In this document: positions 1-61,805 of the stretch, piece by piece
Layout: each line of letters starts with the position of its first letter
Numbering within the stretch: the stretch's first letter is position 1
Assembly (NCBI GenBank): GCA_913052165.1
Contig: CAJXEC010000003.1
Location: 1 to 61,805 of the forward strand
Length of the DNA stretch: 61,805 bases
Reading direction: 5' to 3'
Source: an uncultured Rhodospirillaceae bacterium
GTDB lineage: Bacteria; Pseudomonadota; Alphaproteobacteria; MPNO01; UBA2964
Position numbers and translations under genes: made by a program
The notes under the pieces: model-generated
What the model was told of the DNA's origin: nothing
Database searches by the model: none
What the model saw: the letters and a program-made list of their open reading frames with translations, nothing else

Positions 1-11
1 ATTGGTCATAG

Positions 12-605
12 AGTAAGTACATTATATTTAGGAGCGCTGGCCCAGATTTTTGTGTGGGTAGAGACAATGCCGGCCGTAAGGCAAGGGACGTGGAGGACGC
101 GTTAGAGGCCAGGGAGAGAAGCGAGGTTGTCTTTAATTTTTACGGCGCATTTCGGAGATCTAAAATCCCAGTGGTGTGTGTGGTTCAGGGTCGCGCCCTA
201 GGATTTGGTTGCGCCATAACATCCGTCTGCGATATCACAATAGCCTCTGAAACTTCAACTTTCGCTCTACCGGAAATGGGTCATAACATAATGCCAACAA
301 TGGCTATGTCTTCTCTCATTGATCGACTCGGTCGAAAGGCGGTCCTCTATCTGACATACTCTACTGAAGAAATTGATGCTACAACTGCCCTGTCTTACGG
401 ACTTGTCAGCAGGGTGGTACCTGACAATGGGCTGGAGAAACAGCTCGCACTAGTTTGTAATGCCCTCGATAAAGCTCCGCTTGCGGCAATCAAGTCTGTT
501 AAAGAATACGCGACAAATGCGCTTACCATGAGTGTCGAGCAGGCTTCAGATTTTGCTAGAAATATGCATTCAGCTGTCAACACGTCGAAGGAGATGAGAG
601 GCTAA
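12..605 (+). CDS. enoyl-CoA hydratase/isomerase (crotonase) family protein, 5'-incomplete or disrupted
   Basis: Translation from nt 12 reads KYIIFRSAGPDFCVGRD ... IPVVCVVQGRALGFGCAITSVCDITIASETSTFALPEMGHNIMP, which is the crotonase core. The ORF-track start (GTG 54) would cut off the first conserved motif. An in-frame TAG lies at 9-11, so the N-terminal ~60 aa are either outside the window or lost. Confidence 0.7.
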   Translation, partial: SKYIIFRSAGPDFCVGRDNAGRKARDVEDALEARERSEVVFNFYGAFRRSKIPVVCVVQGRALGFGCAITSVCDITIASETSTFALPEMGHNIMPTMAMSSLIDRLGRKAVLYLTYSTEEIDATTALSYGLVSRVVPDNGLEKQLALVCNALDKAPLAAIKSVKEYATNALTMSVEQASDFARNMHSAVNTSKEMRG

Positions 606-610
606 AAGGA

Positions 611-1699
611 ATGGCCCCTCGAATCAAATCCATTGATCACTACGTTGAACATGTATCAACTGTTCCGGCTATTGAAGGCCAGATTATGCGCCAGTTTGTT
701 CGAGAGAGGGTTTCTCTCGACGGCGCAAACAAGTTGCAAGATCCTGCCGAGGGCAAGGTGGTCCTCTTGGTGCATGGCGGTTTTTGGCCATGTTCGGTGG
801 CATTTGATTGTCCTTACCCCGGCTACAGCTGGATGGAGGCGCTCGCGGAAGAGGGCTTTGATGTTTTCGCCCTGGATATGACTGGACATGGACGTTCTGC
901 GCTCGCGCTACAAGATAACCCTCAAAACGGGCAGTTTAGTGATCGGCACTTTATGCCCGCTAAATATGAAAGTGCGGGGAAACCTGATTGGCCCTTTCAA
1001 CTTGTGACGACCGAGACGGAAACCGCCGATCTTGACGCCGTAGTGGATTATATTTGTGAGCTAAGACATGTAAAAAAAGTCAATCTTATCGGTTGGTCTG
1101 GCGGCGGTATAAGGGTTGGAACTTATGTCCGGTATTTCCCTCAGAAAATTGAAAAATTAGTGATCTGGGCCTCAAGTAATTATTCTCCACACGGACCAGA
1201 TGTTGCGCCATCCGATCTGCCTGTCCCCGGAGCTCCGACTGCCTTTCAATCTAGGGAACATGGAGAGGCGGTAAGATGGTTGGCTAATGTCAAATCAGCT
1301 GGGCAAATCGAAGATACAGCAATTATTAACGCAGTGTGGGATGAAGGAGCGAACGCTGATCCTGTTGGGGCGTCATGGGGTGGATTAAGAGGGCCTACCA
1401 GGAGTTATTGGGGTTGGACAAAATCTGGCGCGGCAAAAGTTATACAGCCTGTATTGAATTTTGTTGGTGAGTTGGATGGTTTGCTAGAGTCGAACATTCA
1501 ACTTTTCGAAGACTTGGGCAGTTTGGATAAAATTTTTCTCAGAATAGCCGGCGCTAGTCACTTTATGCAGTGGGAACGAGGGCGTCATATCAAACGCAAG
1601 GCCGTGCTGGAATTTTTAAAAAATGGAACGTTGCGAGGCGCGACACGTGGTAGGTTTCGAGCTGACGAAAATGGTTTATTCTCGTCCCTATGGGAATGA
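611..1699 (+). CDS. alpha/beta-fold hydrolase
   Basis: Motifs VVLLVHGGFWP, ALDMTGHGRS and nucleophile elbow GWSGG. ATG is preceded by an AAAGGA Shine-Dalgarno (SD) sequence and starts 5 nt after the upstream stop. Confidence 0.8.
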   Translation: MAPRIKSIDHYVEHVSTVPAIEGQIMRQFVRERVSLDGANKLQDPAEGKVVLLVHGGFWPCSVAFDCPYPGYSWMEALAEEGFDVFALDMTGHGRSALALQDNPQNGQFSDRHFMPAKYESAGKPDWPFQLVTTETETADLDAVVDYICELRHVKKVNLIGWSGGGIRVGTYVRYFPQKIEKLVIWASSNYSPHGPDVAPSDLPVPGAPTAFQSREHGEAVRWLANVKSAGQIEDTAIINAVWDEGANADPVGASWGGLRGPTRSYWGWTKSGAAKVIQPVLNFVGELDGLLESNIQLFEDLGSLDKIFLRIAGASHFMQWERGRHIKRKAVLEFLKNGTLRGATRGRFRADENGLFSSLWE

Positions 1700-1777
1700 G
1701 TTTGGCTTCAATAATATTTGATATTGTCAAACTTTTGATGTGGGATTGGAGTAAAATTTTTCGCAGGAAGGTATCGA

Positions 1778-4099
1778 ATGGAGATCAAACGTTTTCGTAA
1801 CCAATCTCATTGGGGTGCGTTTTGGGCAGAGGTTCTAAATGGGCGTGTTGTGGGAGTAAAGCCTTTTGAATTAGATCAAAATCCTTCTCCTTTGATAGCT
1901 TCGATTCCTGGTGCGACCCATGCAGATAACAGGGTACCATCTCCAATGGTTCGGGAAGGCTGGCTCGAAAAGGGACCCTCTGGGACGGGAGAAGGCCGTG
2001 GTCGTGAGCCTTTTGTAAGGGTGAGTTGGGAAAAAGCCTATGACCTCGTCTCCACAGAACTATTGCGAGTGAAAAAGAAACATGGAAATGAGTCAATTCT
2101 TGGTGGCTCTTACGGCTGGTCCAGCGCTGGTATTTTTCATTGTGCCCGCACCCAAGCCCGGCGCTTTCTATTTTCGTTTGGTGGGTGCACGGATCAGTCA
2201 GCAAATTATAGTTTCGGGTCTGCAACCTTCTTTGTGCCCTATGTTTTGGGTAACCTCCAATCAGTGACGGGACCAAATACGAGTTGGTCCGCTATCCACA
2301 ATAATTCTGATTTAATCGTTTTTTTTGGTGGTGTTAACACTGGTAATGGCCAGGTCGCACGGGGTGGCAGTGTAGCGCACAGTCTTGTTCCTTGGTTGAA
2401 CAAGATTGCTGACAAGGGCATTGGTGTTGTTAATGTGAGTCCCTGCCGGGACGATGTTCCTGAGTTTATGGGTGCGGATTGGGTTTCAGTGAGGCCAAAT
2501 ACCGATACGGCTCTCGCTTTGGCACTCTCACACACCCTCATCGCCGAAGATCTACATAATTTAGAGTTTTTAGATAAGTATTGTGAAGGATATGAAAAAG
2601 TACTTCCCTATCTGATGGGGGAGTTAGATGGTCAAGTGAAAGATTCGGACTGGGCTGCTGAGATAACAGGCATTCCGGCTGCCAGGATTGTCACTTTAGC
2701 TCGACGAATGGCCGCGGGTCGGACCTTTATTTCAGCAACTTGGTCTCTGCAGAGAGGAGATCATGGAGAAATGCCTTTTTGGGCGGTGATACTCCTCGCA
2801 AGTGTTTTAGGTCAGATCGGATTGCCAGGTGGAGGATTTGGCTTCGGACATGGATCCACCGGAGGGATGGGGGATGGACGGCCCCTGTTTAATTCGCCCT
2901 CACTGAGTATGGGACGAAACCCGACTAATTTCGCCATACCCGCAGCAAGGGTTACTGATGCTCTCCTGCACCCAGGTGAAGAGATCGACCATAATGGAAA
3001 GAAACTCACCTATCCCGATATCCGTTTGGTCTATTGGGCGGGAGGAAACCCCTTTCACCATCATCAGGATCTGAACAGGTTGTCGCGTGCCTGGCAGAGG
3101 CCAGATACAGTAATAGTTCATGAGCCCTGGTGGACGCCCGTCGCGAGACATGCGGATATAATCTTGCCTGCTACTACCTCGCTTGAGAGGAATGATATAG
3201 GTGCTGCTGGTCGAGACTCATTTTTAATGAAAATGGAGAAAGCTATCGAGCCGCTGGCCGAGTCCAAGGACGACTATATTATTTTTTCAGAGCTCTCGCG
3301 CCGCCTGGGTTGTGAAGAAACTTTCACTGAGGGACGTAATGAGGAGGAATGGTTACGATTTCTGTATGATTCATGTCGAAAGGGTGCTCTCAACAATGAA
3401 GAGCCTATGCCCGATTTCGACACGTTTTGGGAAGAAGGGTTTTATCGAATTCCGGATCGCGACGCAGAGTATACTCTGCTTCAAGAGTTTAGAGCCGATC
3501 CAATAAAGGCAAAGCTTAAGACACCCTCCGGAAAGATCGAACTTTTTAGTGAGAGGATTGAGGGATACGGGTATGATGACTGTCCACCTCACGCAACCTG
3601 GCTCGAGCCTGCGGAGTGGCTGGGTTCGGAGAAAGCTGAGAGCTACCCACTCCATATGATTTCATCTCAACCTACGACCCGTTTGCATAGCCAGATGGAT
3701 GGGCAGGGTGTTTCTGCCGGATCAAAGATCGCGGGCCGCGAACCGGTCTATATCAACCCTGTTGATGCCGATGCGCGAGGAATAAAAAATGGTGATCTAG
3801 TTCAAGTCTTTAATGAAAGAGGTGCATGTCTCGCAGGAGCTTTCATTTCCGATTATATGAGGGAAGGAGTAATTCGTTTAATGACGGGAGCCTGGTTTAA
3901 TCCCGCCGAGGTTGAAGGTGGAGACGAAGACGCGATTTGCTTGCATGGTAATCCAAATATGCTGACCCTCGATAAGGGTGCCTCTAAGCTCTCGCAGGCT
4001 CCAATCGCCCAAACAGTGCTTGTTGAGATCAAAAAGTACCAAGTGCCAGCGCCCCCGATCAACATTTTTTCTGCTCCTGAGGTTCTCGAAGTAGTTTAA
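1778..4099 (+). CDS. cytoplasmic bis-MGD molybdoenzyme, S-/N-oxide reductase of the BisC/TorZ (DMSO reductase) family
   Basis: 773 aa with DMSO-reductase-family layout: N-terminal SHWGAF, GGSYGWSSAG, and C-terminal barrel GDLVQVFNERGA. No twin-arginine signal peptide and no N-terminal Cys cluster. GGAAGG SD precedes the ATG. Confidence 0.85.
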   Translation: MEIKRFRNQSHWGAFWAEVLNGRVVGVKPFELDQNPSPLIASIPGATHADNRVPSPMVREGWLEKGPSGTGEGRGREPFVRVSWEKAYDLVSTELLRVKKKHGNESILGGSYGWSSAGIFHCARTQARRFLFSFGGCTDQSANYSFGSATFFVPYVLGNLQSVTGPNTSWSAIHNNSDLIVFFGGVNTGNGQVARGGSVAHSLVPWLNKIADKGIGVVNVSPCRDDVPEFMGADWVSVRPNTDTALALALSHTLIAEDLHNLEFLDKYCEGYEKVLPYLMGELDGQVKDSDWAAEITGIPAARIVTLARRMAAGRTFISATWSLQRGDHGEMPFWAVILLASVLGQIGLPGGGFGFGHGSTGGMGDGRPLFNSPSLSMGRNPTNFAIPAARVTDALLHPGEEIDHNGKKLTYPDIRLVYWAGGNPFHHHQDLNRLSRAWQRPDTVIVHEPWWTPVARHADIILPATTSLERNDIGAAGRDSFLMKMEKAIEPLAESKDDYIIFSELSRRLGCEETFTEGRNEEEWLRFLYDSCRKGALNNEEPMPDFDTFWEEGFYRIPDRDAEYTLLQEFRADPIKAKLKTPSGKIELFSERIEGYGYDDCPPHATWLEPAEWLGSEKAESYPLHMISSQPTTRLHSQMDGQGVSAGSKIAGREPVYINPVDADARGIKNGDLVQVFNERGACLAGAFISDYMREGVIRLMTGAWFNPAEVEGGDEDAICLHGNPNMLTLDKGASKLSQAPIAQTVLVEIKKYQVPAPPINIFSAPEVLEVV

Positions 4100-4142
4100 T
4101 CGGCGGATAGTTAAATTTAAATGGAAAGGATATTTTAATTAA

Positions 4143-4457
4143 ATGCTTTACATGTGTTACGGAGTTGATGGGCCGGATGGTCCCGCCTTGCGAGATAAGG
4201 TCCGTCAAAAGCATTTTGAGTATTTGGAGGCCAATGCCAACATTTTAGTTCTTGGCGGCGCCACACTATCTGACAATTCGGAAGACCGAATCGGAAGTTT
4301 GCTGGTAATCAATGTCGCCTCGAGGGCCGAGGCAGCTGCCTTTGCAGCAGATGAACCTCTCAGAAAAGCCGGAGTTTTTAAGGAATACACGGTCAGCCGG
4401 ATGAGGCGTGGCCAGTGGTATCCTGAGAACGCACCAAATTCAGCTGAGGGTAACTAG
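4143..4457 (+). CDS. YciI-family protein
   Basis: 104 aa. Pattern KHFEYL...LVLGGATL...GSLLVINVASRAEAAAFAADEPLRKAGVF is typical of the YciI-like dimeric alpha-beta barrel family. Confidence 0.75.
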   Translation: MLYMCYGVDGPDGPALRDKVRQKHFEYLEANANILVLGGATLSDNSEDRIGSLLVINVASRAEAAAFAADEPLRKAGVFKEYTVSRMRRGQWYPENAPNSAEGN

Positions 4458-4462
4458 CCTCC

Positions 4463-5191
4463 CTAAAGGGCGTTGGCACTCTTGAGGGCCACCGTTAAAC
4501 CTAAGATACACGTTGCAGATCCAATCACGGCCTGCAGACTTGTATTCGCTATCGTCAGTGTTTTCGCTGACCAAGCTAGCGGGATTGCTATGAGCGCAGA
4601 GAGAAATGCCATGCCAGCGATTGAACCAATTCCAAAAAGAAAAATATAGCCAATCCCGAGCGGAACAGATTTCACAGTCGCCGCGGTAAGTATCACAAGC
4701 GCTGCAGAACCTGCCACTCCATGCATCATCCCAACGAGTAATGTACGAATGGGTAATTTGGACGGGTGCGTGTGATTGTGGGAACTATTCCCATGCAGGG
4801 TCTCCTCATCTTGGTGAGAGTGTGCATGAAAATGATTGGTTCCATCCTTGTGAAGATGTTTGTGAAAATGAACTTTCGTTTTGATAAGCATATAAATTAG
4901 GTTCAAACCTAATCCGACCAACATTAATCCAACGAGGAGTTCCAACCAGTTTGCGATGGCTTCATCGAGAACGAGTCCAAAAGCGATTGCGCCTCCCGAT
5001 AATGCCATCAGAGTAAGCGTGTGTCCTAAACCCCACACCGCGCCATGTGTGACAATATTTCTAACTTTTGTTTGCCTTGCTGCTATGCTGGATACTGCAG
5101 CAACATGATCCGCCTCTAGCGCATGCTGCATGCCAATAAGCAGGCCAAGAAATAATATGCCAGCTCCGCTCCCGGCCAATGCTTCTAGCAT
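4463..5191 (-). CDS. NiCoT/NicO-superfamily (UreH-like) nickel/cobalt transporter with His-rich loop
   Basis: Six predicted TM segments. HALEADHVAAV resembles the NiCoT HAxDADHIxAI signature, and GLGHTLTL resembles the second NiCoT motif. The central loop is HFHKHLHKDGTNHFHAHSHQDEETLHGNSSHNHTH. Confidence 0.65.
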   Translation of the reverse strand: MLEALAGSGAGILFLGLLIGMQHALEADHVAAVSSIAARQTKVRNIVTHGAVWGLGHTLTLMALSGGAIAFGLVLDEAIANWLELLVGLMLVGLGLNLIYMLIKTKVHFHKHLHKDGTNHFHAHSHQDEETLHGNSSHNHTHPSKLPIRTLLVGMMHGVAGSAALVILTAATVKSVPLGIGYIFLFGIGSIAGMAFLSALIAIPLAWSAKTLTIANTSLQAVIGSATCILGLTVALKSANAL

Positions 5192-5277
5192 CTCTTATGT
5201 ATTCCCTCTTATCTGCGCGAATATGATGCGCGTTTGGTTGCAAGTGGTATACTAGGAAAGCGTCTATAACGCCAACC

Positions 5278-6147
5278 TTAGCTCCGGGAATTGGCCCGTC
5301 TCCATTTGCTTCCAACCATGCAGAGAACTTTTGATATACTGAGGCTCTTCCTAAGCTCGTTACCGGCTCTAGAGAAACCCCTCTCCTCCAGCCGCATTCC
5401 TTGATAATTGGAAGGCTTGATACCGCTTCTATCCAGCGCCGCGAGCAGTGTCGAGGGGTCAGTTGAAAATGAACGCCCTCTGCGAGGTGCTCCGGCAACG
5501 TGAACGCCTATGACACGACCGCTTTGATCAAGCCAGGGTCCCCCCGATATACCGCTCAAATCTGTGCCAATGTCAGGAATTCGTCTCATTTGTGTCCATG
5601 CGATCACTGGCTCTATTGATGAGTAACGGCCGTGAGCGCGCATCTTTGCCTTTCCAATCATGGTCCCATAGACATCACCAGGTTGGCCCTGAGGATAGCC
5701 AAATGACCAACCTTTTTGTCCGCGTTTGAGAGAAGTGTTGGCGACGGGTAGGCTGGGAGAACCCTGGTCCGTCTTGAGAATACTTATATCGGCATTGCCT
5801 TCTTGTCTCACGGCTTTCACGCGTATAGCCTCCCTCGGCCCACTCTGTAAGCCTATGAAGTCGCAGCTATCCGTGACGTGTCGGGCCGTAACCCAGACCC
5901 CATTGCCAACTGAAAAAGCAGTCCCAGTTGAATTTTTCTTTTCCCATCCAACTTCAATATTAAATGTAGGGGCATTCCGATATTCATCAGGAATTTTTGG
6001 GTTTGCAGGTGGGAGTGTCGCGACGACGGGCGGTTCAAATTGTCGTGGATCTGGTCGGCGTTTTGAATTTTCATTTGTCGAAAAAATTTTACCGGCCACA
6101 GCTAAAACGACCAGAAGTACAAGAGCTAGCTTATCGAGCCCCCGCAT
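5278..6147 (-). CDS. membrane-anchored or secreted trypsin-like (S1) serine protease
   Basis: N-terminal hydrophobic anchor LALVLLVVLAVAG. Catalytic His in TARHVTD, Asp in NADISIL, Ser in GISGGPW. The start overlaps the upstream DUF350 stop (TAATG). Confidence 0.8.
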   Translation of the reverse strand: MRGLDKLALVLLVVLAVAGKIFSTNENSKRRPDPRQFEPPVVATLPPANPKIPDEYRNAPTFNIEVGWEKKNSTGTAFSVGNGVWVTARHVTDSCDFIGLQSGPREAIRVKAVRQEGNADISILKTDQGSPSLPVANTSLKRGQKGWSFGYPQGQPGDVYGTMIGKAKMRAHGRYSSIEPVIAWTQMRRIPDIGTDLSGISGGPWLDQSGRVIGVHVAGAPRRGRSFSTDPSTLLAALDRSGIKPSNYQGMRLEERGFSRAGNELRKSLSISKVLCMVGSKWRRANSRS

Positions 6148-6560
6148 TATCCTGCAACGGCCGCCGCGTTGATCATGGCTACTGATAATTTAATACCAAC
6201 GATGGTTGTGGCCGCGCTCAATTCACCGGTTTCAATGCGTTTTGGCAGGTCTTTTAGAAGCGCATCTCCAATTCGGTAGGCAATAAGCTGAATCAATAAC
6301 GTGAGACATCCCCAGATGATGATGTCCCATAGGTTAATACTTCTGGCCATGCAGACGGCCAGCGGGAGTGCAAGGCCAACTAAAGCGCCGGAGAATGATA
6401 GTGCGGCCGCAATATTTCCGCCTCGTATTAGATCTAATTCATTGAATGGGGTAATCATCTGGTAAATTATAGCACCTGCGACAAGCATCAATAGCGTCAC
6501 CGAAAAGTGCATTAAAAGCACGGGAAATCCATTCAAAAAACTTTGTAAAACAGCTTCCAT
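6147..6560 (-). CDS. DUF350-family small membrane protein
   Basis: 137 aa with 4 TM segments. The repeated pattern (ITPFNELDLIRGGNIAAAL ...) is typical of DUF350 proteins. Confidence 0.65.
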   Translation of the reverse strand: MEAVLQSFLNGFPVLLMHFSVTLLMLVAGAIIYQMITPFNELDLIRGGNIAAALSFSGALVGLALPLAVCMARSINLWDIIIWGCLTLLIQLIAYRIGDALLKDLPKRIETGELSAATTIVGIKLSVAMINAAAVAG

Positions 6561-6737
6561 AATTTTGGTTTACTTTCCTCTTGCTATTAAAACTGTGGGT
6601 TTTTTTTATGCGATATAAAAAGAAAAACTAAATGTTTAACTTACAAAGACGCATCTGATGGCCACTCTGTCTCACAAACTTACCTAAATTCAGGAGACTT
6701 GAAAAACAAAAGTATTTCAAGCTTTTCTGCGTCTCGG

Positions 6738-7781
6738 TTAAGCACTTGGGTCGATAATGATTTTGCCCTGAACGTCGCCATTTTCGATCATGTCGTAGGC
6801 TTCATGTAATGCTTCAAGCGGCATCACTCTATCTATGGCACATGTAATTTTACCGGTACGGGCATATTCTAACGCCCTTTTGACATTATGAGGACTGCCG
6901 CCCGCGGCACCTTTTATTTGCCAACGATTTAGATAGAGGTTGCGGGCGTTAAGGGTAACTTCAGGACCCCCATGTGCGCCCGCAGTCACCAGACGCCCCG
7001 CATAGGCGAGGCTAGCAATCGCTTTAGGCCATGTTGTGGGATCAGAAATATTCTCATAGACCACGTCGACACCCCGGTTTTCGGTAATTCTTTTCACTTC
7101 TTCACTTAGATCATGGGTCCGATAATTAATGCCAAAATCAGCTCCCAGTTTGAGCCCCAATTCTACGCGCTCATCCGCGCCGGCAGCCGCAATTACGTTG
7201 GCCCCCATCAGTTTAGCGAGCTGAATACCAGGCCCACCAAGCCCGCCCCCTGCACCCATAATTAACACCCACTCATTAGGTTTGAGCTCCGCCTTGTCGT
7301 CAAGCAATTGCAAAGCGGTGGGGCAGTGACGCATTATCACTGCTGCCTCATAAAAAGAGATGTTGTCTGGAATTAAAAATAGTGTTTTTTCCGGTGCGGC
7401 ACAAAATTCTGCGTATCCACCCCAACGATTGATGCCAATGGATTTCGCATTCGGACAATCTCCCGCACGTTTAGCGGCGCAGAGATCGCATTGGCCGCAA
7501 GCCATGCGACCACTGACAACCACCCTGTCTCCTTTTTTAAATCTATCAACATTTGTACCCACCTCTACCACTATCCCCGCTGGGTCTTGCCCCGTGATCA
7601 GCGGCAAGGCTTCCGGGTGATGTGGTTTACCCTCGGCAATTAGGGTATCTCGCGTTCGATTGGCCGTAACCGCATGAACCTCGATTAATACCTCATTATC
7701 TGTGAGGGATGGACATCCTATTTCTTGGGGAAGCATAACCGCGCGCCAGGGACCATAAGTTTTTATAATATTGGCTCTCAT
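6738..7781 (-). CDS. zinc-type alcohol dehydrogenase / MDR-family oxidoreductase
   Basis: GroES-like N-terminal domain, structural-Zn Cys cluster CGQCDLCAAKRAGDC, and Rossmann motif IMGAGGGLGGPGIQLAK. Confidence 0.85.
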   Translation of the reverse strand: MRANIIKTYGPWRAVMLPQEIGCPSLTDNEVLIEVHAVTANRTRDTLIAEGKPHHPEALPLITGQDPAGIVVEVGTNVDRFKKGDRVVVSGRMACGQCDLCAAKRAGDCPNAKSIGINRWGGYAEFCAAPEKTLFLIPDNISFYEAAVIMRHCPTALQLLDDKAELKPNEWVLIMGAGGGLGGPGIQLAKLMGANVIAAAGADERVELGLKLGADFGINYRTHDLSEEVKRITENRGVDVVYENISDPTTWPKAIASLAYAGRLVTAGAHGGPEVTLNARNLYLNRWQIKGAAGGSPHNVKRALEYARTGKITCAIDRVMPLEALHEAYDMIENGDVQGKIIIDPSA

Positions 7782-7788
7782 TCTGATC

Positions 7789-8214
7789 TCAGTCTTCTGC
7801 TGGACTAATGGCCCATTTTCGGTTGTCCATTTCCAAAAATCCGTCGGCTAACCGTAAGTTAATGGATATGGTGCCTTCATTTCTCTGCCAAGGAATAACC
7901 TCGATCTCTCTTTGCCCGTATTTCGTATACGGTTCTTGCATTGCCCAATTGGTAGCTTCCGCTCGGGTATTTGCCCTGAATATCAACAGGCCGTGGCCGC
8001 GCTCCCAACCTTCATCATCTCGCAATGGGCCCGCAGCGAATAAGATGCCGCGTCGTTCCATATCAACCAGGTAATCATGGTGCTCCAGGCGCATTTCAGC
8101 TTTAGGGATGGGGGCGACTTTGGGGTCTTCCGCGGGTCGCATCATTATTAAGTAGCATTGCTCACGCTGAAGCTTTGCCATTAGGCCTGTGGCTTGTTGC
8201 TCTGCTATTGACAT
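7789..8214 (-). CDS. YciI-like protein
   Basis: Pattern HHDYLVDMERRGILFAAGPL...LLIFRANTRAEATNWAMQEPYTKYG. I prefer the ATG at 8214 (MSIAEQQ...) because GGGAGG lies ~7 nt upstream; the ORF-track start at 8241 has no SD. Confidence 0.6.
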   Translation of the reverse strand: MSIAEQQATGLMAKLQREQCYLIMMRPAEDPKVAPIPKAEMRLEHHDYLVDMERRGILFAAGPLRDDEGWERGHGLLIFRANTRAEATNWAMQEPYTKYGQREIEVIPWQRNEGTISINLRLADGFLEMDNRKWAISPAED

Positions 8215-8228
8215 GTAGTTCCTCCCTA

Positions 8229-9160
8229 TTAATCGAGACAAAAGTAACGAAACTTAAAATCATTTCCTCTGCTTAAAATGTACCCGACAGTGCGGCCCGG
8301 AGAGCACGCAGTAATCAGTTTAATCACCGTGTCTGCTATTTTTTCGGCGATTCGCCTCGGACTTTCAATGGCAAGGTTGAAATCGGGGCAACGCGTTGTG
8401 CTCCAATCAGGTTCAAATACTTCAAGGGGGTGTTGCATATTATCTCCTGAAAAAATTGCTTTCCTCCCCCCGCTCGATAAGTGAGTGCGACTCATACCTA
8501 TGGTGTGTTCCTGTGCCGAACGGAGGTGAATGAGACTGGTTAACTCAAAGTCTTTCTCGACTAGTATCGCCTGACCGAGCTCAATCAAAGGGAAAATACA
8601 TTCTTGAGATGCTGGTTCTGATGGATGTGAGGGGTTATTTTTGTCCAGGCACCCCAACACTCAAATTTTTCTCGCCCATTTATGTATTTTCCTTAAGGAG
8701 AGGTTAGTAACAGTCTGTCATCGATGCGTTTCGTGTTCCAATCGATGTAGGCCACATGAAAGTGAGTACTAAAGGTGTAATCTTTATCGTTATCGGAGAG
8801 TCCCGTGGCTGGAAATTCATCTTTCCAACGCATCTTAGAGTGCGGGAGACCCTGTATTTTCGCGTATTCTCTCCCGCGCGTATCAAAAGGATATTGTGGT
8901 TTGGTGTCCTAATTAGCCATGATTGAGACGTAATGATATTGCTTTTGGTTGCGGCATCCCAGGCGAAACTTGGCAAGTCCTTTATGTGATGGTCGCCTGA
9001 ATTTTCTGTGGTTCTGTGTCTTTTAGGAATTTACCAAGCGTCCGGTGGTGAGGCCCTAAGCGTTCTCGTATCTGTGAAATGGTTGGTTCACCGATCGGGA
9101 AATTTTTAAGTTCGGTATCATATAAGCTCCGTGATTTAAGCCGGTGATATGAAATAACAG
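8229..9160 (-). pseudogene. decayed MBL-fold metallo-hydrolase, paralog of the intact gene at 49669..50565
   Basis: Three minus-strand segments in different frames, separated by stops, align collinearly with the 298-aa MBL protein: IRERLGPHH ~ SKEMGPRLIHP; SWLIRTPNHNILLIRAG ~ SFLIRTEKNNILVDACCG; GDNMQHPLEVFEPDWSTTRCPD ~ GDVVHHPVQVRRPDWSSAFCED. The HxHxDH motif is destroyed (TFMWPTSIG versus THLHPDHVG). Confidence 0.75.
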
Positions 9161-9244
9161 TTATTTGTCGACCAATAAAAAAATGAATGTGACGATAAGG
9201 GTAAATCTGTCTATTCTCATTATGTTCTGAAAAGGAGTTCTATC

Positions 9245-10246
9245 ATGCCCTTAGACGGTGTTTTATTCATTCCCTACCGTGAAACTCTCAAATTGCTCTC
9301 TGTCGAGGAAGCTATGCAGGTATGTGAAGACGTATACCATATGCACGCTAAGGGCAGTGTCCAGTGGTCGGCCCCTCCTAGCTGGAAACTCGATGTAGAC
9401 GCTCCTTGGCATAATCATTGGCACGTAAAGGGTGCCTTTCTCCCCGAAGTGCCCACTACTGGGGTGCGTATGTATAACTATTATGACGATGGCATCAAAA
9501 ATACCGTCGGACAATTGGAGTGTGCGAGATATATATTGCTGACCAATCCTGCGACCGGTCATGCGGAAGCAATAGTAGAAGAGCACTGGACATACGCGAT
9601 AAGGTCGACGGCAGCCGCAATTTTACCCCTTAAATGGATGGCGCCTAAGTCGCCCAAGGTTCTTGGTTTGGTTGGAATTGGGACTATGGGGGTGAATTGT
9701 CTCAGGTGCTTGCTGCCCATGTTTAAATTCGAAAAAATTGTCTGTACGTCGAGGAGACAGGAGACAAGAGACGCTTTCGCTAAAAAATGGTCGGCAGAGC
9801 TTGGGATTCCTGTGAAACCTGTTGGCACAATTGAGGAGGTTGTCAGAGCAGCAGACATCGGAATTGGTGGGACGACGAGTACAGACATTATTGCCCGTGA
9901 GAACTGGGTAAAACCTGGAGCGACTTATATTTCGTTGGCACGGCGAGAGATGGACCCTGCGGGTTGGCAGGCTTTTGATAAGGTGGTCATCGACGGGTGG
10001 GACGTAAACATCATCACGAAAGAATTCAAGGCGATGATCAATGAAGGGCAATTTAGTCGAGCGCAGTTGCATGGCGAAATTGGCGATGTCGTGTCTGGGA
10101 AAGTCGCCGGAAGAGAGCATGAAGACGAGAGAATTTTGATCCATACAACAGGATTGGTTAGTCAAGACATTGCTATGTGCCACTTTGTCTATCAGAAGGC
10201 AAAAGAGAAGGGTGTCGGGATTAAATTGCCTCCCACCGATGGTTGA
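9245..10246 (+). CDS. ornithine cyclodeaminase / mu-crystallin family protein (paralog A)
   Basis: 333 aa. Rossmann motif VLGLVGIGTMG and family-typical EEHWTYAIRSTAAAIL. AAGGAG SD. About two thirds identical to the 34430..35458 product over ~146 N-terminal residues, by hand count. Confidence 0.8.
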   Translation: MPLDGVLFIPYRETLKLLSVEEAMQVCEDVYHMHAKGSVQWSAPPSWKLDVDAPWHNHWHVKGAFLPEVPTTGVRMYNYYDDGIKNTVGQLECARYILLTNPATGHAEAIVEEHWTYAIRSTAAAILPLKWMAPKSPKVLGLVGIGTMGVNCLRCLLPMFKFEKIVCTSRRQETRDAFAKKWSAELGIPVKPVGTIEEVVRAADIGIGGTTSTDIIARENWVKPGATYISLARREMDPAGWQAFDKVVIDGWDVNIITKEFKAMINEGQFSRAQLHGEIGDVVSGKVAGREHEDERILIHTTGLVSQDIAMCHFVYQKAKEKGVGIKLPPTDG

Positions 10247-10329
10247 GGCGCGAGGTGTAAATATGGGCTCTTACAGGAACCATGTTTGACGAAAAATAGT
10301 CGTTTCGCCTAGGATAAAAAAAGCCAGTA

Positions 10330-11211
10330 ATGGGGGGCAGTATGCCGCTTGCTAGAGCATTAAAGATCAAAAAGCTCGCTGATGCCCTCGGGGCAGAGGC
10401 ATTAAATGTTAATCTGGCAAACGTGAAAGAGGATGACTTCAAAATCATCAGGGACTCGCTGCATGATAACGGAGTTTTAGTCGTTCGCAATCAGGCCCTT
10501 AAGCCAGCCGAGCAAACCGCATTCACTCGAAAATTTGGTGAGATTCAGTATCACATCAATGACGAATACAAGATGCCCGGTAACCCCGAGATCTTGATCC
10601 TATCTACCGAGTTAGATGCAGAGGGAAACAACGTCGGGATACCTGACGCCGGAAGCGATTGGCATTCCGATCATTCTTACGTCGATGTTCCCACTGCCTA
10701 TACATTTTTGCAGTCTGTGATTTTGCCAAAAGTTGGTGGTGACACACAGTGGATCGGAATGGTTGCGGCCTATGAGGCGCTGAGCACGGAGATAAAAGAT
10801 CGTATCGACGGTTTGGTGGGTATCCACAGCTTTAACCGCTTCCGAAACTCTCGTATGACCAGGCTCGACAGGCATGGAGATGGCGAGGCGTATTATTCAA
10901 AACGTTCGCCCCCCGATGCATTTCATCCCATCGTTCGGACACATCCCCACACGGGAAAGAGAGCTCTCTTCATCTCGCCGAGATTTACTCTTGGTATCAA
11001 AAATATGGATGACAAGGAGGCTCAGCCTTTGCTTGATCATTTGTTTGAGCACTTGATAGATGAACGTTTTATTTATCATCACAAGTGGCAAAAAGGAGAT
11101 CTTGTCATTTGGGATAATAGGCAAACACTGCATCTTGCCCTGGGTGGTGTAAAACTGCCCGAGGTAAGGCGGATGCATCGTTCGACCGTGGTTGGCGAGA
11201 TACCGGTTTAG
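10330..11211 (+). CDS. TauD/TfdA-family Fe(II)/2-oxoglutarate dioxygenase
   Basis: Motifs LGAEALNVNL..., WHSDHSY (the HxD facial-triad region), and C-terminal DLVIWDNRQTLH...R. The start may instead be the ATG at 10342. Confidence 0.85.
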   Translation: MGGSMPLARALKIKKLADALGAEALNVNLANVKEDDFKIIRDSLHDNGVLVVRNQALKPAEQTAFTRKFGEIQYHINDEYKMPGNPEILILSTELDAEGNNVGIPDAGSDWHSDHSYVDVPTAYTFLQSVILPKVGGDTQWIGMVAAYEALSTEIKDRIDGLVGIHSFNRFRNSRMTRLDRHGDGEAYYSKRSPPDAFHPIVRTHPHTGKRALFISPRFTLGIKNMDDKEAQPLLDHLFEHLIDERFIYHHKWQKGDLVIWDNRQTLHLALGGVKLPEVRRMHRSTVVGEIPV

Positions 11212-11285
11212 AGGCCTCTGAGCAGCCTCTGCGCTTGCTAGGAATGACCATAAACCAGACTTGTCGGGGGGTATCTGACGTATAG

Positions 11286-11993
11286 ATGGCTATTATTCGC
11301 AAATCCTCAGAGCGTGGGCATGTCGATCTCGGATGGTTAAATTCTTACCATAGTTTTTCATTTGGGCATTACTACGACCCTAATTTTATGGGTTTTGGAT
11401 CATTAAGGGTAATCAATGAGGACCGTATTACCCCCGGTAAGGGCTTTCCCATGCATAGTCATGCAAATATGGAGATCGTTACATACCTAGTTGAAGGACA
11501 ATTGGAACATAGGGATTCACTGGGTTCAGGTTCCGTGATTGAGGCCGGTGAAATTCAGTGTATGAGCGCGGGGTCGGGTATTACTCATTCGGAGTACAAC
11601 CCTTCCGCCACAGAGCCCGTCCACCTTCTGCAAATTTGGATGGAGCCTGATGAATTCGACCTAAAGCCTGGCTATTCCCAACAAAGTATTGGTATTGATA
11701 GAGATTTTCGTGGTTTGAAGCTCATTGCATCAAGGGATGGCAGGGGAGGGTCGATATTGCTTCATGCATCGTGTGACCTTTTGGTTGGGGCATTAGCAAA
11801 ACAACAAAAGGCTTTTCACCAAATAATCCCGGGCAGGCAGGCATGGATACAAATCATCAGTGGCTCTATCAGCGTAAATAAATTGACTTTGAGCACTGGA
11901 GATGGCGTGGGAATAGATGATGCATTCGATCCTCTTTGCCTGTGTGGTAAATCCGAATCCCATTTTCTGATATTTGATATGGATAAACAGTAG
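11286..11993 (+). CDS. pirin-family protein (bicupin)
   Basis: Motifs RGHVDLGWLNSYHSFSFGHYYDP, GFPMHSHANMEIVTYLVEG, and SAGSGITHSEYN. Confidence 0.9.
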   Translation: MAIIRKSSERGHVDLGWLNSYHSFSFGHYYDPNFMGFGSLRVINEDRITPGKGFPMHSHANMEIVTYLVEGQLEHRDSLGSGSVIEAGEIQCMSAGSGITHSEYNPSATEPVHLLQIWMEPDEFDLKPGYSQQSIGIDRDFRGLKLIASRDGRGGSILLHASCDLLVGALAKQQKAFHQIIPGRQAWIQIISGSISVNKLTLSTGDGVGIDDAFDPLCLCGKSESHFLIFDMDKQ

Positions 11994-12026
11994 CTTTTCA
12001 ATCCATCGATTTTCGCAGAGGGACAA

Positions 12027-12998
12027 ATGAAACTATCTATCGCTCTTGATCGTTATGACAGGCACTATCCGTTCTTCGATGGGACCGTGACACCGCCTGA
12101 GGGCGTGGAGCTAGAAATTTTTCAGGTTGGTCAGAGCCAGAATTGGCGCGATGGAGATGACCGGCACGAGCGGATGCTTCATGGGAAGGAGTTTGACGTT
12201 GCAGAATTTTCAATGTCGAGTTTCTTGATGGCTAAGGGAAGGGGGCTGCCAATCGTTGGAATTCCGGTGTTTCCCCGACGACTTTTTAGCCAAAGTCAAA
12301 TGTGGGTGCATCCGGAAAGTGATCTTTGGGAACCGTCGGAATTGGTCGGCAAAAAAATAGCTCTTTCTTCATTTCAGACCACACTATCTTTGCTTGCTAA
12401 AGGTGATTTGAAATTTTATTACGGCGTTAGTTGGGAGGATATCGATTGGTTGCTCACGACGGAGGAAAAAGTCAAGTTTGAGCCGAAGCCCGGCGTAAAT
12501 ATCAAATTTTTGGGGGACCGAGAAAACCTTGGACAACTCTTAGAGGCTGGAGAGATAGACGGCTTCTTTCTTCCTCACCCTCCAAAGTCAGTGACAACTG
12601 GTAAGACGAGAGCGCGTCGGCTCTTTCGTGACCCTCAGGCAGAAGAGGAAGCTTATTACCAAAAATATGGAGATTTCCCCATCATGCATGTGATGACGGT
12701 CCAGGAAGAGCTTTTGGCTAGGGAGCCTTGGATTGCTGGTGCCATATTAAAAATGTGCAATCAGGCATGGGATATTTCCGACTCCTACTATGAAGATCCC
12801 AATTGGTCGCGGCTGGCCTGGGGTAGACATGCCCACGAAGAGCAATGGACAAGGCTACCAGGCAACCCTTGGCGGAATGGCTTCAAGGAGAACAAGGCCA
12901 ACATTGAGCGTTTCATCAAATACTCTCATGATCAAGGCCTTATTGATGAACCTTATGAGGCCGATACATTATTTGCCCCAGATACACTCGATAGTTAA
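12027..12998 (+). CDS. 4,5-dihydroxyphthalate decarboxylase (PhtD)-like / NMT1-fold cytoplasmic protein (paralog 1)
   Basis: N-terminus reads MKLSIALDRYDRHYPFFDGTVTPPEGVELE, followed by EFDVAEFSMSSFL and FPIMHVM. No signal peptide. The same architecture occurs at 16251 and 33423. Confidence 0.65.
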   Translation: MKLSIALDRYDRHYPFFDGTVTPPEGVELEIFQVGQSQNWRDGDDRHERMLHGKEFDVAEFSMSSFLMAKGRGLPIVGIPVFPRRLFSQSQMWVHPESDLWEPSELVGKKIALSSFQTTLSLLAKGDLKFYYGVSWEDIDWLLTTEEKVKFEPKPGVNIKFLGDRENLGQLLEAGEIDGFFLPHPPKSVTTGKTRARRLFRDPQAEEEAYYQKYGDFPIMHVMTVQEELLAREPWIAGAILKMCNQAWDISDSYYEDPNWSRLAWGRHAHEEQWTRLPGNPWRNGFKENKANIERFIKYSHDQGLIDEPYEADTLFAPDTLDS

Positions 12999-13019
12999 GC
13001 GGTTGATTTGCAAATTCTA

Positions 13020-13041
13020 AGAGAGAATGGTCATTCTCTCT
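13020..13041. terminator. hairpin between convergent genes (candidate bidirectional terminator)
   Basis: AGAGAGAATG gt CATTCTCTCT forms perfect 10-nt complementary arms. It lies between the PhtD-like gene (+) and the FAD oxidoreductase (-). The flanking U-tracts are weak. Confidence 0.4.
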
Positions 13042-13121
13042 CACTATAAAAGTTAAAACCTGCTGCGACTAAAACACTTTAAAGAGGCCTTCCTATCTTA
13101 AAGCCAACGGTTTCCAGCCTC

Positions 13122-14591
13122 TCAACGGTTCGGCGTTCCGATAAATCCGTTCCCATGTCCAATAGACTCAGCAGCCCAACCTCCGGCAACTCGACCAGAG
13201 AATAGAGATGGCCCGAGCATTGTCCCCTCGAGCCCGGCCCGACCATTAATATGACCGCCAGCCATGCCGCAGGCCTCTCCCGCAGCAAACAGTCCAGCAA
13301 TAGGTTCAAAGTGCTTGTTTAACACACGACACTTTTTGTCCGTTTTAATTCCGCCAAAGTTTTTACGGGCGGTGGGAAAAAATTGGATAGCGTAATAGGG
13401 ACCTGTATCGAACTGTTTTGACATCCCGAGGGGCTTGCCGAAGGTGGGTTCTTTATCAAGCCCATCTGAGATCGCTTTGTTGTAGGAAGAAATTTCCCCA
13501 ATAAGGGTTTCCGCAGGAACATCGATTTCCTGGGCTAGCTCTTCAAGAGTGTCTGATTTTTTGATGTAAGGAGAATTCGCCAACAATTCTTCAACCTTTT
13601 CTCTGACAACTTTATCCCCGTCACGATAATATGGATCGGCAATTTCTAGCGTGGCTTTCATGGGCGTGTCTACAATTGCCCAACAATATGGAGGGTCTTG
13701 AGCCAACACCGCAGGGCTCATAGAATTCCCCCCCGACAGCGCCTCATTATGAAACCGCTTTCCTTGTTGGTTAACCCATATATAGCCGGGAATATGACGG
13801 CATACGAGGCCCCGCCTCCCAGTTTGATCTCTGTAATCTGGGGTGGAGTAGCAGTAGAACCACACGTGGTCCATGTGGGTGAGATAACCACCTACCTGTT
13901 CGGCCATTTTATGTCCGTCGCCATTGGAGCCAAATCCAGACCCCTCCATGACCTTAAAACCTTTTAGTTCGGGTCGGACCTCTAACACCATATCAATATT
14001 CGAATTAAAACCACCCGATGTTAGGATTATTACGTCACCCATCACAGATATGGGGTTGCCATTTTGAATATCCGTACCGACAAACCCAACAGCTTTTCCA
14101 TCCTGCATCGTAAGCTTGTCAACCTTAACGTGAGGTATAATTTCGCCACCCTTGTCTTCGTAGGCTTTGATTAAGTGGCGCATTAGTCCCAACCCGTTGC
14201 CCTCGGCGCGGGTCCAGCGCATGACCGAGTTTCCCTCTTGGGGTTTCATATCTACCCATTTGACCCCGTATTGCTCTGCCCAATGGTAAAGATCATGTAA
14301 GGTATGCTCGAGGTAATAGCGTGCCCAAACCTCATCGACAGAAGGTCCGCCCCAAGCCATCCAATCTGCAAAAGCTAGATCAGGTGTATCCTCTATGCCC
14401 TCGGCTTTTTGAACGGGTGATCCTACAATGCAGCACCCGCCACCCGAGATCGCCGCTGCACCACCAGCCTCCTCGCGCTTCTCAAAAGCGATACATCTAG
14501 CGCCTGCATCAAGCGCTTCAATACCTCCCGCGATCCCCGCCGCACCGGCTCCGATAATGGCGACATCCGTTTTATATTCTCTGAAAGCCAT
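13122..14591 (-). CDS. FAD-dependent oxidoreductase (fumarate reductase / KstD / TcuA-like flavoprotein)
   Basis: N-terminal DVAIIGAGAAGIAGG...FEKREEAGG dinucleotide fold. C-terminal GLFAAGEACG...GHINGRAGLEG is typical of this family. Confidence 0.8.
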   Translation of the reverse strand: MAFREYKTDVAIIGAGAAGIAGGIEALDAGARCIAFEKREEAGGAAAISGGGCCIVGSPVQKAEGIEDTPDLAFADWMAWGGPSVDEVWARYYLEHTLHDLYHWAEQYGVKWVDMKPQEGNSVMRWTRAEGNGLGLMRHLIKAYEDKGGEIIPHVKVDKLTMQDGKAVGFVGTDIQNGNPISVMGDVIILTSGGFNSNIDMVLEVRPELKGFKVMEGSGFGSNGDGHKMAEQVGGYLTHMDHVWFYCYSTPDYRDQTGRRGLVCRHIPGYIWVNQQGKRFHNEALSGGNSMSPAVLAQDPPYCWAIVDTPMKATLEIADPYYRDGDKVVREKVEELLANSPYIKKSDTLEELAQEIDVPAETLIGEISSYNKAISDGLDKEPTFGKPLGMSKQFDTGPYYAIQFFPTARKNFGGIKTDKKCRVLNKHFEPIAGLFAAGEACGMAGGHINGRAGLEGTMLGPSLFSGRVAGGWAAESIGHGNGFIGTPNR

Positions 14592-14833
14592 TCTTATCTC
14601 TCTCCCTGATAGCGGTTTTGTGTTTATCTCATTTGCTGCCGTTTAAATATTTCTGTTCGGATGTAAAAAAATTCTTTCTCTTTATTTCTGGTCCGGCACA
14701 ATTTCTAAATAGTCAAAAAAGACGAGTGTCATGTAATATCCAACTTGCTACAGAGTGTATTCATACACAGCTAACCTATACAGTCACTAGTTCGGATTGA
14801 TATTATTTTTAGGGCTTCTATCTGAGGATATTT

Positions 14834-15355
14834 ATGCGTTATTCACTGGGGGGGCAGCACCCCCAAAATATTGATAAAGAAAATTGGATCGCTCCAAGTG
14901 CGGATCTTATCGGTTCTGTGATCCTCTCCGCTAATGTGAGTATATGGTGGCATGCGGTCCTAAGAGCGGATAACGAGCCTATTACTATCGGAGCTCGATC
15001 AAATATTCAGGATGGCTGCGTTTTACATACTGATCCCGGCTATCCAATGGTAATTGGAGAGAATGTTTCTATCGGTCATATGTGCATGCTGCATGGATGT
15101 GAGATTGGTAGTAGCAGTTTGATCGGAATTGGAAGCATTATTTTGAATGGTGCGCGCATTGGTCAGAATTGCCTAATTGGGGCAAATACATTGATTACCG
15201 AAGGGAAAAAGATCCCAGACAATTCTCTTGTGATGGGTTCACCTGGGAAGGTCATCAGGGAGATATCGGATGAACAGATCGAGATGATTGAGAAAAATGC
15301 TGAAAGTTATGTCAATCGGTGGCATCGATATCGAGATGAGTTAGTCGAGAATTAA
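14834..15355 (+). CDS. gamma-carbonic-anhydrase-like / left-handed beta-helix (hexapeptide) protein
   Basis: Hexapeptide repeats (IGARSNIQDGCVLH, IGENVSIGHMCMLHGCEIG, IGIGSIILNGARIG) with conserved His ligands, in a YrdA/PaaY-like layout. Confidence 0.85.
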   Translation: MRYSLGGQHPQNIDKENWIAPSADLIGSVILSANVSIWWHAVLRADNEPITIGARSNIQDGCVLHTDPGYPMVIGENVSIGHMCMLHGCEIGSSSLIGIGSIILNGARIGQNCLIGANTLITEGKKIPDNSLVMGSPGKVIREISDEQIEMIEKNAESYVNRWHRYRDELVEN

Positions 15356-15366
15356 CCTTCCCGCTA

Positions 15367-16167
15367 TCAATTATCTGGATTTTCAATGAGAATTCTCTCT
15401 ATTCTGGGCCAAGCTTCCAACCCTTTCTCAGCCATTAGGTCACAGTAGGCCTGGTTCTTCCAATTAAGGTAAGCATTTGTATAATTTGTTTGTTTTTTAA
15501 TTTTTTCAAACCAAGCCTCAATTTCGGGCCTGTTTGACAGCCAGTTTTCAAGCTTTAACTCATACAGCCTTGTGACATATGGGGTGTAGCCAATATCGGC
15601 GAGTGAGTATGTATCTCCTGCCATCCATTCTGTTTTTTTTAGCTGCTTCTCTAATTTTTCTAAAAATATTTCGAAAGCTAATATAGACTCTCTAAACTGA
15701 GGGGCTTCCAGTCCGAGCTCAATCTGTTGTCTCTGACGTTTGCGCCTTCTGAGGTCGGGAATTCCGCTGAGATACGCCTCGAGTTCATCTTTCGGGCGCG
15801 CTAAATGTTGAAAACGAAATGCTATAGACCCTGAGAGGACACCGGTATGAAAGTGTAAAAACTCGTCAAGCCATTTGGTCCATTGTCTCATCAAGGCCTT
15901 ATTTTCGGGAGCATCCGGCACTAACGACTTTTCTGGATAGGCATCATCCAAATATTCACAAATAACTGTCGACTCGATGATAACATTACCCCCGTCTATT
16001 AGGGTTGGAACGACGCCATTCGGGTTAAGCTTGAGATATTGGGGTTCATGCTGATCTCTTTGGCGTAGGTTTAGGAGGTGACTATTCCAGGCAAGCTCTT
16101 TGTGCTCCAAAACTAATCTTACTTTTTGGGCACAGGTGGACATATCTGCGTGATATAATTGAATCAT
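15367..16167 (-). CDS. glutathione S-transferase family protein
   Basis: Thioredoxin-like N-domain LYHADMSTCAQKVRLVL...LNPNGVVPTLIDGGNVIIESTVICEYLDD, followed by a helical C-domain. Confidence 0.8.
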   Translation of the reverse strand: MIQLYHADMSTCAQKVRLVLEHKELAWNSHLLNLRQRDQHEPQYLKLNPNGVVPTLIDGGNVIIESTVICEYLDDAYPEKSLVPDAPENKALMRQWTKWLDEFLHFHTGVLSGSIAFRFQHLARPKDELEAYLSGIPDLRRRKRQRQQIELGLEAPQFRESILAFEIFLEKLEKQLKKTEWMAGDTYSLADIGYTPYVTRLYELKLENWLSNRPEIEAWFEKIKKQTNYTNAYLNWKNQAYCDLMAEKGLEAWPRIERILIENPDN

Positions 16168-16250
16168 TGCAAATCTCTCTCCTTAGCGCCTTGTCTTTGC
16201 GGTCATGATCCCGATAATAGCGCCTGATATTTAAAAATGGAGTGAAGGGT

Positions 16251-17240
16251 ATGGCCAAATTAACAATTAGTCTCGCTTGCTGCGATTATGACCGAACTCG
16301 GGCTATCTTTGACGGACGGGTTGCAGTTGACGGCTGTGAGGTGGTTTGTTCGTCCATGCCCCCGGAGGAAGCGTTCCATCGCGCATTCAAATACCAGGAA
16401 TTTGATGTCACCGAATTATCTTTCTCTTCTTATATGAATGTGCAATCCAGAGATGGCAGCCCCTACATTGGTATACCTGCTTTTATCTCTCGTCTTTTTC
16501 GTCATTCATCAATTTATATCAGGACAGATCGGGGGATCACGGGACCGGAGGACCTAAAAGGTAAAACGATTGGTGTTCCCGAATATCAGATGACGGCGGC
16601 CATGTGGGTGAGGGGTATTCTCAAGGATGAATATGGGGTTAATCCGGAGGAGTGTCATTGGCGAAATGGTGGATTGGAAGAGGGTGGTCGCGAAGAACGA
16701 GCCCCTCTTCATTTGCCGCCAGAAATAGACCTTCAGTCAATTCCAAAAGATGAGACACTGGCTCAGCATTTGGGAGAGGGTAAACTTGACGCGGTAATAT
16801 CGGCACGAGCTCCCTCCACGTACCACAGTGACCCAAAAATAGATCGCTTATTTCCCGATTATAAAACAGCAGAACAGTCCTATTTCCAAAAAACCCAAAT
16901 GTTTCCGATCATGCATCTAGTTGGGATTAAACGCTCGATTGTTGAGAAACATCCGTGGCTGCCTGTGAATGTCTACAATGCCTTCTTGAAGGCAAAAGAA
17001 ATTTGTTACGAGGAAATGACGGAAGTTGGGCATCTTTATCAAACCACGCCATGGCCAGTTTATGAGCTTGAGCAGGTGAGAAACCTCATGGGAGAGGACC
17101 ATTGGCGATATGGGATCCACGAGAACGCCAGAGAAATCGAGGCAATGACCAGGTACTCATTCGAACAGCATCTCTCAGCCAGAAAGTTGGGCCCTGAGGA
17201 TCTTTTCGCAGAGTCTGTCTTTGAGCTTACCAAACTCTAG
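16251..17240 (+). CDS. PhtD-like / NMT1-fold cytoplasmic protein (paralog 2)
   Basis: MAKLTISLACCDYDRTRAIFDGRVAVDGCEV, EFDVTELSFSSYM, and FPIMHLVGIK. The ATG at 16251 has GAAGGG upstream; the ORF-track GTG at 16242 is less likely. Confidence 0.65.
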   Translation: MAKLTISLACCDYDRTRAIFDGRVAVDGCEVVCSSMPPEEAFHRAFKYQEFDVTELSFSSYMNVQSRDGSPYIGIPAFISRLFRHSSIYIRTDRGITGPEDLKGKTIGVPEYQMTAAMWVRGILKDEYGVNPEECHWRNGGLEEGGREERAPLHLPPEIDLQSIPKDETLAQHLGEGKLDAVISARAPSTYHSDPKIDRLFPDYKTAEQSYFQKTQMFPIMHLVGIKRSIVEKHPWLPVNVYNAFLKAKEICYEEMTEVGHLYQTTPWPVYELEQVRNLMGEDHWRYGIHENAREIEAMTRYSFEQHLSARKLGPEDLFAESVFELTKL

Positions 17241-17263
17241 TTCTAACTCAGGTCTAAATAACG

Positions 17264-17884
17264 TTGACTCGAATACCGCCTCTCAAGAGAGAAGATTATC
17301 CAGATCTGGACGAAAAGTTTTTTAGACCATACGAGGCCTCTCGGGGATACGTACCAAATTCTAATTTAGTGATGGCAAGAAAGCCCAAGGTCTTAGAGGC
17401 GTTTCGCGCTCTCAATGCCGCTATATTTGACTCCAATAATACTATTCCTGCAGCCCTTCTTGCGTTGGTAGGGAACGTTGCTAGTCAGGCGGCGGGTTGT
17501 AACTATTGTGTAGCGCACACCGCGAATAATGCGGTTATACGGGGTGCAGAGGCCAAAAAAATTGCGGCACTTTGGAACTATGAGAAAAGCGAGCTATTCT
17601 CTGATGCGGAGCGCTCCGCACTTCGATTTGCGCAAGCCGCAGCATCTCTTCCTAATATGGTTTCCGACGATGACGTGGCTGACGTCATCTCAAATTTTGG
17701 AGAGGAGGGAGCAACTGAAATTTTAGCTGTCGTCAGCTGGTATGGGTTCCTCAACAGATGGAATGATTCTTTGGCGACCGAGCTCGAGGGTGTTGCTTAT
17801 GAAAAGGCTTCAGAAACACTTTCAGGCACCGATTGGGACCCTGGAAAACATATTCCAAAAGCTCAAAAGCCGGCTGACGCCTAA
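17264..17884 (+). CDS. carboxymuconolactone decarboxylase (AhpD-like) family protein
   Basis: The CNYCVAHT CxxC-type motif sits in an all-helical ~200-aa protein. TTG start with no clear SD, so the start is uncertain. Confidence 0.6.
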   Translation: MTRIPPLKREDYPDLDEKFFRPYEASRGYVPNSNLVMARKPKVLEAFRALNAAIFDSNNTIPAALLALVGNVASQAAGCNYCVAHTANNAVIRGAEAKKIAALWNYEKSELFSDAERSALRFAQAAASLPNMVSDDDVADVISNFGEEGATEILAVVSWYGFLNRWNDSLATELEGVAYEKASETLSGTDWDPGKHIPKAQKPADA

Positions 17885-18753
17885 CATATTCCTAGGTGAG
17901 CCCTTAGTCTTTTTGCGAAGTCGCAATTCCCATCCATCTGCTGGTTCATGATCGTAAAATGATCATGCCCTGCCTCAATGGTGGAGTGGATTTTTACCCC
18001 TTTTGCAGCCCAGCTCGCTGCCATCTCTTCTGTTTGCCTTATGAATTCAGGCCCTTCATCACCCCCCACCGGCAACCATACTTTAGCCTGACACTTTGGC
18101 ACCTGATTGATTGGACTGAAATTAAGAACTTCGTCATCGGAGAGGCTTAGGTCATCGTTCTGTGAGCATAATTGCACCGGTCTAAGGTCATAAAGGCCAC
18201 TTGTGGCAACCGCTGCCTTTAGCGGTGAAGTGGGCATGGCGGGGTCATAACTGGGCCAGTCTGTGGTCAACATGGAGGCTGTGATATGGCCACCAGCGGA
18301 ATGTCCAGAGATTGTGATCTGATCCTGTCGTCCCCCTATCTTTTCAGCGTTTTTCCAAACCCAAGACACAGCTTGTCGACATTGTCGCAGCAGTTCATCC
18401 ATACGAACTTCGGGAATAAGAGTATACTCGCCGATAACTGCAATCGCTCCGAATGGGACTAAAGAGTCCGCAACGTAAGCGGAACTCTCTTTGTCATTTG
18501 ATTTCCAGTAACCACCATGAAAGAAAATGTGTATTGGGAAGGGACCATCTCCTTCCGGGTAATAAATATCTATTGCCTCACGGGGTGTGTCTCCGATACC
18601 GATTTTTAGCTCGCATCGGTACTTCTGACGACATGCGTCCGAGCCTTTCTCTTGATCTCGTTTCAGTTTTTCAACCTCTTTGCATCGACCGCGCGCGTTA
18701 TACCACCAGTCCAGTTCTCCTTGATCGTAGTTTCGATAAATGTTGCTTGCCAC
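17881..18753 (-). CDS. alpha/beta hydrolase (esterase / arylformamidase-like, Abhydrolase_3 type)
   Basis: Oxyanion motif FFHGGYW, nucleophile elbow GHSAGGH, and C-terminal HDHF. Confidence 0.75.
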   Translation of the reverse strand: MASNIYRNYDQGELDWWYNARGRCKEVEKLKRDQEKGSDACRQKYRCELKIGIGDTPREAIDIYYPEGDGPFPIHIFFHGGYWKSNDKESSAYVADSLVPFGAIAVIGEYTLIPEVRMDELLRQCRQAVSWVWKNAEKIGGRQDQITISGHSAGGHITASMLTTDWPSYDPAMPTSPLKAAVATSGLYDLRPVQLCSQNDDLSLSDDEVLNFSPINQVPKCQAKVWLPVGGDEGPEFIRQTEEMAASWAAKGVKIHSTIEAGHDHFTIMNQQMDGNCDFAKRLRAHLGIC

Positions 18754-18809
18754 GGACGCAATCTCCCAGGGTTTGGATTATTTTGACTAATATATAAGCG
18801 TGGCGGCCA

Positions 18810-18835
18810 AGGTCAAAATCGGGAAATATTGACCT
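18810..18835. promoter_or_regulatory. inverted repeat upstream of the NHase-family operon (candidate operator)
   Basis: AGGTCAA-N12-TTGACCT lies 51 nt upstream of the ATG at 18886. The right arm overlaps a possible -35 (TTGACC). Confidence 0.2.
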
Positions 18836-18885
18836 AAGCTCGTAAAATGTGACAATGGGGAGTAAGCTTGAGATTGGAGAAATGA

Positions 18886-19239
18886 ATGGGCCCTAAATTT
18901 ACGAGTGCGTCTGAGCCGGGGCGTGGTTATCACGACATAGGCGGTCTTGATTATGGCGAAGTCGATCCAACAATAACGGAGGTGGCGCCTTGGGAGAAAT
19001 TATCTATCGCCATCGGCAATTCCATGGGTGGGCAAGGTAGAAAAGTCATTAATACTGATATGGGTAGGCGCGCACGAGAAGGTATGGGCGAGGAAATGTA
19101 TAACGAGTTAGCTTATTTTGAGAGAACTACCGAGTCGATGAAGATAACCCTGATTGAACAGGGTCTATTTACTGAGGAGGAACTAGAAGAGCGGATGCAG
19201 GACATTGCCAAAAGGATTTCCGAGGTCCGGGGTCTATGA
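18886..19239 (+). CDS. nitrile hydratase family, beta-subunit N-terminal half as a separate polypeptide
   Basis: YHDIGGLDYGEV, APWEKLSIAI and TDMGRRAREGMGEEMY...YFER match the N-domain of NHase beta, including the conserved Arg region. The stop overlaps the next start (ATGA). Confidence 0.8.
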   Translation: MGPKFTSASEPGRGYHDIGGLDYGEVDPTITEVAPWEKLSIAIGNSMGGQGRKVINTDMGRRAREGMGEEMYNELAYFERTTESMKITLIEQGLFTEEELEERMQDIAKRISEVRGL

Positions 19240-19523
19240 GCCAGTTATTTGGTATTGGTGATATTGTCAGAGTGATTGATGCACATCCTCCAGGTCATCG
19301 AAGGACGCCATATTATTGTCGGGGTAAGAAAGGAAAAATCGAGCGAGTTTGTGGGGAGCATAGAAACCCAGAAGAGCTTGCATATGGCTTCGATGGAAAA
19401 CCTCTGAGGCGTCTGTATCGGGTTAGGTTTAACCAGTCGGATATTTGGGGACATTATGATGGACCCACTCAAGACACTATCGACATTGACATTTATGAGC
19501 ATTGGCTTAGGTCAGCGGAATAA
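19236..19523 (+). CDS. nitrile hydratase family, beta-subunit C-terminal (SH3-like) half as a separate polypeptide
   Basis: GDIVRVIDAHPPGHRRTPYYCRGKKGKIERV ... LYRVRFNQSDIWG ... IDIYEHWL matches the NHase beta C-domain. GAGG SD lies ~11 nt upstream. Confidence 0.8.
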   Translation: MSQLFGIGDIVRVIDAHPPGHRRTPYYCRGKKGKIERVCGEHRNPEELAYGFDGKPLRRLYRVRFNQSDIWGHYDGPTQDTIDIDIYEHWLRSAE

Positions 19524-19535
19524 AAGGGCACTACA

Positions 19536-20234
19536 ATGACGAATGAAACTGAAAAACAGGAACCTGATCATGGTCATAGTCATGGTGACCTCGATGCGGA
19601 TGCACATGCACTTGAACACATTCATGACCACGATCGTCAGTTTCAGCCGGATCTCGAGGATACTCCGCCAACGCGCTACGAGCTGATGGTCTATGCGATC
19701 CGAGAATTGCTGATTGAAAAAGGTCATGTCACTCAAGAAGAAATAACCAAAGCACGAAATACGCTCGAGAGTTGGCAGCCATCACGGGGTGCCGAAATTG
19801 TAGCTCGTGCCTGGACAGATCCCGACTTCAAGAAAAGGCTGCTCACTGATGGTAATGAGGCAATGGCAGATTTCGGGGTGGATGCGGGAGGCGCAAAGCT
19901 AACAGTTTTAGAAAATACAGACGAGGTACAAAATGTAGTCGTTTGTACACTGTGTTCCTGCTATCCCAGAGCGGTGCTTGGGTTGCCACCAGATTGGTAT
20001 AGGTCAAAGGCATATCGGGCGAGAGTCGTCGTCGAACCTCGGAAAGTCTTGAAAGAATTCGGCACCGAAATCCCCGACGAGGTAACCGTTAGGGTTCACG
20101 ATAGCCTGGCAGATCTGCGTTACCTGGTCATACCAAAAAGACCTGCTGGGACGGAAGATTGGAGCCAAGAACAACTTGCCGAAATTGTCACAAGAGACAG
20201 TATGGTTGGAGTAACGAATCCAAAGGCTCTGTGA
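19536..20234 (+). CDS. nitrile hydratase family alpha subunit, cobalt-type metal site, with His-rich N-terminal extension
   Basis: VVVCTLCSCYPRAVLGLPPDWYRS (CTLCSCY at nt 19944-19964) is the Co-type claw-setting motif. RAWTDPDFKKRLL and LRYLVIPKRPAGTEDWS are also present. N-terminus reads EKQEPDHGHSHGDLDADAHALEHIHDHD. Confidence 0.9.
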   Translation: MTNETEKQEPDHGHSHGDLDADAHALEHIHDHDRQFQPDLEDTPPTRYELMVYAIRELLIEKGHVTQEEITKARNTLESWQPSRGAEIVARAWTDPDFKKRLLTDGNEAMADFGVDAGGAKLTVLENTDEVQNVVVCTLCSCYPRAVLGLPPDWYRSKAYRARVVVEPRKVLKEFGTEIPDEVTVRVHDSLADLRYLVIPKRPAGTEDWSQEQLAEIVTRDSMVGVTNPKAL

Positions 20235-20261
20235 TAGAATTATTAAATAAGGAGAGCCTCT

Positions 20262-22598
20262 ATGCCTGATGGACATTTTGGCGGGTCACTCGTCCGGCTA
20301 GAAGATGAAGAATTACTGGTCGGCTCAGCCAAGTATATTGATGATATAAAACCCGCTGGTGTATTGCATGCCTGCTTTGCAAGAAGTTCGTATCCTCACG
20401 CTTTATTAAACAAAGTTGACCTCGCGGCAGCGCGTCTAAAGCCTGGGGTTGTTGCGGCGTATACCATAGATGACCTGGTTGATGTCTTGACCACTGACAG
20501 GATTCCGGAGACCTTTCCTAAACCCCAGCCGCGCGAAGAATATGGGCCTTATGTCCTGGCTCGTGACGAGGTTTGCTACGTTGGAGAGCCCGTTGCAATC
20601 GTTATAGCGAATACTCGATATGAGGCTGAGGATGCGGCTGCCTCGATCGAGATTGAATATGATCCCCTCGATTCGGTAACAGATTGCATGCGAGGGGCAT
20701 ATGAAGGTTCCCCATCAGTAGATACCAGACAAAATACAAATGTTTTTAGTTCTGTGGAATTAGCATTCGGTGATACCGATGCGGGATTTAACTCATCCAT
20801 GCATTCAGTAAAAGAGACCTTCCGGCAACATCGAGGTGTTGCTTCATCAATGGAGTGCCGGGGTGGCGTGGCCAATTTTGATCCTGTAAGAAAAAAAATT
20901 ACGATGTGGGCCTCTTGCCAGCAACCGCATGGCCATAAGGCAATTATTGTTGATCTCTTCGGTGTTAACGAGGATCAGGTCAGGGTCCTAGTGCCAAATT
21001 TGGGTGGTGGATTTGGGCCAAAGTTAAATTTTTATCCTGAAGATGGGGCAATTATCGCGTCCAGTATTAAGCTGGGCCGTCCCGTAAAATGGATAGAAGA
21101 TCGTCGCGAGCATCTTCTCACCACGACCCAGGAGCGAGATCAAATATGGGAGGTCGAGCTAGCCGCAAAACCTGATGGTACGCTTGTAGGTCTTCGAGGG
21201 AGCCTCTATCACGATCAAGGTGCCTATACAGTGAGAGGAACCAACATTCCATTTAGCGCAGCGACAACGATTTTAGGTCCTTATATTCTCCCCAATTACA
21301 GAATGGATGTTAAGGTAGTTCACACAAATAAGGTGCCTTCAACGTCAATGCGAGGCGCAGGCCATCCTCAAGGCAATTTCGTAATGGAACGTCTCTTGGA
21401 TAGAATGGCTGACGAACTTGGGATCGATCGCGCAGAAATTCGCGCCCATAATATGATCTCGTCGAAGCAAATGCCTTACGAACAACCTCTAAAAACACAA
21501 GCAGGGCAACCAATCATTTATGACAGCGGGGACTATCTGGCTTGTCAAAATAATTTAATGAGAGAACTCGCGTATTCTGAATTTCCTGAAAAGAAAAAAT
21601 CTGCGCAAATAGAGGGTCGCCATATTGGATTGGCTATTGCAAATTACGTAAAACCAACCGGTCGGGGCCCGTTTGAAAGTGGGCTTGTTAGGATAGGAAC
21701 TTCTGGACAGGTATCGGTATACACTGGTGCCGTTGCAATGGGCCAAGGTTTTCGGACAGCGATGAGCCAACTGGCGGCCGAACAACTCGGAATTAAACCG
21801 AGTGAAGTGAATTTTATTTCTGGAGATACAGATACTATCAGTCACGGTATTGGGGGGTTCGCTAGCAGGCAAACTGTCTGCGCAGGCTCAGCTATTCATC
21901 AAGCGTCTCTTAAGGTGCGTGCGAAGGTCATTTCGGTCGCGGCGCATTTGCTCGAGGCCTCTGAAGAAGACCTAGAATTAAAAGACGGCTGTGTATTTGT
22001 TAAGGGAGTTGAGGACCTATCAGTAGGTTTTAGAGAAATAGCGAATTCGGTAGCTGGAATTCCTGGGGTTTCTCTTCCTGAGGGGATTTCGGCTGGGCTG
22101 GAGGCTAAAGTTGATTTTAAACCCGACAACGTCACATATGCGAATGGTGCGCACGGGTGTGAGGTAGAAGTGGACCCCGAGACAGGCCGAGTAACTATCC
22201 TGCGTTACGTAGTTGTCCATGATAGCGGTCGTTTAGTGAACCCACTTATCGTTGATGGTCAAGTTCACGGAGCTGTCACTCTCGGTTTGGGTCATGCCTT
22301 TTACGAAGAAATGATGTACGATCAAGAAGGACAACCTCTTAGCACCAATCTTGCCGAGTATCTAATACCAACGGCGTGCGAAGTACCAAACTTTGAAATC
22401 ATCCATCATGTATCTCCGACTGACCGAAATCCAATTGGAGTTAAGGGGGTGGGGGAGTGTGGGGTCATGGCATCCATGCCGGTTCTTCTTGCCGCGGTTG
22501 AAAATGCCCTCAGCCCTTTTCATGTAAAACTCAACGCTTATCCTGTAACTCCGTCAATGATAGTGGAAAAAGTTCGGGCGGGCACAAACTTGGACTAG
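20262..22598 (+). CDS. xanthine dehydrogenase / aldehyde oxidase / CoxL-family molybdopterin-binding large subunit (no partner subunits nearby)
   Basis: 778 aa. a/b-hammerhead N-terminus (LVRLEDEELLVGSAKYIDD), then GGGFGPK, SMRGAGHPQGNFVMERLLD, and C-terminal GVKGVGECG with the catalytic Glu. Confidence 0.85.
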   Translation: MPDGHFGGSLVRLEDEELLVGSAKYIDDIKPAGVLHACFARSSYPHALLNKVDLAAARLKPGVVAAYTIDDLVDVLTTDRIPETFPKPQPREEYGPYVLARDEVCYVGEPVAIVIANTRYEAEDAAASIEIEYDPLDSVTDCMRGAYEGSPSVDTRQNTNVFSSVELAFGDTDAGFNSSMHSVKETFRQHRGVASSMECRGGVANFDPVRKKITMWASCQQPHGHKAIIVDLFGVNEDQVRVLVPNLGGGFGPKLNFYPEDGAIIASSIKLGRPVKWIEDRREHLLTTTQERDQIWEVELAAKPDGTLVGLRGSLYHDQGAYTVRGTNIPFSAATTILGPYILPNYRMDVKVVHTNKVPSTSMRGAGHPQGNFVMERLLDRMADELGIDRAEIRAHNMISSKQMPYEQPLKTQAGQPIIYDSGDYLACQNNLMRELAYSEFPEKKKSAQIEGRHIGLAIANYVKPTGRGPFESGLVRIGTSGQVSVYTGAVAMGQGFRTAMSQLAAEQLGIKPSEVNFISGDTDTISHGIGGFASRQTVCAGSAIHQASLKVRAKVISVAAHLLEASEEDLELKDGCVFVKGVEDLSVGFREIANSVAGIPGVSLPEGISAGLEAKVDFKPDNVTYANGAHGCEVEVDPETGRVTILRYVVVHDSGRLVNPLIVDGQVHGAVTLGLGHAFYEEMMYDQEGQPLSTNLAEYLIPTACEVPNFEIIHHVSPTDRNPIGVKGVGECGVMASMPVLLAAVENALSPFHVKLNAYPVTPSMIVEKVRAGTNLD

Positions 22599-22601
22599 AC
22601 A

Positions 22602-23153
22602 ATGGCTCGTTTTCCTAAAATTGATCCTGAAAATATGGAGGATAAACAAAAACGTGTAAGCGATGCGATTGCAGGCGGCCCCCGGGGGAGTGTTAGGGGG
22701 CCATTCCATGCACTTCTTTACGCGCCGGATGTTGCAGACCTAGTCCAGGCTCTTGGTGCTCACGTGCGCTACTCGATCTCGATACCTTGGTCACTTCGCG
22801 AGATTGCCATCCTAGTTACAGCTAAGCACTGGAATGCCCAATATGAATGGTATGCGCATGAAAAAGAGGCACAAAAAGCGGGCACTGATCAAGCCATTAT
22901 AGACGCGATCCGTGAGGGTAGACGTCCAGATTTTACGCCAGATCAATCTGCTGAGGCCGACATTTATGCATTTGCTACTGAGCTTTATGAAAATCGTTCG
23001 ATTAGCGATGCTACCTTCGATAAAATCTCGAATGCCTATGGTAAAGAGGGTGCCATCGAACTAGTCGCCCTAATGGGGCATTACAACGTAATTGCAATGA
23101 CGTTGAACGTAGCGGAAGTAGAAGTTCCAGGTGGAGATCGCCCCCTGGGTTAA
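22602..23153 (+). CDS. carboxymuconolactone decarboxylase (AhpD-like) family protein
   Basis: The motif AKHWNAQYEWYAHEKEAQKAG is typical of the CMD family. It starts 3 nt after the Mo-subunit stop. Confidence 0.7.
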   Translation: MARFPKIDPENMEDKQKRVSDAIAGGPRGSVRGPFHALLYAPDVADLVQALGAHVRYSISIPWSLREIAILVTAKHWNAQYEWYAHEKEAQKAGTDQAIIDAIREGRRPDFTPDQSAEADIYAFATELYENRSISDATFDKISNAYGKEGAIELVALMGHYNVIAMTLNVAEVEVPGGDRPLG

Positions 23154-23242
23154 TCAAGCAGTAAGACCAGATTTTATTGCGGCGTTTATTGTAATGTCGG
23201 AAACGGTATTCGTTCGCAATTCGGTTGGGGCATCACATTTAC

Positions 23243-24106
23243 TTAAAAAGTCGCGCCTGAGTTTCTCCAGGCGTTTATGATTTCGGATCCTGTTGCGAAC
23301 CAAACTTTTTCGTGGCTGGCAATATGATCCAAAATAGATTCGAGGACCCAAAACCTATGGGACACACCGATAACAAATGGGTGGATCGCGATTGCCATAA
23401 CTCTTCCGGAAGTCTCTCCTTCCATGTAAAGCCTATCGAAAGCGGCTTTTCCCATGGCTTCGAATTCTTCATTAGACCGCCCAGCTCTAAATTGGGGTAG
23501 GTCATTGATTTCCGCTGTATAGGGAAGGCTTATTAGTTGCTTACCATTTACTTCCATAAAATATGGTTGGTCATCATTAACCCAATCTCCGACATACTCA
23601 ATTCCTTCGGAAGCCAAGTAGTCTAGAGTATCCCATGTTTCTGACATGCCCGATCCTAGCCAACCCTTGGGCCGGACCCCGGTGGTTTCTGTAATTCTAC
23701 GCAGGGCATCATGAATAACCTGTTGTTCAGTCTCTGGCGGAATATCGTGAAGTCGCCGGGTATTTGATTGGTTGTGCCCCAGAAATTCCCAATCAAGGGC
23801 CATGGCATCTTCCATAATTTCTGGATAGACGTCACAGACCTCAGAATTCAAAGTCACAGAACCCCTAATATTTCGTTTGGAGAGCGCATCCATTATGCGA
23901 AACACACCTACTCGGGCACCATAATCACGTTGTGAAAAATGTTGAACCTCCGGTATTTTTCTATCGCCGATAATTTTTTCATCGAGCGCGAAACTCTCAA
24001 TATTGGGGATTACCCAAACAGCTACGTGAGCCCCATTGGGCCATTTTAATTTTGGCCGCCGATTTATTGGTGTGTAGGGAAATGGTCCGTATTTTCGCGG
24101 TTCCAT
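23243..24106 (-). CDS. polysaccharide deacetylase-fold hydrolase (PuuE-allantoinase-like)
   Basis: KWPNGAHVAVWVIPNIESF, DYGARVGVFRIMDAL, and EFLGHNQSN follow the pattern of PuuE-type deacetylase-fold amidohydrolases. Confidence 0.7.
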   Translation of the reverse strand: MEPRKYGPFPYTPINRRPKLKWPNGAHVAVWVIPNIESFALDEKIIGDRKIPEVQHFSQRDYGARVGVFRIMDALSKRNIRGSVTLNSEVCDVYPEIMEDAMALDWEFLGHNQSNTRRLHDIPPETEQQVIHDALRRITETTGVRPKGWLGSGMSETWDTLDYLASEGIEYVGDWVNDDQPYFMEVNGKQLISLPYTAEINDLPQFRAGRSNEEFEAMGKAAFDRLYMEGETSGRVMAIAIHPFVIGVSHRFWVLESILDHIASHEKVWFATGSEIINAWRNSGATF

Positions 24107-24114
24107 TTTCTATC

Positions 24115-24813
24115 TTATTCCTGGTTATGGCGCCGGTTTAATTCATCAACTATTTCCTCAACGTGCATTACGTCCGCATACTTGTGGTGCATGTCAAATA
24201 AATTCATTTTATGCGTATCTATGTACCGATCAAAACATCCCTCTTCCGCCAGGGTGACGTGGATACCATTGGAATATGCATCAAGCACAGTAGCTCGAAC
24301 ACAACCTGATGTGCTCTCCCCACAGACGATCACACTGTCTACATCCATTTGGTTTAACTGAGCAATTAAGGGTGTGCCATAGAACGCGCTTGCCCGCTGT
24401 TTATACACCATCAGGTCACCGGGCTCTGGAGCGAATTCTTCCTGTATTTCCCACACCTCGTCAGAGCGTTCAACCTTTTGCCTGTTGGTCGCGTAAGCAG
24501 CAGCAATGTTGGCATCCTTACGTGATTCCGTAGTCGAGTAGATCACTGGAATCCCTGCTTGGCGACAAGCGGTAAAGAGGCTTTGGAGATGAGGGATTGC
24601 GTTCCAAGCATTTTCCCCACAAGAGCTTGGGTACCTATCGATGATCTCATTGACTGGTTTTGCTCCTCCTTGAAAAGCAAGTTTATAAAGGTCTATGGCA
24701 AGCAAAGCGGGACGCTTTCCAACGTAGGTGACCCGCTCGTAGGCGGCATAAATCTGCAACGCTTTTGGATCAACTAAATCCTGCCAACAATGATCTTCAA
24801 ATTTCGAAACCAA
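24115..24813 (-). CDS. isochorismatase-family cysteine hydrolase (amidase type)
   Basis: PALLAIDLYK supplies the Asp, and VIVCGESTSGCVRATVLDA supplies the nucleophile Cys. This is the same family as nicotinamidase, N-carbamoylsarcosine amidase and NicF. Confidence 0.8.
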   Translation of the reverse strand: MVSKFEDHCWQDLVDPKALQIYAAYERVTYVGKRPALLAIDLYKLAFQGGAKPVNEIIDRYPSSCGENAWNAIPHLQSLFTACRQAGIPVIYSTTESRKDANIAAAYATNRQKVERSDEVWEIQEEFAPEPGDLMVYKQRASAFYGTPLIAQLNQMDVDSVIVCGESTSGCVRATVLDAYSNGIHVTLAEEGCFDRYIDTHKMNLFDMHHKYADVMHVEEIVDELNRRHNQE

Positions 24814-24928
24814 GGCACTCTCCTTAAAATTTGAACTCGACAGTATTACAGGCCTCGAAACTGTTCAACGGTTGTGCTTACGCAGCTGAAAGATCTTGTA
24901 CTGAATAATCCAGCGGACAGAAGCCGGG

Positions 24929-25415
24929 GACAGATACGGAGGTATCGAAGACTTGGAAGTGTTCCAATAAGGTGTGTGCTATTTGTCTTGGTGGTATCGA
25001 AATGACACTGACCCACGGTCCTGTTGATCCTGACGAAGCCACTGCGGAGGCAGATGAGCGTTAGATGAGGGGATGAAATTTATCGATACCTCTAATGCTC
25101 TGGGGCTGGAAAAAATGTTTCGGTCGGGGAAACGGTCGGTGCGATAGCAAGGTTGGTTGAGGTCGGTAAAGTGCGCCGGTTAAACCTCTCTGAGGCGGGA
25201 GAGGAGGCCATTGATCGGACTAATGCCACCCATAGTATTATGGCAATCCAAACTGGGTGCCCTCTCTGAATAAGGTTTGTCGGGGATCAAATACTAATTT
25301 TCCGTAGAGATTTGATATTGGTGTTGTCGGTTATTTTCCACTCCGCCGCGAGAGACTAACTGGTGCTTTGGCTAGGGCTGATAGTTTGCCCGAGAATGAA
25401 CCTAGCCGCTTCAGG
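24929..25415 (+). pseudogene. aldo/keto reductase remnant (frameshifts, stops, internal deletion, 3' truncation)
   Basis: AKR-like pieces occur in three frames: DRYGGIEDLEV; VCAICLGGIEMTLTHGPVDPDEATA; MKFIDTSNALGLEKMF; LVEVGKVRRLNLSEAGEEAIDRTNATHSIMAIQTGCPL; FDIGVVGYFPLRRERLTG...PSRF. About 80 aa of the middle and the last ~90 aa are absent. Confidence 0.8.
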
Positions 25416-25422
25416 ACGGTAG

Positions 25423-26217
25423 TCATAAAAGTAGCTCATCGATAGAGGGATGCATGGATGTCGCTTGGCTAATTTCACTCGGGAGATTTGTCAAAGAATT
25501 AAGTTGCCAATGCTGTTCGATAAAAGGACTATTTTTCGGTTTTCTCGATTGGGTGATGTTGAACACTTTGTTAAAAATTTGACTCCATTCAAAAAGATGA
25601 GGTGAGGCCCCAGCGAGGAGGTCTGGCAACCAACCTATTCTCGTCAATTCGATACAATCAATCGAGACGCGCAATAGCTTGGAATGTGCGTAAGGATGAG
25701 CGATCATCAAAACTGATGCCTTGCCGCTAGCTGCATGATTGGCAAGCGGTAATAAAACCAATTCAGCTGTCTCCCCACCCCATGGTCCAGCCTTTTCAAC
25801 TCTGAAATCCATCAGCCTTTCAGTAAACTCAAAGTCCATACCCGACAGCTTATTGCAGGCTTGCCGAAGTTTAGTCATGTAATCGGGATCACGATAAACG
25901 ATCCGATACTCATTACCTGTCGCCGTGCTTGCGAAACCCGATAGCTGCTGCAACTCAAATTTCGGGTCAAAGTTGTTGGGGTCTGATAAAAGGGTTGGTA
26001 AATTTCCGAATACCGACCAAAATTGAGAGCTTGAAAGTGGTGTTTCCAAGACCATCCGGAAATGTTGGAAGTGAAATAAACCCTTTTCGTCGGGTAGGCT
26101 CCTCCGTTTTTGATCAATCCATAGTTTAAGGGGGTTCCAGGTGGGCCTTCTTACATTGTTATCAGAGTTTTCTCTAACAAAAGCGTCGCAATGCTCTGTA
26201 GAATCTGTGTTAGACAT
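25423..26217 (-). CDS. hypothetical protein, no family recognised
   Basis: Uninterrupted 264-codon ORF on the strand of the neighbouring typA, with no TM segment or signal peptide. I cannot place it in any family from sequence alone. Confidence 0.55.
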   Translation of the reverse strand: MSNTDSTEHCDAFVRENSDNNVRRPTWNPLKLWIDQKRRSLPDEKGLFHFQHFRMVLETPLSSSQFWSVFGNLPTLLSDPNNFDPKFELQQLSGFASTATGNEYRIVYRDPDYMTKLRQACNKLSGMDFEFTERLMDFRVEKAGPWGGETAELVLLPLANHAASGKASVLMIAHPYAHSKLLRVSIDCIELTRIGWLPDLLAGASPHLFEWSQIFNKVFNITQSRKPKNSPFIEQHWQLNSLTNLPSEISQATSMHPSIDELLL

Positions 26218-26364
26218 AATACAAACGATATTTCAATTCTTTTTGTCAGAGAGCTACAGAATGGCTTCTTGCTCTGACCAGTTAAAAAAACAGTATGAGT
26301 GAGGCACAGTTAACGAAAAGATGCTGCAGTTAATTTATCGCGACTTAAAAAGAGCGTCTTACGG

Positions 26365-28218
26365 CTAATTGGTACCAATAGCCATTCTGCGCGCCGCTCT
26401 CTTCCGCTCGTTGGGATCAAGAAATCTTTTGCGTAATCTAATTGCATTGGGTGTTACCTCGACAAGCTCATCCTCGGCGATGTATGAAATAGCACGTTCG
26501 AGCGTCATTTTGATGGGTGGAGTAAGAAGTATATTTTCATCCGAACCCGCGGCTCTGATATTCGTAAGTTGCTTCGCTTTAAGGGGGTTAGCTTCTAAAT
26601 CTTGGCCTTTATTATGTTCCCCGATTAACATTCCACCGTATACATCGGTCCCCGGGGAGACAAAAAGGGCACCCCGGTCTTCTAAATTCCACAGAGCATA
26701 GGCAACAGCTTTGCCCCGGCTTATGGAGATTATTACACCGTGGTGACGTCCATCTATATGACCTCTGTTGGGAGAGTATTCATGAAACATTCTGTTCATA
26801 ACCCCAGTGCCATGTGTATCCGTAAGAAATTCTCCATGATAACCAATTAGGGCTCTGGAGGGCGCATGGAAAACCAATCTTTGCTTTCCGCCGCCGGAAG
26901 GGCGCATTTCGCGTAACTCGCCGCGACGTGCTCCAAGTTTTTCGACTACCACTCCTGAATATTGCTCGTCGACATCGATGGTAACTTCTTCAATGGGTTC
27001 TAATCTGGCCCCAGAGTCGGGATCTTCTCGATATACCACTCTAGGGCGACTGATGGAGAGTTCATATCCTTCTCTTCTCATAGTTTCCACCAAAACCGCT
27101 ATCTGCAATTCGCCGCGTCCCGCGACCTCGAAGCCGTTTCCATCAGGTTGATCAGAGATGTGAATTGCTACATTGCCCTCGGACTCACGCATTAGTCGGT
27201 CCCGGATCATCCGAGAGGTAACTTTATCTCCGTCCTGTCCTGCCAATGGGGAGTCGTTGATTGAAATCGTTACCGCTAGGGTCGGTGGGTCGATAGGTCT
27301 AGCCTCGAGGGCTTGTGTAACGCCGGCGTCACAGATCGTATCTGCCACCGTAGCTTTTGGAAATCCAGCCAAAGCGACAATGTCGCCAGACGAAGCTTCC
27401 TCCAACGGCACACGTTCCAAACCTCGGAAGGCGAGTATTTTTGTGACGCGAGCCTGTTCGATTTTATGTCCGTCGCGGGAGAGTGCGATTGCGTTAGTAT
27501 TCGCTTTGATCGTGCCACTATCTACACGACCCGTTAATAGTCTACCGAGGTAGGGGTCTGACTCTAAGGTCGTGGCCAGCATTTTGAATGGAGCATTAAG
27601 TTGTATATCTGGTGCGGGCACATGGCCTATAATCAAGTCAAAAAGAGGCTGAAGGTCATTCCCTGGATGGTTCGGGTCTTCCCCCATCCAGCCTTGCTTA
27701 CTTGAGCCGTAAAGCACCGGAAAGTCGAGTTGGAATTCATCCGCATCTAGGGCCGCAAACAAGTCAAATATTTCATCGAGGACTTCGTCGGGTCTTGCAT
27801 CCGACCTGTCCACTTTATTTATGATTACAATAGGCCTTAAACCAAGCCCTAAAACTTTGGACAAAACAAATTTGGTTTGAGGCATTGGCCCCTCGGCTGC
27901 GTCCACCAGTAACAGGCAGCCATCCACCATCGAAAGAATTCGTTCTACCTCACCTCCAAAGTCGGCGTGACCAGGAGTGTCAACTATATTTATTCGAGTA
28001 TCTCCCAGCTCTATGGAGGTGCATTTAGCTAAAATTGTTATGCCACGCTCCCTTTCAAGATCATTGGAATCCAGTGCTTGTTCAGGAACTTTTTGGTTTT
28101 CTCTAAATTGCCCTGATTGCCGGAGCATGCAGTCGACGGTAGTGGTTTTTCCGTGGTCCACATGAGCGACGATAGCAATGTTCCTTAGCTGTTCAATATG
28201 CATTGGCGGCGCGTTCAT
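26365..28218 (-). CDS. typA: translational GTPase TypA/BipA
   Basis: NIAIVAHVDHGKTT, DTPGHADFGGEVER, NKVDR, and a full EF-G-like domain set ending in the BipA-specific C-terminal domain. 617 aa. Confidence 0.95.
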   Translation of the reverse strand: MNAPPMHIEQLRNIAIVAHVDHGKTTTVDCMLRQSGQFRENQKVPEQALDSNDLERERGITILAKCTSIELGDTRINIVDTPGHADFGGEVERILSMVDGCLLLVDAAEGPMPQTKFVLSKVLGLGLRPIVIINKVDRSDARPDEVLDEIFDLFAALDADEFQLDFPVLYGSSKQGWMGEDPNHPGNDLQPLFDLIIGHVPAPDIQLNAPFKMLATTLESDPYLGRLLTGRVDSGTIKANTNAIALSRDGHKIEQARVTKILAFRGLERVPLEEASSGDIVALAGFPKATVADTICDAGVTQALEARPIDPPTLAVTISINDSPLAGQDGDKVTSRMIRDRLMRESEGNVAIHISDQPDGNGFEVAGRGELQIAVLVETMRREGYELSISRPRVVYREDPDSGARLEPIEEVTIDVDEQYSGVVVEKLGARRGELREMRPSGGGKQRLVFHAPSRALIGYHGEFLTDTHGTGVMNRMFHEYSPNRGHIDGRHHGVIISISRGKAVAYALWNLEDRGALFVSPGTDVYGGMLIGEHNKGQDLEANPLKAKQLTNIRAAGSDENILLTPPIKMTLERAISYIAEDELVEVTPNAIRLRKRFLDPNERKRAARRMAIGTN

Positions 28219-29807
28219 ATGGTTTGTTCCTTGGTGTTAACAAAACGGATATCAGGCCAATCCTCTTGGGCACGATCTAAATGCCAGGCATTCCTTGCAA
28301 GGAAAACAGGATGTCCGCGGTGATCGTCTGCGATCGAACCTTCGTTCTTACGAACAAAATCTTTCAATTTTCCTTCATCATCAGATTCGAGCCAGCGCGC
28401 TGTGATTAAGCTCGTTGATTCAAACCGCGCGGGGACATCATATTCAGTTCGGATCCGATCAGCCATCACCTCAAATTGCAGGACCCCCACTGCACCTACA
28501 ATCCAATCAGAGCCAACGCGAGGTTTGAAGACAGAGGCAGCCCCTTCCTCCGCAAGCTGTTGCAGAGCCCGTCCCATATGCTTGGCCCGCATCGGGTCCT
28601 CGGGCCGCGCTGCTCTGAGGTGCTCAGGGGCAAATGAGGGCAAGCCTGTGAACCGGAGCACTTCCCCTTCAGTTAGGGCGTCGCCTATATGAAGGTTTCC
28701 ATGATTTGGGATGCCGATAATGTCTCCAGCCCAAGCCTCTGCCGCGAGTTCTCGGTCTCGCGCAAGGAAAAGAACAGCATTATGGAGAGCTAAATGTTTT
28801 TCGGTTCTCACATTTTTCAGCTTCATACCCCTTTTGAAATGCCCAGAGCATAGCCGGACAAAGGCGATCCTATCGCGATGACGGGGGTCCATATTGGCCT
28901 GGATTTTAAAGACAAAACCCGAAACTTTATCGTCTTCTGGAAGAATTTTACGCTCGATAGCGGGCTGGGGCCGGGGGGCAGGAGCGTGCCTTGCAAGACC
29001 AGAAATCAATTCGGATACACCAAAACTATTAATGGCACTTCCAAAAAATACCGGTGATAAGTTACCTGCAAGATATGCACTTTCATCAAATTCGGGGCAG
29101 AGACCTCTCACCATTTCAACTTGGTCCCGCAGATCTGATAATGCGTGATCTGGCAATAATTTATCCAGTTTTGGATCATCAAGTCCCGAGCAGGTCTCAA
29201 CTTGATGCGGTTTTTCACCTCTTGAACCTTTATCCATGAGCAAAAGTTGATCGCCCATGAGATCGTAACAGCCAAGAAAACCGGAGCCCATACCTATTGG
29301 CCAACTCGCAGGGGTTACCTCGATCTGCAGTGTCTGCTCAATTTCATCCAGTAAATCGAATGGATCCTGTGCTTCCCGATCCATCTTATTTATAAACGTT
29401 ATGATAGGCATATCGCGAAGCCTACAGACCTCGAATAGCTTCTTCGTTTGAGCCTGAATGCCTCGTGCGGCATCTATGACCATGACTACGGAGTCAACTG
29501 CTGTGAGCACCCTGAACGTATCTTCAGAGAAATCTTCGTGCCCTGGTGTATCTAATAAATTAAATGTTTTTTCATCATAGTCGAAGGTCATGACTGAGGC
29601 CGTCACTGAAATGCCACGCTCACGCTCTACCTTCATCCAATCGGAATGCGCGCGTCTTTGCTCGCCGCGGGCCTTCACGGCACCCGCTAGTTGAATGGCA
29701 CCACCAAAGAGGAGTAGCTTTTCCGTCAGCGTGGTCTTTCCCGCATCTGGGTGGGAGATTATTGCGAAAGTACGCCTACGGGCTATTTCGGCTGATAAAA
29801 CAGACAT
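28215..29807 (-). CDS. prfC: peptide chain release factor 3
   Basis: RRRTFAIISHPDAGKTTLTEKLLLFGGAIQLAGAVKAR, SDWMKVERERGISV, DTPGHEDF, and NKMDRE. 530 aa. The stop overlaps the typA start (ATGA). Confidence 0.95.
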   Translation of the reverse strand: MSVLSAEIARRRTFAIISHPDAGKTTLTEKLLLFGGAIQLAGAVKARGEQRRAHSDWMKVERERGISVTASVMTFDYDEKTFNLLDTPGHEDFSEDTFRVLTAVDSVVMVIDAARGIQAQTKKLFEVCRLRDMPIITFINKMDREAQDPFDLLDEIEQTLQIEVTPASWPIGMGSGFLGCYDLMGDQLLLMDKGSRGEKPHQVETCSGLDDPKLDKLLPDHALSDLRDQVEMVRGLCPEFDESAYLAGNLSPVFFGSAINSFGVSELISGLARHAPAPRPQPAIERKILPEDDKVSGFVFKIQANMDPRHRDRIAFVRLCSGHFKRGMKLKNVRTEKHLALHNAVLFLARDRELAAEAWAGDIIGIPNHGNLHIGDALTEGEVLRFTGLPSFAPEHLRAARPEDPMRAKHMGRALQQLAEEGAASVFKPRVGSDWIVGAVGVLQFEVMADRIRTEYDVPARFESTSLITARWLESDDEGKLKDFVRKNEGSIADDHRGHPVFLARNAWHLDRAQEDWPDIRFVNTKEQTI

Positions 29808-29870
29808 TCTTTTTTCCGTCGAGGAGAGGTGGCGCGTTGTTTCGCACCGAGAGCCGGTCAGGTCAAGTAT

Positions 29871-31325
29871 TTAAACAGCGTCATATTTGTCCATAATATC
29901 AGACACGATCCCATCCAGTTCTTGCCAAGGACACATCTGAAAAGAATAAAGGTTCATGATGAACCCTGGCCCCGCGTAAAATTTCTCATATTGAGCATGC
30001 CGACCCGCCATCTCAGAGCCCAGCATATCCCATGCTAACCTCAGGAGTTTCATGCGATCCTTTGCAGTTTGATCCGGGGTCGACCAGTAAGTTTCAAATT
30101 TTTGGCTAAGCTCAGGATCCTGAAGCAAAGAAGAGTCCGCCGGCATTTGGATTGGCCCGCCTCCTAATAATTCTCGAACCGTGTCACATAACTTGCTGTA
30201 ATTGGCAGTGCACCAGTGCAGAGCGGCATACATATAACGACGGTTGACGGTAAAGTAGCCCGAGTTTGCGACCATTTCCTCGCAGCTGTGAATTTGCCCC
30301 ATGATCATCCCTTCCAAAGATGCTAACTGCGCGGCCAGATGGCCAAGGGTGGTTTGGACTGCGGGTATGGCGTCAACTTTATTTGATTTTGTGATTACGT
30401 GAGCGATCGCTACAAGTAATTTAAGTTTTTCTAGATACCGAACATTTGCTTGGTGATTTGCCAGTGAATGACCCGGTGTTTCGAAATAAACTGACCTGGT
30501 TTTAGCCACATTGTTGTGCAACACGACATTTTCCCAGGGAACCTTGACGTTTTCAAACAAAACCGCGGCGTCGCTCTCGTCGTAACGCCACGACAAGGGC
30601 ATATCAAATTCACTATTTGCGGCGGTCTCGTATGGTTTCCTTGACCAAATCGACACACCCGGAGAATTTAACGGGACGGAGCAAGTGATCGTCTCATCTT
30701 CATGACCCTCCGGTACAGGTTGGAGATTGCCTACCCAAGTTTCGTGACAAAAAATTGCGGCGGTGCCGATCATTTTTAATCCGTTGATAATAACACCATC
30801 GTCCTCCTCGCTTATCACCTTAAGCGTGGGAGAAACTTTGTCGTTGCCATCAAATTCACCACGTCTTGTTACCTGCGGGTTTGTTACAGTATGAGACAAA
30901 AATAAGTCATCACGCCTGCAGCGTTTATAAATTTGAGTGAGATTGTCGCCGAAACCGGCATGTAACTCATTAAAAAGCTCAGGTCTGGTCGCTAGTCCAG
31001 ACAGGTAACTCGGAAAATTATCGGGAGATCGGCCGACAAGTCCGTAAGTCCAGCTGGCAATTTTTCGATGAGTTTCAAATCGACGCTCGAGATCTTTTTT
31101 TGACCGAGGACGCAAATAATAGGTGGAAAAGATTTCTCCTTCTTCCTCTGAGACCATGCAGTCTTGATTTTCAGGTGCCCTCTTGCGATCGTAAATCATT
31201 GCCATCGTCGCAGCAGAATTTTTAAAGGCCGGGTGGGTAGTTACATCCGTGACCTTTTCTTTTCCGAGATACACCACTCGGCCATCTCTTATACTCTCTA
31301 AATAATCTTTACCACTAAGTAACAT
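29871..31325 (-). CDS. HpaB-family (4-hydroxyphenylacetate 3-monooxygenase oxygenase component-like) flavin-dependent monooxygenase
   Basis: 484 aa. N-terminus GKDYLESIRDGRVVYLGKEKVTDVTTHPAFKNSA and an overall acyl-CoA-dehydrogenase-like layout typical of HpaB/4-BUDH family members. No reductase component is nearby. Confidence 0.8.
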   Translation of the reverse strand: MLLSGKDYLESIRDGRVVYLGKEKVTDVTTHPAFKNSAATMAMIYDRKRAPENQDCMVSEEEGEIFSTYYLRPRSKKDLERRFETHRKIASWTYGLVGRSPDNFPSYLSGLATRPELFNELHAGFGDNLTQIYKRCRRDDLFLSHTVTNPQVTRRGEFDGNDKVSPTLKVISEEDDGVIINGLKMIGTAAIFCHETWVGNLQPVPEGHEDETITCSVPLNSPGVSIWSRKPYETAANSEFDMPLSWRYDESDAAVLFENVKVPWENVVLHNNVAKTRSVYFETPGHSLANHQANVRYLEKLKLLVAIAHVITKSNKVDAIPAVQTTLGHLAAQLASLEGMIMGQIHSCEEMVANSGYFTVNRRYMYAALHWCTANYSKLCDTVRELLGGGPIQMPADSSLLQDPELSQKFETYWSTPDQTAKDRMKLLRLAWDMLGSEMAGRHAQYEKFYAGPGFIMNLYSFQMCPWQELDGIVSDIMDKYDAV

Positions 31326-31348
31326 TCGTGTGTCCTAATGTTCGTGCG

Positions 31349-31987
31349 CTACTCTTTTTCAATTAAAGCCCTGACCGGCGCACCGTCCGCGCCCACCAAT
31401 TTCATTGGGAGACAGGTAAGCCTATAGTTGCCAGGTTCTGCAAAGCGTAAATCCAATGCCTCTACAATTATAACCTCCGCGTCCAGCAAAACTAGGTGAG
31501 TTGTAGACACCTGATCATCAAAAAGTTGTATGGATAAATAATCGATGCCAATTAATTTTATACCAAAATCGACCATCCATGCGGCGGCATCCGCTGTAAT
31601 TGCTGAGTAATCTTTGCGGAATTCATGGGCGGGTTGAGACCAATAATGAGAATTATACGTTTTAATTAATAGTCTCTCAGTACCTTTTTTAATGTTGCAC
31701 GCTTCTAAGTCCACGACCTCAATTTTTTGAACATCCGGAATCTCAATTAGGGTGCAAGTGCCCACTAAAACGTTAAGATCCAACTCATCTACGCCCTTTT
31801 TTCCTTCAATAAAGTGACATGGGGCGTCGAGATGTGTCCCAAAATGAACGCCTGTCTCAAGCCTGGTGACGTTACATCGGTAGCCACCAGCCATGCACTT
31901 CATGTAGTCCATAGAAGGCGCTGGATCACCCGGCCAGAGCGGTAGATCAGTACTAAACGGAACTGTTATATCGATAATTTTTCCCAC
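31349..31987 (-). CDS. cyclase-family protein (KynB-type arylformamidase fold)
   Basis: The HFGTHLDAPCHF metal-binding signature of the putative cyclase / kynurenine formamidase family. 212 aa. Confidence 0.8.
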   Translation of the reverse strand: MGKIIDITVPFSTDLPLWPGDPAPSMDYMKCMAGGYRCNVTRLETGVHFGTHLDAPCHFIEGKKGVDELDLNVLVGTCTLIEIPDVQKIEVVDLEACNIKKGTERLLIKTYNSHYWSQPAHEFRKDYSAITADAAAWMVDFGIKLIGIDYLSIQLFDDQVSTTHLVLLDAEVIIVEALDLRFAEPGNYRLTCLPMKLVGADGAPVRALIEKE

Positions 31988-32069
31988 GGTGTGAAGCTAT
32001 AGCATCTTTTAGGGTGACAAAAGCCTTATGCCGGGGCACGTTCCGAAAAAGTCAATGGTAGGAAAGAAA

Positions 32070-33422
32070 ATGACCGAGCCGACATCAGCTCTCGCTGATT
32101 TTTCAATAGGTATTAAACCAAATAATATACCCGCATCGACCCAGGAACATACGAAGTTATTGCTTTTGGATGCTCTGGCCTGTGCCTATGCAGGTCATAA
32201 GGGAGAGGAAACTGCCCAGTTGCTCCACGTCGCAAAAGCGTTGTCGCCTGGCAGTAAAGAGAGCCCTGTTATTGGTGGGGAGGGGCTGTCTTTAGCTGGG
32301 GCAAGCCTTTTCAATGGTTATCTGATTACAGCGGTCACAATGTGTGATGTCCACCGGGAATGTCTTACACATATCACTCCAGAAATTGTCCCGCCCGCGT
32401 TAGGGATTGGGTATAGGGATGATGTGTCTGGTCAAGTTTTACTGACCGCTTTGGCCTTAGGCTGTGAAGTCGCCACACGAGTAGGGATTGGCCTTGACTA
32501 CCCCGTTTTCAGACGAAAAGGCTGGCATGGCCCCGGCGTTTTAGGACCGTTTGGCGCTGCAGCGGCCGTTGGATATATGAGAGGTTTTGACAAGGACACG
32601 ATGGCGCGGGCGTTTGCTTTAGCCGGGAGTCAGGCGGCCGGCACTTTTGCGGCTTGGGGGACACCTACCGTAAAATTCCACCAATGCCGCGCCGCGTTAT
32701 CGGGTCTTTTGGCAGCCCTTACAGCCGAGCAAGGGTTTGTTGCGACGGATAAATTTCTGACTGCTGCGGATGGAGGGCTTTACAACACCTACGCAGATGG
32801 CGGGCTACCAAATCGAGTGACTGATGATCTGGGTGAAAGGTGGGAGTTAGAGCAGATAGCGTTGCGTCTATGGCCTTCGGCAACAGCGCTCCAAGATGTT
32901 CTAACAGCCCTTTTTGATCTCGTAAGCAATAATTCGTTCGAATTTCAAGATATTGAGAAGGTAAAAATCAATCTGAACCCTACACCAGTCAATATGTTTG
33001 GAAAGTTGCCGAATTATAAAGGGAAATTTGAGGCGTTAATATCAGGTCACTATGTCACTGCGGCGTATCTAAGAGATTCTGAGCTGACGCTTAGACAGTT
33101 TGAGCCCGATTGTTACGAGGCCTCTGATCTTCGTCAATTTGCTGCAGAGAGAGTGGATATGATTGCAGATAACAATATCCCTGGTGGCAAATGTGTGGCT
33201 GAGTTGATAACCAAGACAGGGCAAAAATTTACTGGGTCCTGTGACGCCCCGCTTGGCACGCCCGAGAATCCGATGTCAGTGGAGCAAGTAGAGGATAAGT
33301 TCAGGACCTACTCGAGGGACATTCTACCCGTGGACCAAGCGGAAGAGCTGCTATCTTTAATTTTGAACCTTGAGAACCAAGGGTCTGTTCGGGCAGTCAT
33401 AGACTTATTTAACCCTCGTTGA
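32070..33422 (+). CDS. MmgE/PrpD-family protein (2-methylcitrate dehydratase-like)
   Basis: LLLLDALACAYAG..., GWHGPGVLGPFGAAAAVG, and size are typical of the PrpD family. I prefer the ATG at 32070 (AGGAAAG SD) over the ORF-track 32028. Confidence 0.8.
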   Translation: MTEPTSALADFSIGIKPNNIPASTQEHTKLLLLDALACAYAGHKGEETAQLLHVAKALSPGSKESPVIGGEGLSLAGASLFNGYLITAVTMCDVHRECLTHITPEIVPPALGIGYRDDVSGQVLLTALALGCEVATRVGIGLDYPVFRRKGWHGPGVLGPFGAAAAVGYMRGFDKDTMARAFALAGSQAAGTFAAWGTPTVKFHQCRAALSGLLAALTAEQGFVATDKFLTAADGGLYNTYADGGLPNRVTDDLGERWELEQIALRLWPSATALQDVLTALFDLVSNNSFEFQDIEKVKINLNPTPVNMFGKLPNYKGKFEALISGHYVTAAYLRDSELTLRQFEPDCYEASDLRQFAAERVDMIADNNIPGGKCVAELITKTGQKFTGSCDAPLGTPENPMSVEQVEDKFRTYSRDILPVDQAEELLSLILNLENQGSVRAVIDLFNPR

Positions 33423-34418
33423 TTAGATCCTTTTCTCTACACCGCGTTTCCGTCCTTGATCAACGCTCAAAAAAAGATCATCCACTGACATCTTATTCTT
33501 CATGAGAGCCTGCTCGTGCGAATAATTGATCATATTCTCCAGTGTTTTACGATTTTGTGCCCCGAGACCATATTCCCATGGATCCGTCCCAAGCAATTGC
33601 TCCTGTTCTTCCCAAGCCTCCCTGTACCAGGCCAGAGGAACAATTCTTGGGTTGACCATTTTTTTCATCGCTAGATTTTTAGCCTCATTCAGAGCGTGAT
33701 ACATGTTTATCGGCACCCAGGGGTATTGCTCAACCACTGACTTTTTAATTCCTGTGATGTGCATAATTGGAAACATGCCCGTCTTGCTAAAAAAGTTCAC
33801 TTCCTCATTTTTAAAATTCGGCCATAGCCGAGCGACTCGGGGATCTCCATCCATAAATGGCTTAATAATTGAGGAATGAATGCACGCATCAAGCTCTCCT
33901 GTGGCTACCATATCTTCGACAGATTTATCATCGGATAATGTCTTTAGCCTTATGTCATCTGGCAATTCAACAGGGATGTCTTGATCCAATTCCTGGTACC
34001 AATCGATGGACCGATGAGGCACACCATATTCATGCTCCAGAATCCCTTTCATCCACAATATTGCTGTCACCTGCCAATGTTTAATACCCACCTTTTTCCC
34101 TATTAGGTCCTTGGGCTCATTAATGCCTGCATTGGTGTTAATAAAAACGAACCCGTGTCGAAAACGTCTATGTAAATAGACAGGAATTGCATCAAAAGGT
34201 TTGTTTTGATCTTTAGCGACCAGATAGGTGGAGCACGAGGCCTCCGCCATATCAAAGTCTTCATTGTTATAAAATCTCCAGTGCCGAGTGGTTGAGTCCA
34301 TATCGGTTAAAACGGTCAGGTCGATGCCGTCGGGTTTTACAATTCCATCGATCAGCGGCCGCGTAATCGCATAATCGCCGCATGCAAAAGTCAGGGGAAT
34401 ATTTTTACTCATGTCCAA
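33423..34418 (-). CDS. PhtD-like / NMT1-fold cytoplasmic protein (paralog 3)
   Basis: IPLTFACGDYAITRPLIDGIVKPDGIDL, DFDMAEASCSTYL, and FPIMHITGIK. Confidence 0.65.
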   Translation of the reverse strand: MDMSKNIPLTFACGDYAITRPLIDGIVKPDGIDLTVLTDMDSTTRHWRFYNNEDFDMAEASCSTYLVAKDQNKPFDAIPVYLHRRFRHGFVFINTNAGINEPKDLIGKKVGIKHWQVTAILWMKGILEHEYGVPHRSIDWYQELDQDIPVELPDDIRLKTLSDDKSVEDMVATGELDACIHSSIIKPFMDGDPRVARLWPNFKNEEVNFFSKTGMFPIMHITGIKKSVVEQYPWVPINMYHALNEAKNLAMKKMVNPRIVPLAWYREAWEEQEQLLGTDPWEYGLGAQNRKTLENMINYSHEQALMKNKMSVDDLFLSVDQGRKRGVEKRI

Positions 34419-34429
34419 AACTTCTTTTT

Positions 34430-35458
34430 TTAGTTTTTTGGTCCTGGGCGGCCTGTGCCCGTATGAGGCAATTGAATGCCTCTACCTAATTTTTTTGCTT
34501 TCTCATAGACGTAATGGCACATCGCGATATCGTGGGCCACTAGCCCAGTTGTGTGTATGAGGTTCCTCTCGTTGGATGCCTGTCTACCTGGTTTTTTTCC
34601 TCTTACTAATTCATGGATTTCAGCATGAAGCATTTCCCTGGTAAATAGGCCTTCCTCTGCTGAGTGGCGAAAATGCTGCATTAGCATATTCATTTCCCAA
34701 CTATCTACGACAACCTTATCTAGTTTCGGCCATCCTTCGGGGTCAAATTCTCGGCGCGTGAAAGACACATAAGTTGAGCCACTCTTCAGCCATGGCTCTC
34801 TGCACATTATTTCATCAGAGGTCGTAGCCCCTATACCGATATCTGCCTCCGAGACGGTATCTTCAATAGATTCTTTTGTAATAACAGGAATGCTGAGTGT
34901 TCTGGTCCATTCCTCAGCGAACTCTTGTCGCGACCCTGGATTTCTTGAGGTGCATCGGACCTCTTCTATATTTGGATAGAGCTTTATCAGGCATCGAAGC
35001 GCATTAGTCGCCATTGTTCCAACACCTACTATCCCGACTACTTTTGGATCTCGGGGGCCCATCCATTTTAGGGGAAGAATTGTGGCAGCAGCACTTCGTA
35101 TGGCGTAGGTCCAATGTTCCTCGACGATGGCAACATTTCTTCCGGTGTGAGGATCAGCCAGAATTATGTATCGTCCACACTCCAGGAGTCCTACTGTGTT
35201 CCGGACCCCATCGTTGTAGTAATTGTATAACCTGACACCCGTTATCGGGATTTCTTTTAGTAAGGCGCATTTAACATGCCAGTGGTTGTGGAAGGGTTCG
35301 GCGACATCTAGCTTAAAACTCGGTGGTGAAGAGGCAGTGATCGAGCCCTCACCTTGCATTCGGTAAACACTCTCCGCAATTTCAAGAGCCTCCTCCGCGC
35401 TGAGCAGATCAATAGTATCTGAGTAGGGAATAAAAAGCACGCCGTCTTTTGGAGACAT
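34430..35458 (-). CDS. ornithine cyclodeaminase / mu-crystallin family protein (paralog B)
   Basis: VVGIVGVGTMA Rossmann motif and EEHWTYAIRSAAATIL. Collinear with the 9245..10246 product. Confidence 0.8.
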   Translation of the reverse strand: MSPKDGVLFIPYSDTIDLLSAEEALEIAESVYRMQGEGSITASSPPSFKLDVAEPFHNHWHVKCALLKEIPITGVRLYNYYNDGVRNTVGLLECGRYIILADPHTGRNVAIVEEHWTYAIRSAAATILPLKWMGPRDPKVVGIVGVGTMATNALRCLIKLYPNIEEVRCTSRNPGSRQEFAEEWTRTLSIPVITKESIEDTVSEADIGIGATTSDEIMCREPWLKSGSTYVSFTRREFDPEGWPKLDKVVVDSWEMNMLMQHFRHSAEEGLFTREMLHAEIHELVRGKKPGRQASNERNLIHTTGLVAHDIAMCHYVYEKAKKLGRGIQLPHTGTGRPGPKN

Positions 35459-35468
35459 AATTTTTACC

Positions 35469-35846
35469 TCAATCTAATATGCCAATTGCCTCAATTTCGA
35501 GAATTAGTTCGGGTCTAACCATCGAGTTCACTACAACAGTGGTCGCAGCGGGGTAAGGCTTGTTAAAAAATCTTGGACGCCAGTCTAATATCGCAGGAAA
35601 TTGGTCTAGATCAGTTAGGAATATGTTTATCTTGACGATGTCGGTCAGGTCCCCGCCGGCCGCCTTGATGGCTTTTTCGAGATAGTCAAAAACGCGTTCC
35701 GCATGGGCATAGGGATCCAGATTTCCTGCAGCCCCCTCGTTATCTGCGGTCTGTCCAGAGATGAAAACCATTTTCCCTTTGCGGACAACATGGCTAAACT
35801 GGCCCGGCAACGGGAGTTCAGGTACGTCTATCTTTTCAAAACCCAT
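35469..35846 (-). CDS. RidA/YjgF/TdcF-family (reactive intermediate deaminase) protein
   Basis: 125 aa. FSHVVRKGKMVFISGQTA ... PAATTVVVNSMVRPELILEIEAI. Confidence 0.85.
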   Translation of the reverse strand: MGFEKIDVPELPLPGQFSHVVRKGKMVFISGQTADNEGAAGNLDPYAHAERVFDYLEKAIKAAGGDLTDIVKINIFLTDLDQFPAILDWRPRFFNKPYPAATTVVVNSMVRPELILEIEAIGILD

Positions 35847-35893
35847 GTGAAGAAATTCTTATGAGTTGCTATCGGTGTCAATAGGGGAGAGCT

Positions 35894-36301
35894 GTGATGA
35901 AATTTTATCGATCTCAAATCGGTGGCGTGTCTAACCGTGATTTGGAGTTGGGACGAGGGAAAATTAGGGATCTTATAGGGCCAGCGGTGGGTGCTTCAAA
36001 CGTGGATGTGCATGTAAATACCATCGATGCGGGCACCGGACGCGGAGAAATTCATTACCATGCCCGATCAGAAAATGTATATCTAGTCCTAGAAGGCTTG
36101 CTCGAGGTATGTGTTGAAGGTGGTGAGCGGCACCTTCTGCAAGAGGGTGAAATCGGTTTTATTCCCGCCGGGGTTGTCCATACCGCAGGAAATGGTGGCG
36201 ATGACAAACCGGTAAAAATTTTAGAAATTTATGCCCCAGCTGGCGATGATTTTTATGAAGTAGAGGACTGGCCTGAGGGGATTGAGCCTCCTACCGAATA
36301 A
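35894..36301 (+). CDS. cupin-domain protein
   Basis: Cupin motifs GEIHYHARSENVYLVLEG and GFIPAGVVHTAGN. Confidence 0.75.
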   Translation: MMKFYRSQIGGVSNRDLELGRGKIRDLIGPAVGASNVDVHVNTIDAGTGRGEIHYHARSENVYLVLEGLLEVCVEGGERHLLQEGEIGFIPAGVVHTAGNGGDDKPVKILEIYAPAGDDFYEVEDWPEGIEPPTE

Positions 36302-36462
36302 CAGATCTTGTTGGACTTCTCGGGTTTCAGCAGCTGAGATAGAGATAGTCCCTGGGGTCAACCAGGCCTGAAAATTAGTTTTATAAACGGCAATATTGTG
36401 TCTGCTATTTGGCAAATGGCGCTTAGAGTATTTGCCGCAGGTTCTAGAATACTGAGACGGCT

Positions 36463-36858
36463 CTAGCCCGAACCAATGTCCTCTCCATCGACTACAAAGT
36501 CGAATTTCTTTCCTGCCGGTGCATAAATTTCAAATATTTCAAAAACTTCCATGTCCGAGGCATTCTGAAGCGAGTGTTTGGACCCGGCTGGAATGTAAAC
36601 AATGTCGTTTTCTCGAAGCATATGCTCATTGCCATCAACTATGAGGCGCCCCGTGCCTGATTTAACAATGTAGACATTATCTGCGATAGAGTGGGAGTGA
36701 TAGTGTCCCCCGGGTTCACCAGGAGCGAGCCGGTTCAGATGTAAGTCGATCTTTTCAGCGCCACATTCACTATTTATCAAGCGTACCTGTTCTCCACGGC
36801 CACCCTTCATGGGATTAGTCAAACAGTCATTTAAGTGAAGGAGTCTAAATTCCGGCAT
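36463..36858 (-). CDS. cupin-domain protein (last gene of the UbiD/EutA-like operon)
   Basis: Cupin motifs GGHYHSHSIADNVYIVKSG and VYIPAGSKHSLQN. It starts 17 nt after the EutA-like stop. Confidence 0.75.
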   Translation of the reverse strand: MPEFRLLHLNDCLTNPMKGGRGEQVRLINSECGAEKIDLHLNRLAPGEPGGHYHSHSIADNVYIVKSGTGRLIVDGNEHMLRENDIVYIPAGSKHSLQNASDMEVFEIFEIYAPAGKKFDFVVDGEDIGSG

Positions 36859-36875
36859 AGCTCTGTAGACCTTTA

Positions 36876-38411
36876 TTACTCTTGTCTCCCTGGCTGAGAG
36901 AATAGCAGGCTCTTTATGATTAAGGGCACGACTTGGGTGGTTTCCATCTGCTCCCCTATATCAATAAAGTCAAAGTCATTTAGTTGGACGTTGTCAACTG
37001 AAATAACCTCACCCTTTACCCCAAGTTCTTTGGTCAAAATGTTGCCCAGAGTACGTCCCGCATCACCATCCATCACGACTATTAGAGGAATCCCGGCGTC
37101 AGCGACGGTTTTAGGTAATCCATCGCAAATTCCTGACGCCAGTTCGAACAGACGAGCGTGCAAAGGATCGCCACCCCAGCGGAATGCAACTGCTAAATTT
37201 GTCTCACCATCTGTCATATCCAGACGGACCATTGCTTGAGCAATTGCCGCGGATATGTCTTCTTTGGTGAAATCTCCTGTCACATCACAATCGAGGTATG
37301 CCACTGGGACATTTCTTATCGGCAGTTTTCCTGGGTCAGATATGAAAATTGTGTTCCCGCTTACTTGTACAGTGAATTGAGAGGCGCCTACCACGGTCGC
37401 TCGTATGCCGGCACCCGGGTCATAGACTTTCGGAGCAATCCGCTTGTGTCCGAGCGCGTGGCGAATCTCATGTGCCAGAGATTTTCCCAAATCACCTCTG
37501 TCTTGCTCCTCACGACCGTAAACGAATTCAGAAACTCCACCGGAGAAGGTAATGGCATCAATTTCAGGATCCTTTGGCAGATGGTCAGTAAGCCTCAGGG
37601 CTTCGCAAAGCGGATCATCTCCTGTGTCCCGATTTGCGTAGGAAACCAGAACCTCGACCATGCGATTAACAATTTTCTTTCGGTCTTCTTCTGAGAGCTC
37701 TTTTTCCAGTTCCAGCGAGACACCGACATCTTGAGCTACTTGTTCTGCGGGCCCCTCGATCCTAACCATCTTCCCAGTCTCATCGAATGCGATCAGACGA
37801 CCCCCGACAGCAAAGGCACTAGTAGCTGTAAGTTTTCCTTTTTCGCAGAGCGCAAGCTTGATTGTGCCGCCGCCCACGTCAATATTCAGGACTGTGATGT
37901 TCTCTTTACGAGATAAGGCGACCGCTCCGGAGCCATTTGCGGCCATTAAAGACTCAAGGTGGTGTCCCGCCGATGCGCAAACAAATTTCCCTGATTTATC
38001 GGCAAAGAGGTCCGCGATTGCACGCGCATTTGTTCTCTTAAGTGCTTCGCCGGTCAATATCACTGCCCCGGTATCAATATCCTCGGGCGTTAGTTCGGCC
38101 TTTTTATAAGCGTTGCTAAAAAATTCAGAGAGTTCTTCTGCGTCTATGGTGTAATCGGACCGATAGGGAGTCAGTAGAATTGGGGATCGCCAGATCACCT
38201 GTCGATTGACCACTACAAACCTACTGGAGAGCCCTTCCATCAGTCGCTGGAGATGCACTTTCGAAAACATGAGGTGCGAGGTTGATGATCCAACATCAAC
38301 ACCCACAGTGGTTAATTCGACATTATCTTGTTCCCAGATAGCTTCGGCTAGTTCAGCCTGCTCTTCCTCTGACATATGCAGATGTTCAAATCCAAGATCG
38401 TGCACGTCCAT
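36876..38411 (-). CDS. EutA-family (ethanolamine ammonia-lyase reactivase-like) double-ASKHA ATPase
   Basis: Collinear with EutA as I recall it: VGVDVGSSTSHLMFSKVHLQR, GAVILTGEALKRTNARA, FVCASAGHHLESLMAANGSGA, VLNIDVGGGTIKLAL, ITFSGGVSE, and C-terminal VVPLIIKSLLF. It also has a ~35-aa acidic N-terminal extension. Confidence 0.8.
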   Translation of the reverse strand: MDVHDLGFEHLHMSEEEQAELAEAIWEQDNVELTTVGVDVGSSTSHLMFSKVHLQRLMEGLSSRFVVVNRQVIWRSPILLTPYRSDYTIDAEELSEFFSNAYKKAELTPEDIDTGAVILTGEALKRTNARAIADLFADKSGKFVCASAGHHLESLMAANGSGAVALSRKENITVLNIDVGGGTIKLALCEKGKLTATSAFAVGGRLIAFDETGKMVRIEGPAEQVAQDVGVSLELEKELSEEDRKKIVNRMVEVLVSYANRDTGDDPLCEALRLTDHLPKDPEIDAITFSGGVSEFVYGREEQDRGDLGKSLAHEIRHALGHKRIAPKVYDPGAGIRATVVGASQFTVQVSGNTIFISDPGKLPIRNVPVAYLDCDVTGDFTKEDISAAIAQAMVRLDMTDGETNLAVAFRWGGDPLHARLFELASGICDGLPKTVADAGIPLIVVMDGDAGRTLGNILTKELGVKGEVISVDNVQLNDFDFIDIGEQMETTQVVPLIIKSLLFSQPGRQE

Positions 38412-38490
38412 TTCCTTTTTCTCACTAATAAAATTTACACTTACATGTGGCCATTTTTCTTAAAACTTTCGTTTTTAGAGGATATGACCC

Positions 38491-39969
38491 TCAATCACGG
38501 GGAAAAGGTAAGTGACTAAATTTTTCGCGAATTTGCTTACGCAGTTCCTTGCTCACGTCAACCACCGGGGGGAAGACACCCTTCAGCAGCTGATCGTAAG
38601 GGATGCAAGCATCGATTAAAATTCGATTATTAAAATTCCCGGGAAGATAAAGGGGGTCTCGCTTAGACGCCCATGCTTTTAAGATTAAATCGATATCTGT
38701 ATCTGGGTCGAAGCGGGTCGACATCGCCCAAAGGACCTGATCGAGATCGCTTGCGTCGATGTCTTCGTCAACAACGACTGTCCATTTACCCGCGTAAGCA
38801 CCACCCTGACAATTAGATGCGACGTGTAAAACATTTCTCGCATGTCCAGGATATCGTTGCTTAATTTGTATGGCAGTGAAACGAGTTGCTGGTCCACCCT
38901 CGTGGTTCCAAACTCCCAAAATGTCGGGAAGACCGCATGCCTCGAGCGATCGCCATATTTCTGCGGATCCTGCAATACCTTTGAGGAGCCCTGTTTCATC
39001 TACGGGCTTGTGTTGTGGGGCGCAGGTGATGATGGGATCATTGCGGTGCAAAATGTTTTTAATTTCGACGTATGGTCGGGGGACTGAGTCATCTGAATAA
39101 TAACCCATCCACTCTCCAAATGGTCCCTCTTCCTTAACTTTTCCGGGTCTAGCAACCCCCTCAATTGCGATTTCAGCATCGGCTGGGATAGGAAAACCCG
39201 TATATGGACCCTTAATACATTCTATGGCCTCGCCTCGAATGCCTCCTGCAAAGTCGAGCTCTCCAACGTCTTCTGGCAGGGGACTCGCAGATAACATATA
39301 CAAGAGTGGGTCCATGCCAACTAATATGGCGAATTTACATTCCTCCCCGCGTTCAAAATATTTGTCGCGATGAATTCTCCCATGTTTGCCCTCGGTTATT
39401 TGGCAGCCGATAGTTTTGGCGTCGTAAACCTGATTTCGGTATGTACCCAAGTTGTAAGAGCCGTCATCGGGATCCTGACTAATGACGCAGTTGGCAGTGC
39501 CAATATACCGGGCTTTATCCTGCTCATGGTGTCTTGGAACAGGAAATTTCAAAACATCGACGTCGTCGCCTGTCATGATATTTTCCATAACGGGCCCGCT
39601 ATCGACAATTTTAGGAGGGATCAATTCCATGTTTTGCATGCGGTCATAATAGCGCTGTACAATATCTGCTTTGCGTTCATGTTCGAGAGGAAGCCCTAGC
39701 GTAAGAGCGACACGTTTTATCGAGGAGAGAGAACCATACAGGGTGCGGTATCCTTGCGGATATCCAGGAACATTATCAAACAACAGCGCGGGAGCATTTC
39801 CTCGACTTTTTTCAGTCATCATCTGAGTGATGCTGCCCATTTCTGCGTCCCAGCTGGCATTATCGACACGTAGCAACTCTCCAAGGTCATCGACCTTTTC
39901 TATCCAGTGTCTCAGTCCCCGATAACTTGCTTGGTCATTTGAAAGCCCGGCACTTCGTGCGTCATCCAT
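38491..39969 (-). CDS. UbiD-family (prFMN-dependent) reversible decarboxylase
   Basis: 492 aa. NLGTYRNQV, GKHGRIHRDKY, FAILVGMDP, ELDFAGGIRGEAIECIK, and PADAEIAIEG match the UbiD family core, including metal/prFMN-phosphate ligand positions. Confidence 0.85.
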   Translation of the reverse strand: MDDARSAGLSNDQASYRGLRHWIEKVDDLGELLRVDNASWDAEMGSITQMMTEKSRGNAPALLFDNVPGYPQGYRTLYGSLSSIKRVALTLGLPLEHERKADIVQRYYDRMQNMELIPPKIVDSGPVMENIMTGDDVDVLKFPVPRHHEQDKARYIGTANCVISQDPDDGSYNLGTYRNQVYDAKTIGCQITEGKHGRIHRDKYFERGEECKFAILVGMDPLLYMLSASPLPEDVGELDFAGGIRGEAIECIKGPYTGFPIPADAEIAIEGVARPGKVKEEGPFGEWMGYYSDDSVPRPYVEIKNILHRNDPIITCAPQHKPVDETGLLKGIAGSAEIWRSLEACGLPDILGVWNHEGGPATRFTAIQIKQRYPGHARNVLHVASNCQGGAYAGKWTVVVDEDIDASDLDQVLWAMSTRFDPDTDIDLILKAWASKRDPLYLPGNFNNRILIDACIPYDQLLKGVFPPVVDVSKELRKQIREKFSHLPFPRD

Positions 39970-40098
39970 ATTTTGCTCCTGACATCTGTGGTTTTACCCA
40001 GCGTTTAAGGACTCGGTGTAGGTTACAGCCCTGCTCCACAACTTTATAACATTGCCGCTCTGACCCGAAAACCCGTTACTAGATAGCAGCGGTCGAGT

Positions 40099-40127
40099 TT
40101 GACAGTTACCTAAGTAATTGGTTCAAT
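40099..40127 (+). promoter_or_regulatory. candidate sigma70-type promoter for the SDR gene
   Basis: TTGACA (40099-40104), a 17-nt spacer, then TTCAAT (40122-40127), about 28 nt upstream of the ATG at 40155. Confidence 0.4.
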
Positions 40128-40154
40128 CTGTAACAAAAGTTAGGGAGAAATCAA

Positions 40155-40898
40155 ATGAGACTTCAGGATAAAGTAGCCATTGTGACCGGGGCAGGTCGCA
40201 ACATTGGCGAACAAACGGCGCTCCTCTTTACCGACGAGGGTGCAAAAGTTTCAGTGGTTGATATGGATGAAGAGCGCGGCAAGAGAACCGTCGAGACGAT
40301 CAACCAGTCCCATCCGGGCTCCGCCATATATATTTCTGCCGATGTTTCAAATGAGCAATCCGTTAAGGACATGATTGCAGAGACAGTAAATACATTTGGT
40401 CGCTTAGATGTCTTGGTTAATAACGTAGCTATTTCGGATAATAAAACGGTATTTGAATGTAGTTTGGACGACTTCAATAAAGTCCTTGCCGTTACGCTCA
40501 CAAGCCAGTTTTTAACAAGCAAATATGCAGCCGAACAAATGATATCACAAGGCGATGGTGGATCTATTGTCAACATAGGTTCTACCTCTGGGTTCCAAGG
40601 GAGGGAGAGTGCGATCGCATATGCAGCAGCGAAAGGTGGCGTTGCTAATCTTATGCGCGGGCTAGCGGTCCAACTCGCACCTCATAAAATCAGGGTGAAT
40701 GCTGTAGTCCCCAACAAGATTGGTTCTCCGGTTGGGCAAGAAGATTTTGATCCCACACGTCCGGTGCCGAACTTAGCGGGGCGAGCGGGTGAACCACGTG
40801 AATTGGCCCAAGCGGTCTTGTTTATGGCGAGCGACGAATCTCGTTTTGTCTATGGTGAAAATCTAGTAGTAGATGGTGGGTTCAGTGCAATGATGTAG
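40155..40898 (+). CDS. short-chain dehydrogenase/reductase (SDR)
   Basis: VAIVTGAGRNIGEQ, NNVA, and YAAAKGG (YxxxK). GGGAGA SD. Confidence 0.9.
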   Translation: MRLQDKVAIVTGAGRNIGEQTALLFTDEGAKVSVVDMDEERGKRTVETINQSHPGSAIYISADVSNEQSVKDMIAETVNTFGRLDVLVNNVAISDNKTVFECSLDDFNKVLAVTLTSQFLTSKYAAEQMISQGDGGSIVNIGSTSGFQGRESAIAYAAAKGGVANLMRGLAVQLAPHKIRVNAVVPNKIGSPVGQEDFDPTRPVPNLAGRAGEPRELAQAVLFMASDESRFVYGENLVVDGGFSAMM

Positions 40899-40903
40899 TG
40901 TCA

Positions 40904-40953
40904 GATATCCAACAAAAATGGCGCCTCTCGGGGCGCCTTTTTTGTTGGATATC
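40904..40953. terminator. long inverted repeat / bidirectional rho-independent terminator
   Basis: GATATCCAACAAAAATGGCGCC tctcgg GGCGCCTTTTTTGTTGGATATC: 22-nt arms with one mismatch, a GC core flanked by an A-run and a T-run. It lies between the convergent SDR (+) and tctA (-) genes. Confidence 0.7.
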
Positions 40954-40965
40954 TCATCGCAGCGA

Positions 40966-42993
40966 TTACACGAAGAAGTTTGGCAACCAGCTTGGTTCAT
41001 GCCAAAGAACGGGCACAATCTCGTTAAACATTCCTAGCAAGAAGACGATGGTTCCAATTAAATAGATGACGATAACTCTCCAACCATAGTGCCCCCAAAA
41101 CACCAGATACAATAGAACGAACAAAACAAGAGTTGGAAATTGGCCAATTGCGATTGTGAATACGAAAATACCAACCATCCAGCTCATAAAATACATGCTT
41201 TTCCAGACATAGGCAGGGTCAACGCCCACCACGTCTAGATTTGCTGTGCCAGCTTTTATCGCTTTCAGAGTTTTGAAATCTTTAACAAGCGCTCCTAAAG
41301 CTAAGCAAAAACCGACAATCGCGACAGAATGAGGGAAAAGTTTTGATGAAAATCCCCAAGGGATCGCCTCGTAATAACAATAAGAAAAGATAACTAATAA
41401 CATTGCTGCCAATGGCCATGAAGCGGCGGGACAATCTTTGCCCCCTTCCTCGGCAATCTGAACTGCGGTTTCGACATCCTTTGGAGCTCCCGCTTTTCGA
41501 GCCTCTTGGGCGTCTTTGTTTTTACGGTTTTGTTTTCTGACAGTGCTGACTATCGTGACGATCGTAAGCGCAATAATTATCAACACGATGGGCCGGGTCA
41601 GTGAGCCCCAACCATGGGTTTGCATAGAAATACCGAGTGACTCTTCCATGATTTTTCCAAGCACAAAGCCAAGGACTATTGGAGGTCTTGGCCACCCACC
41701 TAGTTTCATGAAATAACCGATTAGGCCAAATATGAGGAGGACAATCCAGTTTCCAAGTGTACCGTTTCCGACCCAGGCCCCCATGAAAACAACAATGATT
41801 ATTGTGGGCACAATTATATGGCCTTGGATGTAGGTAATTTTGGAGACCTGGCTGCCCCAAATTAGTAGGATCAGTGCTCCGACGACATTTGCCATTACCA
41901 AAGTCCAGATAAGTGTGAAGGTAATGTTAAGATTCGTGGTCAATATCTGAGGACCTGGTTCGAGTCCTTGAATGAAGAATGCGCTCAGTAAGATAGCCAT
42001 TGAGGCGCTACCTGGTATCGCGAAGGCGATGGTGGGTAGTAATGCGCCGCCTTTCATAGCATTATTAGCGGCTTCTGGAGCAATGACGCCTCTTACATCG
42101 CCTTTGCCAAAGTTCTCGCTATTTTTTTCTGACTGCGCGGCGTGCCCGTAGGCAACCCAGTCGACGATTGAACCCCCAAGGCCTGGAAGCATCCCGATAT
42201 AAACCCCGATCGCCGTACAGCGAAGGGCTAGCCACCAGTTTTGCGCGGCATCTTTCATGCCTCTTAAAATACCTCCAGCCTCTACCTCTGTTCGCTTCAC
42301 TCTGGAGATCGAAGTGTTACGAACGGCGAGTTCTAATACCTCCGGGATAGCAAAGAGACCCAGGACGTATGGAACGATTGGGATACCCTCGAGTAAAAAG
42401 TTTTGGTTAAACCAGTAGCGTCTGACGCCACCAAATTCGGCAAAGCCCACACAAGCAAGCATGAGCCCGAAGCAGGCAGCTGCGGTTCCTTTATAGATCG
42501 ATTTTCCGCTCAATGCAGCGACCATAGTGAGACCAAGTACGGCTAATGCGAAAAACTCAGGCTCAGAGAAAGATAAAATGAGAGGTCTAACCACGGGAAT
42601 TGAGAGCGCTAAAAAGATCGCTCCCAAAACACCTCCGAACATCGATACAGTATAGGCGGCACCCAAGGCCCGTGATGCCTGCCCTTTTTGGGCCATCGGG
42701 TAGCCGTCTAGGATCGTTGCTTGCGAAGCAGCGGTCCCGGGAATACCAAGTAAAACCGAAGCAAGGGTATCCGCGGTGGTGGTCACTGCATACATCCCGA
42801 GTATGAAGGCGAAGGCTATTTGAGGCTCCATCCCGAAGGTGAAGGGAAGGAGGATGGCCATTCCGACTAGGCCACCTAACCCTGGGACCGCCCCGAAAAA
42901 CATTCCTATAGCAACGCCCAGCAACATATATCCTGGGGCTGGCCAAACCAAAACCAGTCTAAGTCCGTCTAGAACCGCCTCCATAAAGGTCAT
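40966..42993 (-). CDS. tctA: tripartite tricarboxylate transporter permease, TctA domain fused to a C-terminal TctB-like 4-TM domain
   Basis: The first ~500 aa are TctA-like (GAVPGLGGLVGMAILLP, GIPGTAASQATILDGYPMAQKG, MLPGLGGSIVDWVAYG). A charged linker (RKQNRKNKDAQEARKAGAPKD) follows, then ~150 aa with 4 TM segments. No separate tctB gene is present. Confidence 0.8.
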   Translation of the reverse strand: MTFMEAVLDGLRLVLVWPAPGYMLLGVAIGMFFGAVPGLGGLVGMAILLPFTFGMEPQIAFAFILGMYAVTTTADTLASVLLGIPGTAASQATILDGYPMAQKGQASRALGAAYTVSMFGGVLGAIFLALSIPVVRPLILSFSEPEFFALAVLGLTMVAALSGKSIYKGTAAACFGLMLACVGFAEFGGVRRYWFNQNFLLEGIPIVPYVLGLFAIPEVLELAVRNTSISRVKRTEVEAGGILRGMKDAAQNWWLALRCTAIGVYIGMLPGLGGSIVDWVAYGHAAQSEKNSENFGKGDVRGVIAPEAANNAMKGGALLPTIAFAIPGSASMAILLSAFFIQGLEPGPQILTTNLNITFTLIWTLVMANVVGALILLIWGSQVSKITYIQGHIIVPTIIIVVFMGAWVGNGTLGNWIVLLIFGLIGYFMKLGGWPRPPIVLGFVLGKIMEESLGISMQTHGWGSLTRPIVLIIIALTIVTIVSTVRKQNRKNKDAQEARKAGAPKDVETAVQIAEEGGKDCPAASWPLAAMLLVIFSYCYYEAIPWGFSSKLFPHSVAIVGFCLALGALVKDFKTLKAIKAGTANLDVVGVDPAYVWKSMYFMSWMVGIFVFTIAIGQFPTLVLFVLLYLVFWGHYGWRVIVIYLIGTIVFLLGMFNEIVPVLWHEPSWLPNFFV

Positions 42994-43029
42994 GGCGATT
43001 TACCTCAGCATCAAAGTTTGAACGAAAAG

Positions 43030-43053
43030 GGGGCGCCCCGCTTGAGGCGCCCC
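43030..43053 (-). terminator. intercistronic GC hairpin between tctC and tctA (attenuator or mRNA-stabilising element)
   Basis: GGGGCGCC ccgcttga GGCGCCCC forms an 8-bp GC stem. On the transcribed (minus) strand it is followed by CTTTTCGTT. Confidence 0.5.
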
Positions 43054-43082
43054 GATTACTATAATTTTGCCATTAGGAGTCT

Positions 43083-44180
43083 TTAGCTCTTCGCAGCGTT
43101 TGCATAGTCCAATAAGAATTTCTGAAGGTCCGCAGGCACATTCACTAGTCCTTTGATAAACTGCTGAGCTTCTTTACCCGATTTTCCGACGAAAATGCTG
43201 GAATTTACTTTTTTATACTCTGCCAAGAATTCTTTATCTTTAACAGTTTTGTCCCAGGCCGTACGCATGATGTTTACGGCTTTTTTGCTTGTCCCTTTTT
43301 TGAAGACGAGGATACGAAGCATTTCCCTAGTGCCGCCGATAGTTCTGAGCGCATTCCAAATCATCTTTGGGGGGCGTTTGCCCTTGCCGAATTTGGTCTC
43401 ATACACCTCTTGAAACGATGCTATATTTTTTGCGACGGATGGAGAGTGCAAGATTGTATTGTTGGGACCTGGTGTCCCGATATGCCACATGGGAATTGAA
43501 ATCCCTGGCTTTATCAATTGCTTATTCACGCGACCATAAAACCCTGCTAATGAGTCCGCCGTGCAATCCAACTCATTTTTTAAAATGGCTGCTCTGATCT
43601 GGCCGCCTGATTTGTACCCTGTTACATGCTTGAGTGGAATTTTTAAGGCATCAAAAAATAGGCGTGTGCGCAAATCTTTCGAACTAGTGGGCCCATGCCC
43701 ACCAGTACGAATTGGATGTTTGGTGTTGACCAAGTCGCGCCACGATTTAATTTTTATGCCTGGAATTGCGTCAACCCGACAGTGCGCAATCGTTTGCTGG
43801 CCAATGGCACCAACAAATTGAAACTGTGATAGGTCCGTTCTCAATTCTGGTGCCTTCATAACCTGAGCCATAATCGGGATTGTAAATACTCCCATCATTG
43901 TGCCATTCGTTTTTCCAGCCTCAGCTAGGAAGTTCGCACCTACTGCCCCCCCTGCACCGGATACATGACGGAAGATCAAACGGGGCTTGCCGGGGATATA
44001 CTTGGCCATGTGCCGCATGACCATGCGACCCTGTATGTCTGTGTTTCCACCAGCACCGTAGTTTATAATTATGTTAATCCTCTTGCCCTTGTAGAACTGA
44101 GCATCCGCTGTGGCACTGAGGCCAATTGATCCTAGGGCAATCGCCATAACGGCAAAGCTTGAATACTTTAATAAATTCAT
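43083..44180 (-). CDS. tctC: TTT-family periplasmic substrate-binding protein (TctC/Bug family)
   Basis: Signal peptide MNLLKYSSFAVMAIALGSIGLSATADA. NYGAGGNTDIQGR and SGAGGAVGANF are typical Bug/TctC motifs. Confidence 0.8.
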   Translation of the reverse strand: MNLLKYSSFAVMAIALGSIGLSATADAQFYKGKRINIIINYGAGGNTDIQGRMVMRHMAKYIPGKPRLIFRHVSGAGGAVGANFLAEAGKTNGTMMGVFTIPIMAQVMKAPELRTDLSQFQFVGAIGQQTIAHCRVDAIPGIKIKSWRDLVNTKHPIRTGGHGPTSSKDLRTRLFFDALKIPLKHVTGYKSGGQIRAAILKNELDCTADSLAGFYGRVNKQLIKPGISIPMWHIGTPGPNNTILHSPSVAKNIASFQEVYETKFGKGKRPPKMIWNALRTIGGTREMLRILVFKKGTSKKAVNIMRTAWDKTVKDKEFLAEYKKVNSSIFVGKSGKEAQQFIKGLVNVPADLQKFLLDYANAAKS

Positions 44181-44348
44181 TGAGGTTACCTCCCTTGTTA
44201 TTTGTTACCTTTTGAAGTCCATTCCGGGACCTTATTTTTATTCTTTTTGACCATCCCGACCGCGGAATAGATGCGCTCAAGAAAAAAGGCTACGTCATGG
44301 TTTTATCACGCGCAAGGCTATATTCTCGTTTCAGTGGTACCTCTATTT

Positions 44349-45254
44349 CTAGAATTGGACCTCTGGCGGGGTGAGGTCCCCATGCATACACCGTCTCATC
44401 AGCGGGGACGGTGCTCTCGCGGTTCCCCACATGTCATTTTTCTTCCGGCGCTCAGCCCATTGTTCGGGGGTTCCTGTTGGATAGCTATCATCGACCTGGT
44501 CCACCTCGGCTGTATACTCAACTATCAATCCATTGGGCTCACGAAAATACGAAAAAATATTATTTCCCGGGCCGTGGCGCCCGACGCCCCAATCTATTTC
44601 AAAGCCCTTGTGCTGCATACGCCCAACCCCTGTCATGAGGGCGTTAAAGTTGGGCATCTCAAATGCGGTATGATTAAGCCCAGGGCCATCAGCTCTGGCA
44701 ATCGCGATGCTGTGATGATCGGCGCTGCATCTAACAAAATGCATAATTTCCGTTCGGTCGCTAATTTTAAATCCTAATGCATCAGCAAACCACTCAGATT
44801 GCTCAGGCACTTTGGCAGAGTTCAAGACCACATGGCTTAATTTAAAGGGTCGATCATCTTGCATTGACCCATCTGAATGTCTCGCGACATCTGAGCTTAT
44901 CCCATATTCAAGCCCATCTGGGTCTTGGAATGAGAAACCGAACCCCGCCCCAGGCGTTGTAAGTTTTTGCGGAGGGGCAACAATTTTTATTCCAAGTCCA
45001 ACCAGTTTTTGATGAATAGAGTTTACGGTGTCCCTGTCTTTCGCAGAAAAGTTGACCTTTTTTACACCCGCGGTGGCTCCTTCATGTAGTACCACGCAAT
45101 GATGCTCTGTCCCCGTCGCGCGGAAATAGTGTGCATCTTGGCGCTGTTCAATAGGTTCTATTTTCCAACACTCATCATAAAATCGGGCTGTTGTTTTCAA
45201 GTCTGGGACCCAAAATTCAATACTTCGCAATCCGTTTACCGTGGCCTCGGACAT
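44349..45254 (-). CDS. two-domain VOC-superfamily extradiol ring-cleavage dioxygenase
   Basis: 301 aa with two glyoxalase/extradiol modules. HVVLNS, ADHHSIAI, NHTAFEM, and FREPNGLIVEY supply the His/His/Glu metal-ligand pattern of type I extradiol dioxygenases. Confidence 0.8.
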   Translation of the reverse strand: MSEATVNGLRSIEFWVPDLKTTARFYDECWKIEPIEQRQDAHYFRATGTEHHCVVLHEGATAGVKKVNFSAKDRDTVNSIHQKLVGLGIKIVAPPQKLTTPGAGFGFSFQDPDGLEYGISSDVARHSDGSMQDDRPFKLSHVVLNSAKVPEQSEWFADALGFKISDRTEIMHFVRCSADHHSIAIARADGPGLNHTAFEMPNFNALMTGVGRMQHKGFEIDWGVGRHGPGNNIFSYFREPNGLIVEYTAEVDQVDDSYPTGTPEQWAERRKKNDMWGTARAPSPLMRRCMHGDLTPPEVQF

Positions 45255-45354
45255 GTGACCCCCTCTTAAATAATTTTTATCCGCCCAAACGTAGGGCGAT
45301 AATTGAAAATCTCAAAGTTGATAATGGTGGATTAAGCGCAGAAAATTGGATTTA

Positions 45355-45378
45355 GGGGCTTTTCGAGGCCCCATTTTT
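45355..45378 (+). terminator. orphan rho-independent-terminator-like hairpin in a divergent intergenic region
   Basis: GGGGCTT ttcg AGGCCCC forms a 7-bp stem (including one G-U pair) with a UUCG loop, followed by ATTTTTG. It is plus-strand specific and lies 114 nt upstream of the FAH start. No plus-strand gene lies upstream. Confidence 0.45.
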
Positions 45379-45491
45379 GCCGCACTTTTTGAAAGTAAAA
45401 CTTTGCCCTCGTTGTGAGGTTGTGAAAAGAGTTATTTGTCCGTTTTCGAGTTGATACTGAAAACGCAATAAAAAGTTGAAAGGGAGAAGAT

Positions 45492-46364
45492 ATGAAGCTT
45501 TGCCGCTATAACGATGATCGCCTTGGCGTTGTTATTGATGAAAAGATCCACGACGTCACCGACATTCAAACCGATGTTCGTTCTCGAGCCAGATATGACA
45601 TGAAGGGTGATCCGGTCATCGCTGTAATTGATGACATAAGGGATCGATTGAAGGAGGCTGCTGGTAAGGTTTCAGGTATAGCTCGCGCCGATGTCTCACT
45701 TCTCCCACCTGTAGCTCGCCCGGGAAAAATTATGGCAGCACCGGTCAACTATGAGGCACATGTCGCCGAGATGGCGGCTCAGCCTCATGTCACGGGCGAG
45801 GCTGATGGTCCTAAAAGACCACCTGGGATCCAAAATCAGGGGATATTTTTAAAATCGAATACCGCAGTGGTAGGAGAAAGTGAAGGCGTCGCCATTCGTT
45901 TTCCTGACAGACGCAATGATCACGAGGTTGAATTTGTTTTGGTTATCGGGAAGCAGGGTAGCCACGTTGCCCAGGCTGATGCGATGGATTACATTGCGGG
46001 CTATACCCTTGGCTTAGATATGACTGTGCGCGGAATTGAAGACAGATCTTTTCGAAAGTCTTGCGACGGGTACGCGCCGCTGGGACCGTACTTCGTGACA
46101 AAGGATGAAATACCAGATCCTAACAATGTTCCGTTTACGGTTCACCTAAACGGCAAATTGCAACAAGACGCTCACACAAAAGACTTTATTTTCAACTCGC
46201 AAAGGTTAGTCGAGTTTGCAACTGAATTTTACACAATCTATCCCGGAGATGTCATGTTCACTGGTTCCCCACCCGGCGTGTCAGAGGTGAAGCCTGGAGA
46301 TGAGATGCACTGTGCATGCTCCCTTATTGGAGAAATGAAGGTCAAGGTGCGCGAGGCGGAGTGA
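45492..46364 (+). CDS. fumarylacetoacetate hydrolase (FAH) family protein
   Basis: GKIMAAPVNYEAH, HEVEFVLVIGK, GYTLGLDMTVR, and GDVMFTGSPPG form the FAH-fold metal/substrate motifs. GGGAGA SD. Confidence 0.85.
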   Translation: MKLCRYNDDRLGVVIDEKIHDVTDIQTDVRSRARYDMKGDPVIAVIDDIRDRLKEAAGKVSGIARADVSLLPPVARPGKIMAAPVNYEAHVAEMAAQPHVTGEADGPKRPPGIQNQGIFLKSNTAVVGESEGVAIRFPDRRNDHEVEFVLVIGKQGSHVAQADAMDYIAGYTLGLDMTVRGIEDRSFRKSCDGYAPLGPYFVTKDEIPDPNNVPFTVHLNGKLQQDAHTKDFIFNSQRLVEFATEFYTIYPGDVMFTGSPPGVSEVKPGDEMHCACSLIGEMKVKVREAE

Positions 46365-46368
46365 TCTA

Positions 46369-47415
46369 TTGAAGGCCGCGATTTACGACCAATTCGGTCC
46401 CCCAGATGTTCTTCAGTACAGAGAAATTCCTGATCCGGAGGCAGGAACTGGAGAGGTCATCGTCAAAGTCCATGCGGTAACCGTTAACAGGGTCCTCAAT
46501 TGTGCAGTTAGGGCAGGGGAACAAACCCGCCGAAATGTAAAGCCGCCACATGTTGGTGGAGTGGATCCGGCAGGTGTTGTTGTCTCGGTCGGGGAAGACG
46601 TCGAGAGCCCAGCAATAGGAACGAGGGTAGCATGTCTGTCTCGGATCCCGTGTCTCGACTGCGGATCCTGTGAAGCGGGTAACTTTGAGGATTGTGAAAA
46701 CTCTGTCATGTTGGGTGTCGGCTGTTATGGTGGAGACGCCGAGTTCGTAAAAGTACCTGCATCTGTGGCGGTTCAAATTCCTGACACCATTAATTTCGCA
46801 GAAGCGGCAGCGGTTCTCCGGCACGGCCCGACGGCCCACAACCTCTTATTTGATACAGGTGATCTGAAAGCTGATGAGACAATCTTGGTTATGGGAGCGG
46901 CTGGAGGGCTCGGCCTTGCGGGCATACAGGTTGCAAAGGCCGCGGGAGCCCGTGTGATATGTGCAGCAGGTGCTTCGGAGAGAGTGGCGGTTGGCATCGA
47001 ATACGGTGCGGATTTTGGCGTTGATTACACTGCAGAGGATCTAACCGAAGCGGTTATGCGCTACACCGAAGGCCAGGGGGTAAATTTAGTCTTTGAAAAT
47101 ATCTCTAACCCCCTTACTTGGCCAAAGGCACTCGCCTGTCTGCAAAAATTTGGGCGGTTGGTCACCGCGGGGTCACACGGCGGGGGGAAAGTCGAGCTTG
47201 ATTGTGGCATTTTGTATCATCGAAACCTTAGAATTTTTGGCGCCACTGGAAATACAGATGCCAATGTCGAGGACACGCTTCTTTTGGCTGAAGAGGGAAA
47301 GCTGAGAGCGAAGATTGAGAAAATATACCCACTAAGCGGAGCGGCTGAGGCGCATCGTCACATTGAAGCTGGCGTGCCACTGGGCAAAATAGTGCTGGAT
47401 CCCACCCTTGGGTAA
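46369..47415 (+). CDS. MDR-family zinc-type dehydrogenase / quinone oxidoreductase
   Basis: TTG start (MKAAIYDQFG...). CLDCGSCEAGNFEDC Cys cluster and VMGAAGGLGLAGIQVAK. Confidence 0.8.
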   Translation: MKAAIYDQFGPPDVLQYREIPDPEAGTGEVIVKVHAVTVNRVLNCAVRAGEQTRRNVKPPHVGGVDPAGVVVSVGEDVESPAIGTRVACLSRIPCLDCGSCEAGNFEDCENSVMLGVGCYGGDAEFVKVPASVAVQIPDTINFAEAAAVLRHGPTAHNLLFDTGDLKADETILVMGAAGGLGLAGIQVAKAAGARVICAAGASERVAVGIEYGADFGVDYTAEDLTEAVMRYTEGQGVNLVFENISNPLTWPKALACLQKFGRLVTAGSHGGGKVELDCGILYHRNLRIFGATGNTDANVEDTLLLAEEGKLRAKIEKIYPLSGAAEAHRHIEAGVPLGKIVLDPTLG

Positions 47416-47845
47416 GATGCTTAAAGTGATTTTATGGTTTCTTTGCTTAGGCACGTGGAGCCAAGTTTGCTTAGCCGAAGTTAGACTTATGTCCATTCTT
47501 GAAGCTCAAAAGAGGGTATCTACCGGAACACTTCTTTTAATTGATGTGAGATCGCCTGGGGAGTGGAGAGATACAGGTTTGGCAACAGGCGCTGTACCAA
47601 TTTCCATTCACAGAGAGGATGGCCTTGAGGGATTTGTTTCAGAAGTTAGGGATCGCACTAACGGTAATCCATTGCGTCAAATAGCACTAATATGTGCTAG
47701 TGGGATCCGCTCTGCCAGAGCGGCAAGGGCACTCAATAAGGCCGGATATACGAGCCTCTTCAATGTTCGAGAGGGTATGCGAGGAAATTTAAAAGACGGG
47801 CCTGGTTGGCTCAAAAGAAGTCTTCCCCTAAAAAATTGGCCTTGA
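47408..47845 (+). CDS. exported single-domain rhodanese (sulfurtransferase-like)
   Basis: Signal peptide MLKVILWFLCLGTWSQVCLA. LLIDVRSPGEW and active-site loop CASGIRS. Confidence 0.75.
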   Translation: MGKMLKVILWFLCLGTWSQVCLAEVRLMSILEAQKRVSTGTLLLIDVRSPGEWRDTGLATGAVPISIHREDGLEGFVSEVRDRTNGNPLRQIALICASGIRSARAARALNKAGYTSLFNVREGMRGNLKDGPGWLKRSLPLKNWP

Positions 47846-47852
47846 GGCAAGG

Positions 47853-48764
47853 TTAGCTTTTTTTAATATCCGACCACGTGACAAGCCCGATACCTCCAAG
47901 TATTAGGAACAAGCCTCCTGCGAGGGTCAAAGTAAGTGGTTCGCCAAGCAGTAAAACACTTGTAACGATGGCAACGACTGGGCCGCCTAATAAGCCTATC
48001 GACGTGGTTACAGCTCCCAAATACCTCACCGAACTTGCCACTGCCCACATGGCGATCGCGGTTCCAAAGATCCCGCCATAGAGGATTAAAAATATCATTT
48101 CAGGGTTTATATTGATGGGCCGGGGTTCGGCCACCCAGATTGAGAAGGGAAGTGTAATTAATGCAGCTAACAAAAGTTGCCAAGGGCCTAATTGAAGAGG
48201 CGTTAAATGCCACTTATGAACCCTCATTTGTAAAATTGCGATTGACCAAGAAAATGCGGCAAGGAGGCAAAGACCACTTCCAAGAAGGGCTTCATGGTTC
48301 GACCAATCAAACTCTATCGGGTTGAATAAAACGGCCAATCCACTGAGGCCGGTAACCATGCCAAAAACCTTCATGGCTGTTACTCGTTCACCCAGAAAAA
48401 TAAGGGCGAATGGTGTGACAAAAAGTGGCGTTGAATATCCCAACAGGGCCCCTCTGCCGGCTGGTATGTAGGCCATTGCGGTGTGCACCAGGGACACATA
48501 TAAACCCATCATGCAAATGCCGACTGAAAATACAGCGGGCAGGTCGGCTTTGGTCGGCAATTTTAGGTTTTTCTGAACGGCTAGAACAAGCATTAAGACT
48601 AAAGCGCCAATGAGAACCCTTGTCGACGCAAACCAAAGCGGGGGGAGGTGTTCGACACCAGCCCGCATTACTGGCCACAACCAACCATAAGAAAATATGC
48701 CTGTTATTAGGAAGGCATAGCCCAATCTCTCATTGCTCGAGTTATGTGGTTTGATAGTTGACAT
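47853..48764 (-). CDS. DMT-superfamily (EamA-type) transporter
   Basis: 303 aa with 10 TM segments arranged as two EamA repeats. Confidence 0.8.
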   Translation of the reverse strand: MSTIKPHNSSNERLGYAFLITGIFSYGWLWPVMRAGVEHLPPLWFASTRVLIGALVLMLVLAVQKNLKLPTKADLPAVFSVGICMMGLYVSLVHTAMAYIPAGRGALLGYSTPLFVTPFALIFLGERVTAMKVFGMVTGLSGLAVLFNPIEFDWSNHEALLGSGLCLLAAFSWSIAILQMRVHKWHLTPLQLGPWQLLLAALITLPFSIWVAEPRPININPEMIFLILYGGIFGTAIAMWAVASSVRYLGAVTTSIGLLGGPVVAIVTSVLLLGEPLTLTLAGGLFLILGGIGLVTWSDIKKS

Positions 48765-48855
48765 CCAAGTCGAGGAAAATATTTACCCTAGTTCTGCGGA
48801 TACAGGATACTCGCGGGCCTAGCAAGAGCCGTTTTCTCACTTCGAGGTTTATGCT

Positions 48856-48872
48856 AGCGTTTTAAAAACGCT
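48856..48872. promoter_or_regulatory. perfect palindrome immediately upstream of the dienelactone hydrolase gene (candidate operator)
   Basis: AGCGTTTT a AAAACGCT, 16 nt upstream of the ATG at 48888. Confidence 0.25.
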
Positions 48873-48887
48873 TTAAACGGGGGTGGT

Positions 48888-49586
48888 ATGGGAAATTGGA
48901 CAAGTGTCGCCAGTGACGGCAGTACCATGAAAATTTATTTCAATAAGCCCGAGGGTGAGCGTGCCCTACCCGCAGTATTAGTTATGTTTCATAGAACCGG
49001 CATGGATCAGTTTACGCGCGATCAGGTTGACGCTCTGGCATCGAAAGGTTTTTTAGCGGCGGCTCCCGATTTTTATCACCGACATGCCGATCTGGTAGGC
49101 GACGCGCCAGCAGATTTTCGAAATGATAATGAATTCATCAGCGACATAGAGGCATCCTTGGATCATTTCAGGGGACGAGGCGATGTCGATATGAAGCGTG
49201 TCGGCATCCTGGGTCACTGTATGGGTGGTAGGACTTCTTTCTTTGGCGCTAGTGTTTTTCCTGACCAATTTAAACTTTGTGTCGTTAATTATGGTGGCGG
49301 TATGTTTTCAGCCTGGGGAGAGGGGCCAACTGCTTTTGAAAGGCTGGATAATCTCACTTGCCCGGTTTTGGGCCACTTCGGCGGGTTAGATAAGAACCCG
49401 TCGCTTGTAGATGTTCAAAAATTTGACGAAAAACTGAGGCAAAATGGCGTCGAACACACATTTTACGAATATGCTGATGCAAATCATGCTTTTCAGGATC
49501 CGAACAATAAAAAAGGTAATTTTCATCCAGAAGCGACCAAGTTGGCATGGTCAAGGACTATAAAATTCTTACACGAAGGACTGTAA
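48888..49586 (+). CDS. dienelactone hydrolase family protein
   Basis: The GILGHCMGG nucleophile-Cys elbow and C-terminal ANHAF are typical of the DLH family. Confidence 0.8.
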   Translation: MGNWTSVASDGSTMKIYFNKPEGERALPAVLVMFHRTGMDQFTRDQVDALASKGFLAAAPDFYHRHADLVGDAPADFRNDNEFISDIEASLDHFRGRGDVDMKRVGILGHCMGGRTSFFGASVFPDQFKLCVVNYGGGMFSAWGEGPTAFERLDNLTCPVLGHFGGLDKNPSLVDVQKFDEKLRQNGVEHTFYEYADANHAFQDPNNKKGNFHPEATKLAWSRTIKFLHEGL

Positions 49587-49668
49587 AAAATAGAATTAAA
49601 AGGATTTGGATTACGAACGTTAGACTTTCCTGCTTGCCCGGCTTTCCCTAAACGCTTAGCGTGAGGGA

Positions 49669-50565
49669 ATGGAGAATGTCTGGAGCCAAGAGCGTGCAGG
49701 TTGCGATATCGGGGGCATTTCGATTGACCGGGTCGTTGATATCGAAAGGCTGAGGTACCCCCATAAAACACTGATCCCAAGTTCTGATCGAGAGTTACTC
49801 TGTGAACTATCGAAAGAGATGGGGCCAAGACTAATCCATCCTGAAAGTCTCGACTTATCCCTGAGCTTTCACTCTTTTCTTATCCGTACGGAAAAGAATA
49901 ACATTTTAGTCGACGCGTGTTGCGGTAATGGCAAGCAGCGGCTGGGTCGTCTGGATTGGCATGAGCGCGATGGGCCATTCTTAGACAATTTGAAGGCTCT
50001 GGGCGTGATGCCTGAGGACATAGATTACGTTATGTGTACTCACCTGCATCCAGATCATGTCGGTTGGAATACGACAATGGAAAATGGAAGGTGGGTGCCG
50101 ACATTTCCAAATGCTCAGTACCTCTTCGCAGAGACAGAGTATAAGTTTTGGGTGGATCAGCAGTCAGAGGTGGAAGATCCAATTTTGCATGGATCGCATG
50201 CTGATAGCGTTTTGCCCGTAGTTGCATCGGGACAAGCAACTTTAGTGAAAGCCGATCACCAAATCGAAGCGGGATTAAATTTTGAACCGGCTCCAGGGCA
50301 TACACCGGGCGCGGTAATTTTAAATGCAGAGAGCAACGATGCGGCTGCGGTGTTGTGTGGTGATGTGGTTCACCATCCAGTGCAGGTTCGGCGACCAGAT
50401 TGGTCCTCCGCATTTTGTGAGGATCCAGTAGGGTCAGCACGATCACGTGCTAAATTATTAGAGCGAATTTCGGGGACAGGCACTTTGCTTTTACCTGCAC
50501 ATTTTATGAGTCCATATTTTGGCCCAATAGAAAAGTTCGGAACTGGATACAAAACAGTTATATAG
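49669..50565 (+). CDS. MBL-fold metallo-hydrolase (lactonase-like)
   Basis: THLHPDHVGWN (HxHxDH), PAPGHTPGA, and GDVVHHP. This is the intact paralog of the pseudogene at 8229..9160. Confidence 0.85.
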   Translation: MENVWSQERAGCDIGGISIDRVVDIERLRYPHKTLIPSSDRELLCELSKEMGPRLIHPESLDLSLSFHSFLIRTEKNNILVDACCGNGKQRLGRLDWHERDGPFLDNLKALGVMPEDIDYVMCTHLHPDHVGWNTTMENGRWVPTFPNAQYLFAETEYKFWVDQQSEVEDPILHGSHADSVLPVVASGQATLVKADHQIEAGLNFEPAPGHTPGAVILNAESNDAAAVLCGDVVHHPVQVRRPDWSSAFCEDPVGSARSRAKLLERISGTGTLLLPAHFMSPYFGPIEKFGTGYKTVI

Positions 50566-50844
50566 GGAGAGGCTATTGGAGCAAAACACGGATCTTTTCC
50601 GAATGGATGCATAATTTTTGGGCGGTACGACCGTTGAAACCAGATCCTGTCCCTGATCATTTGCTCAAAACAGTGTGAGAGGCGGGTATCGTCGCACCTA
50701 GTTGAGGGAACACTCAGATTTTGAGGTTCTTAGTCATTAAAGATCTGGCCTATTGGTTGGCCAGTGGGAAAATTTGCCCCCAAAGCCGTGCCCCGCTGGT
50801 AGATGTACTTTGTCAGATAAGTGGAGGTCTTCGTGGTCCGTTCC

Positions 50845-52038
50845 CTAGCTAACAGCCCGTTTTGCTCTCCACCTCACAAATAACCCAAAAGCTGATCCCG
50901 ACGCCATTACCAGAAAACCGAAACGCCATGCGTCTGGGGAGTTAATACCCCCCGTAAGTTGAAGTGTTGCGCCGATTGCAAGAGCTCCAAGCACACCTCC
51001 CCCGAACCCCACACATGCATGTATCGCCATGGTGGCCCCTCGGACATCGGGCTCAGCTAATGAAACTGTCGTAGAATTGAGGGGTCCCGTGTCTGCATAG
51101 GTGACGACCCCATATAAAATGGCCAGGCTGCCGACAATCCAAAGTGGCGCTGCGGTTGTCAAGGCAACAATAATCCCGATTAAGAGGGAACTAAGCATAA
51201 TGAGGTTAAGCACTTTGTTTCTGTTAAATCGAAGAAGGGCTTCCCCGCACCACATGCTTGCGGGTACCCCAGCCAGGGCAACTAAAGTTGCTAGGCCGGC
51301 GGCTGTTAAAGTAAACTTTTCTCCTCGGTTGGCCTCAGCCATGACCAAAAAGGCTACTATCCAGACGCGGTTTGAAAAAACTTCCCACAGGTGGCCAAAA
51401 TAAGCCCTGATATTTGCCATAGCAGCGCGGTTTTTTAGTGCCTTTCGAAATGCGACACTTTGACTAATTGGGTTCGATGAAATCTTTCCATTAGGCAACG
51501 CCAAACAGCCAATAACCAGCCCCAGTAATATTCCTATACCTGCGGCAATAAATGACCAGCGCCAATCCAGCCAGTCTGCAAAAAGCCCCCCGACTAAAAT
51601 CGAGGCAGCGGTGCCGACGGCATAAACCGATGTATAGTAACTTGCAGCTCGCGTTCTGTAAGGCTCCTCCAGATCATCTGCCATTGCTTTTAAGGCTGGC
51701 ATATAAGTGCCGGCGACACCTATGCCGGTAAGAATTCGGAAAAAAATTCCGCTCCACAAACCCTCACCTAAAAAGGCGAAACCAAAACAAGAAATTGTCC
51801 CTATTACTCCGGATATGAAATAAACTTTTTTCGGAAGTATGCGGTCTGTGAGCGGGACAAGGATCGGGACAGCTGCCACATAGCCAATAAAAAAAGCTCC
51901 TCCTAACAGGCCCGCCTCTGTCTCCGTCAATTTCCACTCTTCCAATAAGGTTGGCAGCACCGGGGTTATGGTCATAAACGCCATGGTGTTTAGTACCAAG
52001 GTTAGGCAGCTGACGAAGACAAGGTTGGGGAAAGACAT
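50845..52038 (-). CDS. MFS transporter
   Basis: 397 aa with 12 TM segments. LTDRILPKK sits in the loop 2-3 position. Confidence 0.8.
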   Translation of the reverse strand: MSFPNLVFVSCLTLVLNTMAFMTITPVLPTLLEEWKLTETEAGLLGGAFFIGYVAAVPILVPLTDRILPKKVYFISGVIGTISCFGFAFLGEGLWSGIFFRILTGIGVAGTYMPALKAMADDLEEPYRTRAASYYTSVYAVGTAASILVGGLFADWLDWRWSFIAAGIGILLGLVIGCLALPNGKISSNPISQSVAFRKALKNRAAMANIRAYFGHLWEVFSNRVWIVAFLVMAEANRGEKFTLTAAGLATLVALAGVPASMWCGEALLRFNRNKVLNLIMLSSLLIGIIVALTTAAPLWIVGSLAILYGVVTYADTGPLNSTTVSLAEPDVRGATMAIHACVGFGGGVLGALAIGATLQLTGGINSPDAWRFGFLVMASGSAFGLFVRWRAKRAVS

Positions 52039-52149
52039 ATTTTGTTACAGGATTTGAATATACAACAACACAAGACTTTAGGGGTGATTTTTAGATACCG
52101 ATGATCTATGTCACTCTATCGAGTGTAACTACAATGGGTGATATTTAAA

Positions 52150-53070
52150 ATGGCATTTTCAGTTCCCAAGCCTAACACAGTTCTCGACTTGGAAATGGGT
52201 GATGGGGCCAAAATTAAGGTTAGGCTTCATGGGAACTCAAAAGGGTCCAGGATTTTTATAGCTAATGGGAATGGGTTCGCCATTGATGGGTATTTGCCTT
52301 TTTGGGGTCCCCTCTGTGACCGTTTTGAAATCGCAGCCTTTGATTTCCGCAATCATGGTCAAAACCCAGGCGCCACCTCGGGATTGTCTGGTCACAGCTA
52401 TGCTCAGATGACATTGGATCTAAATACTGTGTTTAGAGAGGTTACAGATCGACTAGGCAAAAAGACCAGTATCGGTATTTTTCACTCGATGTCAGGTCGA
52501 ACAGCCATGAAACATGCCTGTGAAATTGGTTTTGTCTGGGATGCGCTTATTCTATTCGATCCGCCTAATGTGCCCCCTGAGGGACATCGAGAATACAATC
52601 GCATGAATGTCTTTGAGCAGCGCTTGAGCGCTTGGGCGCTTCAAAGACCCTATAAGTTCGGTGATCCTGTGGAACTTGCTGAACAGTATAAGAACAACAG
52701 AGCCCACTCAAGCTGGGTTGAGGGCGCTCACGAATTGATGGCGAGAGCAGTTCTTCGTCAATCGGACGGAGATGAAAATTGGACCCTAACTTGTCCCCGT
52801 GAATATGAAGCTTTTATTTATGAGCAGGCTATGACACTCAACCTGTGGCCTTCTAAAACTAGGATTGGCGGTCCTTTCAAATTGATTGCTTGTGACCCTG
52901 AAGCCAAGGGAGCTCCAGGACCGGCATTTGCAAACAAAGCGTTGGCCGAAGACATGGATTATGAATACGAGTGTATTCCGGAGACTGGGCATCTCTTGCA
53001 GATACAAAAGCCTGCTGAGTGTCGGGATTCTATGTTTAAATTTTTGGATCAAATCGGGTTGGAATACTAA
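52150..53070 (+). CDS. alpha/beta-fold hydrolase
   Basis: NGNGF, the nucleophile elbow FHSMSG, and C-terminal GHLLQ. The start is ambiguous (GTG 52138 or ATG 52150). Confidence 0.7.
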   Translation: MAFSVPKPNTVLDLEMGDGAKIKVRLHGNSKGSRIFIANGNGFAIDGYLPFWGPLCDRFEIAAFDFRNHGQNPGATSGLSGHSYAQMTLDLNTVFREVTDRLGKKTSIGIFHSMSGRTAMKHACEIGFVWDALILFDPPNVPPEGHREYNRMNVFEQRLSAWALQRPYKFGDPVELAEQYKNNRAHSSWVEGAHELMARAVLRQSDGDENWTLTCPREYEAFIYEQAMTLNLWPSKTRIGGPFKLIACDPEAKGAPGPAFANKALAEDMDYEYECIPETGHLLQIQKPAECRDSMFKFLDQIGLEY

Positions 53071-53083
53071 GTAGAGAGATTTA

Positions 53084-56044
53084 ATGACCGCAGTTCGTAA
53101 ATTTGTTGGAGAGTCAATAGAAAGACTGGAAGATCAGCGCCTCTTAACTGGGCGGGCTCGGTTTGCTGATCACTATCCTGTGCCGGTTGGAACGCAACAT
53201 GCGGCAATTCTTCGGTCGCCTCACGCCAGTGCATTAATTAAATCCATTGATACATCTCAGGCAGAGGAATGCCCTGGGGTTGCCGCGGTGATCACGGGAA
53301 AGCAAATCCAAGAAATTTCTGACCCCTATCTGTTGATCGTAAAAGAACCGCTCCATGAGTGGGCATTGGCGGTGGATAGAGTAAGGTTTGTTGGGGAAGC
53401 TGTGGCAGTCGTAATTGCCCGAGATCGATACCACGCGGAGGATGCGCTTGAGCACGTAAAAATAGAATACGAAATATTGGCGCCCGCTTTGGATCCCGAG
53501 GAAGCATCTCATGAAGCCTCCCCCTCCGTGCACCCGGATGCGGGCACAAATCTTATCTCGGATCGGGAATTTATTTACGGAAACCCAAATCAAGCATTCG
53601 CAGAAGCGGATAGAATTGTCGATTTAAAAATTCATTATCCGCGAAATTCGTTAACGCCAATTGAGGGGTTTGTAGCCTTAGTTGAGTATCTCCCAGATGA
53701 AGATAGTTACGACGTTTTTTCTAATTTTCAGGGACCCTACACTGGACACCCTATAATCGCTCGTGCCCTCCGAGTTCCCGAGCCCAACGTGAGGCTCCGA
53801 ACTCCATCTAATTCTGGTGGCAGCTTCGGCGTTAAGCAGGCCGTCCTACCCTACATTGTTCTAATGGGCTTGTGTTCAAAAATCACGGGGCGTCCCGTGA
53901 AATGGGTGGAAGATAGGCTTGAGCATTTGACAGCTGCCTCGAGCGCCCCCCATCGAATAGTAAATATCTCGGCAGCAGTAAAAAGCGATGGTGAAATCAC
54001 GGGTCTTCGGATGGAGCAACTCGATGATTACGGCGCGTATCTTCGGTCACCGATGCCGGGCCCCCTCTACAGAATGCACGGCGCTATAACGGGTGCCTAC
54101 AAAGTTAAAAATGTTTCTTGCATTAATAAACTAGTCATGACCAACAAGACCCCCGCCGGGTTGGTGAGAGGTTTCGGAGGGCCGCAGCTTTATTTCGCGC
54201 TTGAGAGGTTAATCCATAAAGTGGCAGTGGAGTTAGGCGAAGATCCGCTCTCGGTAATTAGGCGAAATCTCCTGGAGTCTGGGGTGTTTCCATACCGCAC
54301 ACCAGCAGGGGCGATTTATGACTCAGGCGATTACCCGGCAACCGTGGAGAAAGCGGTAAAAAATGGTGGCCTCCGAGATCTTTTAAAACGACGTGACGAG
54401 GCAAGAGCAAAAGGGAAAAAATACGGTATTGGCTATGCAGCGGTGGTTGAGCCGGGCATGTCCAATATGGGCTACTTATCGACAATTGTTCCTGCGCAAG
54501 ACCGGGCTAAAAGGGGAGGCCAAGACGGCGCAATATCGATGGCCACGGTTAATGTGGACCCACTGGGCTCAGTGTCTGTAACAAGTGATACTACTCCACA
54601 GGGCCAGGGACATGGAACTGTTATTGCGCAGATTGTGGCAGACCAATTGGGGTTGAGGCCTGGCGATATCAAGGTCTCTACAGATCACGATACCCTAAAA
54701 GATCCCTGGTCGATTGCCGCTGGCACTTACTCATGTCGGTTTTCACCGGGCACCGCCGTTGCAGCTCACTTGGCAGCTCAAAAAATAAGAGAAAAGCTGA
54801 CTAGAATTGCGGCGCCGCTTCTTAACATTACGTCGGATAAAATTGATTTCTCTGAGGGAAAAATATTGGACCGGGATAATGAAGACAATGCCCTAAGTTT
54901 TAGGCGGGTGGCCGGAGGGACCCACTGGTCGCCTGGCCTGCTCCCCGATGATGTCGAGGGGGGATTGAGAGAGACTGCGACTTGGGCGCCACCTCAACTC
55001 AAAGCCCCAGATGAAGATGATCGAATAAATACCTCGCTAACTTATGGTTTTGTCTTCGATTTTTGCGGAGTAGAGATTGATGAAGATACGGCTGCGGTCA
55101 AAATTGATAGGTATGTTACCATGCACGATCCTGGTAAGATGATGAACCCCATGATCGTAGAGGGACAGGTGTATGGCTCTTTTGGTCAAGCAATTGGAGC
55201 CGCCTTGTATGAAGAATTTTCCTATGCCGGTGATGGTAGCTTCCTCACAGGCACTTTTGCAGATTACCTTGTGCCAACCGCTACGGAAGTTCCGGAACCC
55301 GAAATACTGCATGTCGAAAATCCATCACCCTTTACCCCATTGGGGGCGAAGGGAGCTGCAGAGGGAAATTGCATGTCGACGCCGGTTTGCATCGCTAATG
55401 CCGTATGTGATGCTCTAGGGGTCGATGATATATTGCCCCCCTTAACGCCGGCGAAAATCAGCCAATTTCTCTATGGTGACGAACGCGAGCCAGCTGCAGG
55501 TTTGAAACAAGGAGAAAAAGCTAGCGGGAAAGGTCATGCACTGATCGGTTCAGGAGACACTTTTGTGCCGAGTTCGCCCTCGACCGTCTGGAATACTTTA
55601 CTTGATCCTGCCAAATTAGCAGCGGTTATTCCCGGCTGCCACGAGCTTGTTAGTGTAGGAGAAAATGCCTACAGAGCAGAAGTAAGTCTTGGGGCGGGAC
55701 CTGTCCGAGGGAGGTTTGTGGCAGAGGTTGCCCTTTCTAACCTAGTGGCGCCCGAGACAGCGCATCTTAGCGGAGGCCTATCTGGTCCTTTGGGGGCATC
55801 GACTGGCTCAGGCGATGTAAAACTTACTGCTGAGTCCTCTGGTACACGGGTAGAGTACAATTACGAAATTGTGATTACGGGCAAGGTGGCGTCGATTGGG
55901 GGGAGAATGCTCGAAGGGGCAGCCAAAATAGTCGTCGGTCAGTTCTTTGAACGCCTTGTTAATCAAATAGAGGGTAAATCCGTCCCTTCCAGTTTAAACT
56001 TTTGGCAACGTGTTAAGAGGATGATCGGGATTGGCAGGACCTGA
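53084..56044 (+). CDS. CoxL/xanthine-dehydrogenase-family Mo-binding subunit fused to a C-terminal CoxG-like SRPBCC domain
   Basis: 986 aa. Hammerhead N-terminus (IERLEDQRLLTGRARFADH), GGSFGVK, VRGFGGPQLYFALERL, and GAKGAAEGN. After a linker (~aa 795-816) comes a CoxG-type domain: SPSTVWNTLLDPAKLAAVIPGCHEL...GAGPVRGRF...GGRMLEGAAKIVVGQFFERL, about nt 55532-55980. Confidence 0.85.
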   Translation: MTAVRKFVGESIERLEDQRLLTGRARFADHYPVPVGTQHAAILRSPHASALIKSIDTSQAEECPGVAAVITGKQIQEISDPYLLIVKEPLHEWALAVDRVRFVGEAVAVVIARDRYHAEDALEHVKIEYEILAPALDPEEASHEASPSVHPDAGTNLISDREFIYGNPNQAFAEADRIVDLKIHYPRNSLTPIEGFVALVEYLPDEDSYDVFSNFQGPYTGHPIIARALRVPEPNVRLRTPSNSGGSFGVKQAVLPYIVLMGLCSKITGRPVKWVEDRLEHLTAASSAPHRIVNISAAVKSDGEITGLRMEQLDDYGAYLRSPMPGPLYRMHGAITGAYKVKNVSCINKLVMTNKTPAGLVRGFGGPQLYFALERLIHKVAVELGEDPLSVIRRNLLESGVFPYRTPAGAIYDSGDYPATVEKAVKNGGLRDLLKRRDEARAKGKKYGIGYAAVVEPGMSNMGYLSTIVPAQDRAKRGGQDGAISMATVNVDPLGSVSVTSDTTPQGQGHGTVIAQIVADQLGLRPGDIKVSTDHDTLKDPWSIAAGTYSCRFSPGTAVAAHLAAQKIREKLTRIAAPLLNITSDKIDFSEGKILDRDNEDNALSFRRVAGGTHWSPGLLPDDVEGGLRETATWAPPQLKAPDEDDRINTSLTYGFVFDFCGVEIDEDTAAVKIDRYVTMHDPGKMMNPMIVEGQVYGSFGQAIGAALYEEFSYAGDGSFLTGTFADYLVPTATEVPEPEILHVENPSPFTPLGAKGAAEGNCMSTPVCIANAVCDALGVDDILPPLTPAKISQFLYGDEREPAAGLKQGEKASGKGHALIGSGDTFVPSSPSTVWNTLLDPAKLAAVIPGCHELVSVGENAYRAEVSLGAGPVRGRFVAEVALSNLVAPETAHLSGGLSGPLGASTGSGDVKLTAESSGTRVEYNYEIVITGKVASIGGRMLEGAAKIVVGQFFERLVNQIEGKSVPSSLNFWQRVKRMIGIGRT

Positions 56045-56855
56045 CATACCAGAACTGAAAATTACTCAAGCGGGTGACTACCGGTTATCCTATCGAGAAT
56101 TGGGCGAAGGACCGGCGCTACTTTTTATTCACGGAATGGGCGGGAATTCTATCAACTGGGAGAGCCAGTTCCAATTCTTCTCCGATAAGTTTAGGGTCAT
56201 AGCTTGGGATGCGCCGGGTTATGGTTCGTCCGACGACTGGGATCACGACACTCCTTCCACGGGAGATTATGCCCTTCTGATTTCCGATTTTTTAGATGCT
56301 ATAGGAGTAACTGCGGTACATCTGGTAGGCCACTCCTATGGAGGTGTAATCGTTACCGCTTTTTACAGATCTTTTCGTGAGCGTGTCCTCTCTATCACTC
56401 TGGCAGAGCCCGTTGTAGGCGGAGGCGTGGAGCCCTTAAAAAATAGAAACAAAATAATAGCGGAGAGGGAGAGGGAGGTCCGGGAGTTAGGTATCGAGGG
56501 GTATGCCAATCTTCATGCGCCAAGGTCTTGTTCTCGGCATGCAGAGCAACGAATAATTGATCGTGCAATAGAAGTTACTAAAACAATGAGAATAGATGGA
56601 TATCTCACTCAATTCAGATCTTTGAGGCATGCGAATATCTATGAGTGGACATTTCGGCCACGGGTTCCGGCCATGATTGTTGGTGGTGAGGAGGATCGTA
56701 CCTCACAAAAATCTATGATTGATGACATTGCAGATCAAATGCCTGGGATAGAAAAACATATTATCTCAGGTGTCGGTCATATGTTTTACTTAGAAAATCC
56801 CCAACGCTTCAACAGGATACTTGAGAGTTTCATGGCGAGACGGGTTTTGATATAG
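56031..56855 (+). CDS. alpha/beta-fold hydrolase
   Basis: LLFIHGMGGN and the GHSYGG elbow, plus C-terminal GHMFYLENP. The TTG start overlaps the upstream gene by 14 nt, so the start is uncertain. Confidence 0.75.
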   Translation: MAGPDIPELKITQAGDYRLSYRELGEGPALLFIHGMGGNSINWESQFQFFSDKFRVIAWDAPGYGSSDDWDHDTPSTGDYALLISDFLDAIGVTAVHLVGHSYGGVIVTAFYRSFRERVLSITLAEPVVGGGVEPLKNRNKIIAEREREVRELGIEGYANLHAPRSCSRHAEQRIIDRAIEVTKTMRIDGYLTQFRSLRHANIYEWTFRPRVPAMIVGGEEDRTSQKSMIDDIADQMPGIEKHIISGVGHMFYLENPQRFNRILESFMARRVLI

Positions 56856-56899
56856 AGATTAATGATTTTAGGTCTGGCTTTCAAAAGGAGGGACTTATA

Positions 56900-57412
56900 A
56901 TGACATACACCCTTGAAGAATTTGCGCGCGATTGCAAAGTTGCCTTGCAAAAAGATCCGGGTCCTGCCGGCAGAGAAGAAGTTAGGACTTATGTCTCCAG
57001 GGCCTGCCTAGATGAGGATTTTCGGGATAAGCACCTCAGCGATAACGATGCGCCACCGCGCACAATATTGTACGAAGACCCAGATTTAAAATTTTGCATA
57101 TGCGCTCACTTCTATGAAGGCGCTAAAGAATCGTCGCCCCATGGCCACGGAGGCAGTTGGGCAATATATGGACAGGCGGTTGGACAGACAGTCATGACAG
57201 ATTGGCAATGTGTAGAGCCAGCTGCTGATGGAAAGCCTGGTTTGGTAGAAAAGGTTCGTGATTATCCTCTCAATCCGGGTGATGCGCATGTTTATAATGA
57301 AGAAGATTTGCATTCACCTTCTAGAGCAAATACGACCAGACTAATAAGGATTGAGGGTGAGAACCTCGATCATGTGACACGGGTTCCATACAAAAAGGTT
57401 AGGGCTGCCTGA
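56900..57412 (+). CDS. cupin-like protein of unknown function (cysteine-dioxygenase-like pattern)
   Basis: 170 aa. SSPHGHGGSWAIYGQAVG followed by beta-rich sequence and a late His (DLHSP). GGAGGG SD. The family call is tentative. Confidence 0.4.
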   Translation: MTYTLEEFARDCKVALQKDPGPAGREEVRTYVSRACLDEDFRDKHLSDNDAPPRTILYEDPDLKFCICAHFYEGAKESSPHGHGGSWAIYGQAVGQTVMTDWQCVEPAADGKPGLVEKVRDYPLNPGDAHVYNEEDLHSPSRANTTRLIRIEGENLDHVTRVPYKKVRAA

Positions 57413-57465
57413 CCATCTGAGATTTTGGATGTTCATGAGAGAGCCTCTCTTGATACAACCTTTTT

Positions 57466-58323
57466 TTATACCCCAGGGCAGGTCTGGGTTACTCCGCCGT
57501 CGACAATAATTTCTGTGGCCGTGATATGTGTTGCCTCATCCGATGCTAGGAACAAAGCAGCATAAGCAACATCAAAGCCAGTGCCCATCCTGCCAGTTGG
57601 TATTATCGCATCTCTTGCTGCACAATATTCCTCGGCAGAGGAGTAACCTTTGTATTCGTATGACCTTTTCCCGTTTACCATCCGCTTAATAAAAGGTGTG
57701 TCGATATAACCTGGCAAAACGCAATTAGATCTGATGCCTTTTGGCGCCAATTGTATCGCAATGTTCCTGTTAAATTCTATCATCGCTCCCTTTGTAGCAG
57801 AGTATACTGCTGTCGGAACATTGAGATGCCGAATTCCAGCAATGGAGGCGATATTTATAATGGCTCCGCCGTTCTTAGATTCCATATGTTTGGCCACTTC
57901 TCTTGAGGTCAGCATTGCGGATGTAATGTTGCGTGAGAATGTTGCGTTCCAGTCCTCGACAGTTATCGTATTTAAGGCTCTCCCAGTTCCTTGTCCGCCA
58001 ACGTTATTATGCAGCACATCGACCTGGCCATATCTCTCTATGCACGTTGCCACCATTGAAACCACGTCACTCTCGTCTGAAACATCACATTGTACTGCCG
58101 ATGCCTCTCCGCCAGCCCGCTTTATCAAATTTACCGTTTCTTCAGCAGCTTCAAGCCGATAGTCCACGCACAGCACTTTCCCGCCTTCTTTTCCGTATAC
58201 GAAGGCGGCCGCCTTACCATTGCCCCAACCATCACCGACGGATCCCGCTCCGGAAGCGATTATTACTTTTCCTGCCATGCGAGCGCGCGAAGGGGTGTGT
58301 TCGTCTGGTGCTGGGTGCAACAT
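57466..58323 (-). CDS. short-chain dehydrogenase/reductase (SDR)
   Basis: VIIASGAGSVGDGWG, NNVG, and YSATKGA. Confidence 0.85.
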   Translation of the reverse strand: MLHPAPDEHTPSRARMAGKVIIASGAGSVGDGWGNGKAAAFVYGKEGGKVLCVDYRLEAAEETVNLIKRAGGEASAVQCDVSDESDVVSMVATCIERYGQVDVLHNNVGGQGTGRALNTITVEDWNATFSRNITSAMLTSREVAKHMESKNGGAIINIASIAGIRHLNVPTAVYSATKGAMIEFNRNIAIQLAPKGIRSNCVLPGYIDTPFIKRMVNGKRSYEYKGYSSAEEYCAARDAIIPTGRMGTGFDVAYAALFLASDEATHITATEIIVDGGVTQTCPGV

Positions 58324-58451
58324 TTTTGCCTCCTTTGTTGTTGTCTGGCTTAATTAAATCTGCGTGCAAGAATTTTACATGACAGCATAGCGCGATTGCT
58401 CCAATAGTCTATTGGGCTTAAGTTTTGGTAAAGAGAATCAGGAGATCAATA

Positions 58452-59288
58452 ATGGCCGAGACTAGCCACAAGCCGTTATGCCGAGAAGATGTTCAAGTTG
58501 AGCTTGACTACGCCGTAGCAAGCGAAGGCAACAGGATCATTCTGCGCCCTTCGGAACCAGGTGGCCAGAACGGTACGCGCGACGGTCAATTTGAGAAAAA
58601 AAAAGTTCGTATCGCAAATGGACGTTCCTTAATCGGTTCGCTCTCGCTTGACATTCAGGGATTTGAAATCAAAACCCAAAAAACGGCGGTGTCCGACTTT
58701 TATGACGAAGATCAAATTCTCATGATATATAACCAAGAGTGTGAAAACCTGGTCATGGAAGCAACTGGTTGTTCGAGAGCGGTCGTCTTCGATCATACGA
58801 AAAGATACGACGATCCAGTTCAACGGAAAAAACGATCGGTAAGAGAACCAGTTCAAGGGGCGCACAATGACTACACAACAGAGTCCGGGCCGCAACGTGT
58901 GCGGGACCTCATGGGCTCGGAGGCTGAAACGCTTTTGTCCAAGCGGTTTTCGATCATCAATATTTGGCGTTCCACAAAAGGGCCTATTGAGACCATGCCG
59001 CTCGCAATTTGTGACGCTCGTAGCGTGATTTTGGCTGATTTAATAACCGCGGAAAGGCAGGCGGTTGATCGGACAGGCTATACCTTTCGGCTCGCTCATA
59101 ACACGAGCCATAGCTGGGTGTATTTCCCTTTTATGCAATTCGATGAGGTAATGCTTATCAAATCCTACGACTCTAAGGAGGATGGTGTCGCCCGGTTTAC
59201 CCCGCATACAGCCTTCGTTGATCCATCTACCAAGCCGGATGCGCTTCCGCGGCAGAGTATAGAAAGTCGTATATTTGCATTTTTTTAG
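58452..59288 (+). CDS. CmcJ/NvfI/AsaB-like oxygenase-family protein (tentative)
   Basis: GAHNDYTTESGPQRV and FSIINIWRSTKGPIETMPLAICDARSV resemble that family as I remember it. The ATG at 58452 has AGGAGA 6 nt upstream; the ORF-track TTG at 58425 is less likely. Confidence 0.45.
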   Translation: MAETSHKPLCREDVQVELDYAVASEGNRIILRPSEPGGQNGTRDGQFEKKKVRIANGRSLIGSLSLDIQGFEIKTQKTAVSDFYDEDQILMIYNQECENLVMEATGCSRAVVFDHTKRYDDPVQRKKRSVREPVQGAHNDYTTESGPQRVRDLMGSEAETLLSKRFSIINIWRSTKGPIETMPLAICDARSVILADLITAERQAVDRTGYTFRLAHNTSHSWVYFPFMQFDEVMLIKSYDSKEDGVARFTPHTAFVDPSTKPDALPRQSIESRIFAFF

Positions 59289-59322
59289 TTCGGCATTGGA
59301 GTAAACATTAATAAAGGCAGCA

Positions 59323-60141
59323 TTACGCTCTCCAAACCACCGGATAATCCAGCGAGTCTAGAGGACCTCCCTCTGTGAGGTTCGGTGTTTCAGGTCTTGA
59401 TGGAATATATGGACGTGGTTGCCAGAAAGTGTCAGCCCCTGCATATCTCGCTGATAACGCCCTTCTGCGACGATCTTGAGCCTCATTGGCATATGCACCA
59501 TGGAGGACTCCTGCTTGGAAAAACAAGGCGTCACCAGGTTCCATATCGAAAGATAAAACCTGATATTTATCAAGGTTTTTATCTATTTCGGGAGCAGGCC
59601 CATCATAGTGATTGGCTTCGTCTACTAGCACGCCTTCAGCTATTCTGATGGGCTGATAAATTTTACCCCATCTATGTGAACCTTTAACAAACCTTAGAGC
59701 CCCGGAGTGCTTATCGACCTGATCTAGTGTAATCCAGAGAGACCCAAAATCGGGGCCTCCTATTTCGTAATAGGGTAAATCCTGATGCCAATGCGTCGCG
59801 TTTTCGGTGCCGGGCTCTTTCACGAGTAAATGTTCGTCTACGTAATTAAGCTTGCAGGTTCCCATAATCTTGGCCGCCAATTCGGTGACATTGCTATTTT
59901 CTTGAAAGTCTTTGAACGCCTCTATTCGTTTGCACATATGGTGGTCTGTGAAAAACCGGCCCCCGTTTTTGCCAATATAGTCTCGACACATAGGGCTTGG
60001 ATTTTCCATAGCCTCCTCTATTCCTTTTGCGATGATAGCCAGCCAGCCGGGACTAAAGGCTTTTTTGATGAGAACCACTCCATCCTCTCGCCACTGCTTT
60101 GTGGTTTCAGCGTCGACGTCCTGGAGTGCAATTCCGACCAT
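59323..60141 (-). CDS. phytanoyl-CoA dioxygenase (PhyH) family Fe(II)/2OG oxygenase
   Basis: The HWHQDLPYY (HxD) motif, a late HGAYAN His, and RR..L.ARY. Confidence 0.8.
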   Translation of the reverse strand: MVGIALQDVDAETTKQWREDGVVLIKKAFSPGWLAIIAKGIEEAMENPSPMCRDYIGKNGGRFFTDHHMCKRIEAFKDFQENSNVTELAAKIMGTCKLNYVDEHLLVKEPGTENATHWHQDLPYYEIGGPDFGSLWITLDQVDKHSGALRFVKGSHRWGKIYQPIRIAEGVLVDEANHYDGPAPEIDKNLDKYQVLSFDMEPGDALFFQAGVLHGAYANEAQDRRRRALSARYAGADTFWQPRPYIPSRPETPNLTEGGPLDSLDYPVVWRA

Positions 60142-60409
60142 TTCGTTCCTCTCTTGACCTGTTACGCAAATTTGATTTTTGCAACCTAGCGTATCAATAA
60201 TTTATAGCCTACCGTAATGTTCTATTCCATCAGTCTTACTCGGCAGAAATGGTTCGGAATAAATTTTTTACGGAACGCGACAAAGCAGTTTTCGAAGAAC
60301 TAGGCTTTTAACCAAAGTCTGCCGGTGGAAAACCACGTCACCAAGTTTTTGATGACACTAAAGTACTTTGTGCCTGAGGTTAATTCTCCGTAATTTTTGA
60401 GGTATTGAT

Positions 60410-60427
60410 ATGACATTTAGGAGATGA
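60410..60427 (+). promoter_or_regulatory. 5-codon leader mini-ORF (MTFRR) translationally coupled to the amidase
   Basis: ATG at 60410 with GAGG 7 nt upstream. Its TGA (60425-60427) overlaps the amidase ATG (60424) as ATGA. The amidase ATG has no correctly spaced SD of its own. Confidence 0.3.
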
Positions 60428-61626
60428 TCCTGACATATTCTCCCCTGAAAAATGACTTGAGAAGCTGGCTATCAGCTCTTCCATTATTCGAAGCCGGAGC
60501 GGATACGCCACGAAAATATTTAGAGAGATGTCTCGAGGTTATTTATAACCGAGAGCCTGAGGTGAAAGCTTTTGTCTGCCATGATTTTGATTCCGCACGA
60601 AAGGCTGCAGATGCGTCAAGCCAGCGATATCGATCGGGCCGCGTATTATCCGTCTTGGATGGAATGCCCTTCGGGGCAAAGGACATCTTCAAATCTGCAG
60701 ATTTTCCAACTGAGGTGGGGAGCGAATTTTTCAGAGGGCACAGAGATTGGCAAGACAGCGCTCACATTTATGCACTTAAAAGATCTGGAGGGATTTTAGT
60801 TGGTAAAACCACTTTGCCAGAATTGGGTTCAGGAGATCCACCACCAACCCGTAATCCATATGATCTATCTAGATCGCCTGGAGGTTCCTCAAGCGGAAGC
60901 GCTGCCCTGGTGGGGGCCGGAATGCTTCCGTTAGCAACCGGGAGCCAAGGCAGGGGCTCCATCATTAGACCAGCAAGTTTTTGTGGGAATTGGGCGCTAA
61001 AACCAACTTTTGGGGCGCTTCATTCTGGAGGTCTTATCTGGCGCTCACCATCCTACAGCGTGATGGGTGTCCATTCTGCTTCGGTAGACGACTGCTGGGC
61101 TGTTGCACGATGCATTGCAGACATCGTTGGCGGAGACCCTGGGCATCCGGGTCTATATGGTGTTGACCAGTTAGGGCCAGGTAAAAAGCCCGTACGTATA
61201 GCCCTTCTAGAGACTGCCGGATGGAAAGAAGCCGATGAGGAATACAAAATAAAAATTATAAAATTTGGTGAAAAACTTTACGCAAATGGCGTGGAATTAT
61301 TCTCTCGGAATGATAGCTTAGAAATTGAAAAACTTGAAAACGCGCTTGCATTATTTCCTAGTTATCGACCAGTGATCGCGGCTTGGGAAGTTAAGTATCC
61401 AGCTCTGATGGCGCGTGAAGTGGGGGCTAATTTTATCACAAATGAACTTCTCAAGCGTTTTGGGGGAGGAGAAAAAATTACCCTGGAAGAGTATCGAAAT
61501 GCGCTCAATAGTTTGGAGGATTTAAGAGCGAAGTTTAAAGCGACCGCCAAATCTGTAGATGGATATCTCACCCTTTCGGCACCCTCCCTCCCACCATTTG
61601 GCATGGGGACTGGGGACTCCATTTTT
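60424..61626 (+). CDS. amidase-signature (GatA-like) family amidase, 3'-truncated at a junction
   Basis: [21 protein letters not shown], and [17 protein letters not shown]...[18 protein letters not shown] (Ser-cisSer-Lys signature region). The ORF is open to the window end and so is absent from the ORF track. Amidase-like sequence stops at ...GMGTGDSIF. Confidence 0.85.
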
Positions 61627-61805
61627 GGTGATCCATCATCAGCACTTTTGGAAGTACTTGATCCAGAGCAAAATAATAAATTTAATGATCATTACCTTGA
61701 GGTAGATTATGATTTATCAGATGTAATGTTTGTAACTACAGCAAACACATTAAATATTCTTCCCCCACTTTTAGATAGAATGGAAGTCATAAGAATTCCA
61801 GGATA
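61627..61805 (+). other. lon: internal fragment of a Lon protease AAA+ module, AT-rich, joined in frame to the amidase
   Basis: [60 protein letters not shown] is the highly conserved Lon segment (sensor-1/arginine-finger region). Base composition drops abruptly to AT-rich at ~61625. Confidence 0.85.

Follow-up and report, generated by a model that had tools for sequence, protein, structure and literature searches.

Thiocyanate hydrolase (SCNase) of Thiobacillus thioparus is a three-subunit enzyme of the nitrile hydratase (NHase) family in which β is split in two and the cobalt claw is the same as in the enzyme described here (PMC7193024; PDB 2dd4). ToyJKL of Streptomyces rimosus is likewise a three-subunit NHase and acts on a cyano-N-heterocycle (PMC12648386). 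The fused NHase of Monosiga brevicollis has no known activator and carries a His-rich stretch directly before its α domain (PMC2603476, PMC7193024). No description of an operon combining an NHase with a molybdenum hydroxylase was found in the literature. A single lineage of uncultured marine Rhodospirillaceae-like Alphaproteobacteria has a split NHase locked into an operon with a molybdenum (Mo) subunit and a Cys-free protein of the carboxymuconolactone decarboxylase (CMD) family.

Operon architecture and the split β subunit

The window (the whole 61.8-kb stretch of DNA that was analyzed) contains five same-strand genes, the first three of which are predicted to encode a cobalt-type NHase of three polypeptides (βN, βC, and α):

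18886..19239, + strand: NHase βN, 117 aa, with the first conserved β Arg (GRRARE); PF21006 NHase_beta_N, E 1.6e-14
19236..19523, + strand: NHase βC, 95 aa, SH3-like, with the second conserved β Arg (GHRR); PF02211 NHase_beta_C, E 7.4e-22
19536..20234, + strand: Co-type NHase α, 232 aa; PF02979 NHase_alpha, E 3.4e-80
20262..22598, + strand: XOR/CoxL-family molybdopterin subunit, 778 aa; Ald_Xan_dh_C, MoCoBD_1, and MoCoBD_2, E 1e-23 to 1e-79
22602..23153, + strand: Cys-free CMD-family protein, 183 aa, last operon gene; CMD, E 0.005, 17.2 bits, below the 23-bit cut-off

The open reading frames (ORFs) lie exactly where the first-pass annotation had placed them, with intergenic spacings of −4, 12, 27, and 3 nt and no promoter-sized gap between any two genes. 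The ATGA overlap of βN and βC and the GAGG SD before βC that it had pointed out are both present in the sequence (ATG, 19236-19238; TGA, 19237-19239; GAGG, 19222-19225, 10 nt 5' of the βC start), and in βN-βC-α loci the two halves are translationally coupled by this 4-nt overlap. βN is very divergent (best score against solved β chains, 25 bits) and aligns to residues 3-95 of the solved NHase β 4fm4, its GRRARE matching the Arg of YRHGIE. βC aligns to residues 131-218 of the Co-NHase β 3qxe, with GHRRTPYYCRG on GHTRMPRYTRG. These alignments bear out the earlier placement of the two conserved β arginine regions on separate polypeptides.

An ancient, family-wide origin of the split β is supported by its distribution. 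Stand-alone halves of 99-147 aa accounted for all 114 of the 114 βN homologs, the same split was seen in 21 independent contigs bearing the same α, and it persists to βN identities as low as 46%, also in other phyla. The βN-βC-α order with the 4-nt overlap (L007, L009, L011, L013, L033, L034, L036, and L037) is found again in marine Alphaproteobacteria, Hyphomicrobiales, and Streptomyces, and the β of Rhizobium and Planktothrix is split in other arrangements. The split had been called the hallmark of SCNase and ToyJKL. This proved too narrow, as a split β also characterizes a large clade, most of it unstudied, whose cultured members include Rhizobium, Agrobacterium, Azospirillum, Burkholderia, Streptomyces, and Planktothrix.

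As the origin of the split, a recent frameshift or an assembly artifact of an ordinary β gene has negligible probability. Only the abutting of the two halves speaks for it; against it stand the identical split in independent contigs, its persistence at low identity and across phyla, and the canonical start codon and SD preceding βC. An unsplit β in close relatives had been named as the sign of a recent frameshift, and a recent frameshift is ruled out by the split in relatives and by the uniformly stand-alone βN homologs.

The α subunit, the Mo subunit, and the CMD-family proteins

The α subunit passes the NCBIfam NHase-α equivalog model TIGR01323 (261.2; cut-off, 249.85), is ~50 to 57% identical to canonical α, and scores 197 to 236 bits against Co-NHases in the PDB. 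Its metal claw reads VCTLCSCY (C137-T-L-C140-S-C142-Y143-P144-R145), which agrees with the cobalt type deduced earlier from the T...Y motif. Additional support comes from L011 and L036, whose clusters contain genes for the CbtA/CbtB cobalt transporters; in L017, the place of CbtA is taken by a 242-aa ORF. Residues 12-32 form a His- and Asp-rich N-terminal tail. Fusions of the βN-α or β-α type, with a His-rich segment ahead of the α domain, are common among the nearest 50%-identity representatives of α, and such a tail is not exclusive to the split or the fused NHase groups.

In an α tree of 14 split-locus leaves and four canonical NHases, with SCNase γ and ToyJ left out, the split-locus clade was entirely YPR and excluded the four canonical, accessory-bearing enzymes in 100 of 100 bootstraps, placing α outside the canonical Co-NHases, where an ordinary enzyme would have fallen. 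The CoxL-linked α subunits were monophyletic (89/100 bootstraps). An accessory-protein gene is annotated in 4/4 canonical reference loci and in none of the split loci. Arg145 (YPRA) stands where canonical Fe- and Co-NHases have the pocket Trp (YPWP). CSCYPR is invariant in 120/120 α homologs, and the Arg position is hypervariable across the wider radiation, which suggests that this residue may be a specificity determinant. Judged by its sequence, the enzyme belongs to a distinct, widespread clade characterized by a split β, no accessory or activator gene, and Arg145 in place of Trp; a Streptomyces plasmid also encodes an NHase of this YPR clade. The view that this is not a routine aliphatic NHase was borne out insofar as the split β and separate α clade make it a nonroutine αβ enzyme.

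The best solved relatives of the Mo subunit were CoxL (8uem, 476 bits), 6-hydroxypseudooxynicotine dehydrogenase (Kdh; 7dqx, 445 bits), and quinoline 2-oxidoreductase (Qor; 1t3q, 421 bits), compared with ~163 bits for purine XDHs. The subunit resembles the N-heterocycle hydroxylases Kdh and Qor as closely as it does CoxL. The catalytic Glu (GVGECG) and CQQPH are kept, SMRGAGHPQG replaces the CODH Cys loop, and the score falls below every NCBIfam equivalog cut-off. The description of this subunit as an orphan holds: no ORF with a CoxS-type 2Fe-2S motif was found anywhere in the window by a scan that does find CoxS beside distant CoxL relatives (positive control), and 0 of 50 window ORFs contained Fer2_2 or FAD_binding_5 in the Pfam scan. 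CoxS/S and M genes adjoin CoxL in the relatives L022 and L023 (45 to 47% identity) and in relatives at ≤31%. Lone L-subunit genes recur, with a second one in the window (53084-56044) and another in L019, which favors S and M subunits shared in trans; the 2Fe-2S and FAD subunits would then be supplied from another locus. No FeS or FAD partner that would account for turnover of the Mo subunit was located, which counts against reading the locus as a catabolic module.

The fifth gene had been described as CMD/AhpD-like, of which the family stands and the AhpD-like chemistry does not. Its orthologs are named carboxymuconolactone decarboxylase family, many pass PF02627, and H76, Y81-E82-W83, H86, and E89 are invariant. 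The protein has zero cysteines, and its orthologs are without a conserved Cys, which rules out a CxxC peroxidase of the AhpD type. The gene is absent in one lineage (L007/L008), and ~50% relatives of the protein occur without any Mo enzyme; both observations count against reading the locus as a catabolic module. A second CMD-family gene, which does encode a CxxC motif, is accessory and found in some lineages only (present in the window, L007, L009, L015, and L016; absent in L011, L017, and L018).

Conserved neighborhood and candidate function

The first-pass annotation had made its reading depend on co-conservation of the Mo subunit with the NHase genes, and this was found in about 7 to 8 marine lineages, down to 61% CoxL and 71% α identity. 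At ≥61% identity, each CoxL relative is encoded immediately after α on the same strand, 12 to 52 nt away, all within one marine Rhodospirillaceae-like lineage. The genes surrounding the operon in the window are as follows:

16242..17240, + strand: 4,5-dihydroxyphthalate-decarboxylase (PhtD-like) homolog, PBP fold, likely ATG start at 16251; PDB 9jp7, E 2e-92, full length
17264..17884, + strand: second CMD-family protein, 206 aa, GCNYCVAH CxxC, peroxidase-related/YciW-like; PF02627, E 1.4e-9; TIGR01926, 51 bits
17881..18753, − strand: α/β-hydrolase fold-3 esterase/amidase, 290 aa, divergent; BD-FAE, Abhydrolase_3
18811..18834, no strand: palindrome GGTCAA-N12-TTGACC in the esterase/NHase divergent spacer, from promoter scan and conservation
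23243..24106, − strand: PuuE-allantoinase-like polysaccharide-deacetylase-fold hydrolase, 287 aa, convergent; TIGR03212, 136.6 bits, below cut-off
24115..24813, − strand: isochorismatase-family cysteine hydrolase, 232 aa, N-carbamoylsarcosine amidase/NicF-like; PF00857, E 2.8e-32

A core of these genes travels with CoxL. The PhtD-like gene is the most conserved of the neighborhood (77 to 98% identity in all CoxL-linked lineages), and the PuuE-like (65 to 97%) and isochorismatase-family (70 to 96%) genes are likewise kept in all of them; every CoxL-linked locus has the esterase gene immediately upstream in divergent orientation (42 to 92%). The PuuE-like hydrolase matches 1z7a (E 3e-27) and PuuE 3cl6 (E 3e-23). 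For the isochorismatase-family hydrolase, the best PDB matches are N-carbamoylsarcosine amidohydrolase (E 1.5e-24) and 3ot4/3uao, and its TSGCVRAT Cys motif aligns. Outer flanks differ (sulfatase/MFS/histidine kinase in L009, secretin in L011, TctA in L017).

The operon probably shares a divergent promoter region with the esterase gene. The promoter scan returned TTGACC-16-GACAAT on the + strand (18829-18856) and TTGACC-16-TATATT on the − strand (18816-18789), and the palindrome could be read as two back-to-back −35-like boxes or as a shared operator. Across 8 lineages, GGTCAAA does not vary and only L007 lacks TTGAC, in a spacer with a mean identity of 53%.

We give about an even chance to the reading that the NHase, the Mo subunit, and the core genes serve to break down a polar N-containing (hetero)aromatic nitrile or carboxamide as a source of carbon and nitrogen. 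The NHase would convert the nitrile to the amide, and the isochorismatase-family amidase would release the acid and NH3. Decarboxylation by the PhtD-like enzyme and/or the CMD protein, ring hydroxylation next to N by the Mo subunit, and hydrolytic ring opening by the PuuE-like hydrolase and the esterase could follow. The conserved amidase, aromatic-acid decarboxylase, and PuuE-like ring hydrolase fit the cyano-N-heterocycle idea put forward earlier. The operon and its conserved breakdown genes point to an uncharacterized marine pathway that degrades a nitrogen-containing nitrile or amide. The window itself is a dense catabolic island of many unrelated catabolic genes, where adjacent genes need not share one pathway, which counts against this reading. 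The CoxL-linked loci all come from one family-level clade of marine MAGs, and the BipA anchor gene stays nearby in the window, L007, L017, and L018; synteny could therefore partly be inheritance, which also counts against a catabolic module.

Inheritance is the basis of an alternative in which the genes are neighbors through common descent alone, with the NHase and the Mo subunit in different pathways and their order without functional meaning. It is unlikely, although it carries some weight: besides the single clade, the BipA anchor, and the crowding with unrelated genes, split NHases occur without CoxL (L013 and L033-L035) and 45 to 47% relatives of the CoxL clade occur without NHase. However, the short α-CoxL gap on the same strand is kept in all lineages despite divergence to 71% (α) and 61% (CoxL) while outer flanks were reshuffled (L009, L011, L017), and the five genes run without a promoter-sized gap. 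Conversion of thiocyanate to COS and NH3, an option in the first-pass annotation, is very improbable. The T. thioparus scn genes have the βN-βC-α order seen here, the three-polypeptide architecture and CTLCSC cobalt claw are held in common, one 75%-identical homolog is labeled "thiocyanate hydrolase subunit gamma" by JGI, and the pocket Arg could bind an anion. However, α reaches only 214.5 on the SCNase-γ equivalog TIGR03887 (cut-off, 291.45) yet passes the NHase-α model, and PDB SCNase γ (183 bits) ranks below Co- and Fe-NHases (196 to 236 bits). βN has no match to SCNase β at E ≤ 0.01, and βC scores 36.7 bits against SCNase versus 53 bits against Co-NHase β. No activator gene and no COS or sulfur-oxidation genes are present, and the conserved neighbors are amide and ring hydrolases.

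Sister split-β loci adjoin aquaporin and Ni/Co transporter genes and little else, which is a hint of small neutral, not aromatic, substrates and counts against the (hetero)aromatic reading. For the present operon, detoxification of, or nitrogen scavenging from, a small polar nitrile or pseudohalide such as HCN, cyanamide, or cyanate by the NHase, with the Mo subunit oxidizing a small amide- or aldehyde-like product, e.g., formamide, is unlikely. Replacement of the hydrophobic pocket Trp by a conserved Arg, the coupling of a small neutral solute channel (aquaporin) and Co/Ni transporters to the sister loci, and the presence of aldehyde oxidoreductases among XOR-family enzymes all argue for such a role. 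However, no aquaporin was found in the CoxL-linked loci, and the co-conserved aromatic-acid decarboxylase homolog, PuuE-like hydrolase, and carbamoyl-amidase would be needless for a C1 substrate. A specific version of the (hetero)aromatic reading, catabolism or salvage of a 7-cyano-7-deazapurine (preQ0/toyocamycin type), is a long shot. The NHase would form the 7-carboxamide, as ToyJKL does, the amidase would yield the 7-carboxylate, the PhtD-like enzyme would decarboxylate it, and the purine-type Mo hydroxylase and PuuE-like hydrolase would then open the ring. ToyJKL is the only characterized three-subunit NHase acting on an organic nitrile (PMC12648386), a chemically sensible step can be assigned to each conserved enzyme class, and a purine-derived ring is the substrate of PuuE-type enzymes. 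However, QueC/D/E/F, Tgt, and nucleoside hydrolase are missing from the 50 window ORFs and the related loci, a preQ1 riboswitch is absent, and the Mo subunit is nearer to CoxL/Kdh/Qor than to purine XDHs.

Comparison with known systems

The operon's NHase shares the α fold, VCTLCSCY, both conserved β arginines, and a cobalt-transporter association (CbtAB, HupE) with canonical Co-NHases, e.g., those of Pseudonocardia thermophila, Bacillus/Geobacillus, Pseudomonas putida, and Rhodococcus rhodochrous J1. In contrast to these, it has no accessory gene, its β consists of two polypeptides with a divergent βN, YPRA replaces YPWP, and α falls in a separate clade. SCNase differs in possessing an activator gene and in genomic context, and neither its γ cut-off nor its β is matched by the operon's α and βN, respectively. 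ToyJKL, likened here by description, belongs to a deazapurine antibiotic biosynthetic cluster, whereas the present genes lie in a catabolic cluster beside a Mo hydroxylase. In the Monosiga brevicollis NHase the subunits are fused in one chain, whereas here they are split in three. The Mo subunit shares the L-subunit domain architecture of Kdh, Qor, and form-I CO dehydrogenase over its full length (421 to 476 bits), including the catalytic Glu and the Gln region. Unlike in those enzymes, adjacent 2Fe-2S (S) and FAD (M) genes and the CODH Cys loop are absent, and NHase α always precedes it.

Operon layout and the three-polypeptide nitrile hydratase

All five open reading frames that the first-pass annotation had assigned to the operon were recovered at the positions it had given them, with the following identities.

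18886-19239, + strand: βN, first part of the nitrile hydratase (NHase) β subunit, 117 aa; Pfam NHase_beta_N, E 1.6e-14
19236-19523, + strand: βC, second part of the NHase β subunit, 95 aa; Pfam NHase_beta_C, E 7.4e-22
19536-20234, + strand: α, the NHase α subunit; PF02979 NHase_alpha, E 3.4e-80
20262-22598, + strand: XOR/CoxL-family Mo subunit, 778 aa; three XOR large-subunit domains, E 1e-23 to 1e-79
22602-23153, + strand: carboxymuconolactone decarboxylase (CMD)-family protein, 183 aa; a sub-threshold CMD match alone in Pfam

All five are encoded on the + strand, separated by −4, 12, 27, and 3 nt, and the operon is bounded 5' by a divergent gene and 3' by a convergent one. The predicted ATGA overlap of βN and βC is present, as is a GAGG 10 nt 5' of the βC start. 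An intrinsic terminator at the operon end was not supported: terminator-like sites (13, with 8.6 ± 2.9 expected) did not exceed chance in number, and the best hairpin falls within the coding region of the PuuE-like gene (23243-24106, −). No Rfam match with E ≤ 1, and hence no riboswitch or other RNA clue to a ligand, was detected across 14000-26500. The spacer between the esterase gene (17881-18753, −) and βN contains the palindrome GGTCAA-N12-TTGACC (18811-18834), which doubles as two −35-like boxes. It is kept in eight lineages, with an average identity of 53% in the remaining spacer, and could be a shared operator or a pair of −35 boxes.

The metal claw of NHase α subunits has the form C-(T/S)-L-C-S-C, of which the Thr...Tyr variant is the cobalt type. 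The claw VCTLCSCY at α residues 136-143 is of this variant, in agreement with the first-pass annotation. CbtAB cobalt-transporter genes inside the cluster of two related loci (L011 and L036) lend indirect support to the putative binding of Co(III), which in Co-type NHases goes with Cys-sulfinate/sulfenate ligands and nitrile-hydrating activity. A typical NHase β subunit is one polypeptide of about 210-230 aa and normally contributes two conserved arginines, which are H-bonded to the oxidised cysteines. Here the arginines reside on separate polypeptides, as had been proposed: GRRARE of βN and GHRR of βC each align to solved β chains.

An unsplit β subunit in close relatives had been named beforehand as the finding that would speak against this arrangement. 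Such relatives were looked for, and since all retrieved βN homologs (114/114) are 99-147 aa long and the layout recurs, none was encountered. The same split arrangement is present on 21 independent contigs encoding the same α, in relatives whose α is merely 71-77% identical, and in a Hyphomicrobiales metagenome-assembled genome (MAG) plus three other metagenomic genomes. Its recurrence across contigs, lineages, and βN homologs led us to reject a frameshift or artefact as the origin of the split. Cultured strains of Streptomyces, Planktothrix, and Rhizobium also have split-β NHases on plasmids, with the gene order βC-α-βN in Rhizobium. Under PGAP, a β half is called either "SH3-like domain-containing protein" or "nitrile hydratase"; 20 plasmid records from nine genera contain one.

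Tandem genes occur at two loci. One (L035, 8054-10939) encodes a 316-aa βN-α fusion followed by βN three times in a row (paralogs of 106, 105, and 99 aa), then βC and another α; it has an extra βN gene at its end and is flanked by MetE-like (Meth_synt_2) genes and three EamA transporters. In the other (L034, 3828-6590), four tandem 157-aa ORFs, spaced 763 nt apart and with no Pfam match, lie just upstream of the split-β NHase locus.

The α subunit passed the NCBIfam NHase-α equivalog model TIGR01323 (261.2; cut-off, 249.85) and failed the equivalog model for the γ subunit of thiocyanate hydrolase (SCNase), TIGR03887 (214.5 bits; cut-off, 291.45). Against solved structures, it scored 197-236 bits with Co-NHases, about 196 with Fe-NHases, and 183 with SCNase γ. 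An exhaustive search of 1.84 billion representatives yielded 3475 relatives, and the 150 closest include many βN-α or β-α fusions. In a neighbour-joining tree with four canonical accessory-bearing references, the split-locus α sequences formed a 14-leaf clade that excluded the four references in 100/100 bootstraps, placing α outside these ordinary Co-NHases as anticipated. The α subunits of loci with CoxL directly after βN-βC-α (CoxL-linked loci) were monophyletic in 89/100 bootstraps. All 14 clade members and 120/120 of the closest database homologs carry CSCYP-Arg, whereas canonical enzymes have YPW(P/S). The position of this arginine (Arg145) is hypervariable across the wider α radiation, as would be expected for a specificity determinant. 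SCNase γ presumably also has Arg there, an assumption not used as evidence.

Because CoxL starts 27 nt after α, there is no accessory or activator ORF between or after the NHase genes in the window operon. Among the loci examined, each of the four canonical references has an accessory-protein gene, whereas no split locus does. The α subunit begins with a His/Asp-rich tail of the HDHDHD type (residues 1-35; window 19536-19640), and the α subunits examined from eight split-β loci have 6-16 His in their first 45 residues. Since 4-5 His are likewise found at the beginning of two of the four canonical α subunits, this tail is suggestive of an activator replacement and not diagnostic of one. Overall, the sequence evidence supports assignment of a putative cobalt-type, three-polypeptide, activator-less NHase to a distinct clade. 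The view that this is not a routine NHase is upheld by the split β, the missing activator gene, and the separate α clade.

In JGI, a 75%-identical α homolog (P0120) carries the name "thiocyanate hydrolase subunit gamma," and "hypothetical protein" is the label of most βN homologs. The clade is probably subject to systematic mis-annotation as well as under-annotation: in current pipelines, α is at times called "thiocyanate hydrolase γ" and each β half either "hypothetical" or "SH3-like domain-containing protein."

The molybdenum subunit and the fifth gene

The 778-aa protein comprises an a/b-hammerhead and two Moco-binding domains (PF01315, PF02738, and PF20256). It aligns over its full length with Mycobacterium smegmatis CoxL, 6-hydroxypseudooxynicotine dehydrogenase, and quinoline 2-oxidoreductase; in the alignment, its GVGECG corresponds to the motif bearing the catalytic Glu in 8uem and 7dqx, and the CQQPH region is kept. 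Judged from these motifs, the subunit looks catalytically intact. Form I CoxL has an active-site Cys loop of the VAYRCSFR type that binds Cu. The corresponding stretch here reads SMRGAGHPQG, in contrast to the Cys-containing loop of M. smegmatis CoxL, and scores with NF040766 (685; cut-off, 950) and TIGR02416 (496; cut-off, 991) fell below threshold. A carbon monoxide dehydrogenase identity was rejected on both grounds.

The first-pass annotation had described this subunit as an orphan, and both approaches taken here agree. A motif scan detected no ORF with the CoxS-type 2×[2Fe-2S] motif in the 61.8-kb window or within ±10 kb of any NHase-linked locus, and Pfam identified no Fer2_2 or FAD_binding_5 protein among 50 window ORFs scanned. 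Among relatives L022-L032, the same motif scan did locate a CoxS-type ORF beside the L gene: in L022 and L023, and in almost every relative of ≤31% identity. The window encodes a second lone XOR-family Mo large subunit (53084-56044, +; 986 aa) with a C-terminal CoxG/SRPBCC fusion (residues 827-962). Two α/β-hydrolase genes flank it, one at 52138-53070 and one at 56031-56855 that shares 14 nt with it, and genes for FeS or FAD subunits are likewise missing nearby. In a betaproteobacterial groundwater MAG (L019, 6515-8881), a CoxL relative of 47% identity is also a lone L gene, with a UbiD decarboxylase, a family-III CoA-transferase, and TctC as neighbours. The simplest reading is that other loci encode the FeS and FAD subunits, which would be shared in trans.

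The fifth protein had been termed AhpD-like. However, it lacks the catalytic CxxC and contains no cysteine at all, nor is any Cys conserved in its orthologs, and an AhpD-type peroxidase was rejected for this reason. The CxxC-bearing CMD protein is the product of a different gene (206 aa, 17264-17884). The fifth protein matches PF02627 weakly (17.2 bits, under the 23-bit cut-off), and a profile search of the PDB returned a single match, Bmp8 (E 0.19). Its family is named carboxymuconolactone decarboxylase family by NCBI and JGI, many members have precomputed PF02627 matches, and residues H76, Y81-E82-W83, H86, and E89 are invariant. An obligate partnership with the Mo subunit was also rejected, since the gene is missing in L007/L008 and the clusters around its ~50% relatives are rich in hydrolases but contain no Mo enzyme. 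We regard it as most plausibly a catabolic accessory, e.g., a decarboxylase or isomerase.

Conservation of the cluster and candidate substrates

With the 778-aa protein as query, 18 loci were recovered from species-representative genomes. When the window proteins were mapped onto all loci, CoxL relatives of ≥61% identity (L015, L016, L007/8, L009/10, L017, L018, L011/12, plus L036) always followed βN-βC-α directly, and those at 45-47% identity were without NHase. Every NHase-linked locus comes from a marine-sample MAG that bears the label Rhodospirillaceae or Pseudomonadota. The proposed co-conservation of the Mo subunit with the NHase genes thus holds in one marine lineage; it is not reciprocal, as split NHase also occurs without CoxL at several loci. 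Of the NHase, XDH-family, and CMD triad suggested earlier, the first two members are kept together, but the CMD gene is dispensed with in L007/L008. No cultured carrier of the CoxL-linked form was found: the best plasmid CoxL match was 43% identical, and the genome matches were all MAGs.

The best-conserved gene of the neighbourhood (77-98% identity across linked loci) is a PhtD-like gene (16242-17240, +), whose product is homologous over its full length to the solved 4,5-dihydroxyphthalate decarboxylase (E 2e-92). Also travelling with the operon are the divergently transcribed fold-3 esterase, the convergent PuuE-allantoinase-like hydrolase, and an isochorismatase-family cysteine hydrolase in which the catalytic-Cys motif is present and which is nearest to N-carbamoylsarcosine amidohydrolase and to 3ot4/3uao. 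Some lineages add an aldehyde dehydrogenase, a CxxC-type CMD protein, an NMT1-like protein, and the cobalt transporter CbtAB. The outer flanks vary by lineage; BipA is nevertheless nearby in several. The evidence supports an NHase that, in this marine lineage, is locked to a Mo hydroxylase within a conserved cluster of amide, ring-hydrolase, and decarboxylase genes.

Taken as a whole, the window is a dense catabolic island (TauD, pirin, HpaB, KynB-like cyclase, MmgE/PrpD, UbiD, EutA-like protein, extradiol dioxygenase, FAA hydrolase, dienelactone hydrolase, and TctA) and includes a DMSO-reductase-family molybdopterin oxidoreductase (1778-4099, +; 773 aa). At 33423-35458 (−), a second PBP-fold protein (331 aa), with weak NMT1/Phosphonate-bd Pfam matches as in the PhtD-like gene, adjoins a second ornithine-cyclodeaminase/mu-crystallin (OCD) gene (342 aa; compare the OCD gene at 9245-10246). 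In L017, too, the PhtD-like gene has an OCD gene upstream. Split-β NHases from beyond the marine CoxL-linked clade (L037, Streptomyces plasmid; L042, Rhizobium plasmid; L013, 3046-3765) repeatedly lie beside an aquaporin/MIP gene and beside a Ni/Co transporter gene (HoxN, CbtAB, or HupE), a hint that these enzymes use or form a small neutral compound.

We infer that the substrate of the marine cluster would be a polar N-containing (hetero)aromatic compound, for which a stepwise scheme is coherent: the nitrile would be converted to the amide, the amide to the acid and NH3, and the acid to a decarboxylated ring, which would then be hydroxylated and finally opened by hydrolysis. A 7-cyano-7-deazapurine is compatible with this scheme but has no specific support, because queuosine genes and a preQ1 riboswitch are both absent at the locus. 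The pocket Arg and the aquaporin-linked sister loci suggest instead a small nitrile or pseudohalide, which would leave the aromatic-type neighbours unexplained. Thiocyanate, among the substrates first proposed, is disfavoured, and with it a thiocyanate hydrolase, by the failed SCNase-γ model and by a βN with no detectable resemblance to SCNase β. A real alternative to any shared pathway is inherited synteny with no functional coupling, because all linked loci come from one clade.

The most far-reaching proposal, to which we give little credence, is a dedicated Co + Mo two-metalloenzyme unit that would process an unrecognised oceanic cyano-/carboxamido-N-heterocycle with an L subunit lacking its own FeS/FAD. 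That subunit would be reoxidised directly, reoxidised by an unconventional partner, or docked to NHase. If true, such a unit would represent a new, pocket-Arg-selected NHase substrate class and a new operating mode for molybdenum hydroxylases.

NHases are major industrial biocatalysts, and knowledge of them comes almost wholly from two-subunit, activator-dependent enzymes. The split clade is large, phylogenetically separate, and uncharacterised, with three subunits, no activator gene, and Arg for Trp in the pocket. As members occur in cultured Rhizobium, Agrobacterium, Azospirillum, Burkholderia, Streptomyces, and Planktothrix, it could be studied directly. In the marine subclade, the operon tie to a Mo hydroxylase and defined amide and ring hydrolases offers a handle on the natural nitrile or amide consumed by widespread plankton bacteria, and the locus is a test case for an XOR-family large subunit operating without accompanying FeS or FAD genes.

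Comparison with known nitrile hydratase systems

Nothing relevant was found in the literature on an NHase-Mo-hydroxylase operon, on lone coxL genes, or on the split clade as such; known NHase gene organisations have been described (PMC7193024). SCNase, which hydrolyses SCN- to COS and NH3, has three subunits matching NHase βN, βC, and α, as in the operon. However, its β subunit has no detectable similarity to the operon βN, and an SCNase identity was rejected on this basis together with the α score below the TIGR03887 cut-off. Toyocamycin nitrile hydratase (TNHase) is a three-subunit NHase (PMC12648386), and by description ToyJKL resembles the operon enzyme in this respect. ToyJKL lies in the deazapurine (toy) biosynthetic cluster, whereas the genes around the operon, in the window and at related loci alike, include none for deazapurine biosynthesis. 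The fused eukaryotic NHase (PMC2603476) offers a further parallel, as the His-rich linker of the Monosiga enzyme is at the same position as the His/Asp-rich α tail here. The canonical Co-NHase shares the claw and both β arginines with the operon enzyme; it differs in having an accessory gene, which the operon lacks, and a single β subunit, which in the operon is encoded as halves of 117 and 95 aa.

Follow-up and report, generated by a model that had tools for sequence, protein, structure and literature searches.

EutA of Escherichia coli (b2451, family PF06277) is a protein-directed reactivase whose gene sits inside the eut operon. DdrAB and GdrAB, the reactivases for diol and glycerol dehydratase, are two-subunit systems with B12 clients, in which Hsp70/ASKHA-like ATPases open the client to free a damaged, tightly bound cofactor. 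HgdC and BcrAD/BadFG, the 'archerases' that activate radical or reductive enzymes, are ASKHA ATPases whose target is likewise a partner enzyme; they bridge subunits by a [4Fe-4S] cluster on conserved cysteines. Among further ASKHA proteins are many kinases of small molecules, as well as the hydantoinase, oxoprolinase and acetone-carboxylase enzymes, which depend on ATP. In HypB/HypA, UreG/UreE and CobW/COG0523, a nucleotide hydrolase with a His-rich or Met-His-Glu/Asp tail is encoded next to its client metalloenzyme and in some cases next to a NiCoT permease. These are P-loop GTPases of the G3E fold, and no metallochaperone NTPase is known that belongs to the ASKHA proteins and not to this G3E class. 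UbiD enzymes hold prFMN through Mn2+/K+, and UbiX, LpdD/VdcD and PhdC are accessory proteins encoded beside UbiD that supply or mature it; their folds are flavoprotein, Pba3/4-like and HpaC-like, and none is an ATPase. OxdC, MncA and gentisate 1,2-dioxygenase share the bicupin fold and a 3-His site, and we know of no bicupin with an ATPase partner.

An operon of UbiD, ATPase and cupin genes

The DNA analysed here (the window) is a 61,805-nt stretch from an uncultured Rhodospirillaceae bacterium. Its relevant features are as follows.

4463-5191, minus strand: NiCoT/NicO-like membrane protein with a HALEADH signature and a His-rich loop, 31 kb from the operon
33423-34418, minus strand: NMT1-like protein, 4,5-dihydroxyphthalate decarboxylase family (PDB 9JP7, E = 8e-51)
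35894-36301, plus strand: second small cupin, 135 aa (Cupin_2), convergent with the operon; H54, H56, E60 and H96 invariant
36463-36858, minus strand: Cupin_2 protein, 131 aa, with an H-x-H-x3-D...H metal site; third operon gene, 17 nt past the ATPase
36859-36875, minus strand: 17-nt spacer between cupin and EutA-like genes
36876-38411, minus strand: EutA-family (PF06277) ASKHA ATPase, 511 aa as listed, placed in a non-B12, bicupin-associated clade
38376-38405, minus strand: tail codons (M-H-D-L-G-F-E-H-L-H), a putative metal-binding motif followed by an acidic helix
38412-38490, minus strand: 79-nt spacer between UbiD and EutA-like genes; contains an AGGA ribosome-binding site but no terminator
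38491-39969, minus strand: UbiD-family (PhdA-like) prFMN-dependent decarboxylase, 492 aa, first operon gene
39970-40154, no strand: intergenic region between the divergent UbiD and SDR genes, from the gene layout the probable promoter region of the operon
40155-40898, plus strand: SDR gene, divergent from UbiD and conserved in the clade described below
40966-44180, minus strand: TctA-type permease (PF01970, 430 bits) and TctC-like binding protein, the latter labelled via neighbours matching PF03401

The original prediction described three same-strand genes with gaps of 79 and 17 nt, and the ORF coordinates agree. The order is UbiD, EutA-like ATPase, cupin, and no terminator-like site was found on the minus strand between the three genes. 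The ATPase probably starts at the GTG at 38405, giving 509 aa, since the AGGA lies 7 nt upstream of this codon and only 1-2 nt before the ATG. This start yields MHDLGFEHLH, which fits the N-terminus of the family.

The first protein had been assigned to the UbiD family on its core motifs, and the profiles support this. It passes PF01977, PF20696 and PF20695 (Pfam) as well as TIGR00148 (282 bits, cutoff 245). The motifs NLGTYR, KHG, GELDFAGG and EGPFGE align to those of PhdA (7PDA), the closest solved structure (318 bits); catalytic and Mn-site motifs are present. The 131-aa protein matches Cupin_2, as expected from its description as a cupin, and its canonical ligands H54, H56, D60 and H95 do not vary among 9 orthologues. 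The window was also correctly said to lack UbiX: a Pfam scan of all sizeable ORFs was negative, and tblastn with genuine E. coli UbiX (E <= 0.01) matched neither the window nor any of about 100 related loci. Homologues of LpdD/VdcD and PhdC were likewise not found in the window. The missing UbiX means little: E. coli also keeps ubiX apart from ubiD, and an alphaproteobacterium that makes ubiquinone is expected to have the gene elsewhere in its genome.

The EutA-like ATPase and its N-terminal tail

Collinearity with EutA and two intact ASKHA phosphate motifs had been claimed for the second protein, and both hold. It matches PF06277 over profile positions 2-474 of 475 (405 bits) and aligns with genuine E. 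coli EutA over its full length at 33% identity. VGVDVGSSTSH and NIDVGGGT are present and invariant across homologues; the phosphate-1, phosphate-2 and adenosine motifs, which are those of EutA, do not vary either. The AF2 model has an ASKHA fold, and a fold search with it returned generic ASKHA matches only. HgdC is among these structural matches, and Pfam gives a weak BcrAD_BadFG match; in contrast to the archerases, however, only one Cys (C145) is invariant, and the cluster, with its HpaB-type monooxygenase and dioxygenases, has an aerobic character. DdrAB and GdrAB, which serve here as a working analogy only, have no detectable sequence similarity to the protein and are not among its top structural matches. 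Pfam gives no match to the G3E GTPases. Strong purifying selection on the gene, with saturated synonymous sites, argues that it is not a relic.

It is very improbable that the protein is a true EutA, reactivating an ethanolamine ammonia-lyase or other B12 enzyme whose gene lies in another part of the genome, with its position beside UbiD incidental. Its full-length PF06277 match would allow this, NCBI and JGI name homologues EutA, and the visible portion of the genome is 62 kb. However, it scores below all four NCBIfam EutA equivalog cutoffs (best 351 versus 598) and, at its low identity to E. coli EutA, sits on a long branch in the tree. Using genuine E. coli EutB and EutC in tblastn (E <= 0.01), we found neither gene within 6-8 kb at any of about 100 loci; in E. 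coli, by contrast, eutA is part of the eut operon. The conserved partner also differs, being a bicupin, and the N-terminal tail is specific to the clade. Because of the missing eutBC and the scores below the cutoffs, we place the protein, from its sequence and gene context, in a large uncharacterised non-B12 branch of the PF06277 ASKHA family and not among the ethanolamine-lyase reactivases. The earlier statement that the window contains no B12 enzyme agrees with a Pfam scan of sizeable ORFs and with the EutB/EutC searches; a proposed test, whether the closest relatives of the ATPase sit beside B12 enzymes, gave a negative answer in the same loci.

The acidic N-terminal extension noted before is real, as the alignment with E. 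coli EutA begins at the first phosphate motif and EutA has no such tail. The tail is disordered in the AF2 model. H4, H10 and H12 do not vary among 26 homologues with identities as low as 58%, and the motif M-H-[DE]...H-x-H is conserved across about 90 loci (M-H-D-x3-H-x-H in the window). In 128 representatives clustered at 50% identity, His makes up 10.3% of the N-extension versus 2.0% of the body (p about 3e-137); 58 of them have at least 3 His in the extension, some with poly-His runs. This composition, which resembles that of the HypB, UreG and CobW tails, suggests that the tail binds metal. One homologue (L011) has no tail, yet the bicupin at that locus retains its core His residues, and tail and bicupin ligands show no clean co-variation.

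Conserved neighbours of the ATPase

The UbiD/EutA-like adjacency was expected to recur in related genomes, and it does so within one clade. It was found in 12/12 loci and the window, which represent one anciently diverged Rhodospirillaceae clade (EutA-like identity 69-98%, synonymous sites saturated). UbiD is the only invariant same-strand neighbour of the ATPase in this clade. Outside it the adjacency is gone. At none of the 54 informative loci with EutA-like identity <69% is UbiD adjacent, while at 48 of them, in counts drawn from an 80-locus sample, an uncharacterised bicupin of about 365 aa is directly adjacent on the same strand (gaps 9-370 nt, both gene orders). Loci L106 and L107 are two further cases, and UbiD is adjacent in 0/86 bicupin-linked loci. 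Bicupin adjacency persists over deep branches of the EutA-like tree, and the UbiD-linked clade is nested within this radiation. The bicupin is missing from the window's lineage, where UbiD takes the upstream slot that the bicupin holds in sister clades.

The bicupin has six invariant residues, H243, R244, H245, H289, Q290 and H291 (an HRH...HQH site). In Foldseek (E 1e-12 to 1e-16) its model is similar to those of Mn oxalate decarboxylase, MncA and gentisate dioxygenase, with which it shares the bicupin fold and a 3-His site at only 12-17% identity; family-level matches are limited to weak ones to Cupin_2 and 5-aminosalicylate dioxygenase. At L008, L013, L016, L026 and L029 a single ATPase gene accompanies 2-4 tandem bicupin paralogues that have diverged to 48-59% identity, an arrangement more in keeping with a helper of client proteins than with a substrate-specific kinase.

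The original prediction proposed that the ATPase may be dedicated to the adjacent UbiD, as a chaperone that loads or reactivates its prFMN (or prFMN-Mn2+) site. We consider this unlikely, even in the window's lineage. What stood is the adjacency itself, which outlasted divergence that saturates synonymous sites, and the purifying selection kept on the ATPase at L002 and L104, two loci with neither bicupin nor small cupin nearby. UbiD maturation needs helpers of several kinds; among characterised relatives of the window UbiD, PhdA is the closest, and it has a maturase of its own, PhdC. UbiD-family genes are also enriched near bicupin-linked modules (5 in 629 kb versus about 0.2-0.6 expected, including a tight UbiD-bicupin-EutA-like operon at L106), although the expected count uses an assumed background density and catabolic islands inflate such co-occurrence. 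Moreover, these UbiDs belong to other subfamilies, at 26-44% identity. What is weakened is the dedication to UbiD. Besides the nested position of the clade and the lack of UbiD at bicupin-linked loci, 5/5 orthologous UbiDs from other lineages (71-76% identity) have no EutA-like gene nearby, and the clade UbiDs resemble one another no more than they resemble these orthologues (L104 75% and L017 76% identical to the window UbiD). Since the whole cluster is syntenic across the clade, adjacency alone is unable to single out UbiD. The His-rich tail and a NicO linkage suggest a metal and not a flavin. We found no description of a UbiD/EutA-like pairing in the searchable literature, in line with the original prediction, which knew of none; the known helpers UbiX, LpdD and PhdC are not ATPases.

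It is equally doubtful that the EutA-like protein itself catalyses an ATP-consuming step of the pathway, as an enzyme or a subunit (a kinase, a ligase or the subunit that energises a (de)carboxylase or ring-opening enzyme) acting on a small-molecule intermediate, with the bicupin or UbiD performing a coupled or adjacent step. ASKHA precedents for such enzymes exist, and the EutA-like/bicupin modules always lie within catabolic clusters with transporters, MarR, aldolase, aldehyde dehydrogenase, reductase and decarboxylases. The gene outlives loss of the bicupin, as would be expected for a pathway step of its own, and the tandem bicupins could belong to one complex as its subunits. The best NCBIfam match of the window UbiD, although below cutoff, is phenylphosphate carboxylase beta, from an ATP-dependent carboxylation system; ORF Pfam scans, however, found no phenylphosphate-synthase or HAD subunits in the window. 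Over its full length the protein lines up with EutA, and with no known family of kinases; kinases do not usually have a disordered tail rich in His and acidic residues, and several divergent bicupins per ATPase better fit a shared helper.

A possible helper of metal enzymes

The reading we prefer, with a probability of about 0.4, is that this non-B12 EutA-family ATPase loads or repairs metal centres of partner enzymes, the bicupin being the ancestral client. The flexible tail, rich in His and Asp/Glu, would bind a divalent metal, and the ASKHA core, whose motifs are intact, would bind and hydrolyse ATP. By analogy with EutA and the diol-dehydratase reactivases, the ATPase would then load, exchange or repair the metal centre of its partner, usually the HRH...HQH site of the bicupin encoded beside it. 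The general logic shared with EutA would be that of an ATP-driven helper of a partner enzyme, and the full-length collinearity points, by homology, to a protein-directed role. The family-wide His-rich tail and the NicO linkage suggest handling of metal, not flavin. An undescribed ATP-driven metal-enzyme helper is therefore more likely than a dedicated UbiD chaperone. A point against this model is that the tandem bicupin paralogues could instead make up a hetero-oligomeric enzyme that depends on ATP.

In the aromatic-carboxylate catabolic cluster of the window's lineage, the ATPase would have a PhdA-like UbiD on one side and, in the ancestral state, a NicO-type Ni/Co permease and a 3-His cupin on the other. 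A NicO-family gene immediately follows the EutA-like gene in 7 loci of the UbiD-linked clade, overlapping its stop by 4 nt at L105; the linkage is confined to this clade and absent from bicupin-linked loci. The distant NicO-like protein of the window is 42-47% identical to the NicO proteins of L104, L105 and L005, which match PF03824. The 131-aa cupin is present at 10/12 informative loci of the clade, and comparison revealed no specific relationship to the bicupin. The client here, though uncertain, is most likely this cupin, downstream of the ATPase, or some other enzyme of the cluster that depends on a metal, with UbiD as second candidate. The ATPase is conserved at L002 and L104, where the small cupin is missing, so the cupin cannot be its sole client.

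The divergent SDR gene is kept at every locus of the UbiD-linked clade. The TctA/TctC-like pair is syntenic there as well and is probably the uptake system for the carboxylate substrate of the cluster. The NMT1-like gene is the second most frequent neighbour of the EutA-like gene, at no fewer than 23 loci.

The UbiD, EutA-like and cupin genes

The operon consists of three open reading frames (ORFs) on one strand, exactly as described in the original prediction:

38491-39969, minus strand: UbiD-family decarboxylase, ORF of 492 aa
36876-38411, minus strand: EutA-like ATPase, ORF of 511 aa as listed
36463-36858, minus strand: small cupin, ORF of 131 aa

The gaps are 79 nt (UbiD/EutA-like) and 17 nt (EutA-like/cupin), and no terminator-like site was found between the three genes on the minus strand. 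In the decarboxylase the UbiD_N, UbiD and UbiD_C Pfam domains all pass, and TIGR00148 scores above its trusted cutoff. The core motifs predicted for this protein were found in its translation and aligned with high posterior probability to PhdA (7PDA); they comprise the Mn2+/prFMN-binding and catalytic residues (N-x-G-x-Y-R, His, Glu and E-G-P-F-G-E), whose roles we take to be those established for Fdc1 and UbiD. PhdA, a phenazine-1-carboxylate decarboxylase, is also the nearest solved relative (318 bits, moderate identity). We rejected an orthologous relationship, since the two are moderate-identity homologues and the window has no UbiX (phdB) or HpaC-like (phdC) gene; judged by its sequence, the enzyme is PhdA-like and not PhdA. 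The 131-aa protein matches Cupin_2 (PF07883, 54 bits) with invariant ligands H54, H56, D60 and H95, that is, three His and one carboxylate, and the cupins of the window keep the canonical metal ligands.

The EutA-like protein matches PF06277 end to end (405 bits, profile positions 2-474 of 475), is collinear with EutA, an ATP-dependent reactivase directed at a protein, and is 33% identical over its full length to E. coli EutA, whose sequence begins right at the phosphate-1 motif. None of the four NCBIfam EutA equivalog models (NF007991-NF007994) reaches its cutoff; the best scores 351 bits where 598 are required. Both of the ASKHA motifs quoted in the original prediction are present, and invariant among the homologues: D39, G41, S42, S43 and T44 (phosphate-1, DxGxxT), D178, G180-G182 and T183 (phosphate-2, DxGGGT) and, for adenosine (GG), G291 and G292. 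With these motifs and a two-lobed RNase-H-like fold, for which Foldseek returned Ppx/GppA, PilM, MreB, HgdC and DnaK, the protein belongs to the ASKHA superfamily. The structure searches returned nothing beyond general ASKHA and bicupin matches and gave no pointer to a particular function, and a sequence search of the PDB found no solved EutA-family structure. The DNA around the start of the gene reads AAAAAGGAA-ATG-GAC-GTG-CAC, with AGGA 1-2 nt before the ATG and 7 nt before the GTG. Initiation at the GTG yields a protein of 509 aa beginning MHDLGFEHLH, which restores the M-H-D N-terminus of the family. Because of this match and the proper Shine-Dalgarno spacing, the annotated ATG (window 38403-38411, minus strand) is probably wrong and the GTG two codons downstream the true start.

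Using genuine E. coli UbiX, EutB, EutC and EutA from NC_000913.3 as queries, we obtained no tblastn match (E <= 0.01) to the first three, either in the window or across some 100 related loci, and when every sizeable ORF of the window was scanned with Pfam, none proved to be a UbiX, B12 enzyme, HpaC/PhdC-like or LpdD-like protein. The predicted absence of UbiX and of B12 enzymes from the 62-kb window is thus borne out, and the proposed check for B12 enzymes beside the ATPase homologues gave no eutB or eutC match in these loci. The eutB/eutC linkage seen in the E. coli eut layout was not encountered for the EutA-like genes. That the gene encodes a true EutA whose client lies elsewhere in the genome is very improbable, its collinearity with EutA and full-length PF06277 match being set against the equivalog scores and the missing eutBC. 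The gene product is very probably not a B12 reactivase and represents an undescribed kind of accessory ATPase. Literature searches combining UbiD with EutA, EutA-like/PF06277/COG4819, EutA with cupin, and metallochaperone with cupin and ATPase found no account of the module, in agreement with the suggestion that the pairing is undescribed.

UbiD and bicupin as genomic partners

Wherever the EutA-like protein shares at least 69% identity with that of the window, the UbiD gene lies directly upstream (12 loci, L001-L007, L010, L022, L023, L104 and L105, plus the window). An apparent natural pseudogene of the ATPase beside an intact UbiD gene in L010 was withdrawn, the break being a 100-N scaffold gap. 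Synonymous divergence is saturated, so that dN/dS is not computable, and third-position identity was used instead: between the window and L002, L004, L104 and L105 it was 0.26-0.32 at conserved four-fold codons, a random value, while protein identity was 69-90%. The arrangement is therefore old and the ATPase under strong purifying selection, and we rejected the reading of the gene as a relic. The predicted conservation of the UbiD/EutA-like adjacency holds within this clade but is gone outside it. An adjacent UbiD gene is missing from L107, at 67% identity, and from every homologue further away. Five UbiD orthologues from other lineages (71-76% identical) lack an EutA-like neighbour; three of these adjoin XDH-type molybdenum hydroxylases. 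The UbiD proteins of the clade are no closer to each other than to outside orthologues (L104, 75%, versus L017, 76% identical to the window UbiD).

Outside the clade the neighbour is a bicupin, an uncharacterised protein of about 365 aa with two cupin domains. Our sample comprised 80 metagenomic loci plus genome loci, and a locus was considered informative if its EutA-like identity was <69% and at least 1.1 kb was readable on both sides. A bicupin gene was directly adjacent in 48 of 54 informative loci (47 of 52 without two duplicate contigs). It lies upstream in 39 loci and downstream in 28, with gaps of 9-370 nt and on the same strand in all but one. The neighbourhood survey proposed originally thus found UbiD in the clade of at least 69% identity and, elsewhere, mostly the bicupin and no adjacent UbiD. 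L106 and L107 are two further bicupin-adjacent cases, and L013 has three bicupins two genes away from the EutA-like gene. In a neighbour-joining tree rooted on E. coli EutA, the UbiD-linked sequences form one clade nested inside the upstream-bicupin radiation; the bicupin is therefore the ancestral partner, and linkage to UbiD a derived state. We conclude that the family-level partner of the ATPase is the bicupin metalloenzyme. Its family is large (>5,800 clusters at 90% identity) and carries only names such as 'hypothetical' or 'RmlC-like cupin'. Invariant residues are H243-R-H245 and H289-Q-H291, and the model resembles Mn oxalate decarboxylase, MncA and gentisate dioxygenase. No bicupin was found in the window, and the idea that its small cupins are cut-down bicupins was rejected (hhalign probability <10%).

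Several loci carry a single ATPase gene with 2-4 tandem bicupin paralogues (48-59% identical), an arrangement more readily explained by a shared helper than by a kinase specific for one substrate. A catalytic role for the ATPase, as an ATP-consuming pathway enzyme or subunit, appears unlikely. Other recurrent neighbours are also catabolic: NMT1-like decarboxylase, TctC, class II aldolase, MarR and CMD genes, together with FNR-type reductases, aldehyde dehydrogenases and MFS and SBP transporters. Haem_oxygenas_2 genes (PF14518, 'iron-containing redox enzyme') recur beside the modules as well (L013 452-1207, L016 1-589, L039 7562-8275); in L039 the gene directly follows the EutA-like gene, and there is no bicupin there. 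Among fusions, P0368 joins an EutA-like protein to a bicupin C-domain, a single sequence that may be an artefact, and P0498 joins one to an MFS transporter. P0490 and P0507 carry an N-terminal domain of about 210 aa of no assigned family, with a conserved CxxC...HH motif.

Putative metal-handling features and the proposed role of the ATPase

The acidic N-terminal extension noted originally is present and acidic, but it is not merely that, since it contains a conserved His motif. Its pattern is M-H-[DE]-h-x-[FL]-x-H-x-H, followed by an acidic helix and then W..DNVEL; H4, H10 and H12 are invariant in 26 EutA-like sequences down to 58% identity, and the AF2 model shows residues 1-13 as disordered. 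Over 128 largely independent representatives (50%-identity clusters), His makes up 10.3% of the extension versus 2.0% of the body (p ~3e-137), and Asp plus Glu 22.8% versus 12.2%. The extension has at least three His in 58 of the 128, with poly-His runs in some. Metallochaperones typically bind metal through tails rich in His and acidic residues, and in HypA an N-terminal Met-His-Glu forms the nickel site; by this likeness the tail of the ATPase is a putative metal-binding region. In a comparison of the tail with the bicupin metal ligands for co-variation, the core His residues of the bicupin were kept also where the tail is absent. Among the cysteines of the ATPase only C145 is invariant, and we rejected an Fe-S 'archerase' activator, conserved cysteines being absent. 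No Pfam or NCBIfam match to the G3E GTPases (HypB, UreG, CobW) was found and the fold is ASKHA; the G3E metallochaperones serve as a working analogy, not as a family to which the protein belongs.

In the deeper UbiD-linked branches (L005, L006, L010, L022, L023, L104 and L105) a gene for a predicted NicO-type Ni/Co permease with an H-x4-D-H signature and a His-rich loop lies directly 3' of the ATPase gene, overlapping its stop codon by 4 nt in L105. The L005 protein passes the gathering cutoff of PF03824 (E = 1e-10) and that of L105 falls just below it (E = 7e-6). The window subclade has lost NicO from this position, and a homologue lies 31 kb away:

4463-5191, minus strand: membrane protein, no Pfam hit, 42-47% identical to the NicO proteins of L005, L104 and L105, with HALEADH and a His-rich loop

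The model we favour, with a probability of about 40%, is that the ATPase would use ATP to load or repair the metal centre of a partner enzyme. The window lineage would have lost the bicupin, and the ATPase may now serve the neighbouring cupin, UbiD or another enzyme of the cluster. A bolder form, to which we give somewhat less credence, holds that the non-B12 EutA-like proteins are the first metallochaperones or reactivases with an ASKHA fold, inserting or repairing bicupin and cupin metal centres with ATP and the His-rich tail, and that after bicupin loss the window lineage switched client, possibly to the Mn-dependent prFMN site of UbiD.

The original prediction was that the ATPase may be a prFMN chaperone dedicated to UbiD. 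UbiD is the sole invariant same-strand neighbour in the clade, and the ATPase is conserved in L002 and L104 despite the absence of the small cupin. In L015, L079, L087 and L106 (two genes) the surroundings of a bicupin-linked module also include UbiD-family genes, these belonging to other subfamilies (26-47% identity). L106 has a tight operon of UbiD, bicupin and EutA-like genes with gaps of 13 and 16 nt. By hand count there are 5 UbiD genes near modules in 629 kb versus 0.16-0.63 expected, a figure that assumes 1-4 UbiD genes in every 4 Mb; counts of this sort also run high in catabolic islands. On these grounds UbiD decarboxylases and the module are likely to be linked at the pathway level; a chaperone-client link is possible. 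In the literature, UbiD maturation is diverse, PhdA being served by its own maturase PhdC, and the known helpers UbiX, LpdD and PhdC are all non-ATPases. The part of the prediction that stands is an undescribed accessory ATPase that is very probably not a B12 reactivase; with the bicupin as family-level partner and a putative metal-binding tail as distinguishing feature, dedication to UbiD is improbable. The L106 operon (3403-7557) continues into an MFS gene, and a second, very different UbiD gene lies on the opposite strand 2.5 kb downstream (10116-11753).

Clustered at 50% identity, the presumed non-B12 family falls into hundreds of groups, and at 90% into thousands. Thousands of such genes from soil and marine bacteria are automatically annotated 'ethanolamine ammonia-lyase reactivating factor EutA' while never adjoining eutBC, and to recognise them as a module of their own, paired with an uncharacterised bicupin, puts this systematic error right. 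ATPase and metalloenzyme form a directly testable two-gene system. Should the ATPase prove to mature or repair metal centres, the idea of a reactivase would no longer be confined to B12 enzymes but would cover ordinary metal enzymes too, and metallochaperones would gain a new fold; a client switch to UbiD, if true, would provide the first ATP-dependent UbiD maturation factor. The bottleneck in UbiD biocatalysis is active holo-enzyme, and the effect of the ATPase on a PhdA-like UbiD is cheap to check and could be useful even if negative.

Catabolic surroundings

The locus is 98% identical to that of a marine Rhodospirillaceae MAG (L001). The island around it encodes a Tct-type transporter, SDR, VOC extradiol dioxygenase, FAH hydrolase, HpaB-type monooxygenase, cyclase/arylformamidase, PrpD-like, OCD and RidA proteins and XDH-type molybdenum hydroxylases. 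This one 62-kb window also contains three paralogues of an NMT1-like protein; it matches the solved 4,5-dihydroxyphthalate decarboxylase 9JP7 (E = 8e-51), and its family is the second commonest kind of EutA-like neighbour elsewhere:

12027-12998: NMT1-like paralogue
16242-17240: NMT1-like paralogue
33423-34418: NMT1-like paralogue

With the PhdA-like UbiD, these genes place the cluster, as read from gene content, in a setting of aromatic or N-heteroaromatic carboxylate degradation. Orthologues of the window UbiD in other lineages (L017, L018, L108/L109) adjoin three-subunit XDH-type molybdenum hydroxylases, and such neighbours suggest a route in which an N-heteroaromatic acid is first hydroxylated and then decarboxylated.

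The housekeeping GTPase genes prfC (RF3) and typA/BipA flank the island in the window (26365-29807, minus strand) and in the distant loci L104 (11589-13527) and L105 (11639-13456); its chromosomal position is therefore conserved. An unusual gene context was seen for a nitrile-hydratase-like pair that immediately precedes an XDH-type molybdenum subunit and a CMD-like ORF (20262-23153):

18886-20234, plus strand: NHase_beta_N alone (117 aa, PF21006), a half-length beta subunit, and NHase_alpha (232 aa, PF02979, 268 bits)
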